From: Chlorokybus atmophyticus | Taxonomy: Eukaryota; Plantae; Mesostigma and Chlorokybus algae | Reading direction: 5' to 3' | NCBI GenBank assembly: GCA_009103225.1 | Contig: RHPI01003642.1 | Coordinates: 641,116 to 705,115 of the forward strand | DNA length: 64,000 bases | In this document: in pieces, positions 1 through 64,000 of the stretch | How positions within the stretch are numbered: position 1 is the first letter of the stretch | Layout of the letters: each line of letters starts with the position of its first letter | Program-made: the position numbers and the translations under genes | The notes under the pieces: model-generated | Seen by the model: the letters and a program-made list of their open reading frames with translations, nothing else | What the model was told of the DNA's origin: nothing | Databases searched by the model: none

Positions 1-2590
1 GTTGCTCCAGCCCTGAGTTCGGCAGCCTCTTTGTCGCTGTGTGCCGAAACCTTGCGCTTGTGCCGTTTGGGCGCTGTGGCGGTGGCGAGAGCAGACTCTT
101 TGCCACTGAACTTGCTCGACACGTGGTGCAGCATCCGCTCAATGTCCTTCAGATAGTGCCGGAACTGGTCCAGAGCCTCTGGTCTGTCCACATGCTGCAG
201 GTTCTTCATAATGTCGGACATGGCCATGGTGATGTTGCTCTCGGCATCACCGACGGGTTGGTAGTGCTGGGCCATGGCACCATCTGCATAACATGCCGTC
301 ACTGTCATTGCGCATGTAGTACACACACGGTTTCCTAGCGTGCACCCTACCCGTAAGAGTACCATGGGCGAGGGTGGCATTGCCTTCTGCGTGCTCAGTG
401 ATACCGAGCTCCATGGAGCTCGTCTCTTGCTGGTGCCGCTGGTCTTCAGCAGTCAAACCAACTTCATGATTGCCATTGTATGAGACGTGTCCACCTGCAC
501 AGGAGAAGAAGTAAGCCACACAGGAAACATGGCAGTCGTCTGTGTTCTGTGTTCACTCATATCATCCTAAACTGCTTCCTACCCGCAGAGGCTTCACCCG
601 ATGGCTCGATGATAGTAAGGGAAGGATGAGCAGCATGGTTGGAATGCGGGCGATTGATCTGGATGACCACGATGTCAGGCTCGGCTCGGTAGCGTGTGAT
701 GCTCATGCGAAAGGTGCAGCCGCAATTGAGGGGGTCGTTTGGCTTTTTCGGGTTGCCTCGACTGCATGCGTACGTTGTCTTCTCGAGTATGTTGGGCCCC
801 CGCTTGCCCGGATCCCTCAAGGAGGCATTCTTCAGTGGTGACGGCATGGCCATATTCAAGCCGCCATCTCTGCTTTCACCGCCTCCTGCGCCTTCTTGCT
901 GATGGGTGTTACCAGCTGCAGCTTCATCTGCAGCAGCATCTTGCTCTTGTTGGGCACCACTTGCTGACACCTCGAGAGTCTTGTTCTTGGCTGCTCGCCG
1001 CGTGGATCCCGTATTGACCTTCACGGTCATCACCAAGTCCATGCTGTTCTCCAGCTGGTATTGCAGCAGCCAGTCCCTCATCTGCTGCACCGGAAGCCTC
1101 ATCTCCGGCAACAGCTCTGCAACGCAGGCATGCTTATGGGATATGTATCAATCAATCAATCAAGCCCAAACACTCTGGGTACTGACCTGCTGCCTGAGGG
1201 TCTTCGCAATGCAAGTCAGCTGTTCTCACACCTCTGCTCAGCTCAGCACTCCCGTCAAACTGAACGGTGCAGCGCTTGCTCGTGAACGATGTGATATTCC
1301 CCGTGCGCCCGTAATTTACGCCGTATACACACCGCACTCGCTGTCCGGCTCCAGTGGGAGGCTCGCGAACTCCTGCATGCCAAGTGAACTGCATAAACAC
1401 ACCAGCACAGACTTTTACACTTGGTGCTTGGCATTCACCTTCAAACAAGGGGTGGAGATTCTGTCGGCTGACCCATTTCGTGCTCGAGCCTGTAGCCCCT
1501 GCCTCTTGGCCTGGCACGGGGTCCCAGACGATACGATACCGCAACCCTTTCTCATCCGCGTCGATGATGGTACCCGTGCGGTAGTTGTGCGTGTGGTTTA
1601 CTCGCGAGTGCAGCGGCAGCCGCAACGCTTCCGGATCAGTGCTTGCATCTGATGAGCAGATAAACAGACACCAAATACATCACGTACAACAAGGGGCGTA
1701 TGCGTATGTGTATAGGTGCATACATATCCACAACAGCATGGCTACCATGTGAAGCTATCAATCAACCTGGCAGAGCTAACAGCTTCTTCCGTCGCTTTGT
1801 TGGCTGTTTCCACAACGCCTCCTGAAGAGGTGCAGAGTACTCGTCTTCCACGCCTTGATCGGTGGTGGTGGCAGCCAAGTCCTCGCAGTGCAGGAGCGCC
1901 GTGCTGATCAGACTGCTGCTCCCGTCCTCGAACCACTTGATCAAACACTCCGCCTCCCTGAATTCGACCACTCGAGCCCGCTTGCCACACGTCTTGCCAT
2001 GCACGCATATGACCACCTGGTCGGCTTCTGTAGGCAGCACCTGCAAACCTGTTTCCGCGCGTATACGAAAATGCCAAACCTAAGTGTTAACCATACGCTG
2101 GCAGTGTGTGAAACAACTCTTCAGAAGCATTACCTCTGTAAAGTGGCTGCAAGTACTTGCTGAGGATCCACCTCGGTCCATGCCGCCGCTCACGCTCGCT
2201 GGCATCATCCCACACAACCAAGCAGCGGCTGGCATCCTACCCAACATAGTGAGAATAGCTGAACACAAAGATGCGTAGCAACAGTTGTGTGCAGATGGTG
2301 CGACTGACTGCAATGTGACACGAAAGCACCAACCTGGTCCACAGCGACAACCGTGCCGGTGCGGCAGGAATTTTGCCTGTGCACGACGTGCGTGTTGACG
2401 CACAGTTGCTGCTCTTGGTACGAAGCCGGCTCTTCATCTGATCAACATACGTCCATAAACCACTGCAAGTGTGATATGGCATTGCGCGATCCCACTGCCA
2501 ATGCTGCACAACCTGACTTGCAGATGGCGTACTGCATGCATGCGCCAGAAGGTTCTTGCTGAAGACAACATGATGGGACTTACCAGCCAT
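1..2590 (-). CDS. Multi-exon gene, 3' end runs off the window: two tandem pairs of Tudor/KOW-like beta-barrel repeats followed by a WRKY/GCM1 (FAR1/MULE-type) C-C-H-H zinc-finger-like domain; probable chromatin or DNA-binding protein
   Basis: GT-AG exon chain keeps one frame from ATG 2590 (ATGGCTG|gtaagt): MADEEPASYQEQQLCVNTHVVHRQNSCRTGTVVAVDQ / DASRCLVVWDD..RWILSKYLQPLY / ..DQVVICVHGKTCGKRARVVEF..LHCED / ..HSRVNHTHNYRTGTIIDAD..YRIVWD..KWVSRQNLHPLF / GQRVRCVYGVNYGRTGNITSF..LHCED / exon 557-1111 with TTYACSRG..CGCTFRMSITRY..VVIQINRPHSNH. Domain names are inferred from motif pattern only. Confidence 0.6.
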
Positions 2591-3083
2591 CAGTGCTGTG
2601 TGAAGAAGATCAGCAGCAAGTCATGCTTTGTAGCGGTTGCCAAGAAGGTTTGCCTGCCATCTGGCACACGAGCTTTATGTACTAGCACTTGATGTCTCTG
2701 AAGTGTGCTCTCTTAGCCCCTACTTGGACGACACAACTGAGTCTCACACTGTCCAGCCGCACGCATGCATGCCAACTCACCGGAATCAACACAGCGACCG
2801 GAGCGTCGTTAAGCTCCAAGCCACTATCGTGGTTGTGGTTACGGCAAAGGTCGTCATCAACAGCTGATTTCCAGTACAACCATGCACGCCTCAGCATCAT
2901 CCATCACAATGACTCCCTCGTGGACCCTGCCGCCGCTTCAGGCGCAAGCAGGGAGAGCACACAGCAGCAGATGGATTGAAATTAAGGGTTTGACTATGGC
3001 GGAGAGGAGGACAAGGACAAAGCATGCGGTCGGCCCCGAACCGGATGCCAGCCTCTTCTTCACTTGCTCGTCCCGTGGCGTCC

Positions 3084-3095
3084 CGAACCGGATCC
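3084..3095 (+). promoter_or_regulatory. Candidate promoter motif CGAACCGGATCC (partial copy at 3037)
   Basis: Lies between divergent genes; the same 11-mer occurs at 10319 (reverse strand) and 40149. Confidence 0.45.
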
Positions 3096-3282
3096 GACAG
3101 TTACGCGGTGTAACGCTTCGTTACCAACGCAACACCTGCTGACACTGCTTGGCAAGCAGCGTCACCAATGGATGTGATTCACCGTCAATCATTCACGTCC
3201 AAGGCGATTGATTCACTGATCCACTGAAGCCCTGCTGCTGCAGTCATTACAGTGAGCACTGACAATTCTGGGCGGGAGTGCG

Positions 3283-4359
3283 ATGGTGTCCGCGATGGCG
3301 GCGGCGGCGGTGGTGGCGGCGCCGCTGCTGCTGGCGCAGCTGGTGTCCCGCAAGCGGCCTGCGGGACGAGCAGCAGGTAGAGTGTCCCCTCCGCCAGGAT
3401 CTCGGAGCCTTAACTACAGCACCAATTCGCGAGGGGAAGTGCCTGGTAAGCACAAAGGCTGTGCAATGCATGCACAGAGGGAGTCTCAGTGAGCTGGAAT
3501 TATCAACTGACTTGTGCGTAATTTGGGCAGCTGGCGAGGCTGGGAGGCCTTTCGGGCCTGGCGGCCTGGCGGCAGCTGCGGGCCGTGGAGATAGTGGCAA
3601 CAATGTGTATGTGGTGCGGGTGCTGACAGCAGAAGATTTCAACGAGATCACCGAGCAGCAAGAGCCGGACCTTCCATTCAAGCATGGGGCCTACTTGAAG
3701 AGGTGAGAGAAGCAACGCTCAACAAAGTGCAGGCTCGCAGTCTGTAACATAACACTTGTGCCATGCATGCACGCATGTTAGCACTTGTAACCAAGCATCC
3801 TATACACATGCGCATTGTTCTACACGTGTGGACATAGGTGCGAACACGTACAGGTTTGCACCCAAGCTCAGTAGTCAGTAAATAGGTTATGCGTATTCCA
3901 TAAGCCTTCCCTAGAACGTTGTTATAGCTCCGCAATGATATGCACCCAAAGTTGTGCAGCAACATGAGTACATAAAAAAGCCAATGACTGCAGCTGCTTG
4001 CATTGCGATGCAGCCTCTACGATGAAGGGAAGCTCAAGTTGGCTGGGCCGTTCAATCCCATTACAAGAGATGGTGGCATCTGGGTGCTCAGTGTGCCCAC
4101 CATGGACGACGCCCTGGAGTGTTTGCACAACGCACCCTTCTACAAGACCGGTCAGGACCCTTGCCCTGCCCTGATATCACATGTCATGATGTTGTCGGCA
4201 CAGCTCACAAGTGGCAATCCTGCAGCTCATTGACCTTTTCGTTTCGTTTTCGTCGCAGGTTTGATACGCGACACGCAAGTTTACGAGTGGAACCTCATGT
4301 TTGGTGATGAAGAAGCGTTGCACTACCTGACAGGATCAAAGAAATTGAGCTCCGCATGA
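3283..4359 (+). CDS. YCII-related (YciI-like) domain protein with an N-terminal low-complexity, possibly targeting, extension; 4 exons
   Basis: Splice phases are consistent across about 3283-3445, 3531-3702, 4014-4149 and 4259-4359. Product contains HGAYLKSLYDEGKLKLAGPF..DGGIWVL..PFYKTGLIRDTQVYEW, the YciI pattern (H..YL, G.L...GP, DGG, PF...G, W). Confidence 0.8.
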
Positions 4360-4628
4360 GCCAGTCGGTCAGGATACGGCGCCATTTGCACAGTTAAAAC
4401 CAGGCCGACAGCCAATCCATTTTGCATTAAGGATTGGACACCAAAACTGTATGAACATCAAATATACTGTACATACGACATCAATTGTTGCAACTGCTGA
4501 GTATGTGCCTCGCTGTCCAGTTAACACAGCGCGTGCCTGCTGTGTGCAAGCTCGACCTGTGCCCACGTGCCAAGGTAGTGTGCGCTCTGACCATAGCTGC
4601 CACGGTTAGCATCAGCCACTGCATGCCT

Positions 4629-6636
4629 CTAAGTTTCGTCCAGCTCTTTATCATCCCCGTCACTTTCATCATCAGGTTCGCCTTCATCACTACCGTCCTC
4701 TTCGTCTTCAGAGCCTTCAATTGCCTGCAGGTGCTTCTGTCTGTTACTACACTGCAGCAGCGAGTCTCTCTGAGCCGCAGATCGATCATGAAATCGCATA
4801 AGGCCAAACCTCAACACCGTCGGAGTCTTCATCTGTGTGGTCAGAGCCTTCAGGTTGTTCTTCACCATACTCAATGGCCTGCCAGACAAAGATTTAGTCG
4901 CCTGGCAGCCTACACAACTGACATCCGTCCAATACATGCAACCGCACCGCATTGTAGTACTTCAATGGATCCTGCCATAGGTCGTCCTTGATGATATCAG
5001 CAATCTGCATAGCCCACCGTAGCTTAAAGTCGGTTACGGCAATCAATTTAGCCATCTGACTTGGGGGGTGCTCACCTCGTCCTCGTCACCTTTCCTGAGT
5101 CCCCTTGTGAACCATGAGAAAAAGCTGCGGTACATGATAAGCTGAGGTTAGTACAGGCAAGCTAAGCTTAGTATAAGCGCCGAAACCGAAAATACCCATA
5201 CCTGAGTTGACTGTAAGCGCGCTTGTTGCCTTTGAAGTCATCAGGTGGCTTTGTGATGTCCTGCAGACAGGGCCCAACGTATTTGCTGAGCAATATGTCA
5301 TGGCAGCAGCCACCAAAACACCATAATGCAGTAGCAACCTTGCCAGGTCTCCACTGTGGTTTTGTGCCCACTGTCTCTGGCTCGCCACTGTCACTGTACC
5401 TAACTTCCTTGAAAAGCTCGCGGTCTTCAAAGTATGGATTGTCTTCTCTAAATTTCTGCCAACAGCAAGCCAGCTCGCTCACAATAATACCCAGTATGGC
5501 TCGAAGGGCACTCAGCGTACCATTGTTATCTTGTAGCCAGAGCTCATGTCAGGCGACTCGTCCACAATCAGCTCTTCTAAGTATGAGAGAATCTGCATGG
5601 ACGATGGGTTGTTGTATTTAACAATCGCAAATGAAAGCCCCACCTCAATAGTGGAAAGCCCATGTACCTGGTGGTCTTCATCAAGTAGAAGGTCGCCGAG
5701 AACAGGATGGCAGGCAAACTGCAGGAAACATGCTGCATTACAAGAGGCATATCATGCGCCGCACACTTCTCCCCGACACCATGCCAGTGCAAGGATGTAT
5801 ACCGCGGTCAGCCAGAACTCGGGAATATTCCTGATGATCTCATTGCGCTTTTGGTACAACGGCTTCTTCACCGCATTCCACTTCATCTCCACTGCCAGCA
5901 CCTCGTCGCTTGACTTGTCGTTGATCTGCCATTCAGCATGTATCATGACATACACTAGCTACCCCCATTGTGAAAAAAGGTGCTGATTCCCATGATCACA
6001 GAAGCTTCACACAAGCATGCCCCATGTCAGTGAACAACTGGCGCTTTGCAGTGCTGCAAAGTAGCTGTACACTGCTGCTTGTACCCGTGTGCATTGTCTT
6101 CAGCTAAAGACGATGAACACGGGTGCAGCTAGGTGCTGGCACGTTTCTACATTGCAAGCCATACTCAATAGTAGAGTGACCTGACAGACGGGCAGCTCAA
6201 TCGCGCAACGCTGGCTTGCCGACAGTCGAGCTAGGTACTGAGACGACACATGCCGTTCCGGCTGTGGATGCTGCCTTTCAGCTGAAGCAAGCAATCATGC
6301 AACACGCAGCATGCCCCACTTGCGTCAGCGTTATGCACTGAGGTCTCAACAACCCAGATGAAATGAGGTGCATTGTTATTGACAACGTTGAATAGCATTG
6401 TACGTCATGCATTCGGCTACTGTGCCAGTACAATAACTGAGCCAAAGCGGAGCATAACGCACCTGCTCCAATTCCTCTTGGGTCTCAGACAGCATGCCGA
6501 GATTAGCTTCATCAAGTGCAGCTTGCTTCTCCAGAACGTCCTGCTGCTGCTTGCCACTCTTAACAGCTGTTGCCGCACCTCCCCCCGCAGCTGCCGGTTC
6601 GCCCCCACCCTTCCTGGCCCTCTTAGCCTCTCCCAT
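4629..6636 (-). CDS. NRP1: NAP1-related protein (NRP/SET/TAF-I type histone chaperone), multi-exon
   Basis: Exons encode INDKSSDEVLAVEMKWNAVKKPLYQKRNEIIRNIPEFW, ILSYLEELIVDE..SGYKIT, NPYFED, SFFSWF, IADIIKDDLWQDPLKYY and an acidic tail ending at TAG 4629; typical SET/NRP motifs. Confidence 0.92.
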
Positions 6637-6891
6637 GACCTCCTTGATTGCAGCTCTTCCACAGCTAGAGGTGCACCCTCGTCACCTCACCTAGCCAACC
6701 ACCCATCTAGCACAAAAGCTGCTCAGCATCCAACCAACGCCGCCGCCAACGCCGCTCTGCTCAAACACAGCTCTGCTCACCATCAATGCCCCAGCAGGTT
6801 GAATAGGGTTTGTCTGTGCGTGAGCCAATAGCGGCTGTACAAAGCGGCGGAGGCGGCGGTGGTGGGTGGTAGGGGTGCTGGTGGTGGTGGC

Positions 6892-8448
6892 ATGCAGATC
6901 CAGTGGAAGAAAGGCGCAGTCAACGGGCAAACAGCCAAGCGTCAGCGCCTGCGCCCTTCTCCTTTGGCGGAACAGAGCGAGGAGGTGGACGCTGCCGCTG
7001 ACAGCACGCAGCTGGGTAGGCGTTGGCAGGCGTGTGTCCGCGGTTAGGCTCTCCGTTGTTATGCCTCTGTTCATGTGTCTTCATGTATTTCGTAGCTAAG
7101 TATTACGTGAGTATTACGGCGTGTGTGTGTGCCGTAGAGCAGCAGGACGCGCTGAACACACCCATGTACGTATGTATGTAGAGTGTTGTACTACTGCACT
7201 ACCTATCTACGTTGTTGCTAGCAAAGCCACAAAACCTGCTGTTGTGCTACTGTTCCGGTCATTGTAATACAGGTAATGCAGCGTACGCATCCCACTGAAC
7301 AGCTCAGCACTGGCTGCTTCAATAACCTCATCTGCAACTGTGTCCGTTGCATGTAGGTTAGGGGCTGTGCGCGTGTGCTCTGAGCTATGAAAGCCCTTGG
7401 CAGTGCTGACAGTGAGGCTGACTTGCGCATGGTGTGCGTGTCCTGGTTGCAGTGGCACGAGAGCACTCTGCTGCTGACGAGGTTGATTCTGCCTCTGCAT
7501 TGGAAGCGTCTCGGCGGCAGCAAGAAGCTGGCAACGCCCTCGCAGAGGTCAGTGGCTACTTGTTGGGGACTCAGAGCAACGTTTAGGTTGCTGATATGCC
7601 CTTGTCATAGCAGCGTGTGTATAGTGCGCGCACATGTCTCTGCAGTCATGCACAGCACTTACCCGGCTTGCTTGGCCAGGCTGGTAGATGGGAAGAATCG
7701 TTGCGCGCCTGGAACAAGGCGGTGGCATTAACACCAAACCGCGCAGCGTTGCACGAGGCACGCGCTCAAGTCCTGCTGGAGACTGGGGACACGTGGAGTG
7801 CGCTTCAGGCCGCAACACGTATGCTGTTTATGTTGTTGCGAGGGCGATGGCAAACCCCTCCTCCATCCCAGTACTTGAAATCGGTTGCGGCCACGGAGTG
7901 ACACAGTGTTTGTTGTGCCGCAGGTGCCACTGAGTTGGAACCAGAGTGGGCTGATGTAAGTGTGTACTCTAACAACATGCCTGCAATGTGTCACTGGACT
8001 CAGCACCTTTGTAACCGTATGCAAACCTCCCTCACTGCGTCCCCTGCAGGCACTGGTCACTTTAGGACGAACGCGGCTCCACCTTGGAGAGCCGGCCTTG
8101 GCACTGGAGAGCTTTGAGCAGGCGCTCAGGCTTGAGGTAAGGCTCGCGGCTGCCTGGCCAGTCCAGGATTAAGCCATGCACTAGTATTGATAGTGCGGCC
8201 ACTTATCTTTTGGGTGGTTTTCTGTACAGCCCACCAATGCGGCAGCCAGAGAGGAGCTTGACGACGTGCGGGTGCTGGTGTTAAAGCAGCGCGCAAAAGC
8301 GCAGGCCGCAGCTTCAGCCGCAGCTGAAGAACACGAAGGTGACTACACTATGGCATCTGCTGCAGGAAAGGTTGCTGCAGGTATAGTGTACGCTCAGCGC
8401 GTACCAGTAGTAGATCGCTCTCAGGCTGACAGCCACAGAGCACTGTAA
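6892..8448 (+). CDS. TTC33: Tetratricopeptide repeat protein 33 homolog, multi-exon
   Basis: Starts MQIQWKKG; TPR exons QQEAGNALAE / AGRWEESLRAWNKAVALTPNRAALHEARAQVLL..WSALQAAT / RATELEPEW / ALVTLGRTRLHLGEPALALESFEQALRLE match the TTC33 layout. Confidence 0.85.
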
Positions 8449-9035
8449 TCTATATTGTAACTTGTATAATATCAAACTGTACATATGCTCTACAATTGCA
8501 CGTGTCACCACTTGACATACAGAAACTCTTCATCCGCGATCTGGTGTGCATGGCTTGTACTTGGCATGTAATGAGTTTCTGTGTTCAATATTGTTGTTTC
8601 AATCCCGCACAAAGCCAATGTCGCAGGCATTGGGTTGAATGGTGGGGCCAGGAATATCAGTAGAAACAGCACATCACAGGCATATCTGCTGCCTGATCGC
8701 GGAACGGGTTCGCAGCAATTGACAGAACCGAGCATGCTTGAAACTGCCTGCATTTTGGTTCAACAATTGACTATCGTGCGCATGCAAAGACACACAGTTG
8801 TGACAGTTGCATGTAAAGGGAGTGAAATCCATGAAGTAGCTCTGCTTGCCACTGATGAAGTGCCACCGCCAACACATCGCGAGCTTTCATTTGGTAACCA
8901 AGTGCGTATGGATGAGGATTGTGCTCCTACAGTTGCCAGTGGCAACGTGGCACAAGGCTAACTTTTACACCAAATCAAACCAAACAGGATCTTTGCAACG
9001 CATTATTTCTGTACAAACGGCAGAGTGTGCTGCCA

Positions 9036-10201
9036 TTATGACGTCCTTGCCTTGCGGCTGTTGATCCATGCAACTATGCTATCCACATTGCGATCAAGGT
9101 CCTCGACAGTGTTACTAGGACAGGCCTGGATAATCTCCTCTTTGTAACTCTCACGAGCCTCCTCCAACAACACTTGCATAATTTCGCATTCAACATTCTC
9201 TTGCACCTTTGCGTCCGGGTATCCCCTGTGAAGGGTGCAGCTAAGCGACTAGATGGCGTGCATGAATCAAGCATGATGCCGCGCAACTTCTGTGTGCTGG
9301 CTACGAGGTTCCAAAAGCAGGATCAAAGTCTGTAGTAAACAAAGTGTGTCTCTCACCTTTTCTCCAACCTGTCGTACAGCACGGTGTTGTCTGTTTGCAA
9401 GACAACAACCAGATCAAACCACCGTTGCGGAAAGAAGTCGCAGCTGTGGTAATCAACCACATTCCCGCCCGCACTCATCTGATCTTCCATAGCATCACAG
9501 ATCTGCGCAACCGACGTTATCAGAAGCAGCAGCTTTGCTGCAGACAAACTGCAGCACTTGGCATGCGGAGTGAATGTTGCACAACTCAAGCACACAGCAA
9601 AAGCCGAGTGTGTCTCAAGACGGAGAGATTCGTGCTGCACACGCCTTGATACTGCTGCTATAGACACTTGGCCTGCAACTGCGGGATATCTTTGATGACA
9701 AGGACGTAGTAGGCAAATAAGCGCAGGTATTTACACTGGAGAATATCATTGAACTTGTCTGGAGACTGTAACGATGATGGATAAGGGCCATGCATGCAAC
9801 TTCAAAGTCTGTAGTGGTGCACTTCTTGCCCATGCAAACCGTTTGCCACAAGGGCCTGACCGGCAATGCGCATGCATAAGCAGTGTGTCTATGCGCTCAC
9901 CAACGTGAAACCTGCACGCAACACGAAGCACAAACGGTGGACATCACTACAGCAGTATCGAACTGTTTGGGCTTCTTGTGCCGTGCTCTACCTTGTCCTC
10001 GTCAATGATGTAAGCCTCGTGCTCCTCATCGTAACCGTCATGCAGGCTCTTCTCCTTGACAAGATCCCCAACGTTGACGTGCCTCAGGTCTGTAGCCGCC
10101 GCGACTCGTGCCGCCAGCGACGTCTTACCTGTGCCCGGTGTACCCGTCACCAGCACGTTGGGCGTACCCCGCCTACCATCTCCAACCACCTCTATTCCCA
10201 T
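9036..10201 (-). CDS. AK6: Adenylate kinase isoenzyme 6 (AK6/hCINAP/Fap7), 3 exons
   Basis: [14 protein letters not shown]-loop, [37 protein letters not shown], and [22 protein letters not shown]; stop TAA at 9036. Confidence 0.95.
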
Positions 10202-10318
10202 CGCGATAACCACGACACCACCGCCGCCGCCGCCGCCGCCCAGGCCAGGCCAGACCAGGCCAGCCCAACTTCTTGAACTTCTACTTGAAAACCAGATACT
10301 GACCTGTTCCGGGTTGGC

Positions 10319-10330
10319 GGATCCGGTTCA
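10319..10330 (-). promoter_or_regulatory. Candidate promoter motif TGAACCGGATCC in the AK6/EIPR1 divergent spacer
   Basis: The plus strand reads ggatccggttca. Confidence 0.45.
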
Positions 10331-10649
10331 GTAACGGCCTCGGCATTAGGCCAGGCCAAACCAGGCCAGGCCAGTAGTGGCCGGGCTGCTTGGGACAGGC
10401 AGGATAGCGGCGTCGTGAGAGACAGCGTTGGAAGCCTGATGTGGGAAACGCTATGGCTGAAGCACATGGATTGGCTGGATGCTGAGGAAGGTTGTATTTA
10501 CAAGCTGATCTGTTGAAGTGTTACGCGTGGCCTGTGCGCTCTAGGCGGCGAGGGCAGCAGCAGCTATGGGAAGGCCATCGAGGCTTTTACTGTGCGAGTG
10601 AAGGCGCTAGGCGCAGATCTGGTCTTCAGTCAGCGAGGCCGGCGCCAGC

Positions 10650-12557
10650 ATGTTTAGCCGCGAAGGCGGCAACATCTACGGTGTCAAGTACCAGGTGCAT
10701 TGCAGATTCCAATTTGTGCGTTTGCTTGGCATGCCCACTATGTTCACCACATCGTTCTGGTTGCTGCTCATTATCTCAAGTTTACTTCACTTACTGGACA
10801 GGCGAGGTGTCTTGCTGCTCAGCATGCAGAGAAGCGGCTCTGCCGGTTTCTGCTGGGCACACTGAGCTTGCGTGAAGAGAACGAGGTCAGTGAAGGGAAA
10901 GCACCTCTTGATTGGTTTGGCTTAAGTGACATGATGACTCCAGCAATGCCGCATACCAGTGTCCCATGCCAATGTGGACATTGCAAAATCAAACACGGAA
11001 GAAAAGATTATGGTTGCGCAGGTGCATTTGATTGAGGCACGGCAGGATCGCGGTGGCGGTGAGGTGGGTTGCGTGGGTGTGTACCGGCATCCGCGAGGGG
11101 AGGTGTGGCATCTCTCACCGTCCCCGCACGATGCAGACGCTTTGGCCACAGCATACAGCAACGGTCAGACGTGCTGCGTTGCATTCCATGCATGCTCTCA
11201 CTGTCCTTAGCATCGTTGTTGGCATGGTATTGTTGTGGTTCATTGTGGTTTCATGCACAGCTGGCGTGTATAGTGCAACAGTGTGGCGCTTGCCTTCAAG
11301 CACTTCCAGTGACCAGTTGCAGGAGTTGGCGTCGCTAACCGGCCATACTGGCCGCATCCGCACGTGCGTGCCTTTGTGCATGCCTGCCTATGTTTTGTGT
11401 GCATGTCCCGACTCAGCATAGCGAAGCAGCACAAGCTGATGTTGTCACACTGACATGATGCTTGCATCTTGCAGAGTGCTGTGGAACCTGCATGACCGCG
11501 CCAACTTGCTCAGCACCGACAACACTGGCATCAAGCTTTGGGCGTTGGACACTGCACGCAAGAGCGCAGCAGTAAGTACCCTGTTTACTCTCAGTTGATG
11601 AGCATGTCTCAATCTGGTCTCAACCTGATCTCATTGCAAGCCTGTCAGGTGACGTCCAGCTCGCCCGAACAGCAGAAGAGCGACCGTCCTATCTATGCCG
11701 CTGCATGGGACCCGTTTGGGCCGCAGGTGGCAGCTGCTCGCAATGGAAGCGTCACGGTGTGGGACTTGAAAACAATGACAAAGGCATCGTCTATTGACCA
11801 TGCACACTCGGGCATGTCTGTGAGGGATGTCAACTTCAACGCGAGAAGGCAACATCTTTTGGTGCGCGGTACCGGTGATATTTTGGCACTTATCTCACGG
11901 TTTGTTTCTTGTTTGCTTGGTTTGAATGCTTGGTGTTTGCATGTGCAGCTTACATCTGGCGATGACTGCAAAATCAAAGTTTGGGACCTTCGACATACCT
12001 CCGCACCACTCTCGGAGCTGCTTGCACATGCGCATTGGGTGTGCAGAGCGCTGTTCAATCCTGTCCATGACCAGCTGGTGTTGGTACGGGCCAGCCTTGG
12101 CATGCCTTATTGTTTCACAATCACCTGGGGTGTTAATGCTGCGCAGTGTGCACGTGCACTTGCAAGTGTCATCATCTTTGGTTGTGCAGAGCTCCAGCAC
12201 GGATAGCTCAGTGAAGCTTCACGTGGTATCGTCGATGATAGCAGCTTCATCGGCCGCACACGTGGCGAGTCCTGCTACATCCCCAATGTCATCACCTGTG
12301 TCAAGGTGAGTGCAAGTTTCCGGTTGTTTGCAGCATGTCGTGTTGGTGGTATTTATTAAGGGGCTCTGGAATGCAGCCCGCGTGCTGGACGCAAGCCACA
12401 GGATAGACTGGCGCACACATACGACGAGCATGAAGAGAGTGTTTATGGCCTGGCGTGGAGTTCGGCTGATCCATTCATGTTTGCCTCAATGTCGTATGAT
12501 GGCCGTGTTGTGGTCAGCACTGTACCCAACAACGAGAAACACAAGATTGTGTTGTGA
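10650..12557 (+). CDS. EIPR1: WD40 protein EIPR1/TSSC1 (EARP/GARP-interacting; plant DWA2-like), about 9 exons
   Basis: Exons IYGVKYQ|ARCLAA..RFLLGTLSLREENE|VHLIE, VRDVNFN, TSGDDCKIKVWDLR, AHAHWV..FNPVHDQLVL|SSSTDS and YDEHEESVYGLAWSSADPFMFASMSYDGRVVV..KHKIVL*. Confidence 0.92.
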
Positions 12558-13200
12558 TTGGCTTGCATTACTCAATTAGCTCTGAACATGTGCTGCTCAC
12601 TCATGCTTCCATTGTGCTCCATGTACGCGTGTGGCAGAGGACACACTCTTTGCATGGCGCATGATCGACATGAGCATTATATGCAGCAAACTGTAGCCCA
12701 CTTACAGCAGTTGATTGACTGTGGGGAGGGTATGCAAGTCCTCCCTCAGCACGCGCTGCAAGGCGTTGAGAATGCACAATTTGGGCCTGCCCCATGTGTG
12801 TAATTTCAGCTGGCCCTGGGAGTGCGGTATACAGTAAACAAGAGTTGCGTAAAGCAAACTCCAAAGTAGGTAGCATTGCAATATGTGCGCATGTGTACAT
12901 GCTCATTTCAATCAAGTAGTTGTCACACATGCACGCCTTCAGGTGAGTTTGTTGCAAGAAGTTGCAATGCTCATGGTGGCAGCACAAGGTAGGGATACAC
13001 TGGAAGGGTAAACAAGTGTCTGTGCAGCAGCTGCATTACCTTGGCAAAGCACACAGCACAGACCTATATCTAGAGTTTGTGAACTACAGCCTTCACAACA
13101 TACACAAAGACATTGATGCCAGAAGGCAAGGCATCCCACAGCAGGAATGCGTCTTGTTCTGCAGCACAAATGGATTGTATCAAGACCTTGAGCCAGATCC

Positions 13201-15236
13201 TTACTTGTCTCGTCGCGAGCCGCGATCCCGTCGATCACGGTCGCGGTCGCCATCGCGGCGTCGGTCGCTGTCCCGGCGGCTGTGATCTCTGTCCCCGTCT
13301 CGGCGTTGGTGCTCACCGTGACGCGACCTGTCGCGTCGTGGGGGCGTGCGGTCCCTTCGACTGCGACTGCGTTCTGGACTCCTGCTTCGTGGTCTTTTCC
13401 TGCATGCAGAGCACAGCTGAGCATTTGCTTCTCTCAGCGCAGCTCCTCTTAAGCTGCGCTGAAGACAAACTGCCATGATACTGGGTTATGAAGCAACATG
13501 TTGGCACTGGCAGAATACCCGTTTTTCGCAAATCAAGGGCATAATAGTGCGTGAACATGGCTATGTACCATGATCTTAACGAGACATAACGGTGGTGTTG
13601 CGCATAGTGACTTGTGACATTGACCGCAAGCTGACCTGATAGGGCTGAGGCTTCGCGGGCGCCTGCGCTCCTTCTCACCACGACCAGGAGCTTTCGTTCC
13701 TCGGTCCTTCATCTCGTCCGCGGCTCCACTCACACCACCTGCCAGGCGTTTGTTCAGTTCCGCCAGACGCTCTTTGGATTTCTGCGCGGCGGTCTGCTGG
13801 CCCATGGCGGCGCGCGCGACTTGTATCTGCGCGAGGGCCGCCATGGCCGTCATCTGCGTCTGCGCCAGCTGCTGCAGCTGCATCTGCTGCCAGAGCTGGA
13901 GGTTCACGGCCGGGGCGGTGGTGGAGGTCCCTGTCATTGATGATGGGAATGACAGCAGCGGCATGGACATGGGCGCCATGGGCGGTTTCGCCAGCTCGAC
14001 CTTAAGCGCGCGGTCGCCGACGACCATGCCGTTGAGGCTGAGGGCGCTTATGGCCTCCTCGGGCTTGGAGTACACCACCAGCGCCATGTCATTGTTGTCC
14101 CCTGTGATCCGGCAATCGGTTACTGCGCCCGTGAAGCTGAACAACTGCCTGAGCTGATCAAGTTTCACAAGCGGGGATAAGTTGCGTACATGCAACGTCC
14201 TCGTTAGCTCCTCATCTGAGACACCAGAACTACCCATTGAGCCGGGAACACCTGCATTGCCGTCACAGGTCAACACCGTCTGTATAATTTACCACATGAA
14301 ACATTGCCAGAAAAGCATACAACACAACCAAAAGCAAGAATGAAAACAGACAATGCTGCGACTTTAGCAGAGTCCACACCTGGTGCAGCGCCTGCCGAGC
14401 CCGGGGCGCCAAAGAATACAGGGAAAGGGCTACCAGCAATGTGCTCTCCATTGAAAAGAATCTGGACCATGAAGTTCCCGCGCTTGGAAACTGAGTAACT
14501 GAAACTGTAAGTGCCGTTCTTGTTATCCTTTACTGTAGCAACCACCTCTTCCGGTCCTACAACCTGCACCGGTTGCGAGCAATCAGACGAGACAGCACTG
14601 GTAGACTTGACAAGTTCCTGTGCTACAACCCAACAACAAAAGCAAACCCCACATGTTATCAACGACAGAAGACGGAATGATGAAAAGGTAAACGTATATT
14701 GCACTGTTTGAATGCATGTGCACGGGTGGCACAAATAAGTGAACGCAACCAATTTTCAGCAGGTACCTTTGCAACTACAGTGGCACCGCCTGAGATGACC
14801 TTCCTTCCATCCGCATCTCGCGCTTGCACCGCGCCACTAACAATGTCCGTGGCGCCGCCTCCGGTGACACCGGGTCCGGCAGCTGTGCACTTGGCAGCCA
14901 CCGGGGGTCCTGGAGGCTTCCTTGCCAAGCGATCTTCCTCGTCATCGCTGCTGTTCAGCAGCTCAGACTCCTCTTCACTCGACTCCGCCTTGACCTGATG
15001 CGCCCATAATCACCATACCAACAAGCTTGCAAACAGTCATACTGCACTGTGGTCAAGCGTTTTTTGAACACGCTTTGTTATTCTGAAAGTGAACGCATAC
15101 TCGGAGGGAGTTTACAACGCTTGTGCGTGCATTGCAGACTAGAATCAAATTGACTTACATCTGCGAATGTTTTTTCGAAAGCCTCTCGCGCTGCAGCCGC
15201 CTTGGCCTCCTCTTGGTTTGTGCCGACAGTGGTCAT
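13201..15236 (-). CDS. Filamin-repeat + RRM + Arg/Ser-rich protein (plant SR-like splicing-related family); start may extend upstream, 5' UTR exon near 15640-15740
   Basis: AAREAFEKTF, ARKPPGPPVAAKCTAAGPG..RDADGRKV..GG, a filamin exon (VKDNKNGTYSFSYSVSKRGNFMVQILFNGEHIAGSPFPVFF), an RRM (RTLHVRNLSP..LRQLFSFTGAV..ALSLNGMVVGDRALKVE) and an RS/RD tail ending TAA at 13201. Confidence 0.88.
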
Positions 15237-16083
15237 TAACGCAGGCTGTCGCGTTGGCTCTATGCAGCTAGCAGGATGTGGAGGTCAGTACTCAGGTACG
15301 GAGATAGATCACAGCTGGCAGACTATGCACAGCAATGACCTACGCAAACCCTAAACCACTGCCTTCACCACACTCAGATCCATCGTCCATGACCATAACA
15401 ACACTTTCAATCCAACTGAGCCGAGCCACTCAACAGGCCGGCAACTTTCTTACAGTTCTCACAGTGCAAGGCAGAACTACCCCAAACATACGGACAATGA
15501 ACGTCACAAGCTTGAACGATGACTAGCGAAGAGCAAGCTGGGGCAGGTTGACTGTCATTGATATGTGGGAGCTGGTCCTTGTCAGACAAATCCGCAGCCT
15601 GACTGAGGAAGGTCCTTACCGGTGGCAATGCCAGTGCAATCCGCCTCCCGCCACAGCCCGCCGCGCCACCAACGACGATGACGACGGCAACTCCACCGCC
15701 TCCTCCTTGCGCAAAAATACCACGCAAAAATACCTGCGCTAGGCACTGTCAACCTATAGCTGTTGGATCCTAGATAAAATGGCTCAACAAGCGCAAAATA
15801 AACCCCATGCAACACAATATCTTGCCAGTCTCCATGGCAACCTTTGGCAACTAAGTACCCATAACCAAGTGTTATTGATGAGCACATTATCGTATAATGA
15901 CGTTTACAGTGTACCGGTAACAGGTAAGTAATGTGATTAGGTAGATAATCTTGAAACCCTTATGTTACCTACAATGCTGGCAACCGACATTGTAGGTAAC
16001 ATTTAATTTATTTATATATTTTGCAACAGAAACTCACTATTGATTAGATCATTCTTATATAATTGGCAACTATTGATTGCAAA

Positions 16084-16185
16084 TTTCCCAAAAAACAAAT
16101 TGTATCATGTTCAAGTATTGTATTGGTAGGTCGTTTTTCCCAAAAAACAAATCGTATCATGTTCAAATATCATGTTGGTAGGTCA
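16084..16185. repeat. Two-copy 52-bp tandem repeat in an AT-rich island
   Basis: tttcccaaaaaacaaat(t/c)gtatcatgttcaa..ttggtaggtc starts at 16084 and 16136. Confidence 0.85.
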
Positions 16186-17486
16186 TTGACTAGTCAAACC
16201 TATTATATAGTGTTTGCTTATACACATTAATTTTATACAAAACGCATCACGCATTTCAACTTTGCACAAAATTGTCTTTAACGCACAATAGCAACCAACC
16301 TAATCTGATTTGTGGCATCAAAATAAATATTTTTATCTAGGCAGGGTACGTTGAGTCTCTAGAGTAAGCCGCCACTTGAGGTGGCATGTATGTATTCAGA
16401 CGCGAACGAAAATTAGCAAGTTCGTGCTTACGGCCATCGTTGCAGGCATGGTCAAGGACGTTGGCATGCAAGACACAATGGAAGAAAAGCACGAGATTAA
16501 AGACACCTTGTTATACATTGTGTCAGAACTTGCATCCTCTCTCATTTCGTATGCATGTCATGGGTTTGTACAGTACATACATTGACAAGCATATCGGGAC
16601 CTGTGTTAGTAGCTTGCAACATTAATGAGTGCACACAATATACCTTCCCTCGGCGTTCTGTCGTACACACGCGCACAAACGTGCTTGCGCGCACACGCAT
16701 GCACACACAGCGGTTTGCAAATCTCAAGTGGCAATAGTGAAGGTAGGTAGTTAGGTAGCTAGCTGCTGTGACTGCTAAAGCCCGGTAGTTATGATCTGAA
16801 CCTTGTGAATGCTTTGTGCTATGCATGTGTCGTGCATGGCAAAACCCAGCATCGCATTGCTTTATACACACAAACAGCATGCACGGCGTATTCACAAACT
16901 CACTGGCGTTAAACGTCTGTGTGGTTGCCAATAGCGCCCGTAGCGAGGCACTGAGGGAGCGCTGGTGGAGCGCTGGTCCAACACTGCGGTGCCCCCTCCC
17001 CTGACAGGTATCTCCTACTGCTCCTGCCGCTACTCCCATGTCGCTGCTGTTGCATGTCGGTGCATTTGCCCCTTAGCCATGGCCCCTAGTGATATGCGTG
17101 GGGAGGTGGGGGCGGAAGGGTGGGGATTGTTTGTACTTGCTTGCTTGTTTGTATGTTGTGTTGTGCTGTTGCTGCTTAGCATGCGCACAGATATATGCAC
17201 GCATCATGTGTGCATGCGTGCGTGCATATATGATAGCAACACACACGGCGAGACACAGACACATTTGCACAAATAGTCACGTGCGTACACACAATGTGTG
17301 TGACGCACTGGTGCATGCTACATTTGTGTATCAACTATCTACACACAATTCTGCGCATGTGTACATGCACGCACTCGTTACCGCAGCGACGCGGGTAAGG
17401 GGCCCAGGCAATACGCAGTGACTCCATATACATGTTCATGGGTATATCTGTGCACTTGGTAAACAGCAATAGCAAGGATACAATTG

Positions 17487-17526
17487 CAACAACAACAACA
17501 ACAACAACAATAACAACAACAACAAC
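17487..17526 (+). repeat. (AAC)n microsatellite, about 13 units with one AAT interruption
   Basis: Read directly from the sequence. Confidence 0.95.
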
Positions 17527-18999
17527 CCTCCTACCCTTACACTACTACCCAAGGGCCACAGCAATGGGGTAAACGAGCAAAACAAATAACCATGCGACCA
17601 TGTGCAGCAGCAGCGGGAGGGGTGGCAGTGGTTGATGATGATACCTGCAGGGGAGGGAGCACCCACTTGTTAGTCCTGCGCCCCACCGTGGCCCCTAGCA
17701 ACCACAACCACAACCACAGTGACGTTGAATCCTACGGCGCCAGTGTTAGAATTAGTACGGCAGTTCCGAGTTCTTGACTGCCGCGTGAGCAGCTCCAGCG
17801 TCGGTCAGTCAGTGTGTTGACGAACATACACATAGAAGGGGTGTTAAATAAACACCCTGACATTAGTACATTTGCATAGCATGGCACATAGGGTAAGACC
17901 GAAATTGAGGCATAAGCAAGCAAGTACAAGCACATGCACAAGCAGGCAGCACACGCCAACAAGTAATAACCACAACGCACAACTTAACTACGGGGCTGAG
18001 GCTATGTGCAATGTTGGCAGGCAGGCAGGCTGCAGGTTGCCGCTCAAGTACACTTGAGCAGCGGGAGCACACAGGAGCACACGACCACAGTGCATCGCAC
18101 AGCACATTGACCTAGCACATGCAACCACACAGCATGCATCATGTTGTTGCATCATAGGCCAGGTGTATAGCATGTAGGCGGGCACCCGGAGGGTGTGGGT
18201 AGCGCGATGCTAGTGGCAACGGTATTAGAGCACAGTAGCAGAACAGCTGCCCGCACAACTCCAGAGCAATGTTAGCGACGGCTAACACACATGCACTAGC
18301 CCAGGCCCCCCTGAGATTGAGAGTTTGAGAGTGTTGGAATGCATGCATATACGCGCAGGGCACGCCGGGGGTGGACGTCTGGCGGTGAGGCCCAGTCTGT
18401 TGCAGTCAGCGTCGTTCACGTCGTCGTTGTCGGCTCTTGCTGATGCTGCTAAGCCCCGGTCCTCACACCCACGCCTCTGCTGCGCAGGTGGTGGTGATTC
18501 CTACCCTTCCCTGCCTGCCCTGCCCTGCCTTGCGTTACTGTCCAGTGGTCTGGAAGTGTCCTTTGATTATGTAGCACTGCTGTCTGGGCCCCTCTTTATT
18601 GTTTGCTATGCTCTGCTTGCTTGTACCTGGCTGCTGATTGCAGGTGTGTTGCACATTTTTGCATTTTAGCTTTATAAAGTTTTTTGACGGTTGCACGGTG
18701 GTGCATGCCAATCTTTTCGTCATTCTGATGTTACACCGCAACTGCACAGGCGTGACTACGAACAACAAACAGCCTCGTGCTGTCCAGCCAGCTACCTGCG
18801 TATTGGACTTGCATGCCTGCACTCCAAGGGGTCGTGGGCTTGTTCTCCGGCTACCATTGCACACAGCGTTCAACCAGGTGCAGACAGATGGATCAGCCAT
18901 TATTACATAGGTACATACACCTCAATCATACTAGTCCGGCATCTACAATACTCGCAACCAAACTAACAGCACACCAACCCAGGCACCTAACTTATGACA

Positions 19000-21900
19000 C
19001 TACAGCAGTGCAGCCAATGGCTCTGCGGCCGAGATGTCAACCAACTCCTTCACTTCCGCATTGCAAAAAAAACAGCGCTGGTTATTCAGCAGATGGCGTG
19101 AGATGCAACGCCGGCAGGATGTGTGCCCACATGGCTCAAACTTGGTGTCTTCATCATTGGCATAGCAGATGCTGCACAGCTCGCGTGTACGAGTCTCTTT
19201 GCCCTTGCTCGAGGCTGCTGCCTCCTCAGCTGCTTTTGCCGCTCTGCGTACTTGTTCTGTGCGGTCGCGCAGCCTTGCAACAAACGTCTGCAGCTCTCCA
19301 AGAGATGCCTGGATTGTTTGATCTTCAGGAAAGGCCTCAATCTGCGGCAAAGCCCGGTCAAACCAATGCGCATGTACCAAGTAGCAAAGCTGCAATTACG
19401 AAAATTACATACCCAGTTAAAACTGAGCAAATACTCAAAGTTTGCCATCGAGTATGAGGACTCGATGGCAGCAAGCGAATCCAGGATTGAGCGTTTGCCA
19501 GGTTTCTCCCCCGACACCTCAGCAGCTTGCAGGTTCAGGAGGATGCCCGCAATAGGTGCCAGCACGTGTGCTCGATTGATCTTTTCCAACTGCTGCATCT
19601 GTAGCCTCAGAGTGCTGCGGACAATCAACAGCCATGAGCTCGGTGCACACACAGCTTTTTTCAATGCATGGCAATCAGCAGGATGACGCACTGCAACGAT
19701 ATAGACTACAGACCATGTGGTGTCATGACTTTACCTGTCAAAAAGACGGGCATCTGGACCCGACGTGGTGTGGTTGAGGACAAACACCAGAAGCTCGCAC
19801 AAGCGCGTAGCATTCAACTCTGGGCCATCTAGGAAAGCTTGAGGCAGCTCTTTGGTAAAGAACTCCAGTATCCGCTCCAAGTTGACACTTAATTCAAACA
19901 TGATTGTGCATTTGCGCTGCTGTTGTTGTAGGTCTGGAGCCTATAGCAAAACAGTCCAGGTCATCACTCAATAACACATTGTGTGTGGCTCAAAGTGAGC
20001 AGCGCAAGTTAGGTGCACAGGCGACGGCTCCACATGGCAAACATGCTGCATACCTGACGTCGGTGAACAGCATCTTGCATTTCCTTCATTGTGACAGAGA
20101 ATTCGGTAATCGTCCAATTCAACGTGTTGAACAACCGGTTAAGGAACGCAGAGAAGAGTTTATCTTCAGCAGAGCAAGATTGAGACAACAGACGTTGAAA
20201 GACAGCTGATGCACACTCGGCGCCTTTCCGCGATCGCTGCCCAAACCCGCTTCCTTTGCAGAGACGTAGAAAAATGTTTGCAACAGGTATCCAAAAGCGG
20301 GAGTCGAATGACATCATAAGAGAGGGTATCATCGACTTCTGCGCAGCCTCGTTCTTCTCAAAGGCAGTCACATACTCTTTGTACTGCAGCAGCACAGAAA
20401 TCGACTGCCAAGCGAGATGAACATTGTCAGATACCCATGCGCGAGACTAGACAGCTGCGTGGCCGCAAACCTTGACTAACCAACGACTGTACCTGCAGAA
20501 GCACATCACGAATGTCGGGGTTGACAATGCGAGCGTCGTTGAAGTGCGTGACAAGGAATGTCACAATGCTGTCCAGTCCCTGATCCATGGTTGATGTCGG
20601 TTCAAAGGGCGGATCACCGCGGCGGAGGGCATGAAAAGACTCAACAAGCGTCTCAACATAGAATTCTGGGACGTAGCTGAAGAGGCGGTTTCGCTTGCTT
20701 GCCGCAAGTAACAACTGTACAATGAACCCGCAGCAAGCGTACATCCCTTGTTGCTTCCAGCGTCCAAAGAGGGTCACTCGGTACCATGCACACATTCGCA
20801 CGTTCTCAATGACGTCTTCGCGAAAGACAGCTCTGGCTTCTTTGAGATGTCGCACCATGTCACAACCGGGTTCACTGCGCTTGATGCGACGATCTGTGTC
20901 CTCCAACTGCGCAATGGCCTGCAGAGCACAACCGCATCATACCAAGACGTGACAGGTGCAATAACCCAACGACATGTGATAACAGCTCAAAACTCACCTG
21001 CATCTGTTGTTGCAAGTGCCCAGATGCTTGTTTGAAATTGGACGACAGCCCCAACTGGTAAAGCAAGGTCATGCAGTCGAGCAGCTCTGCTTTGCGCAAG
21101 TTTGAAGCTGCATCCAAGACACCACTAGCAGTTGCAGAAACTCCACGAATGTCATCTTCGTTGTTAAGACCCCAGCGCGAGTCATCACTTGATGACGTGC
21201 TTGCAATATTCGCATGACCCTCCACAACGACGTCCTCATAATCAGCAGGCTCTGCTGGTAAAGTCTTGCGCAGGTGGCTCACTGTTCCACCCAAGCGAGC
21301 AACATCGAAGGCCTCCATCGACTGGTCCAAAAATAGCCTCGAAGGAAAATAATGAGGCTCTGAACTTGCGAGATAGGGCGTAAGCACCCTTAGCACAACG
21401 AAGTACAAGGACACCAAGACAGAGTTATCTGACAAGCCCGGCGGCTGCACATTCCGGTTGACGCCCCTATTCTTTGCAAGGATGTGCCGGCAAAACTTCT
21501 GAAAGACTGAGCCTTGTTTATCGCCAGAAACGGATGCTGAACGCTGAGCAACTGGAGTATACGTCATGAGTCTGGAGCATAGCCTGAGTTGTAGCTGCTC
21601 ATTCTTGCCAACAGCTGCAGCCAGCGCTTGACAACTAGCCTTCATTTTGGTTTGCGAGCAGATCTCGTCTGTAGCCTCTGGCCACCATACTGAAGGCAAG
21701 AGTGCAGCCAGATCCTGGGAGTTGGGTTGCTTTCTGGTCAAAAGGCCTTCCAGCAAGACCATAAACTTGGGATGCGAAAGCCAGGTGTCTAGTATAACTT
21801 CTGAACGCATCAGGCTGCATGCCAGCGACAGATAGGGGTATGCCCCACTATGGGGGAAGTCAGCAGCATTGTAGAAGGCGGTGCAACATTTGTGCGCAAG

Positions 21901-24163
21901 CACCTCAAACAACTGTGGCACAATCTGCTGAAGTTCATGGTGTTCCAAACACAGCACCAGCAACTGGACAGCCTTGTCCAACCGGGTCTCATCATGTGGA
22001 TCGGATCGACGGAGCGTGTCCAGCAAAAAGGGCAACAGGTTGGATGACACAATGTAAGGGTTTAGAAGCGGCTGGAGATACTCCAGGATGGCTGCAGCAA
22101 ACAAGACCTGCAGACGCACATGTTTGCTGGTATCTACAGACAAAGTGCGCGCACACAACCAACAAAATTGTAACGTGACCACAAGTGACCTACACAGTCT
22201 GCATGTTCACCTCATCATCAGAAGCAAATGAAGGACCCATTCGTAGCGTCTCCCCAGAGGCAAAGCCATCTTCGTTGCTCTGCACTTGAACAAGCCTTTG
22301 GAAGCAAGTCAACAGGTGATCTGCCTGACTCAACGTCAATGGTGATGGGGGATCCTGAAGCGGTAGGAATCCTTCAACTGGGTAGTCCAAAGGCCTTCCT
22401 CCAAAATTAAGATGACATCGCTCTCCGTGAGACAGACTGACAGCTGGGAAGTAGGCAGCACCCGGCAACAATCCGCGAACCTTATTAAACGCTACACCCA
22501 GTGAAACACCATTCCGGTAAAATGTGATCTCACCAGCTGACAAGTCCAAGCAGCAACCAATGACGTCACCAGGCACCCAGGCTTGGCCATATGGATGGCA
22601 GCTGACGTGCCATTTCTTTACGCGCTTTCCATCGTAAGCGAACGAGTCAGGAGCATCTCCCACTCCCTCTTCATTGGTGAACGGACACCTCAATGTGGCC
22701 CAGCCGAGCTGTTGAATGCCAGCTGTGCCAAGAGTAACCTCAAACATCCATTTGCCCTTGAAGACACAGACATTTGCACGCGCACTGCTAAAGTTGCTTT
22801 GGCTTTCTAGTGTCAGGTCGCCATCCTCAAATTTAATGTCCCCTGATGCCGTTTCTCGCAACATTCGCGCAACCTTTGGACCGAGACGGCCAGTGGCTGA
22901 ATAGCCATTAAGCTGGTCAGGTTGGGGCGCTGTAGTACTGGGTTGTGAAAACTGTTCGGCTGCAGCACCCTCAATACCTGTAACGCCATTCTGACATCAG
23001 AAAAGCAAGTGGAGGCTCTGCTACAAACATACTCCCTCGCACGCGTATTGCTACGTGATGTCCCAATAAGGCCGTACTGCAGTATAGCCAGTACAACACT
23101 AGGGCCTTCATGGGAAATCACAGATGAACGACAGCTTGTGCTCCGGCAATTGCTACGATCAAGGACAACAGACATGGACGAGGACAACATGAGGGATGAC
23201 TGGCATCCATACCGCGTGGCTGACGGACCAACATGCAGCAAGGACACTATGTTGGCAGTGAGGCACTAAAGCATGCAGCATGCAATGCGCAGCAGTGTGT
23301 GCTGATTGCTGTGCATCGCACACACAATCAACAAAGCAACACATAGCAGCTTGTGCGCATAACACGGCAACGTGGACAATCCACCTGCCAACGCCAATCA
23401 CACGCTTGTGCTAGCACGCATCATGGCCAAGTAACCCAGCATGATGGGTATGACAACTTTGGGAAACGTCTAGTGGTGATTATGCCGTTTCTAGAATGTG
23501 AAACCACCTTTGTATACCCTACTGGCTCACATGGTCATGCAAACTACTAGCCGGTTAAGTTCACGAAATACTCCATATGTGCGTAGTGATCAATCAACCC
23601 TACAGATGACGTTTCGGACAACACTGACATGCGCGGTACGCATCTAGCCCACAAGCTGTCACAAGGCCACCTGCAAGCTCTCACTGCTTGCAGACTTGCA
23701 TGTAAACATAGGAGACTCGACAACGACATGACTGTAATCAGTTAATGAACAATCTAGCACACGGCCTGATAAAAGGCAGGATGTAGAATGCGCGGAAGAG
23801 AGGCAAGGCTACTTAGCGTGTGTTACCTTCCATAGGAGTACTTGATTCAGCGGTGTCTGCGTTGTCTATTTGAGCAACCTGGCTACTGCTGGTAGCCTCA
23901 TCTGCTAACGCAGCAAGCCGGGCCTCCAGCGTCGCCTGCACCGCTGCGATATTGACACGACCATCCTCCACAAACTCGCTCTTCTCCACACCGAGAACAT
24001 GGCGGACATGCTTATTGAGCTCCATGGCTGGATCCTTGATCTCCTGCATATGGATGCTGGTGGTGTCGTCCGCAAGCAGCAGGGCCAGCCCGGCGCTGGC
24101 TTTATCCTCCTTGCCCTCAACACCGGCCGACCCGACACGCGCTGGCTCTGCCTCCCTGGGCAT
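19000..24163 (-). CDS. RKP: E3 ubiquitin ligase RKP (KPC1/RNF123 family; SPRY domain + C-terminal RING), multi-exon
   Basis: N-terminal SAGLALLL, SPRY exon (FSSARANVCVFKGKWMFEVTLGTAGIQQLGWAT..GDAPDSFAYDGKRVKKW..YFPAVSLSHGERCHLNFG), central YVPEFYVETLV and FDSRFWIPV, RING CSICYANDEDTKFEPCGHTSCRRCISRHLLNNQRCFFC. Confidence 0.93.
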
Positions 24164-24789
24164 CGTCACCCAACCCCACGGAGCCCTTGCCTGCCGCGCC
24201 GTCGTCGCACCTAGCAATCCAGCTTTACAGTGATCAGGCGCAGATCCTTCTCCACAGTCTCAGGTGCTTGCTGCTTCAACTCCAACTCAACGCACAATTG
24301 CCACAATCACAAACAGCCACCTACACTATGGACCCTCAACCACCTCGCTACTAACTCCAGCTCAATCCAAGACACCCACGGCACAGACCACCTCGCCGCC
24401 GCCTCCACCGCCTTCCAGAAGGCGCCACTCTCTGTGACAAGTACGTCAGCACGCGACTGACACCTTCAACCGGCTAATTTACAAGCGCCAGACGAGTAAC
24501 ACCCAAACGCCGGAGCAGCTAGATAGCCCTCAACGCCGAGCCAGGGACAACGCCTCTCCAACCACACCTCACCGCCACCGCCGTCGCCACCGCCACCGCC
24601 ACCGCCAACACCTATTGACCCCTACTTGCCAACATCCGATATGCTAGCGACGCACGCCTTGTGTGCCAAGTCGGATTGTGATTAATGGCCGCAGTGTTTC
24701 AAGTGACTGAAGTGACTGAAAACTTCTCAGTAGCCGGAGATTCAAACTATGAGCCCTGTCCACTTGGCGGCATCATGTGCGCTGCGGCC

Positions 24790-26149
24790 ATGGAGCGGCG
24801 GCGGCGACGGCGGCGGAGGGAGGAGCTGGGGGCGGGGGAGGGGGCGGAGGGAGGGGAGAGGGGAGGAGGTCACGAGGACGAAGAAGAGGAGCCGGGAGCT
24901 GGGCGACGTGAGCGGCGTAAGAGGGGAGAGAAAAGAGGGGAGGTGGGACAGAGGGATGAGGGGCAAGCAGCCCGCAAACGGACGGGGCCAGCGGTAGTGA
25001 GGGGTCCCTCCTCGCCGTCTGCTGTTGTTGAGCATGATGGCGGACAGCATGCTTGTACACCGGGAAGCCTCGCCAAGCGTGAGCAAGCGAGGCTTAGCAG
25101 CCTGTTGCGCGGCATGGAGCCAGCTAGTGCTGGCAGAGCCAAAGGCATGTCCAAGCTGGAGAGCATGCAGCCGCAGCTGTTGCCTGCAGAACCCTCACAG
25201 CCTGCTTCTGCGGGCCACAGGAAGAAACTCAAGCGACTGAAGCAGCAACGGCAAGCGGAAGTTCAGGATAGACTACTGCCACCCAAGCCACGCAATGCTG
25301 CTGCCAACAGTAAGCACACACCTTAACGCGGTCGCATGGCCACTTGTGGTACTGTATTTTTCAGTCACGGCTATGCCTGCACCAGCTTGTGGTTTCCTTC
25401 CACCGGTCGTTGGTTGCTTAAGCGTTGCAGTTGTGCGTTGCTATGCTTGTAGATGCATGCTGTTTGTGCTGGCTGATTGAGGTACCAATTCAAATGTCTG
25501 TTGCAGCATTTGCAGAGATTGCAGATGCAGTCGATGCGGCAGCTGATGCGATGGTCATGAAGTTGGGGCGACGCGAGCGAGCTGCGGTCGAAGAAAAAAT
25601 CGGCCACTTTGCAGCCGACATGCGTGCACAGCTGTCTGAGTATGAGGACGCCCTAGTAGAGAGACAGCAACTTGATCGTGAGATTCGTCAGGTAATGGTT
25701 AGCACCTTTGTTTAGGCTTGTGCGTTTAGGATTTCATTTACATGACTTGGGCGTTGCAGGCCAAGCGGTTAATGAAGGAAGCGCGAGCCACACTGCTCAC
25801 ACTGCGGCGTGAGCAGCTGCAGATAGCGGATGAAATGGAGGCTGTTCAAATTGACTACAAAGAAGGTGAAGTCCGGCGCAAGCAGTTGGAGGATGCGCAT
25901 GGGTTCTTGACAGCATTGGAGTCTGCTCAGCCTGTTCAGAGCACAGATGCCCGTGGTCCTCAAGCAACAGCACAACTCCCACCTGAAAGTGCAGAGCAGA
26001 CAGTGCACAATGTAGCTGCCATGCTTGCGGCTGTCACATCACGCTGCCACAACGTCTCTGAGTTACATGCACTGAATGAGGACCTGCAGCAGTCCTTAAG
26101 CAGTTTACTGGCTTGGAAGTCCGCACAAGGTGGCTGTGGGGTGACGTAA
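24790..26149 (+). CDS. Coiled-coil protein resembling kinetochore CCAN subunit CENP-U/Ame1; 3 exons (24790, or 24685, to 25309; 25507-25691; 25760-26149)
   Basis: Splice phases join cleanly. A disordered, charged N-terminus is followed by IGHFAADMRAQL..LDREIRQAKRLMKEARATLLTLRREQLQIADEMEAVQIDYKEGEVRRKQLEDAHGFLTAL..VAAML..LHALNEDLQQSL, which aligns without gaps by eye to the CENP-U C-terminal domain as I remember it. Gene existence is well supported; identity is inferred. Confidence 0.6.
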
Positions 26150-26563
26150 CTGGGAGTGGGTTTAGGTAGAGTTCGACAGCTGTCATAGCAATGCCTTGTC
26201 GCTCAGCACACATTGCTGTGGTTGTGACAGCTGCATGGTGGTTTCAGTGTGCCAGCAATGTGGAGTGTTGCATACAATGTGGCGCATGTATGCGCATGCA
26301 AAGAAACATACAAGTGTTGGCAACGTACAGCATGGTTCTGTTGGATGTGTGCACTAAAGTCCACGCCAATCTGGAGTCAAATGTGCCTTCGATGACTTGA
26401 AAACTGCTTGCAAAGTGGCATGGAGTCAGTATCACTGGTTGCTATACACACAGTAACAACTTGTATTCTTGCATCAACTACAGGCAAACATGGCAGGCAG
26501 TAAGTCCCATAGCTGTGTTAACAATGCACGCATGCGAGCGTACAATAGCGATCCGCATGTTAA

Positions 26564-29353
<2,790 letters not shown>

Positions 29354-30159
29354 GTGTCACTCGACGTCCAACTTCCTGACTCAACTACTAGCAGCTGTGA
29401 AACCAGCGCTGCTGTGCTGTTGTGTGCAACGCTCTGCGCGCTTCAAGCCCCAAAAGGCATTGCGAAAAGCACTCACTAAACACCATCAAACCCTCCACGA
29501 CGCAGCAAGAAAGCTGCAAATGCACCCCGTCTGCGTTAACCCTTCACAGCCAAGCCACCAAACCCTATTCACACCGTCGCCGCTTCATCATGCCCCTAGC
29601 AACAGCGACAGCACAGCCTGTGTGGCGAGCAGAGAGTAGCGTGTTTGTGGTCCTTCAATGGCCGCCCTCACTGATGCCAAGCAGGCTTTGCGCCAGCACT
29701 CGACCTCGACCGCCTCACCACCAATCAACACGCTACCCACGCCCACAAGCAGCAAGCACACTCCACTGCCACCGCAAACAGCCTACGCTGCAGACCAAAC
29801 CCGCGCGCTGCTTCGCCCACTCCGCCACCACCCTCCCGCCCGCACCACCGCCGCCGCCACCACCACCCAGGGCGACGCTGCCACCAGCAAAGTCCCCAAT
29901 CCGGTCAGTCTCCCTCGAGCCGGAATCAGGACCTCGGCCAGCTGCAAGCTGATTGGCTGGGCTGTGAACTTTTGCACCAGCAGCAAAATGCGGGTGCGCT
30001 TGCAGCCGTCCGATGGCAGATATCTCTTTAGCCATCTCTAGCCTTTGGCACTGTCCGTGGCGTGGGCGGTGTCGGTGTAGGTGTGAGCGGCGGCGGTGAC
30101 GGTGGCAGTGCAGGTGGTGTTAGAGATAGAGGGTTGGTGGTGTTGGAGAGCTGGTCATC

Positions 30160-31323
30160 ATGGAGGCGGTTTCGACGCGCGTGTTCATGTCCTCAGTGGC
30201 TGTGAGCAGCAGCGCGAGGTGCAGCGGCGCTTGCTCGCATCCGAGCAGGAGCAATGTAGAGGCTGCTTCGGCTGTAAGCAGACGGGGTGCTTTCTGCGGG
30301 CAGCAGGTTACAGGGCGGCCGCACAGCGCGTCGTTGCATAGCTCCCCAGCTGCTGCTTCCGCTTCGCCTCGAAGAACTCCCACAGTGGCCGCTGTGAGGG
30401 TGTCCACTGCACGCACCGTCGTCCTCACCGCTACGCTTGTCGCTAAGGAAGGCGCCCGCGACGAAGTTATGCAGCTCTGCAAGGACGTTGTCAACAGGAC
30501 CAAAGAAACGCAGGTATGACCACTTACGCTGTTGAACAATGTCTGCAATGAGACCCGACATGCACTTCATGCGCCTACGCCTGCTCTCCCATTGCTTACT
30601 GCACGTTACAGCGTGGATTTCTCTTGTTCAAAGGAATCCTGCTGTAGTGTGCGCTGCTTTTGTGCCCCATGATGCTGCATGCGTGCTGCGTGCATGTCTC
30701 GTGGCATTCATTTGTTGCGTCATGCAGATGCAGCCGGGTTCAAAGAGTGGCGTCATTAGCTACGAGTGCAGCGAGGATGGGTATGAGCCAGGCGTTTTCC
30801 ACTTCTGGGAGCGCTACACAAGCCAGCAAACCATGACGGCGCACCTACAGTCAGAAGAGCACAAGACCTTTGTTGACCAGGCAAGGTTTCAAACGGCTAT
30901 CAACCGGGGTTGGCCAACCGCCGCATGAGTTATTTACCGATTGATGTGCAGGTGGCAAAGCTGCTCTCCAAGCCAATTGCTATGTGTCTGTATGAGTACA
31001 AGGACGGCCAATTGGGACCAGTTGCTTATCCTCTGGGTAAGTTGTTGCCTCGCTTTGTTGATTGACAAGGGTGAAGACACAGACCCCGACAGTTACAAAC
31101 AGTGACGAACACCACTAGTGTCGGGTGGCTTGATAATCACATGTTGAATGCAGGCCCCAAGGGTGAAGGAGGTCTGGATGATGCCACCGGCCAGGGCGGT
31201 ATGGCAGGTGGTGCAGGCATGAAGCAGCACGCGCAGGTAGACCTCGGAATGGTGGAGCGGGACTCTTGGGGACTGGACAAGATGCTGAAGAGCATGACCA
31301 GCATTTTGGGCGGGAAGAAGTAG
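30160..31323 (+). CDS. Antibiotic-biosynthesis-monooxygenase (ABM) domain protein with a probable plastid transit peptide; 4 exons
   Basis: Ser/Ala/Arg-rich N-terminus, then VVLTATLVAKEG..SYECSEDGYEPGVFHFWERY..HLQSEEH..F, and a C-terminal GPKGEGGLDDATG motif. Confidence 0.8.
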
Positions 31324-33199
31324 GCATGATAGACATTGTTTGTTTTGGCGCGTTTACATAGCAGCAATACACAGTGTAAACAATACTGCGTGTGAAATGC
31401 GGCGCGGCTGCGCACATGCATATTACTTGAACAGTGTGTGTGAAGAGCTTGGACTGGAATTTGATACACAGGGCACCTGCAATAGTGCACTCTTACTCAC
31501 CAAGCCTAGACATACATATGGCCTGTAGCAACAGTCCAAGCAAGTGCCAGATCAAGAAATTGCGATACTAAGACAACTGCAGTGCACTATGTGCAATGCG
31601 CAGGTTATTAATCACATTTTCTACCATGCAGTCTGCGCTCACACATCTATCAAGCTATGCACACCACAGGCAAGGTAAGATACGGTGCGGCAAGCAGGTG
31701 GGCGCAGTGACATGACACTTGGAGTCATCACGTTACATATACTCAGTGCCCTTATGTGCTATGCAATGCGTAGGCAAGGACAATTGTGGTAGACTTACAG
31801 GTAATTAGCAGGCAGCATGAAGGCGCCTTGCCGTGGTGGTCGATGTGGTGAGTGTTGGTGGTGTTGGTTGCATTGATGTGCACGTAGGTATGCATTCGCT
31901 CTTGCAACTTTTGTACAATGCATATGGTATATGCCATAGGGCAAAGAAGCAATCCAAATGCACAACAAGCAGCACCGCAAGCAGCAGCAAGCCAGCAAGC
32001 TGGACACAAAGACAGGCAAGAGCAAGACTTCAATTACTACAGGGGGCTTTACAACTATGTGCACTACATGCACTACGTGCTTTAGGCGGGGCATGCATGC
32101 AATATGACTTATACCCTATGCATGTGTGGTAGGGTGCAGTGTAAGACCCGCTCGCACAAGCTTAGACACTGACTACACTTGGCAAGGGCAAGAGAGTAGG
32201 GAAACACAAGTGTTAGCAACGCAGCAATAAGTAAGTAATAGTGAATGCGAGTTAATATGCAGTCTACCAGCTGTTAACACAATCTCAAAGCGCTCGTGCA
32301 ACAACTCGGTTGTTGCGCAACATTTGCAATCCCTAACCTTAACTCACCACAACAATGCAAATGCGTTGCAGGATTAATATAACAAAGTCTTGATACAATG
32401 CAAGTCGTCATCGCTCCATCACGCGGCCGTTGCTGTGCAGGTTGTCCTCTCGTCTATTGCGTGCCCTTGCTTTGCCCTACCTTTTTATTACGTTAGGCCT
32501 CTTTCTACGTATACTACTAGGGTCTTTGTTGCGTCTAGCTGAGTCTAGAACGTTGTTCAGACCTATCGTGGTGGATTGTAGTCCAGCTGTGTAAGTTGCG
32601 ACATCTGCAACTTGCAAAAGTACACAACAATATATATAAGTTTAACAAAGAATGCGAACGCAAATGACGCGTGTGCGTTTGAATATCGCAACCCTCGCGT
32701 GAAGTGTCAAAAGTTAACTATTGTGCGTTTGGTGACTTAACGCACACAACCCATCAACATGTATGTTTTATAATCAACATAAATACGTCAATAAAAGAGC
32801 AGTTATGAGCATGTTTTCAACAGACTTATCGTAACTTCGCTGCAAGATGTTTATGTGATTAAGACTATCTACGAAATGCAATAGAGACCTGACGCGTGGT
32901 CTTACTGTGTGCTTCAATAACCATTTCACATAAGTTCGAGTAAAGCTGCGTGGGATATTCTGTGGCAGGGGCTATGCAAAAAGTAGTGAAAATTGTCACA
33001 GCATTAATGGCCTCGTCGTCATAGGCTGCAAATATTCGCGACGTCAAACGCAACTTTATTGGGGATTTTTATGACAGCGCCGCCGGTACTCAACATATCA
33101 CCCCACGAAGCCTAATTCGGCGGTGTACGAAATCAATTATAAAAGCACACTGCATTCATTATATAATAACTAACTTTATGATGTACACCTATTGATTAT

Positions 33200-34290
33200 T
33201 ATTTAACAAAACAATGCATAATGTTGCATTTAACTTAAGAGAAAAAATTGTTCGCATTCTGTTTGTAAGTGTGACCGCTTGTATTTCATATGTTTCAATA
33301 TGTTTACTTAGCCGATCCGCACAACATGCTTGATAGGTTGTATTTATTAGTAGCATATTACAACATGTCATTGAATTGTGAGGGCGCGACATCGATGACA
33401 GCAACGGTGGCGAAGACATGTATGCCCACGTTGCCATGGAGTAAAGCGGCAACCTCACCCGTGGTCCATAATATTGGGGTCAGCACAATCGCGCCTCAGC
33501 TTGGCTCTCACACATGGGCGCCGCGACGGAGGCAGTGAGCTTAAAAGCACACAACCATTTCACCACTGCAGCTTTTGTCATACATGCGCGACTACTGTAT
33601 GTGCAATTATATGTACCAAAGTGAAGAAAAGCACTTTGCTGCTGAACATGCACAAACGGGGTGTTTCGTCAGCTATGACCACCTGCATTTACACGCGCAT
33701 GTAACCTTTTTTAACAATCTATTATGTGATATATACAACTCTTGATAATGTTGGCAAACTTGAAAACATGATGCATAATGCTGCGTCAGATTGTGAAGAT
33801 GTTTGAAAATTGTTTGTCTTAAGTTGCTATAAGGTATCATATGATATCAACTTGAAGTGGGAGATCGCTTTCAAATTGTTAGTTTTAATATGTTTGCTTA
33901 TTTAATGTAATTATCTTAAGCATAGAACATGCATATGCCATTTAAGTGGTGAGGGCGCGACATAGATGTAACAATGATGGTGTCAAAGATTGTATGCTCA
34001 CATCATTACACGTTTAAAGCGGCAACCTCACTCGTGGTCCACAATATTAAGGTCAGCATTTTTGAGCCTCAGCTCGGCTCTTACACACATGAACGCAGCG
34101 ACGGAGGCAATGAGCTCAAAAGCACACAACCATTTGGCAGCCGCAGCTCTTATCATACAAGGGCGCCTATTGCGTGTGTGTAATAGTACGCACAAAATTG
34201 AAGAAAAGCAGATTGCTAGTGAACATTATATGCACAAGCAGGGTGTCCCGACAGCCATGACCACCTGCATTCACGCGCATGCAAGTCTCT
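33200..34290. repeat. Degenerate two-copy tandem duplication, period about 560-570 bp
   Basis: gagggcgcgacat occurs at 33380 and 33951; taaagcggcaacctcac..gtggtcc..aatatt..ggtcagca, gcgacggaggca..gagct.aaaagcacacaaccattt and atgaccacctgcatt.acgcgcatg also recur in register. Confidence 0.85.
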
Positions 34291-34671
34291 CCCAAACAGA
34301 GTCAATCAATTATTGAGATCATCGCACATTTTACACGGTGACTGATAAGAGACTCAGGACTGTCGAATGCCTGACCCTATCTGACCCTAACGGACCTAAC
34401 GACTTCGACCACAAAGGGAATAAATGAACTGAGCCGTCAGTGGCGTGTCGATTATAGTGTCGATTATAGTCTCAGTCGACGCGGGCCGAATTGACGTTGT
34501 CGAACTTTGACGGTAAAAGTGCCTGTCGACGTCGACATGAGACAACCGTTCAACAGTTCGAGCGGGATGGACTTGTTGTCTGAGAATCACAATGTGATTT
34601 AGGGTTGGTGGGCACAAGGACATCTACATGGCGGCAAAAAGAAGTGGCGCCGGCGGGAGAAGCACAAAGAC

Positions 34672-34681
34672 AAACCCTAAA
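34672..34681 (+). promoter_or_regulatory. Telo-box AAACCCTAAA upstream of the enoyl-CoA hydratase gene; an opposite-strand copy TTTAGGGTT is at 34598-34606
   Basis: Exact plant telo-box sequence close to a gene 5' end. Confidence 0.55.
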
Positions 34682-35052
34682 TCCCACACAATGAACAGGC
34701 ACTGTCGATGTCGACGCGCGTCGGCGCCTCCAAACGTGTCATGCTCAGTCGACCTCGACATGAGATGACCGATCCACCTCTGTCAGCATCGACAGAACCC
34801 AACAGCCTGTTGCCTGTCATCGTCGACACGCGCTCAATTGTTGACATTGCTGAGTTAATACTTGCCTCACCAGCACTGCTCCGGCTCCCCGACTGCAAAG
34901 GGCCTGTCACAGCTTGTGGTGACCGGCTGACGTCAGCAGCCGAGGTGCCACCTCGGATAAGCTCAAAAGCGAAATGCAACGCTGCTCGCACTTGTCGCGC
35001 TTCTGTCCGCCGAGCGGCGGCGGTGGACGGTGACATCGTCTTCCGCGACACC

Positions 35053-36657
35053 ATGGAGGGCGGCTCGTTGGTAGCGGTTGAACGCCGTGAGCACGTCGCC
35101 ATCGTGACGTTGAACCGGCCCGCCGCCCTTAACGCGCTCACCGTGGGCATGATTCAGGAGCTGGCCGCAGTGTTCCGGGAGCTGAAAACGGACGCCACGC
35201 TGTGCTGCGCCGTCCTCACCGGCGCCGGAAAGGCCTTCTGTGCCGGTGTGGTAAGACCTGAGTGTCTGACATTGTTGCGTACGCGTTGCATACCTGGGCC
35301 AACGCATGTGTAGTTCCCGTTTGGAGAGTGCGTACGTTCTTCCACACAACAGTTGGCTCGCTACTGCGACAGCAGCAATGCCGGCGCACACACCAACGAC
35401 TCGACTGTACTGTAAAGGCTCATGTCAATATGCGCACTAGGCTTTCGTGCATACATCACAATTACATGTGTTCCTCCCCCTTTGCCATTCCAGCGAGATT
35501 TGAACATGGAAGTGACCTGCGCCACGCTATGTTCATGCTGGGCATCGAAGTAGCGCGATTGCACAAGTACAAGAACGTGTATGTAGCTGTGATCAGAAAG
35601 CCTTTTCTATTGTTGTGACAAACCGCACACCATGCAATCTGCAATGCTTGCAACACAGCTTGCATGCCTATCGCCACGGTGCATGAGTTCGGTCGATTGG
35701 TTGTACTCATTGCACCGGCAGCATTGCAGCCAGACTCAGTGCATTGGCAAATACCTTGCATGTACACTGGCCAACCACGCTTCATTTTGGCTGCCACTTC
35801 GGGGTATGCCCACAGAAAAATACGCTGCGTCCCACGCGCTTTTCCATTGTCAGGTCACAAGCAGATCAGCTAACTCTGCTGCTTTACGATTGAACAGGAT
35901 CTGACCGCCGGCCAGTCTGTCTTCCAAGGAGGCTACCGTGATCCAGAAACGGACCCCGTTGCACAGATGGAGGCCTGTCCTTTCCCAATTATTGGAGCTG
36001 TAAATGGTGCTGCATACACTGGCGGATTTGAGCTAGCACTCGCTTGCGATGTACTTGTGGCCTCATCCAGTGCCAAGTTTGCTGACACGCATGTGAAGTT
36101 TGGAGTTATGCCAGGGTAAGATTAAACCATAACTTGGTGTTAGCTGCTGCACAGATGGCAAAGTTGTGCGGACAGGCTTATGCTTGCCAGTTTATGCGCA
36201 GTTGGGGTTTGTCACAGAAGCTCTCGCGGTTAATAGGTGCTAACCGCGCTCGCGAAGTGTCCTTCACTGCGCAGCCTATTGATGGAGCGCTGGCAGAGAG
36301 ATGGGGCTTGGTCAGCAGAGTGGTCGCCCCTTCAGAGCTTATGCCTACTGCGCTCAGCATTGCAGCGAGCATATGCAGCAATGTGCCTGACCTTGTGCGG
36401 CGCTACAAGTCTGTGCTGAACGATGGACTCAGCTTGCCACTTGGCGAAGCAAGGCAGCTTGAACGGGTGAGGATGCAATCCTGTAGGTCCATCTTGTGCT
36501 TACTGCGTTCATTCTGCCCGCACTCCCTGACTATTTTACCTTGCTGCAGGATCGGGCCGCAGACTATTACTCCAACATGACTCCAGATCAATTCAAGGCC
36601 ATGCAGGATTTCATCCAACAGAGGTCGAAGTCGCAGTCTGCAAGGTCGAAGCTATGA
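35053..36657 (+). CDS. ECHIA: Peroxisomal enoyl-CoA hydratase/isomerase family protein (ECHIA-like) with PTS1 SKL; 4 exons
   Basis: AIVTLNRPAALNAL, TGAGKAFCAGV|DLT, DPETDPVAQME..PIIGAVNG..GGFELALACD..FADTH..GWGLSQKLSRLIGANRAREVS; ends ARSKL*. Confidence 0.93.
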
Positions 36658-37554
36658 AAATACCAACAGTTACTCGTCGTTCCTCAGATGGCGTTTTGTG
36701 CTGCAAACACACATTGCTTGTGCAATGCTTCCTAGCAGCAGGGTGTTAGCAAGGCTGCAGGCCACAGCCTGGGAATGCCATGGCATTGGCGTCCTCTATT
36801 GCAAATCCTGCGCATGCTGCAAAACTCATGCTAGTCGCTTATGCATTGTAGACCTCTCTGTACCACTACACAACTATCTGACATGAGCTGTCATGCTAAA
36901 AGATGCCATAGTGCCACTCCACGCGCATGCCCACGCAGTTACAAGCAATCAAGCAGCAGCTGTCGTACTGTGTACATCAACCTCTAGTCTACTACGCACA
37001 TGCAAGGTATTGCATGGTCATACATGACATCATGCACATATTTCATCAAGCAAATGAGCATACGCATGTGATTAGATGCCTGCACCGGGTACTATGACTA
37101 GCGCACACTCTATACTACCCACCCCGCTAGACATGGCAGTCAACATGCAGTCCATGTTTACCTGCAACACGCCAAGGTGTGGGTACCTATACCAAGCACT
37201 GATGCACTTCATGTTTGAGTTGATGCAACCGCGCGATGGCCAGGCTATATCGCGTCGACAGTATACTATACTCTGGTCCAGCATCATGCAGGGAATGCAA
37301 GGGCGTTGTGGCATTGGTTCCCACAAACAGTTGATGACCCACTTTCAGCGCGCCCACCATGGCCACCAGGCGCCATAGCAACATCTGAGTGCAGTGCTGA
37401 GGGCGAAAGACATTGAGAAACCATGCACCTCAGCAATGCAGAAGGCATACACAGGTAGAACTGCACACAATAATGACAACAACCACAGGTTGTAATGGAT
37501 ACCATTGTTCTCTTCCAGCAAGCGCAATACATGCCACGCAGGCATAAAGATTGA

Positions 37555-39981
<2,427 letters not shown>

Positions 39982-40133
39982 TGCCACCGTCCTGTCGTCC
40001 CTGGAAATTTGCAGGTCAGGTTCTGTCAGCACTCGACGCAGCGCCTGTCTACCAGCCCATCCCAGCACCGCCCTCTACACGGGCACCGCCGCCGACACCG
40101 CCGCCGGCGAGCAAAGAGACGCCAGGGCGCCGG

Positions 40134-40160
40134 AAACCCTAACTCTAACGAACCGGATCC
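40134..40160 (+). promoter_or_regulatory. Telo-box AAACCCTAA plus CGAACCGGATCC motif in the PurA/GRAM divergent promoter
   Basis: AAACCCTAA at 40134-40142 and CGAACCGGATCC at 40149-40160. Confidence 0.55.
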
Positions 40161-40443
40161 AATAAGGGAAATTAGTCAATCGGGATCGTCCGACGCCCAA
40201 GCGTGGCCCAAGTGGCGTAATAATCAGAGCCACTGTAACACGTCAGGTGGTCAGTGCAGCGCTTATCGCCGCCTGTATAGGCGGGAAAGGCTGGGAGGCG
40301 GGGGATAAAGCTTGGTGGGTTCTTGTTCTTGTTCTTGCCCTTGTTGTGCTCATTGTAGGCGTGCGCTGCGTGCTTGTGCTAGGGTCGGCTTCTCGCCGGA
40401 CTGGAACTCTGGGAGAGGGAAGCCTGGTGGTGTGGTCAGGGCG

Positions 40444-42388
40444 ATGCCGGCCGGCGACCCCGGCCTGAGCTTAGATTCGGACTGGGAGGCGGTGGAGGCG
40501 GTAAAGGACTCGGACGTTGAGGACGCCATGGTGAGCCCCTCTGCAACAGCGGAGCCACCACCTCCTGAGGCGCAGGAGGCGGAGGTAGCAATTGGCACAG
40601 ACGACGACAACGACGACCTTGACGACCGTGGCGGCGACGACAAGAATGACGGCGCTGGCCAGCGCAGTCGTGGTGAGGGCGCCGCAGCCGACAGCCAGCA
40701 ATTGCCGTCCCCTCAAGCTGCCGCCGCCACCTCTGAGCCCGCGCAAACACAAGACGACCAAGACAAGCCGCAGGTTGAGGCCGGCAGCGCAGCAGACGCG
40801 CCACCTCTAGGTACTTGTCTTTTGTACTTGTAGTTGCCACTTTGACATAGTCAATTCTCAAGCATAGCATTTCGTGTAATTCTGCATGTTTGGTACCAAT
40901 GCAGTGACAGCCAATCACTCTTGCGTGAAGAGTTTGCGCAAACATTGCTGTGTGTAAGTCCAAAGAGTGTGTGCACCAGCGTAACTTGCCTTAACTGACT
41001 ACAATAGCACACCACAAGTTGAGCAAATCTTGATCCTCAGGTCCCACCTTGGCGGGTTGGGATGCTGCGCTGGGGGGTGATGCCTGGTTGGCGGGCGGAG
41101 CGACCCCGCATGGAGAGCGGGATTGGCAAGAAGTTGAGGAGGTGCTGTTCTGTCCATAGCTTCTTGTGAGATCACTTGCAATGCCCCGGTAGTGTTTGTG
41201 CCAATAGCCGATTGCAAAGCAGATGCAGCGAACTGCGCAAGAATTCGCAGCGGATGTAGCAGTCATGGCTGCGGCAGCTCGCAAGGAGGCTGCAGCTGCT
41301 GTGAGCAAGGTATGACTTCCACAAAGCATACATCCCTTGTGTTGCATGTAGGCAAGGGGTGCAATTTGGTTTGGTGATGTTCAGAGCGTCTTCGTTGCAG
41401 CTGTCTTGAGTAGCATTGTGGTCACATTTAACGTTGCAGTGAATGTCTGTGGTTTGAATGCAACATATGTGCACTTACAGGGCGAGCAGTTGGTCGTCGA
41501 GGGCATGAGGCGGCTCGAGCAGACAGCACCCGGCCTCAAGAATGTGGCACAGGGTTTGGGAACCAAGCTCACCAGCTGGTGGAGCCATTTTGACCCTGTG
41601 CCAACAGCAGCTAGCGAACCAGCGGCAAGCCCATCCACCCGCCAGCGTCGGCTTGAAGCAGACCCCAGGGTGTTGCAGTCCGTCTTCAACCTTCCAGTCG
41701 AAGAGCACCTGTTGGAAGGTGTGTGATGCGAGGCGGTTCGTTGGCTGTTATCACTGTGGCCATCTGAGAGGTTGCATGCAGTTCAGTTGGTTCCAGTCAT
41801 GTTTGACAAGCTGACATTGTTTGTGCTGCACAGCATTCCGTTGCAAGCTTTTGCAAACATACCGCTGCGCGCACAATGGATACACTCCAGATATCCAAAT
41901 GGCGTTTCAAGGCACACTATACATAAGTGATAAGCATGTCTGCTTTCATATAGAAGAGCGCGGCCGGCGCCTGCCAGTAAGGACCAAAAACGACACGAGC
42001 TTCGATACATGCCATGTGTTGCAACAGTCCTGGCTTAGGGTCTCATGCTGCGATGTCTGATGAGCGTTGTGCCTGTATAAGGTGGTGGTTGAGCATGCAC
42101 AAGTTACCAGTGTGTTGCGACAAGCGGCTCGCGCTAAAGGGGAGTCAGACATTCTCAAGTTGGAGTTACAGAATGCCGAATCTGTAAGTGGTCAAGCACT
42201 GCACCCCAACTTCTCATGATTTGACTGCATGGTCGAGAGGTCCTTGGTGTATCGCATTTCGCATGTCTCGTCACCTCATAACCAATGCCTGTTGCCTGAA
42301 CACACAGATCAGCATGCGCGACTTTGAAGGCAAGGACTTGGAGAGTGCACATGCACTTCTGGAGCATATGTGTGAGCCTGCAGAGTAA
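40444..42388 (+). CDS. GRAM/PH-like domain protein with an acidic disordered N-terminus, multi-exon
   Basis: SDWEAV and an acidic leader, then SVFNLPVEEHLLE|AFRCKLLQTY..FQGTLYISDKHVCF, a GRAM-type F.C.L/GTLYIS...CF pattern. Middle exon boundaries are uncertain. Confidence 0.65.
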
Positions 42389-44054
42389 CAGCAGAAAGCA
42401 TCTGTGCTCCACATCAAGCAACGACGCAGCTGCAATAATCAGGCGTCTCTGGGGGCCAAGCACCAATGCCTTGATTGCCTTGTTCAAAATTCCCAAATCA
42501 CTCATTTCAGCACTGTTGCTCCCTTCCAAGTCCTCCTCATCGTACTCTCCTCTCAAATGGCCTGCCCTGCTCCTGTTGCACTCGACAGAAAACCGGAGAG
42601 CACGGTTGCTTGCAACGCTGGAAGCATGTATATATGCTATGTGGATGATACGCAGCCAACACAGGTTGCGCAGATGATGGTGCCTGGCCATGATTTGCTT
42701 AGGTGCATGTACATTCCCAAGTGTCGTGCAGAGTTTGTGTAATGCGGTGTCTGGGATGGGCTGTTCACGCGTGATACGTTCTAAACAGGGGGAGGGACTA
42801 GCCCCGCATAGTCATTGAAACGCAAATAACAATGGTTGGCGCTCACATGATTGAATCAAAGGACCTTTACATACTGTGCATGCACAACCAACTCACATTG
42901 CATAAATGAAACAATAACCAAGTCTCTCTGTCACACACACATAGTACTATTACGGCAAATATGGCCATGTATATTACTGAATGACAATGTAACATCAGAA
43001 GATACGTTGTGATTCAGAAATATTATACAAAAAAACATGCCAATACGCTGTCGCACTTGCAAAACTGATTATCAAAGTGGCATGGCTACAGGTCTCAATA
43101 TTGAAATACAACTGTTGCAAGTTGAGCCCTTGGCCCACTATACTACTCTGCCAGGCTGATACTATGTGCATGATGGAGAATGGCCGCAAAGGGTTTATGA
43201 ACTTTCTCAAGTGGTAAGGTGCCAGCTTGAAATCATATAAATCCTTTTTTATATTATATTCATACCAATCAACTCTGCAATCCCACTATGCACCTCATTT
43301 TCACTCATATGCAATTCACGCGTGATCATGTCAAAAACCCGTACCGATACTGAACCGTAGTACTGCACGCGCAATGTGCATCATGACGAATTTTGGAATT
43401 TCAAATGCCCCAACCAATTGACAACTTTCCAATCACTGTTACTCATGTTGATTGCTTGCAAGACATGCAACAATAGAAATCATTCACTGCATCTGTGGTG
43501 ACCCTGTGACATGCGGGTTGCTAATGACAACCACCTTATGAAACCAAAATGTGTTTGACAACCTTCATCACTTAATTGGCTGAAATTGGCAGTAACTACC
43601 TGCACACGCGTTCATGTTGATGCACGTATGCTGCTGCTCATGTTGTGGCCCATATTGTGCTGAATGGCAAATAAGTTGCAATTGTGACACGCTGTAACAC
43701 TCGTGCGCAAACAAGCAATGCGGAATGTAGGTTAGGGAGGAAGAGATGCGCTGACGTGATTGCACAAACCTTATGTGCACAAACAATGACACATGCAGCA
43801 TTTGTAAGCAACGCACCAGGTGACAACTTACGATCACACACACTCGCAGCTGCATAATGCAATTAATTGCTGCGTGACACACAAGGTCATGCAGCTTAAC
43901 AATTAAAGCCACTATGACAGGTTGCAATTCGTCTAATACAATGCAATGAACGCTATCACTTCCCTGCCAGAGGCGAAGACACATGCTGTGACCCATGAAA
44001 TGCAAATGAGTACTAGTGACACGACCGGCGGGACTTGGACAAGTACCAGATCAC

Positions 44055-44112
44055 CCATGCCATGCTGCCATGCCATGCCGTGCCGCCATGCCATGCCGTG
44101 CCATGCCATGCT
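44055..44112 (+). repeat. (CCATG/CCGTG)n pentamer microsatellite
   Basis: ccatgccatgctgccatgccatgccgtgccgccatgccatgccgtgccatgccatg, read directly. Confidence 0.9.
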
Positions 44113-44400
44113 GTGCATGTGCCGAACAATGCAGATTGCAAATGCAATGCCTAGTGCGTCCAGCTGTTCCACTCCGCCTTAGAGTTGTGTCACCATGCTT
44201 GATGCCGCAACTTGGCCTCCACCAAGCGCCACCAAGCTCCTGATTGCTGCAGGGAGCCAGCCAGACGGAACTCGCTTGTTGCACGACGGGAGAGGAAGCA
44301 ACACACTGTGTGCCCTACAGCGCAGCAACCGCTATTGGGTGACGGCAACTGCACTCAGTCCATGCACTCTGCAAGTAATGCTTACCACTTCTGACCGCGC

Positions 44401-47132
44401 CTAAGCAGTCGGTCCAAAGCTGAAGCCTCCTGGAGGCGGGACAGGTTGCGCCCCACCAAATGCATATGTGCTTTGAGAGGCATCCACAGCTGGCGCCAGA
44501 TTCTGGTCTTCATCATCCTCCAGGCCGAAGTATACCTCAAGAATCTTGACAGCTTTCTCATAAATATCATTGTTGCTGTGGTTTTGCAACTGTTCAATCT
44601 TCTCCAAGCCCTCCGCCTCGTCTACCCACTGCGCGTACAGATTGATGCCGCCCGTCATCCCTTGCTCCTTGTCATGCTCCCCGACCTTCAGGATGTTCTC
44701 AAGGCCTTCCAAGGCCACCGTCACAATGCGAGCGTCTGAGCACGTCAACAGGTCGCATAGAGGCTTGATGCATGCTTGACTGACAAGGTACCTGCGCCAG
44801 TGCTGCATTAGACCACAACAGCCAAACACAGTACAACCCTACAACGCTGCACAACCCTTGCAAGTGCCAAATTACTCCACTGCAGCAAAAACATACTTGA
44901 TCTGATCAGGTGTGCCGCCAGATGTAGCATTGGAAATTGCCCAAGCAGCTTCTTTCTTTATGTCAAACTCTGCAGTCGCTAGCAGATGCACAAGGGGAGG
45001 GATGATATTGGCCTCGATGACAGCCTGTATCTGGTCCTTATTGCCAGCTGTGATGTTGGAAATCGTCCAGCAGGCCTCCTTTTTGATGCTCTTCTTGTGG
45101 TTCATGGTCAAGAGATTGTGCAGCGACGGAAGTGCATTGCAGTTGATCACAATCTGATGCAACAGCCACCAAATCAGCACTACAACTCACTGCATGCTCA
45201 AACAAGCCTGCCATGCACCTGAAACTCACCTGTGTTTGCACATCGTCACCAGTGACAATGTTTCCCACTGTCCTAAGCGCTGGAATCAGTACTGCAGCGG
45301 AGTGATGCCTGCAAGAATAATAGTCATAAGTGGCAACCTCTATGCAAGCGCAGCTGCCAACAATGCGATGCGACTCCTTACGATAGCAACTCTACAAGCC
45401 GCCGTGTAACGCCAGCTTCAATGACAGCTTGGATCTTGTCATTGGTGCCATCAGAGAGATACGACAGTGCCCAGCAGGCATCAGTCAAGACCTCTTCATC
45501 ATTAGATTCAATCAGCCACTTCAGGGCTGGTAGAGCGGGCTTGGACTGTACAGCAACCATTAGTAAACTTGCATGCTGCCAGGAGGCAGGAGTTGCTGCT
45601 CATGCTGCATGCGTGACGAACAAATAAGGACCACTGCTATACCTGTTCAAAGGACGGTTGAGGCTTGCCTCGGCAAAAGTTTGACAGAGTCCAGGTGGCG
45701 TTGCGCAGCATTGTGATTTTGGAGTTCTCGCTAAGCTGACTCAGCAAGGGCTGAAGTGCGCCGTGGCTCAATACAAGATCACGGCATTTGGGCGAGTCTC
45801 CAGCAATGTTACCCAAAGCCCAAACCGCCTACGTGGACAGCGTGTCAAAGCCATGCCGCAAAGTAAACTGCCACTAAATAAAATACAGAACGGGAGGGAC
45901 AGACAAAGTACTGCTGAGTACCTGCTCTCGCACATCATCATTCTGAGACATCAACAACTGCACCAAGATGGGAACTGCTCCATGGTCAATGACAACTCCA
46001 GTGTGATCAGAAGTCCCAGAGGCAATATTGGTCAACGCCCAAGCTGCTTCAAACTGCGATGTGCACATTCAGCACACAGTGCAGGGAACTGAGATACCAG
46101 CACAACTGCACTCTGGCAGATCACGAGAACATGCAAATTTCAGAGGTAAGCCATACCTGCAACTGCGGAAATTCATTGGCTTGCAAAAACTGTACAAAGC
46201 GCGGCACAACACCTGCTTTGATAACTTCTTCTATCGGTGGGCTTCTCTCTGCATGCACCATATGTCAACAACCAGCATCGGCAAGGTGACTCTCCTCGTA
46301 GGTTTCCCACCCACACGGGCGCAAGCAATTGCATGTGCTACAGATCAAATAACAATGCAATCAGAGACGCACCAATTGAAAGCAGCTTGCGGAACTGTTG
46401 CGTCGCCTCTAACATCATCTGTGGATCTTCGGAGTACACCCCTCGTACCATGTCGGGAAGGCTTTCCAACTGCATTGAATATTAGGCGCGTCAGTACAAA
46501 CCTGCAAAACATCCCAATCATGCACGACGCATGACGACTACGGTTGAGGATGTGCGTTGCGCCAACACATCAAAACAATGAACATGTTGTCGATTATGTG
46601 TTGTGACCGGCAGTTGTGGCATATACTTACATGCTGCACAGAGCAGCAGGAGCGGCGCAAAATGCTCTCATGTCATGCACAGACATGCAGAGACCATGCT
46701 TCGCAGCCAATGAAAAACAGGGAAGCAACGTGTCTGAATTGCAGTGCAGCAAAATGTTCACAACACTCCGGCGACAGGACATTGCCTAGTGAGTTGAGCA
46801 CTCCAGCATGCATGGCTGTACCAGGTACTGCTGACTGCAGCAAGGGTTCGTACATCGTACAGGCAACCAACGTGCAGAGCTAAGCTGGGAGCGACAATCA
46901 CCTTTTGCATGACAGTTGTATGCAAGGGTTTCGACGAATCTGCAGAGAGCGCTAGGGAAGAGCCTGAGCCCGGTAGGCCTTCACGGCGCTTCTTCAACAA
47001 CGACTCCTCCCTCTTGGACTTCCGAATCTCGACCATGGTGTCCTCCCGCTTGCGCCTGCTCTCGTCTGCATCCATCGCCTTCTTCCATCCCTTCTTACGA
47101 GCCTCGCTCCGGCTTCCCGGCCTGAGTGACAT
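44401..47132 (-). CDS. IMPA: Importin subunit alpha (IBB domain + ARM repeats)
   Basis: IBB domain ([25 protein letters not shown]), [68 protein letters not shown]. Confidence 0.97.
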
Positions 47133-48937
47133 CTTGGCAGCCCACCCACCTGCACCAACTCCCAGCCTACCCGCCGGACGCTGACGCCGTCTTGACAGCA
47201 ACCCGAGTGCGCAGCTGGTTGCTCACCTCGCAAACCCACTCGCCTCTCAGCGGTGCAAAGCGCTGACCCCTTGTACAACAAGCCTCTTGATGCCGCCGCC
47301 TCGACCCTAACCTCCAACGTTGCCGACGACTCCGCCGCCGCCGCCCGTACTTTGGGCTAGGGTTTGCGCAAACTGTGGTGCTTTGCGCCAACTCCCGCGT
47401 TTTTCAAAGCTCAAAGCCTTCAAGGCTGTCGGCAGCCAAACCGGACCAGGTCAATGGACTGTGATGGTGAGAGCATCGGCTTCTTAGCTGACATCCGTCT
47501 TGCAGCTTGCAAGGGTCGTTAGCACCACCGCTGTCCATTAGACTCAGTTTCCTGAAGCTAGCGTTACCTTACAATCGTTACGACTGTGGTGTACTCCATG
47601 TCACATCATGTGACTCACACACGTGAATGGCATTCACAATGAGTGGCCACTCACAAAGATAATTTACGATAACTTACTTTGAGTGCCAATTTATTGGTTG
47701 AAGCGACGTATACATGTCACTTAAGCATCGTTCCCACCATGAGAAAATTGAAGCAAAAGTTGCACAACTCCTGTTTTGTTGCACTGCATGATGTGGGTTA
47801 CAATTGGAATTGCTACACACACACAAGTGCAAAATGTGAGATTATGTCAGCATAAAAAGCATTGAAGTCTGTATTCAAGGGTAAGACCATTTATATATAA
47901 GTTGACTATCATATATACTGCGTGAAGATTGCTCGATAAGTTTACATAGCGAAAAGGTAAAGACATGTTGCTGCTATCTATTAATATACTGTGTTTACAT
48001 GCGTGTGTTGTACAACTTATAAAGACACACGTGCGTTTTTATATGATGGTATGCTCACACGATATAATTGCATGCGATGTTATGGTTGAATGTTAATATG
48101 CGCGTTTACGCTTCATATTAACAACTTGCAATGCAAGCTATGTATGTCGCATTTTTCTCATCTCATTTCATTTTATCATATCGTATGTTATGAATATCAT
48201 CATATAGGTATATGCACATATGCATGGTTATATATAAGCAATGACTTTTTCGAGTACATATTGTAAACGTAGAATTTGGTTGGGGCTACAACATTAATAC
48301 AGGTTTTATGGAATACGCACATGTTTCGGCCTTCTCATTTATGTTTGCTTGACAATCACGCCACTGTGTTTCAGACATCGCGTAATTGCATGATAAAATG
48401 CATGGATTATCTCACTAATCTATACTTATACATGAAAGTAACGCATATCATGTAATTCTTACATGGCAACACGGAGGGCCGCGGAATGTCAACATACATA
48501 AACGCCTTGCGCATGTCGTGTACAGCACCAATTTGTCTTCTTGCATTGCACTATTAATGCTACATACACATTAAAGACAACAATAATTATGTAAACAAGC
48601 TTAGCTTGAGCTGAATCGGGGTTGGCCTAGACATATCAAGTTCTCAACTATGCGTGCAAAGGCAGGATAGAAGGGCAGGGCACGCAGGTGGAGCCTTGGA
48701 CAAGCAGCAGGCAGCGTTCAGCTAGCCGTACATGCTGCGTACAAGAGCATGTTTGCTTTACTTACAATTGCAACAACTACGAGCGTTGTCAAGCAAGTGT
48801 TCACCGTCAGTGCAATCATGCATAGCTGCCACCATGCCCGACTGAGCCTAACACAACCTAGACGCACAACCAGTCATGCTATGCGAGCGCCGCATTTGCC
48901 TCAAGCTGCTGGGCCGTGAGCCACATGTCCCCACCGC

Positions 48938-49464
48938 TGTAACCGGAGCAATAATAATAGGGGTAATATTGCTACATAAATAACACATTCTGTATGAATA
49001 AGTATTTAAACATGCTTATTTATACCTCCTTTTTTACGGTTCCTCGCTTATAAAAGGCTATGATGCTTTATCGTAGCTGAAATAAGTCCCACTGGGTGTA
49101 GAATCGCTTATTCAAGCCTATATAGTGTCACATTTGATAAAATGTGATCACTATCTCGTTCGGTACCTTACGATAGGTATCTTCCAGTAGGTACATTATC
49201 GATAGGTACCTTATCTGAGCTTTGATTGGCTCACGCTAGATTTCCTAACTACCCTATCCGTAGGGTTGATGTCTGGTTGTTAGTTAATTATCTGAACGTA
49301 TATATTTGATATACTCTAAATATCAAAGGTCACATTAAACTGATGTGGGGACTTTCAGTTCTCTGCTCAGTGGCGGCCGCGCCGTTGAAAGGCTTGTCAT
49401 AGGCGGTGTGGGTGTTGGGGTAGAGGATTGAAGGGGCATCACCGGCGACGGTGGTGCTGTTACA
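48938..49464 (+). repeat. 5' LTR of element A
   Basis: Direct repeat of 61446-61972 with TG..CA termini, followed by a PBS-like sequence. Confidence 0.96.
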
Positions 49465-50729
49465 TTGGTACCCAAGAGCTGGGGGGTGACGTGGGTACTT
49501 ATAGGGGGCGGCGACCTGCTTTTGGCCAATCAGAAGGCGTCGGCGGCGGCCTCCTATTCGTCCATGCAGCCCAAGCTTCAAGTTAGCTTCCCTGCGCTAC
49601 CTTCACGTTGAAGCCACCCATAAAAGAGGCGGCTTCTCCACGTGTGAGGTACCATCACACACGTCGGTGACTTGCCCGCTTGCCAGCTGCTTGCCAGCTG
49701 CTTGCCAGGTGCACGTGTGTACTTTCATGCACATCATTCAGTGACTTGCCAGTGCATGAGTGCGGCTTGCTAGTGTGCCATCACTGCTTGTCACACTTAG
49801 TGCACTATCATTGCTTGTAGTGATTGCCTGTTATTGCATGCGGTGATTGCTTGTCATTGTGCTTGCCAGTGCATGTCACGATTGGTCACGGTACGGCTTG
49901 CCTTTTGCATGCCTGTGACGTACCTGTGACCTGCCAGCTGCTTGTCCGGGTCGCTTGACCCGAGTCTGCAAGTTCCGAACCAAGCTGTTCCCAAACCCTC
50001 CCCCTGGAGATTGGGATTTGGTTAGGACAGTTTTGGGGCGAATCTAGGGCATTCTGTTCCCAAACACTGTTAATCTGAAACCTTCCCCATCTGGCTTCAG
50101 CCTGGAGATTGAGACTTGGTTGAGGACAACACAGGGTTAGGACATTCTGGTCCCACTCAGACTTGTTCTGTTTGATGAATATCCAGATCTAACGTTTCTC
50201 GTTTTGAAACTGGTTTGGACTTTGTTTGAGACTTTTACAACTTGGGGTCATTTTGATCCTCTCGTTGAACCTGATCCGTTGGTGAGGTTCTCACCATTTC
50301 ATTTTGCCTGTTTTGCAGACAAATGGAAGAGAACTCGGTGCCCACCTCAAAGGGGGAAAGCTCGCGAAAAGAGCAATTATCCCGTGAGGAGGAGTTTCCA
50401 TCTATGGAGGATATTTCCAACCCGGATGATGCACCTGATGAGTCTCATGCTGCTAAGGATGTGGATGGCTTGGTGGAACCAGACGGGCCACCACCACCAC
50501 CATCATTCGTGCATCCTGAAATCTCAATTCGCTTGACAAAACAGGAGTTGATGGACCACTTTCTTGGCACCTATGATGAGGAGCCTCGTGAGGCGATTGT
50601 CTCGCTCGTCAACTTCCTCTTTCATGAGGCGGAAAAGATCTGAAAGCTCCCCACTTTATGGGGCAAAATTGGGAGGGATTAACGGGTGAAGGCAAACGTG
50701 TTCTGAACATGATCGAGCTCCTTCAACGC

Positions 50730-51068
50730 TGTAACGGAGTGCTACCTCTATAGAGGTTCCCCGCCCTTATTTAAGATTAGATAAGGGTCCCAACGGGTAT
50801 ATACAGCCAATTAAGCCGTATTAGGGCCGTTAACCTAGTGTTAAGGCCCTAATGTAGTGTTACTTAACTGTAACACTGATATCGACAATCGACATGAGTC
50901 TCATGTCGATATCAGCTGTATGGCGGCACTGCTAACGCAGCAGCCGCCATAGCCAGGGGATCTTCTGCTTCGGCAGTTGCCCCTGGCGGCGGCGGTGTGG
51001 TTGGCGTGGCTGGTGGTGGTGTTGGGGTAGGGGATTAAAGGGAGGAGGTAGCACCCCCTCTCCTTACA
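50730..51068 (+). repeat. 5' LTR of element B
   Basis: Direct repeat of 56451-56789. Confidence 0.98.
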
Positions 51069-51081
51069 TTGGTATCGGAGC
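51069..51081 (+). other. Primer binding site of element B (initiator tRNA-Met)
   Basis: TTGGTATCGGAGC immediately after the LTR; differs from canonical TGGTATCAGAGC by one base, which would form a G:U pair with the tRNA. Confidence 0.88.
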
Positions 51082-51844
51082 ACGGGCGGCAAGGGGCCTG
51101 TGGGAGGGGCGGCGGCAGGCGGCAGCGACGTTAAACTAGTGGTAGTTAAAGTGTTTTATGTTTTAACTATAATAGTTAAACGCTGCTGCTGGTGCCTAGC
51201 CTAGCCTAGCTTGCCATGCCATGCATGCCATGCCTAGCCTAGCATGCTTGTCCTAGTCTAGTTTGTTATTGTGTGAAGGGAGCCGGCCATTCAGGCCTAT
51301 CCCTGAAGCATTGCATTGCAGCACAACACATAGTAAACATACATTGATTGTGTTATATTGTGTGTGTACCACCACGTGGATTCGTGGTGGTGTAAGGGTT
51401 TTTCTATTAATTTGGAAATTCCCTTGGGGGGGGGGCAGTTCGGTGGCAACATCGACTGTCTCAGTGCCGCCATTTTGAGCGGTGAGGCCGCCAGGATTTT
51501 CTGAGCGGCCGATATCAAACTCACCATTCACAACTGGTCGATATCGGCATGTAAGGTCGATTTGACGAGATTTTGGCACCTTGTGTGTCAATCACAGTTG
51601 TGAATTGTGCTGGGTTGTACAAAGTGAAAACTTTGAGAAATCATAACTCGTGAAACGTCGCGTGGATTCGCGCACGGTTTGTTGCAGAGTGAGTGTCTAG
51701 TTGAGGTGTGTGGAGAGCTCTTTTTGGGGTGTATACTCCATCGTAACGCCTTAAAACTTGACGAGACAAAATCAGTAGATTTTACCTGTATTGCAGTGCA
51801 CAATCTGAGTACTTGTGCACTTGCTAACGGCTGTCTTTGGGCAG

Positions 51845-54800
51845 ATGTCTGACCAAGAAGAGGGAGGTGAGAAGTACTTTACCGTCCCTGACTCGTCGTC
51901 ATCATACGAACCATCAAGTGATGACAAAGTGAGAGACTCGGACACGAGTGAGAGCTACAAGCTCACTGAGAGTGACAAGGAGGAAGCTGCGCAGGATAGC
52001 GAAGCTTCTCCCAATCAATCTACTCAGAGTGGGCCAGCTACAATAGACACACAGTCTGTCATTGGTGGGGCTATTGAGAAGTATGCGCAAGAGCGCAAAG
52101 CCTTGATCGATGCTCACCCACAGCTTCGTCAGGAAGTGTGGGATGCATGGGCGCAGACGGTTCGTGATGGCTATGAGACAGACTTTGCCACACTCCCTCG
52201 TGCAAGCAAGGAGATGGTGATCCGCATGCTCGAGCATGAGCTGACGAACAACATCCCGCCACTCGTGCGAGGTGATCCAAAGGTGGCTGCTATCATGACC
52301 GTATATGATAAGCCTCTCCCTTACCAAGGCAAGCGAATGGCGTTTGAGGCTTTGGCCAACTTGGGAGTGGAAACCTCACAGCGTTGCAAGGACGTGTTCT
52401 GGTGGCGGGTGCTACTTCAGCAGCTGGTGCATCAGCGGGGCTGCCGGTTACAGCACTGAACAAGCCTGAGAAGTTCAAGCCCAACGGCAGTGTCAGCATC
52501 CATGATTGGGTGGTCACTGTTGAGCACTATTTGACAGCACTGAAGCGCCCAGTTGGTGAGCACATTGCTGTTGCTGAGTTGCTCATGCCATCTGACGCTC
52601 TCGCCGAGTGGGCGAGGCAGACAGAGGATGGTGCGGCTAAGACAGTGGAGGCACTATTCAAGTTCCTTGTGGAGCGCTATGGTGGCATGGATCAACATCG
52701 AAAAGTGGAAGAGTATGCTTGTGTGCTTGTACATGTGGAGTTCAACATGCTTACCGATGTGTTGCATGCATTGACTGAGTTGCAAAATAAGCACAGAACC
52801 TTGAGTATGGTGGTAATGGTGCCAAAGTATCATGGCCCATGGTTCAAACATACTCGCGGAGGGTCTGTGTTGAAGCAATTCAGCAAGCGTGAAACAGGGA
52901 CAGTACGGTTGTCAGCCATATTGATCAACCCTCGCATTGGTCACGGACTCTTGGCTACATTTCAAGGACGGGTGGTACCTCTGTTGTGGACATTTAGTGG
53001 CACAATGCAAGGTGTAAACAGTTCGTTCTTGATTGACACTGGTGCAACACACAACTTCATTGAGGAACAATGGGTTGTGCGCAACAAGATAGCGTGTAAA
53101 CCCTCAGCATTTTCAGCTGCCGGTGCGGGGGGGTGCGTTGCCAGTGAAAGGGGATATAAAAATGAAAGTAAAGATTGGTAATTATCATGCCACTCTTACT
53201 TTCATAGTGGTATCCATCAACATATCAGGTGTTGATGTGGTATTAGGACAGGAATGGCAGGAAAATGTCAAAATGACATTGGATACTGGCGCACGCTTGT
53301 GCACAGTACAGAAAGGTCGTAAGCGTGTAACATTGTCTGTGAAAGGGTCACATAGCTTGGACCACAAGCAGACCGACCCTGCGCTACTCACTGCACTGCA
53401 AGTGAAACGTGCGTTGCGCAAAAATACACCGGCGTTTCTGGTACACTTGACGTCGTCGGACGACTTTGTGCCGGGAAATATAGAAGGTGTTGCAGACATC
53501 ATTGAGGAATATCAAGATGTGTTCTCAGATGAGTTGTCAGGCTTACCTCCTGATCGAGGTGTCGGACACACATATCACTCATTCCTGATAGTGAGCCTCC
53601 GTTTCGGCCTATATATAGGCTGAGCCCCCGAGAGGGGGGGGAAAGGGAAACTCAAATCAAAGAGTTATTGGAAAAGGGATTGATTGAACCGAGTTCTTCA
53701 CCCTTTGGCGCGCCCATCTTGTTTGTGATGAAAAAGAATGGAAAGCTGCGCATGTGTGTGGATTATCGTGCTTTGAACAAGATCACGGCAAAGAATCGAT
53801 ACCCGCTGCCCCGGATTGATGATGTGTTTGATAAACTGTCGGGAAATGCGTACTTTAGTACGTTGGACTTAACAAGTGGGTATCATCAAATCCGGATTCA
53901 TCCTTCTGATGTTTACAAGACAGCATTCAGAACACCTTCGGGCCATTATCAATACAAAGTGTTACCTTTTGGATTGACTAATGCGCCCGCAGTGTTTCAG
54001 AAGGAAATGAATAAGATTTTTGGTGGCATACTTGGCAAGTATGTTATGGTTTACTTGGATGACATTATTGTCTTTAGTAAAACCAAGGAAGAGCATAAGC
54101 AGCACTTGAAAGCGGTGTTCGCCTTGCTGCGTACACATCGCTTGTTTGCCAATCTTGCGAAGTGTGACTTCTGCAAGACGGAGTTGCCATTCTTGGGGCA
54201 CATTGTGAGCGGTGCGGGTGTGAAACCTGACCCTCGCAAAGTGCAAGTTGTAAAGGATTGGCCTCAACCTAAGAATATCCATCAGCTGCGATCATTCTTG
54301 GGATTGGCAAACTACTTTCGCAAGTTTATGATGGGGTACTCCACAGTAGTGGTGCCTTTGACAAAACTGTTGCGAAAAGATGCTCCATTCTTATGGACAG
54401 CTGAACAAGAAGCTGCTATGCAACAGGTGAAGCTAACTTTGACTTCTGCTCCAGTGTTGGCATTGCCAAACTGGGACAAGCATTTCACTGTGGTTAGCGA
54501 TGCGTCCACCCTTGGGTGTGGTGCAGTACTGTTGCAAGATGGCAGACCATGTGCTTATGAGAGAAGGAAGTTCATCCCAGCAGAGGTGAATTACAATACC
54601 ACCGAGCAAGAGTTGCTTTGTATAGTACATGCTCTGGAAACATGGCGATGTTACTGGGAGGGGGTTCAGTTCACAGTGGTGACTGATCATAATCCATTGG
54701 TGTATGTCTCAACACAGCAAAACTTGTCACGAAGGCAAGCCCGCTGGAATGAGTTTCTGTCTCGGTTTACCTTTGAGTGGGTATACCGGCCAGGCAGAAC

Positions 54801-56328
54801 CAATGTTGCTGATCCTCTGAGTCGTTGTCCATCATTGTTGGCAGCTATGCGTGCGCAATTGCTTGCGACGCGCGGTACATTGCCACCAAATGATGAGTTT
54901 GTGCAAGTTGTTGTGCAAGGGTATGCTTTTGACCCATGGTTCTCGTCAGAGGACAACGTGCAAAAGCTGAGCAAACGAGACAACTTATAATATGTGGGCA
55001 CCAGCTTGGTAATACCTGACCATGCTGGATTGCGTGCGAAATGCATAGCTGATGTACACGATCCACCGTACGCTGGGCACTTTGGCAGTCGCAAGATTGT
55101 TAAAGCAGTGCAACAGTTGTATTGGTGGCCATCGTTGCCTGTTGACGTAAAACGGTATGTGGACACGTGTGACAAATGTCAGCATGATAAGCCGTTACGT
55201 CAGAAACCCGCTGGTTTGCTGCGACCATTGCCTATTCCTGATGGCAAATGGGAAAGTGTGAGTATGGACTTAATTACTGAGCTCCCAGAGACAGCATTAG
55301 GTCACACTGCGGTTGCAGTTTTTGTGGATCGTTTAACAAAAATGGTCCACATTGTCCCTTGTCGCACGGAGATAGGCTCCCGTGAGTTGGCGATGGTTTT
55401 TGTCGCGTCTGTGTTCAAGTTGCATGGCTTGCCCCGCAACTTTGTGTCAGATCGCGATCCGCGATTTGTGGCTCAGTTTTGGAAGTCGCTATGCAGCTTC
55501 TTACACATTCAGCAGAACATGAGCACTGCTTACCATCCACAGACGGATGGTCAGACAGAACGCGCCAATCAAGTGATTGAGGAAACCATCCGGCATTATG
55601 TGAGCCCGAATCAGAATGATTGGGATATTTATCTCCCAATGGCTGAGTTTGCGATCAATAATGCATGGCAAGAGAGTGTGCAGGAGACTCCGTTCTTCTT
55701 GAATTACGGAGTGCATCCACTGAGTCCTGCGAACATTAAGTTGCCCGCTACTGACGTGACTCGCGTACCTGCAGCGCGCGAGATGGCTTCGGCCATGCAG
55801 GATAGGTTAGCGTTGGCAAAAGACTGTCTGCGCGCAGCGCAAGACAGACAAAAAGCCCAAGCTGATGCGCATCGTAGAGAGGCCAACTACGATGTGGGCT
55901 GTTCGGTGCTTTTATGTACCAAAAACGTATCCATCAAGGGAGTGGGTACCCGCAAGTTTTTCCCTTGCTGGATAGGCCCTTTCAACATAACTGATCGGGT
56001 CGGCACTCACGCGTATCGGCTGGACTTGCCAAAGTCGATACGCATTCACAATGTGTTTCACGTGAGTGTACTGAAACCATACCGTTCTGACGGTCGGGTT
56101 CAACCTCCTCCACCCCCCGTTGCAGTGGATGGCGACGATACCTTCGAGTATGAGGTGGAAGCAATCCTGAGTCACCGTAAGCCTCGACGCGGACGCGCGC
56201 CGTCTTACTTGGTGAAATGGAAAGGGTATGGTGTTGAGCACAATACGTGGGAGCCCGAAAGGAATCTTACCAACTGCCAAGAGATTCTTCGGGGGTACTG
56301 GAATGCTGTGTCCACACGAGGACGGTAA
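51845..56328 (+). pseudogene. gag-pol of element B: frameshifts near 52.4, 53.15 and 53.6 kb, premature TAA at 54988, internal gag deletion
   Basis: ORF-track pieces 51815-52459, 52384-53181 (FLIDTGA), 53123-53623, 53668-54990 (RT/RNase H, YLDD) and 54994-56328 (integrase + chromodomain EYEVEAILSHR..YLVKWKGYGVEHNTWEP). Confidence 0.95.
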
Positions 56329-56450
56329 AAGGGTGCTGGCAGACATCTTTACCGCTTCGGCCCTGGTTCTCTCACTGCTTTGGTTTTCGGTGATCATGTA
56401 GGGCTTTGCTAACCCTTCATTGAGGACATTGAAACCTAAGTGGGGGGGAA

Positions 56451-56789
56451 TGTAACGGAGTGCTACCTCTATAGAGGTTCCCCGCCCTTATTTAGGATTA
56501 AATAAGGGTCCCAACGGGTATATACAGCCAATTAAGCCGTATTAGGGCCGTTAACCTAGTGTTAAGGCCCTGATGTAGTGTTACTTAACTGTAACACTGA
56601 TATCGACATGCGACATGAGTCTCATGTCGATATCAGCTGTATGGCGGCACTGCTAACGCAGCAGCCGCCATAGCCAGGGGATCTTCTGCTTCGGCAGTTG
56701 CCCCTGGCGGCGGCGGTGTGGTCGGCGTGGCTGGTGGTGGTGTTGGGGTAGGGGATTAAAGGGAGGAGGTAGCACCCCCTCTCCTTACA
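56451..56789 (+). repeat. 3' LTR of element B
   Basis: Preceded by the PPT and followed by the TSD AACGC. Confidence 0.98.
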
Positions 56790-59700
56790 AACGCTCTGAC
56801 AGTGGTCCACCTGTTTAGGCGCTTGCTCGACCTGCCGAGTTTGTTCCCAACAAACAAGCGGCAATTTTCGACTGGCTCGTGAAGCTGAGACACTATGTTC
56901 ACTCCCTTCACATTTCTGAGGAGGGAAGTTGCGTTCGCTGAGTTGCTGATCCCAAACGATGCTCTGGCAGAGTGGTACCGCCGTAAGCAACGGGACACGA
57001 ACCTCGGGCGGGAACTAAACAGTTGTGCTCTTTCATCGAGCAGCGCTATGGTGGCGCAGATCCTGCCCAGGTTGCTCGCAACCAGCTGCACAATCTGCGT
57101 CAGAACGGGCGTCCGGTTCAGCAGTATATCTAGAATTTTTAGTCGTTTGTCAGCAAGATCAATGCTGGCAACTACCCATCAGTGATGCTGATCAGCTAGA
57201 TATGTTCAGGCGTGGCTTGAACACAGATCTCGTGCAGCATGTAGCCGTCAACCCCACGAGTTTGCAAGAGTGGGCCTTGACGGATCCATCAATGCTGATG
57301 CAGATGGTTGTTGCTGTGGACAGTGTGAAGCGCTCTCACGCAAACATGCAAACCACAGCAAAAGAGGCAGCCCCGGTTTTAGCTGCAAAGCGCCCGGCCA
57401 CTGACAACAAACCTTTTGTGAAAATGGCGAAAACATCTCAGCCTGTTGGCCCCTACAACGCGGCCAAATCCACCATCACTTGCAACTTCTGCAAGAAGAC
57501 AGGTCATGGGGAGGCCAAGTGCTATGCAAAGCAGAATGCATAGAAGGCCAAGCAGCAAAAGGACAAGAAATAGGAATTGTCCGTGGTTGGTAGCTTAGTC
57601 GAGCAGAACGACTTAAAAAACTCCATACTTCGTGGTAAAGTTTCCTCTCTTTGTGATGTATTAGATGTATGGACTGATATGAGCACACCACCTGTGTTGA
57701 CACATGCAAACGGTTGTGTTTTAATCAATGTTCCATTCTCTGAATTGGTAACTGCTGTTAAGCACTTACACGAGTTGCAATTACAACATGCTGTCACTGC
57801 ATGTGTAGTTATCCCTCAATATCATGGCCCGTGGTCGCAATTGTTGAAAGGGGGAGAAGTAATTATGCAACTCTCACGCAAAGATATAGGCACTTCACCG
57901 TTACAAGTGATTTTTATCAAGCCTGCTACCAATCACGGCACTCCGACATTAGCTACATTTGATGGTCACTCAATGCCACTCCAATGGAGATTTGAGAGTT
58001 AACTTATGGGTACACCAAGTACAGCATTGATTGATACTGGTGCAAACCATAACTTTGTTGAACATGCTTGTGTGAAACGTAATAACATACCTTTCACACC
58101 AGTCACGTCGTATGTACGTGCTGCTGGTTCCACCCTTAATGCAATTGGGGAGGTAAAGGGGCGTCTTTTTATTAACAACCACAAGACTCGACCAACGTTC
58201 ATCGTGGTGGATATAGGTATCCCCGGGGTGGATGTTGTTTTCGGTGAACAGTGGCACACCGAAGCAGGTTTGCAATTAAACTCTCGAACAAATACGTGCA
58301 CCTTTCGTCAGGGTAAACGTCAGGTGACGTTAATTGCACCTGCACTCGCACGTGTTGCTCGTGACAATGTTCCGTTCCTCTCTGCTATGCAACTGAAACG
58401 TTGCATGCGTAAACGTGAGGAAGTATATTTGATGCACTTACGACAGGTAGGGACACCTATAAAACAGACCGTATCTGACCCTGTGGTGCAATCACTTACG
58501 GAACAATACGCAGATGTATTTCAGGATGAACTCCTGGAGTTGCCTCCTGATCGAAACATACATCATACCATTCCGTTGGAAGAGGGGGCAAGCCACCTTG
58601 GCGGCCTATCTATAGGCTAAGTCCCTTTGAACATGCGGAAATGGAAAAATAGCTCAAAGAGTTATTGGACAAAGGTTTAATAACAAAGAGCATATCTCCT
58701 TTTGGTGCACCAATTTTGTTTGTGCTCAAAAAGAATGGCAAGCTACGCATGTGTATTGATTACCGTGCTTTGAACAAGGTAACTGTGAAAAACAGATACC
58801 CTTTGCCTCGGATTGATGATTTGTTTATAAGCCGGTCAGGTGCAACAGTGTTCAGCACACTTGATTTGACCAGTGGTTATCATCAAATCAAAATCCACCC
58901 GTCGCATATACAAAAAACTGCATTTCGCACCCCATTGGGACACTTTGAGTATAAAGTGTTACCATTTGGGTTAACAAATGCACCGGCTACATTTTAGACA
59001 GCAATGAACGCGGTATTTGGTGATGAATTGTACAAGTTTGTACTGGTATATCTTGACGACATTATTGTGTTCAGCAAAACCCGGGAGGACCACCACAAGC
59101 ATGTGGAATTGGTTCTAGCTAAGTTACGCGAACACAAATTCTATGCCAACCTGTCCAAATGCAACTTTGCAAAGGATGAACTACCATTTTTAGGGCATGT
59201 GATTGGCAAAGAAGGATTGAAACCAGATCCTCAAAAGGTGTGTGCGGTGAAGGATTGGCCACCACCCAAGGATGTACATCAGTTACGTGCTTTCTTGGGG
59301 TTAGCCAATTATTTCGCAAGTTCATGCGAGCATATTCTAGCATGGAAAATCCTTTAACATCTTTACTGAGAAAAGATGTTAAATTTGTGTGGACGGAGGC
59401 ACACGAGGTTGCTTTTACACCCATTAAAGATGCATTAACACAAGCCCCTATGTTAGCCTTCCCCGACCACACCAAGCCTTTTGTGGTGATCAGTGATGCT
59501 TCCACCATTGGGTGTGGGGCAGTCCTTCTACAGGATGACAGACCATGTGCATATGAAAGCAGAAAGTTCATTCCTACTGAACGTAACTACACAACCACTG
59601 AGCAGGAATTGCTTCGGGTGGTGCACGCGCTGCGCACATGGCGTTGCTATTTGAAAGGTGTGCAATTTTCAGTGATTACTGATCACAACCCGCTCACATT

Positions 59701-61445
59701 CTTTCATACGCAACAGAACCTGTCGAGGCGGCAAGCTAGGTGGAATGAATTCATTTCTCGTTTCACTTTCATTTGGCAATACCGTCCAGGTCGCACCAAT
59801 GTGGCGGATCCACTAAGTCGTAGCCTCGCTCTTTTGGCACTTACGCGCTTTCGAAGTCTGCGTAATGTGCAACAGCCTGAAGATCCTTTTTTAAAGGAAG
59901 TGTCCACAGGTTATAACTCAGATGGTTGGTTTAGCAGTCAAACCAACTTGCAACAGCTTACTGCTGTTAGCAATCTGTGGTATAAAGGGGAGCAATTGGC
60001 AATTCCCAACTCGGGCGACTTGCGTAAGCAATGCTTACATTCAGTGCATGACCCGCCGTATGCTGGGCATTTGGGGAAACACAAAACACTCAAAGCTGCG
60101 CAACAGTTATACTGGTGGCCGTTAATGTCAGCTGAAGTGGATCAATATGTTCGCACATGTGACGTGTGTCAACGTAATAAGCCACTACGACAATAACAAG
60201 CGGGATTGCTTAAACCATTGGTAATTCGAAAATAAAAGTGGGATAGTGTCAGTATGGATTTGATTACTGACCTACCTAAAACAGCAGCCAAATACACTGC
60301 TATTGTGGTTTTTGTCGACCGTTTGACAAAAATGGTGCATTTTGCCCTGTGTTGCACAATCGTGAGTGCACGGGACTTGGCACATTTATTTGTGTCCACG
60401 GTCTTTCGAGTTCACGGTATACCGCGTGAGCTTATCACAGATTGTGATCTTCGGTTTGTCTCCAAGTTTTGGAGAGAAGTCTGTGAATTGTTGGGGGTAA
60501 AACAAAGCATGTCGACTGCTTTCCACCCGCAAACGGACGGACAAACTGAGCTAGCAAATCAAATACTGGAAGGAATGCTTCGCCACTATGTGGCTCCTAT
60601 CCATGCTGATTGGGACAGGTACTTGCCAATGGCAGAGTTCGCTGCGAACAACGCGTGGCAGGAAAGTGTAAAGGAAACCCCATTTTTCATGAATTATGGG
60701 ATTCGCCCGAACACACCAGCGTCATTGCGTGTACCTCGCAATGCCCTGACGGTACCAGCGGCAAAGGAATTTGCCACTGATATGCAAGAAAATATGACTC
60801 GAGCCAAGCTATGTCTGTCAGAAGCACAGGACAGGCAAAAAGCTTATGCTGATACACATCGAAGAATGGCCACTTTCGATGTCGGCGATAAAGTTTTGCT
60901 TAATGCAAAGAACATAACCATCAAAGGTGCGGGTGCTCGCAAGTTGCTGCCCCGATGGTTAGGTCCCTTCTCTATCACTGATAGAGTTGGTACGCACGCT
61001 TATCAGCAATTGCCCCCAAGTGTGCGTATACACAACGTGTTCCATGTGAACTTGTTGAAACCTTACCGCTCAGACGGTAGAACACAGCCTCCACTACCGC
61101 CAGTTGAGGTGGACAGCGAGCTCGAATACGAGGTGGAAGTGATATTGAACCATAAGCTAAATAGTCGAGGACGCGCAACTCGCTATTTGGTGAAATGGAA
61201 AGGGTATGGCTCAGAACATAACAGTTGAGAGCCCGACAGGCATTTGACGCACTGCCGCAAGGTGCTTCGAGCTTAATGGGATTCAAGTCGTGTCCCATAA
61301 ACTGTGGGCTTGGTTTTATGACAGACTGGCAGTGCAGTTTCATTACCACCCTGTCATTTCCTGCTATCTCACTGGTCACAACTACTCAAAATCAAGCATG
61401 ATTAACTGAGTTCAACAAGACGTTGAAAACCTAAGTGGGGGGGAA

Positions 61446-61972
61446 TGTAACGGGAGCAATAATAATAGGGGTAATATTGCTACCTAAATAACACATTCTG
61501 TATGAATAAGTATCTAAATATGCTTGTTTATACCTCTTTTTTTACGGTTCCTCGCTTATTAAAGGCTATGATGCTTTATCATAGCTTAAATAAGTCCCAA
61601 TGGGTGTGAAACCGCTTATTCAAGCCTATTTGATGTCACATTTGATAAAATGTGATCACTATCTCGTTAGGTACCTTACGATATGTATGTTCCAATAGGT
61701 ACCTTATCGATAGGTACCTTATGTGAGCTGTGATTGGCTCACGCTTGATTTCCTAACTACCCTATCCGTAGGGTTGAAGTCTAGTTGTTGTTTAATTATC
61801 GAGAGGTATATATTTGATATACTCTTGATATAAAAGGTCACATCAAACTGATGTGGGGACTTTCAGTTCTCTGCTCTGTGGCGGCCACGCCGTTGAAAGG
61901 CTTGTCATAGGCGGTGTGGGTGTTGGGGTAGAGGATTGAAGAGGCATCACCGGCGACGGTGGTGCTGTTACA
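61446..61972 (+). repeat. 3' LTR of element A
   Basis: Preceded by AAACCTAAGTGGGGGGGAA and followed by ACCGT. Confidence 0.96.
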
Positions 61973-62605
61973 ACCGTGGCCACCGCCGCCGCTTTAAGAT
62001 CGCCTGTGCTTCTTGACTCACGAACTTTACAAGGACCCTGACAACTTCAGTGTCATATTGTGTCACGCGGTACCAAATACAACTTATTACAATCTTAAAC
62101 CCTTACCGCCTCTCCTCGGCGCAGCGCTTTTGCTACGATGACCATCATGGTTGTGATATTGGTATTTGAGCTTGCAACACAGGTTCGAATCTCGATGCGG
62201 ATGGGTGAGAAGGGCGACTGTGTTCCATGCATAGCTGCCACCATGCCCGATTGAGCCTAACACAACCTAGACGCACAACCAGTCCTGCCATGCGAGCGCC
62301 GCGTTTTCCTCAAGCTGGCGGGCCTTGAGCCACATGTCCCCACCCATTACCGCGGCCGCCGCTTTAAGATCGCCTTTGCCTGTGTTTCTTGACTCACAAA
62401 CTTTACACGGACCCTGACAACTTTAGTGTCATATGGTGTCACGCGGTACTAAACACACATAATTACAGTCTGAAACCCTTGACGCCTCTCCTCAGCGCAG
62501 CGCTTTTGCTACGATGACCATCATGGTGGTGACATTGGTATTTGAGCCTGCGACACAGGTTCGAATCTCGCTGCGGATGGGTGAGAAGGGCGACTGTGTT
62601 TCATG
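61973..62605. repeat. ~376-bp two-copy tandem duplication; the first copy is split by element A (its left part is at about 48818-48937)
   Basis: catgcatagctgccaccatgcccga..ccacatgtccccacc occurs at 48818 and again at about 62226; gccgccgctttaagatcgcc..caggttcgaatctcg..gggcgactgtgtt occurs twice, with GGTTCGAATC at 62182 and 62558. Confidence 0.92.
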
Positions 62606-62806
62606 GAACAAAAATTTGGATTGAACTCGCGGGTCGCTTCGCGTATCTGGCTGCGCGCTGAATTGCGTGGGTAGATACCTGGCCAGTACGAAATCCTGTT
62701 TGGATTGTACCTTCGTACACGGGGACGCGGCAGTGCGTCGCGGGCTAAAGCCGAGAGGAATGTCACGCCGCGCTTGATAATAAACCATAAAACCGTGACG
62801 CCTCTC

Positions 62807-62870
62807 CTCATGGACCATGAGTCATGGACCATGAGTCATGGTAGCCCTCATGGACCATGAGTCGTGGTAG
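62807..62870. repeat. Short tandem array of the self-complementary unit CTCATGG-A-CCATGAG (14-bp period)
   Basis: ctcatggaccatgagtcatggaccatgagtcatggtagccctcatggaccatgagtcgtggtagc, read directly. Confidence 0.9.
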
Positions 62871-63448
62871 CGACTTTTGCTACCATGGCCGAGATGGTTG
62901 TGATAGATTGCACACGGTTCGTGCAAAATTAAAATGAAGATACTACTACCCAGCAGCGTCAATGTTGATGTCAGACTGCAACATGTGAATGATTGGAAGG
63001 TATCTCTCATCTTATGATACATATGCATGGACAATTCGTCGTACAATATGCAGGAATGCAGAAGTACTGCTGCAACATGTGACATGTGATAACAACCTTT
63101 CCACACCACTAAGCAAGGCACACACAGCAATGCCCAAAGCAAACATGCCATAAAAGCCATGGGTCAACTTCATGGCAGCGCTGCTAACATGTCATGCATT
63201 CCTCAATCCCTGCATACTATATGTTGTACACCCAGCCCACTTCCCTCGTGCACCCCATTGCGCACAGTAGGCCGTCGGCATCCCCATGACATTGTGTGTC
63301 ATGAATTCTGACACTCCTCGCACAGCCTTCCTCCTTGCCGGATGTCCGATATGTTGTGTTCACCCCAGCTGGTATTTTACTCGCTATAACTCAGTGCTGT
63401 GAACTTGCACATTGTGAGATTTGAACTGTAGTCTGCGAGATGTAGACA

Positions 63449-64000
63449 TCAGAACTGTTTTCGTTTTGAGCTAACGCACATTTTATACACAAAGCCTACA
63501 AGGACTCCTGTGACTGCCAGCAGGATGATATGCCACCAATACGATGTGGGCGATGCATCCTGCAAATGATTACGGCGCATAAGAAGAATGTGCAGTGTCA
63601 CCAATGCCACTTCAAACACAATGTGTAAGACTGGCCAAAAGGCAGCATGACGGAAACATACCATGTAGCAGAAGTAGGCCGTGGTAACATCTGCTGCAGC
63701 AGCGGTGAGCAGCTGCTCAACAGCGACAAGGTCATGGCGCGCCGATAGTGCATAGTACAGGGCAGCGCGCTGGTTGTTCAAGGACAGATAATATGTTGCT
63801 TGATGCAGTTTGTGCCTCAACACGTTCCAGCGCTGCACAAAGTGGTAGTGCTGAGAATGCGTCATCACTCTGCTCTCATTGCCATATCTCTGTCACAACA
63901 GTGAAGAGTCAGCAGATAACGTACATCAGAGGGTGAGAGACACAGTGAGACAACATACAACGTACCAGACACGTACAATGGCAATCTAAACTGCCTAAAG
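63449..64000 (-). CDS. 3' exons of a conserved plant single-pass membrane protein of unknown function (At3g28720-like, from memory); 5' part lies outside the window
   Basis: RWNVLRHKLHQATYYLS..ALYYALSARHDLVAVEQLL..YFCYM|DASP..WWHIILLAVTGVLVGFVY..SKRKQF*; probable intron gtatgt..tttgcag; a C-terminal transmembrane segment and a KRKQF tail. Confidence 0.7.

Follow-up and report, generated by a model that had tools for sequence, protein, structure and literature searches.

CENP-U, the protein called Ame1 in budding yeast and Mis17 in fission yeast, is a subunit of the CENP-OPQU/COMA complex of the CCAN. Described members of the family include human CENP-U (MLF1IP/PBIP1; chain U of PDB 7pb8, 7qoo, 7r5s and 7xho), Ame1 of Saccharomyces cerevisiae (chain U of PDB 6qld, 6qle and 8ovw) and Mis17 of S. 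pombe, and the family is also present in early-diverging fungi such as Mortierella, Dissophora, Gigaspora and Paraglomus. Yeast Ame1 is essential, and its extreme N-terminus binds the Mis12 complex (reviewed in PMC9252888).

The kinetochore-enriched CCAN is described as lost from land plants. According to a 2017 survey, all Archaeplastida lack the CCAN, and its CENP-U set comprised only animals, the choanoflagellate Salpingoeca, fungi, Thecamonas and Acanthamoeba (van Hooff et al., PMC5579357). For Arabidopsis and moss, only CENP-C, -O, -S and -X are listed, with CENP-C the only one of them at kinetochores, and none of CENP-U, -Q and -P is listed for land plants (PMC12526889, PMC6433463). An earlier note on the DNA analysed here had stated that land plants are generally reported to keep only a reduced CCAN. 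The sole CENP-OPQU/COMA member so far listed for land plants, CENP-O (AT5G10710 in Arabidopsis), is an RWD protein and thus a different subunit from CENP-U. In the literature library that we searched, no paper apart from the 2017 survey connects CCAN subunits with Chlorokybus, Mesostigma or Klebsormidium. Here we describe a gene of Chlorokybus, an early-branching streptophyte alga, that is very probably an orthologue of the CENP-U family. It lies in a 64,000-nucleotide stretch of genomic DNA (the window), whose coordinates are used throughout, and is an unreported member of a known family whose Pfam CENPU match is already carried by the database.

Gene structure and transcripts

The features of the gene are as follows.

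24790..25309, + strand: exon 1, from translation; transcript contigs span 24855-25309
25310..25506, + strand: intron 1, 197 nt, GTAAGC...TTGCAG; two contigs, one per run, leave it out exactly
25507..25691, + strand: exon 2, from translation; corresponds to residues 67-127 of Chrsp33S05156
25692..25759, + strand: intron 2, 68 nt, GTAATG...TTGCAG; skipped in contigs from both runs
25760..26149, + strand: exon 3, from translation, TAA stop included
26150..26208, + strand: 3' UTR, ending at the site of poly(A) addition, where an X2 contig stops
25605..26089, + strand: Pfam CENPU (PF20994) match, given as its genomic span with intron 2 inside

Transcript evidence came from the contigs of two public Chlorokybus runs that belong to independent studies (X1, 2013; X2, 2021). 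In contigs of both runs, 25309 is followed directly by 25507, and 25691 by 25760; the borders are GT..AG, mismatches are absent, and the joint across intron 2 is given in the contig placement as 25688/25757 with a 'cut +3'. Both introns of the spliced gene proposed in the earlier note are thus matched exactly in two studies. One X2 contig carries 25 A residues after 26208 that are without counterpart in the genome, a poly(A) run that fixes the gene on the + strand. The Chlorokybus CENP-U gene thus gives rise to a spliced and polyadenylated transcript.

A word search with the exon-1 frame retrieved the corresponding model of the JGI Chlorokybus (Chlat1) gene set, Chrsp33S05156 (P0001), a protein of 256 aa. 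It covers exons 2 and 3 in full, preceded by the split codon and the final 65 codons of exon 1. The searches reported below used this model or single exons; the first 108 residues of the longer, 364-aa model entered them only within the exon-1 piece.

The two models differ in their start. An in-frame stop at 24679 sets the upstream limit of the reading frame, which is open from 24682 on; candidate in-frame ATGs lie at 24685, 24775, 24790 and 25114. The earlier note had chosen the ATG at 24790, which has a GCCATGG context and yields the 364-aa model; a start at this position is unproven. The JGI model begins at the internal Met at 25114. Contigs of the gene extend back to 24855, and the contig that overlaps the upstream neighbour stops at 24566, which confines the transcript start to 24567-24855. 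Across 24790-25113, contigs and open frame run at least 259 nt upstream of the JGI start, and the JGI annotation therefore probably cuts the N-terminal tail short, by up to 108-143 residues.

Assignment to the CENP-U family

In a Pfam search of Chrsp33S05156, CENPU (PF20994) was the first match, with 30.3 bits against a curated cut-off of 27.8, a small margin of 2.5 bits, and an E value of 4.1e-7. The match pairs residues 99-237 with profile positions 68-198 of 200, and no other Pfam family came near this score. Exon 3 searched alone against Pfam gave CENPU at E 0.0028 (17.8 bits; profile positions 97-199 of 200). The profile comparison proposed in the earlier note thus passes the gathering score with PF20994; PF13097, the vertebrate family that the note had named, gave no match in the Pfam search of Chrsp33S05156.

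Relatives were sought with phmmer among 1.84 billion representative proteins, with residues 66-256 of Chrsp33S05156 (191 aa) as the query and E values up to 0.001. The nine matches were the protein itself, a YadA-like repeat protein of Klebsiella that matches in short stretches only (nine of them, the best spanning query residues 129-171), an unnamed metagenome protein, and six proteins of Mucoromycota and Glomeromycota (Mortierella, Actinomortierella, Dissophora, Funneliformis, Gigaspora and Paraglomus; E 4.7e-6 to 6.6e-4). CENPU is the sole Pfam match in all six fungal proteins and lies above the cut-off in four; one of the six is named an AME1-domain protein by UniRef. The motif ..YQER..ARRRGAGTHQ..FRGF occurs near the N-terminus of four of them (P0003, P0007, P0008 and P0009) and also in the curated Mortierella CENP-U of the 2017 data set (van Hooff et al., PMC5579357), which marks them as bona fide CENP-U. 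In this check through reciprocal relatives, fungal CENPU-family proteins make up six of the eight non-self matches.

The metagenome protein P0006 (JGI/IMG, 205 aa, from a 1.5-kb contig) matches the algal domain over query residues 40-168 at E 8e-5. It is without a Pfam CENPU match, shows a weak match to DUF2009 only, and may be the CENP-U of an uncultured eukaryote nearer to the alga than the fungi are.

The C-terminal domains of the early-diverging fungal proteins align with the algal domain over about 165-190 residues at 23-28% identity. They share its helix order, and in them too the domain comes after a long, disordered N-terminal region; they differ in having an insertion ahead of the last helix and are mostly longer (359-737 aa). 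The alignment holds 18 invariant columns, which fall in the elements L.E..D, LR..LL, E..R..LE..H.FL..LE..V and L...N..L, and VTSRC is common to the alga and most of the fungal sequences. Shared motifs such as AHGFLT and VTSRC stand outside plain heptad repeats.

With hhalign, Chrsp33S05156 and the fungal-only alignment matched with a probability of 98% and E 3e-13 over 163 columns (28% identity), and the match is wider than that of Pfam, covering residues 60-227, or 25291-26059 in the window. An HMM built from the fungal sequences only scored 74.5 bits on the algal domain and -0.6 on the reversed sequence; its highest scores were 9.0 bits in 500 shuffles and 10.0 bits in 500 shuffles that kept the heptad register. 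A reader of the protein might suspect a generic coiled coil that resembles CENP-U by chance or composition, since it consists mostly of long helices, its pairwise E value to human CENP-U is poor and fold searches with it are non-specific. Against this, composition- and heptad-preserving shuffles reach at most 10 bits where the real domain reaches 74.5, so that coiled-coil composition does not explain the match. Moreover, the matches drawn from 1.84 billion proteins are almost all of the CENPU family and not the far commoner myosins or SMCs, and the motifs common with the fungi, VTSRC and H.FLT, sit on the side of the loop. We consider a chance resemblance hardly credible.

Membership in a related helical family was weighed in the same way. 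In an ESM Atlas feature search, the AME1/CENPU cluster came first (score 0.93, 214 shared features), and clusters of CENP-Q ranked lower, at 0.79-0.81. Together with the topology that Mis12/NANO-type families have in common (PMC6601020), the presence of CENP-Q in this list could be taken to suggest a CENP-Q/Okp1, a Dsn1-like or an Nsl1-like protein in place of CENP-U. Such an identity is very unlikely: neither CENP-Q/Okp1 (PF13094) nor MIS13 gave a Pfam match to Chrsp33S05156 at E values up to 10, every significant relative with a Pfam assignment is CENPU, and cross-matches between these families are unexpected, as Tromer et al. saw no sequence similarity of CenpU to other subunits.

All named relatives are fungal, with Mucoromycota the nearest, as they would also be if the gene belonged to a contaminating fungus or had recently been acquired from one. 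The identity, however, is only 23-28%, as expected of an ancient divergence, and the gene sits inside a 64-kb algal window, is matched without mismatch by Chlorokybus transcript contigs from two studies and is part of the JGI Chlorokybus gene set. With this level of identity and independent transcript evidence, contamination or transfer was rejected, and we give it practically no chance of being correct.

Word searches, with the single sequence and with a profile, and phmmer over the 1.84 billion proteins found no relative in other green algae or plants. Of the word-index searches, the one with Chrsp33S05156 alone retrieved only the protein itself, and the one with the alignment retrieved itself and Glomeromycota. 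The missing green relatives bound the sensitivity of these searches and do not prove absence.

The earlier note had compared the algal protein with stretches of human CENP-U. These prove accurate when compared with the PDB chain and the van Hooff data set, and the human anchors I..F, R, E, Q..Y.E, R..L..A..FL..L and L...N..L are in register with the alga; HMMER aligns about 50 residues, up to the FL..L anchor, in the identical register, with a pairwise E of 0.73 that is not significant alone. In the phmmer search of Chrsp33S05156 against PDB that gave this value, CENP-U ranked second, among chance matches, and exon 3 alone found nothing in PDB with the same program. The profile placed human CENP-U at the top of the PDB sequences, at E 0.12, again not significant alone. 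No direct sequence match to S. cerevisiae Ame1 was obtained, although Ame1, like S. pombe Mis17, belongs to the same Pfam family as the alga. The significance of the assignment, as far as sequence comparison goes, stems from the profiles and the early-diverging fungal relatives, and not from the pairwise match to the human protein.

By these comparisons, the C-terminal ~190 residues of the predicted algal protein belong to the CENPU family. The homology to CENP-U/Ame1 claimed in the earlier note is upheld by PF20994, the fungal relatives, hhalign and the shuffle controls, and neither a yield of generic coiled-coil matches nor a better match to another family was seen in phmmer, Pfam or the shuffles.

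Domain architecture and modelled structure

The domain is divided between two exons. Exon 2 encodes the first ('head') helix and the start of a long helix, and carries the I..F and L.E..D anchors; exon 3 encodes the remainder of the long helix (LR..LL, E..R..LE..H.FLT.LE), a loop, and the C-terminal helices with VTSRC and L...N..L. An AlphaFold model of exons 2 and 3 places helices at domain residues 2-24, 28-124, 144-163 and 167-192. The first is the head helix; the second, some 97 residues long, keeps pLDDT values above 90; the last two, C-terminal, come after the loop. The C-terminal coiled coil described in the earlier note finds its counterpart in this long modelled helix. As modelled, the protein has the architecture of the CENP-U family, in which a long disordered N-terminal tail leads into a head helix, followed by the long coiled-coil helix and the helices at the C-terminus, and human CENP-U has this same architecture.

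Searches by fold gave little discrimination. Foldseek against PDB ranked Ame1/CENP-U chains 1, 2, 6, 7, 10 and 24 (6qld, 8ovw, 8ow1, 6nuw, 7xho and 6qle), with S. cerevisiae Ame1 in the top rows; all of these have E values above 1, and nothing was found at E below 1. With VIA-align, Ame1/CENP-U chains reached Z 7.0-7.9, level with designed bundles and with ClpB and Vipp1; the values for Ame1 itself (Z 7.5-7.9 at an rmsd of about 9 A) are within noise. A shape search of the ESM Atlas with the algal model returned generic matches only. Fold searches thus fail to separate Ame1/CENP-U from generic long-helix proteins and are uninformative for a lone long helix.

If the algal protein is built and works as its homologues do, the head helix and the ~97-residue helix would pair in parallel with CENP-Q/Okp1, and the C-terminal helices would pack on the RWD domains of CENP-O/P and on the rest of the CCAN, as seen in solved complexes of yeast and human. 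The disordered, charged tail, which carries a basic patch immediately ahead of the domain, might then project outward as a docking or regulatory arm.

The N-terminal tail

From 24790, exon 1 comprises 173 codons, among them 39 for K+R, 25 for D+E and 23 for G, and only 22 for large hydrophobic residues. The tail that it encodes is charged, rich in Gly, Arg and Glu and predicted to be disordered, and ends with the basic patch HRKKLKRLKQQRQ, which is followed by the first residues of the conserved domain. AlphaFold modelled exon 1 without structure except for one helix, with low model confidence, and exon 1 had no match when searched against Pfam. Both the composition and the unstructured model agree with the long, charged, disordered N-terminus that had been read from the letters at the outset.

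The full-length fungal proteins among the relatives described above start with ..YQER..ARRRGAGTHQ..FRGF, sometimes twice, and the alga is without this motif. For the exon-1 frame from 24685, an HMM of 11 fungal copies gave -4.3 bits, a score also attained by 456 of 500 shuffles. A run of Arg followed by GAG at the putative algal N-terminus was considered as an Ame1-type motif and set aside, since it reflects low-complexity GGN DNA and obtains no score. With no motif of the fungal Ame1 type in the algal tail, a yeast-style role for it as linker to the Mis12 complex is not supported by sequence comparison. The motif is not universal: to our knowledge, no linker role toward Mis12 is described for CENP-U of vertebrates.

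Proposed kinetochore function and evolution in the plant lineage

It is likely that the gene encodes the Chlorokybus orthologue of CENP-U, working as a CENP-OPQU/COMA subunit of the inner kinetochore; for the function taken alone our confidence is lower. Homology alone is no guarantee of function, because CENP-O in moss and Arabidopsis is off kinetochores. The algal protein might likewise be a true descendant of CENP-U that is no longer at the kinetochore, a relic with another role or none, like land-plant CENP-O. The precedents for such a fate are CENP-O, -S and -X of moss and Arabidopsis, which show no kinetochore enrichment (PMC6433463, PMC12526889), and the missing N-terminal Mis12-binding motif and the failure of our searches to find green relatives would fit it as well. 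On the other hand, the whole C-terminal domain is kept, including the positions invariant in fungi (74.5 bits with the fungal HMM), and the gene is expressed, and we regard loss of the kinetochore role as unlikely, though it deserves to be kept in mind.

A COMA subunit retained as a kinetochore component is therefore the reading that we carry forward. The proposal of the earlier note that such a subunit was retained in Chlorokybus before the plant kinetochore was simplified is reasonable, homology being its basis. A well-supported, expressed CENP-U in an early-branching streptophyte makes the family older and wider than the 2017 set showed, brackets in time when the plant kinetochore was simplified, and offers in Chlorokybus an organism of the plant lineage in which a CCAN could be studied.

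It is tempting to go further and suppose that Chlorokybus keeps a working CENP-OPQU/COMA module within a near-complete CCAN, a tentative proposal toward which the balance of our judgement does not quite tip. If it is true, this would be the first CENP-U outside Amorphea (animals, fungi, apusomonads and amoebozoans), and loss of the module in the plant line would be dated to after the branching of Chlorokybus and Mesostigma. The tail lacks the Mis12-binding motif, so on the same supposition linking to the outer kinetochore in the manner of yeast would not have been a task of CENP-U in its ancestral form.

Neighbouring sequence

The gene apparently stands head to head with its upstream neighbour, whose 4.3-kb transcript contig is the one that stops at 24566. 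The gap between the contigs of the two genes, 24567-24854, is shorter than 290 nt, holds a (CCGCCA)n-like microsatellite at 24567-24617 that was flagged as a repeat when the contigs were placed, and could be a shared bidirectional promoter. Further upstream, ORFs on the minus strand at 22190-22864 and 20872-22182 show a strong match to SPRY (Pfam E 2e-32) and a weak, HEAT-repeat-like one; both may be exons of one large neighbouring gene. On the other side, a further transcript on the + strand (26376-26683) starts about 170 nt past the poly(A) site of the CENP-U gene and, through a joint at 26683, passes out of the stretch. A minus-strand ORF at 27365-27925 weakly matches a protein kinase domain at the C-terminal end of that domain.

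Follow-up and report, generated by a model that had tools for sequence, protein, structure and literature searches.

Introduction

LTR retrotransposons with an adenine methyltransferase domain of their own (DAM-LTR elements) were first described in a preprint of May 2026, which screened for them by hmmsearch at an E-value of 1e-5, distinguished five lineages and called them absent from Streptophyta. In that study the Asn-Pro-Pro triplet was conserved in almost all DAM-LTR members, intact eukaryotic DAM domains yielded no 6mA in E. coli, and the absence from the plant lineage was used to argue that the domain exploits host 6mA chromatin. By the preprint's description, the methyltransferase domain of DIRS elements belongs to the same eukaryotic DAM lineage and was the source of the capture by LTR elements.

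Here we analysed a 64,000-nucleotide stretch of the genome of Chlorokybus atmophyticus (the window), in which an extra segment lies between the Gag nucleocapsid end and the protease of a retrotransposon, element A. We conclude that this segment very probably represents a decayed Dam-type N6-adenine DNA methyltransferase domain (PF05869 lineage), carried at this position by a green-lineage clade of Ty3/Gypsy chromoviruses. Like the DAM-LTR chromoviruses of the preprint, element A is a Ty3/Gypsy chromovirus with an apparently Dam-derived domain inside its polyprotein and a green-lineage host, and its domain is of the short eukaryotic form; the statement in the first-pass annotation that chlorophyte LTR elements contain similar domains agrees with the preprint. 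Unlike the described elements, element A has lost the Asn-Pro-Pro triplet (NVPF), as have a second element nested within it, element B (HVEF), and 11 of the 12 related domains that we aligned. The host also lies outside the range given in the preprint, since it is a streptophyte alga, and the domain is present in a Closterium assembly too. Unlike DIRS elements, which use a tyrosine recombinase, element A has a DDE integrase and a chromodomain, and no tyrosine recombinase was seen.

Results

The two elements and their domains occupy the following positions in the window.

48938–49464, forward strand: 5′ LTR of element A (527-bp direct repeat of 61446–61972, 92.8% identity)
50730–56789, forward strand: element B, a second chromovirus nested within element A (LTRs at 50730–51068 and 56451–56789)
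52717–52947, forward strand: core of the probable Dam-like domain of element B (N-terminal third gone; motif IV reads HVEF, 52732–52743)
57025–57540, forward strand: C-terminal part of element A Gag (open reading frame and translation; weak zinc-finger profile match)
57541–57576, forward strand: basic linker of element A (in-frame stops at 57541 and 57571)
57577–57924, forward strand: degenerate, very probably PF05869-derived Dam-like domain of element A (profile, BLASTP and hhalign matches)
57925–58617, forward strand: retropepsin of element A (RVP_2, gag-asp_proteas and Asp_protease_2 matches; stop at 58000)
58665–61225, forward strand: reverse transcriptase (RT), RNase H, integrase, SH3 and chromodomain of element A (broken by stops and frameshifts)
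61446–61972, forward strand: 3′ LTR of element A (partner of 48938–49464)

Element A thus has the set of an LTR retrotransposon (LTRs, Gag, protease, RT, RNase H, integrase and chromodomain), all of it broken. Pfam matches between 58665 and 61225 (RVT_1, RT_RNaseH, Integrase_H2C2, rve, SH3_Tf2-1 and Chromo) fall in four separate ORF pieces in two frames. The frame shared by the Gag end, the domain and the protease contains three stops, at 57541 (TAG), 57571 (TAG) and 58000 (TAA), and frameshifts lie in gag and between the protease and RT. With its in-frame stops, frameshifts, nested insertion and LTRs that are only 93% alike, this copy of element A is dead. In contigs of two other sequencing runs the first linker stop (57541) is a sense codon, so this stop is particular to the copy in the window; of the runs listed as containing the element A stretch none is recorded as RNA, and a single one guessed to be RNA is unconfirmed. 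The LTR pair of element B shares 98.2% identity across 339 bp, its ORFs at 53668–56328 encode RT-RH and integrase-chromodomain, and its gag remnant stops at ERYGG (52672–52686), after which the Dam-like domain follows almost directly.

Translation of 57577–57960 exactly reproduced the peptides quoted in the first-pass annotation, and the zinc knuckle CNFCKKTGHGEAKC (57481–57522), the segment and the protease motif LIDTGA (58027–58044) share one frame. An extra in-frame segment is therefore present between zinc knuckle and protease, as had been claimed, although it spans about 115 codons (57577–57924) and not about 130. By residue 2 of the next piece the RVP_2 profile has reached position 30, which makes the final ~25 codons of the flagged stretch protease lead-in and leaves ~57577–57924 as the domain proper. 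Within it we located an N-terminal helix (57595–57639), LDVW (57661–57672), NVPF (57727–57738), the strand-5 block VIPQYHGPW (57808–57834) and a last strand, LQVIFIKP (57901–57924). A tblastn search of the window with the element A piece found the element B copy at 52717–53001 (43% identity over 95 residues, E 5e-21). The segment had been expected to be kept in another family member if it was real, and its survival in diverged form in element B indicates that it is more than chance.

The relationship to PF05869 that had been proposed for this segment holds, and it is shown solely through related elements. The closest RT relative found, on contig L012, has an intact Dam domain at the equivalent position with NPPF kept; it matches Pfam PF05869 at E 7.4e-7 (29.4 bits against a gathering cut-off of 28.1) and phage Dam profiles with 93.5% probability (E 2.4e-7). 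The element A domain aligns with the L012 domain by BLASTP (E 5e-5), with NVPF placed on NPPF, and in hhalign comparisons with L012 the profile of elements A and B reached E 1e-4 and that of seven degenerate members 98.8% (E 6.8e-17). In the other direction, a profile built from six outside relatives had the element A ORF as its sole match among the 974 six-frame pieces of the window (E 3.5e-8), and the element B ORF ranked second in the search with this profile. When the eight-member family (A, B and L012 included) was compared with 12 phage Dam proteins, hhalign gave 94.4% and E 9e-8 over 125 columns. The degenerate family without L012 gave E 1.4e-3 against phage Dam, and the A+B profile alone gave E 0.12 in the same register; three independent profiles agreed on the Dam columns and on the register. 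L012, L002, L016, L013 and L014 also have the Gag-DAM-PR order, and the position between knuckle and protease is common to element A, L012, L002, L016 and L014.

Direct searches with the window's own sequence returned little. The proposed HMMER/Pfam check on the segment failed, as 57577–57999 had no PF05869 match even at E ≤ 1, and nothing meaningful was found when the window's own piece was searched against PHROGs and the sequences of the PDB, in which no PF05869 structure was found. BLASTP of the element A domain against phage T1 Dam gave no match, hhalign of A+B against a narrow T1-like Dam alignment gave a 17-column patch only, and a T1-type Dam profile run against all six-frame pieces found no intact Dam gene in the window. 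An exhaustive HMMER search of 1.84 billion protein representatives with the A+B profile gave no match at E ≤ 0.001, which we do not regard as evidence of absence, since relatives such as P0200 exist and a two-sequence profile is too weak. A search seeded with the P0200 domain added one further protein only, P0241, and scans of metagenome contigs and viral contigs confirmed no relative. Pfam found no Dam match in the degenerate relatives P0200, P0241 and L002-2 either; because Pfam gives no match for the copies in the window, the hmmsearch screen of the preprint could not have seen those.

We compared the element A domain with phage Dam (PF05869, for example phage T1 Dam), with which it agrees in how the core elements are ordered and spaced. 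Both have a strand ending in motif IV, a helix of ~17 residues, a hydrophobic strand ending in P, an aromatic residue 6–7 positions past that P and then two more strands; 29 residues separate N from P in A, against 28 in T1 Dam. Two of the three motif assignments made in the first-pass annotation are upheld by these alignments. NVPF is an altered NPPF, lying on NPPF in the direct alignment with L012 and on NPPY in the phage Dam profile alignments, and the CVVIP..W block lies on LLP..WF in the phage Dam profile alignment, with CVVIP on CIMVP of L012. The third, which equates LDVW with motif I (F-x-L-D-x-A-A, where the Asp is invariant), was not confirmed: in the MAFFT alignment A has a gap opposite FTFDACC of L012, confidence in the profile alignments begins only at residue 47, and a match would need a shifted alignment and a shorter spacer. 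Contigs of other runs read the L of LDVW as S, and in element B the motif I region is wholly absent.

Unlike phage Dam, which is a free enzyme, the element A domain is embedded in a retroelement polyprotein, has no Pfam match and keeps two of eight invariant residues, both in motif IV (N and the second P). Motif IV (N-P-P-[YF]), whose N, P and P are invariant across the phage alignment, is lost in both A and B, and the N-terminal half, where the SAM-binding motif lies, is reduced in length in A and has been deleted from B. L012 is the only one of the 12 aligned related domains (11 in one alignment, P0241 in another) to retain NPPF. Better conserved than the former catalytic motif is the strand-5 block, TSAC.L.P.

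The AlphaFold check for a class I (Rossmann-like) methyltransferase fold, suggested for the domain itself, gave an unreliable model (pLDDT 47, from a two-sequence alignment), with which a BFVD search found nothing. For the relative L002-2 five sequences sufficed for a model with pLDDT 75 and pTM 0.73, which matched a PF05869-bearing ESM-Atlas cluster (TM 0.68) and two PCIF1 clusters (TM 0.67 and 0.66). Compared with 48,161 chains, this model retrieved mainly N6-adenine methyltransferases at the top, E. coli Dam (Z 6.0) among them. PCIF1 (PDB 6IRV) was the best PDB match (VIA Z 8.6 over 131 residues; Foldseek probability 0.97), and KsgA, Erm and EcoDam scored Z 6–7. Z-scores from 6 to 8.6 fall in the range that the search tool labels common. 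Unlike PCIF1/CAPAM, the cap-specific mRNA m6Am methyltransferase, the L002-2 model has no WW or helical domain, and the identity is 12–15%, so that the likeness is one of fold and not of membership. PCIF1 also uses NPPF. An ESM feature search with element A's own piece ranked a Dam cluster second and a PCIF1 cluster eighth, and the same search with the element B piece gave no usable match.

Discussion

To judge from its motifs, the domain most likely no longer methylates anything. In working members of the family we lean, by a little, towards a domain that persists as a folded module of Gag-Pol with no catalytic role, perhaps one that binds nucleic acid or helps to order polyprotein processing. 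We read it as a retained module because a young and intact element still has the scaffold, whose rate of evolution is about as low as that of the protease. The element in question, L002-2, has the motif NAGS, yet its LTRs are identical over the 300 nt reported and its Gag and 1375-residue Pol are intact. Between A and B, pN in the domain core is 0.46 and pS 0.73, which is similar to the protease. The pseudo-enzyme that the first-pass annotation had suggested is a plausible description and agrees with the pattern across relatives. It is also in keeping with a host lineage that is said to lack abundant 6mA, where a methyltransferase that imitates host 6mA marking would have lost its purpose.

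The most probable of the alternatives, which we nevertheless consider unlikely, is that the domain is a purely neutral relic, which lost its activity, has no role, is eroding in every lineage and persists because a clean deletion from a polyprotein is rare. Motif IV is different in almost all lineages (NVPF, HVEF, NMPE, NTES, NAGS, NLQN, NVQM, VAPH and CDHH), element B is without the N-terminal third of the domain, and relatives have ~20 residues between strands 6 and 7 for which element A has no counterpart. In addition, of the recent differences in the domain between this copy and the contigs of other runs, 10 are non-synonymous and 5 synonymous, which shows no recent constraint, although the copy is in decay in any case. 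Simple erosion is harder to reconcile with a frame and length that are kept across lineages with saturated synonymous sites, with the protease-like divergence of A and B, or with the presence of the domain in an element with identical LTRs and intact ORFs. It would also sit poorly with a domain that AlphaFold folds from so few sequences and whose strand-5 block is conserved above the former catalytic motif.

It is highly improbable that the A lineage retains an active adenine methyltransferase in this domain, working with a variant NVPF motif on cDNA or RNA-DNA hybrids. The active KsgA/Erm N6-adenine RNA methyltransferases use N-[LI]-P-Y, so catalysis by NVPF is not impossible; element A keeps the N, P and F of NPPFS together with the following S, and none of the 40 best-supported differences in the other runs falls in the NVPF codons. 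Against this, no position in A can be assigned to the invariant D of motif I, the phage GRxxF block has its R and F in a stretch missing from A, the spacer between motifs I and IV is ~10–15 residues shorter, and the sister element B reads HVEF. The preprint reports that not even eukaryotic DAM domains that are intact produced 6mA in E. coli. A segment unrelated to Dam, such as a spacer specific to the lineage or an N-terminal protease extension with no more than a resemblance to Dam motifs, deserves almost no credence: no curated profile matches the window's own sequence and A+B against phage Dam is not significant alone, but every link of the chain through L012 is significant, the three profiles agree in columns and register, and the fold search with the relative's model returns adenine methyltransferases.

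A broader reading, which we consider rather less likely than not, is that an entire green-lineage chromovirus clade, streptophyte-alga members included, keeps a Dam-derived pseudo-enzyme whose catalytic motif has decayed nearly everywhere and whose folded scaffold is still selected in active elements. If this is true, the domain would have a second, non-catalytic job, for example as a binder of cDNA or of RNA-DNA hybrids, as a reader of 6mA or in the timing of Gag-Pol processing, and the catalytic job would be useless where the host gave up 6mA marking. The pattern would then be natural evidence for the link between DAM-LTR elements and host AMT1/6mA that was proposed in the preprint.

Taken by itself, this locus makes a modest finding, since its copy is a dead, nested relic. 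Retrotransposons with an adenine methyltransferase of their own have been known only since 2026 and were reported missing from the plant lineage. The domain form found here has lost its catalytic motif and is invisible to the standard profile, and screens that depend on profile thresholds will undercount such domains. With a streptophyte alga and a Closterium assembly, the status of the plant lineage shifts from "absent" to "present but disarmed", and these natural active-site knock-outs offer a chance to examine the role of the domain in the element.

Dam-like segment of element A in the window, and its relatives

Element A, a decayed Ty3/Gypsy element with a chromodomain, carries an extra segment between Gag and protease, and its gag region contains a nested, younger relative, element B.

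Features of elements A and B and their flanks
48817-48935 and 62226-62344: direct repeat, 119 nt, 93% identical, both copies flanking element A
48938-49464 and 61446-61972: LTRs of element A, 92.8% identical
50730-56789: element B
50730-51068 and 56451-56789: LTRs of element B, 98.2% identical
51860-52480, + strand, second frame: long acidic ORF (D, E, S rich), upstream of the B gag remnant
52672-52686: end of the B gag remnant (...ERYGG)
52717-53001: the same extra segment, kept in element B
57481-57522: Gag zinc knuckle of element A
57541, 57571 and 58000: three in-frame stops of element A
58027-58044: LIDTGA of the element A protease

The first-pass annotation read 57577-57960 as a degenerate Dam-like adenine-methyltransferase domain with the motifs LDVW, NVPF and CVVIP. 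Its quoted peptides were reproduced exactly on translation, and the stretch lies in frame with both the zinc knuckle and the protease, as it had said. The last ~25 codons are protease lead-in, so the extra domain spans ~57577-57924. The in-frame stops were absent from that annotation; frameshifts are also present within gag and between protease and RT, and nothing in this copy of element A is functional. The two copies of the 119-nt repeat, one just outside the 5′ LTR and the other ~250 nt past the 3′ LTR, may belong to an older repeat into which A inserted.

The segment in element B shares 43% identity with that of A (tblastn E 5e-21). Although its LTRs are 98% identical, B carries an internal deletion that removed the zinc knuckle together with the C-terminus of the capsid and the initial third of the Dam-like domain, so that the gag remnant passes, within ~10 codons, into mid-domain sequence. 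The acidic ORF, whose frame differs from that of the remaining B gag, may encode the N-terminal end of Gag ahead of a frameshift.

Homology to Dam methyltransferases

The searches suggested by the first-pass annotation came up empty with the window's own sequence: the window piece had no match in Pfam, and AlphaFold, given the two-sequence alignment, produced no reliable model (pLDDT 47). PHROGs and a PDB sequence search also gave no match, the A+B profile, run exhaustively with HMMER, returned none at E<=0.001, though two related proteins (P0200 and P0241) exist in a related collection, and scans of viral and metagenome contigs found no relative. The sole early hint was an ESM feature search that ranked a PF05869 Dam cluster 2nd and a PCIF1 cluster 8th. 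For these short, fast-evolving domains, direct search with a two-sequence profile failed, and success came via the conserved RT: we searched with the RT-RNase H ORF of element B and then read the neighbouring ORFs on the contigs of the best matches.

The best RT match, contig L012 (63% identity), encodes upstream of RT a Dam domain above the Pfam cut-off (E 7.4e-7; 29.4 bits vs 28.1), with intact motifs FTFDACC and NPPF and the protease fused directly after it (1156-2466). Adjacent ORFs on this contig share a few bases (2463-2466 and 4253-4262), which could reflect frameshift sites or assembly errors. BLASTP of the A and L012 domains (E 5e-5) placed NVPF on NPPF and CVVIP on CIMVP, bearing out the reading of NVPF as an altered NPPF; LDVW as motif I finds no support in the confidently aligned portion of any comparison. 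With hhalign, A+B matched L012 at E 1e-4 and seven degenerate members did so at 98.8% (E 6.8e-17). Against 12 diverse phage Dam proteins, L012 alone scored 93.5% (E 2.4e-7) and the eight-member family 94.4% (E 9e-8, 125 columns); the register was unchanged for the degenerate members alone (E 1.4e-3) and for A+B alone (E 0.12). A profile of six outside members, run against the window's 974 six-frame pieces, matched only 57574-57999 (E 3.5e-8); the element B ORF came next (E 0.49).

The domain recurs at the corresponding position, with motif IV replaced, in both L002 elements, L016, the second L013 element, L014/L015, L017, L018 and L019. On the ENA metagenome contig L002, two chromoviruses lie in tandem (4638-11338). 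The second, L002-2, has LTRs that do not differ over the 300 nt reported, an intact Gag and a Pol of 1375 residues with the Dam-like domain at its start; an apparently young, complete element thus carries the disarmed domain. L014 and L015 are near-duplicate contigs from the assembly of the streptophyte alga Closterium sp. NIES-54, with a 1251-residue ORF (3942-7694) that the family profile hits at residues 61-164 (E 1.2e-6).

Motif IV in family members
L012: NPPF
Element A: NVPF
Element B: HVEF
L019: NMPE
L016: NTES
L002-2: NAGS
P0200: NLQN
P0241: NVQM
L013: VAPH
Closterium (L014): CDHH, fully replaced
L017 and L018: lost too

Conservation across these domains is highest in the strand-5 motif TSAC.L.P, rather than at the catalytic site.

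An AlphaFold model of the L002-2 domain, built with five family sequences, reached pLDDT 75 and pTM 0.73. Its nearest ESM-Atlas neighbours were a 928-residue PF05869 cluster (TM 0.68) and PCIF1 clusters (0.67, 0.66). PCIF1 also came first in the PDB (Foldseek probability 0.97; VIA Z 8.6 over 131 residues), followed by KsgA, Dim1, Erm and TFB1M (Z 6-7). A Foldseek-independent search of 48,161 chains gave the same picture, with E. coli Dam at Z 6.0, and BFVD returned phage 'DNA N-6-adenine-methyltransferase' models (TM 0.51-0.55). These scores for a predicted structure are middling, and their weight lies in their agreement with one another and with the chain of sequence matches.

Decay and constraint

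Contigs of three other sequencing runs, none on record as RNA, cover the window stretch at ~90-96% identity. The first in-frame stop is a sense codon in two of them, and three single-base length differences coincide with the frameshifts of A, which indicates that these breaks are particular to the window copy. The NVPF codons are untouched among the 40 best-supported differences; inside the domain, 10 of these are non-synonymous and 5 synonymous, as expected for a decaying copy. The third run contains a more distant, high-depth 3.6-kb contig that matches window 57137-58690 only in conserved patches. Its unmatched stretch over the domain measures 250 letters, one codon short of the 253 in the window, and the other such stretches measure 624 vs 623 and 317 vs 304. 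The contig comes from a third organism and is related to, but diverged from, element A; an RNA origin of that run is a guess.

Between A and B, synonymous sites are saturated (pS 0.65-0.89), and the domain core (pN 0.46 vs pS 0.73) is about equal to the protease, so the segment was under constraint within the polyprotein during the divergence of the two lineages. For the family as a whole, we lean slightly towards a retained non-catalytic module and consider a neutral relic rather unlikely.

Discussion

We are highly confident that this domain derives from Dam and belongs to a DAM-chromovirus lineage, and its catalysis, judged from sequence, has very probably been lost. The KsgA/Erm family uses the motif N-[LI]-P-Y, and residual activity with NVPF is conceivable but improbable.

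DAM-LTR elements, including a DAM-chromovirus-like clade in Chlorophyta, were described in a May 2026 preprint, which screened with hmmsearch at E 1e-5 and reported a conserved Asn-Pro-Pro triplet and the absence of such elements from Streptophyta (10.64898/2026.05.21.726589). The kind of element is therefore already known; what is new is a disarmed, profile-invisible form in a lineage scored as being without such elements, and the Closterium contigs provide independent support for its occurrence in streptophytes.
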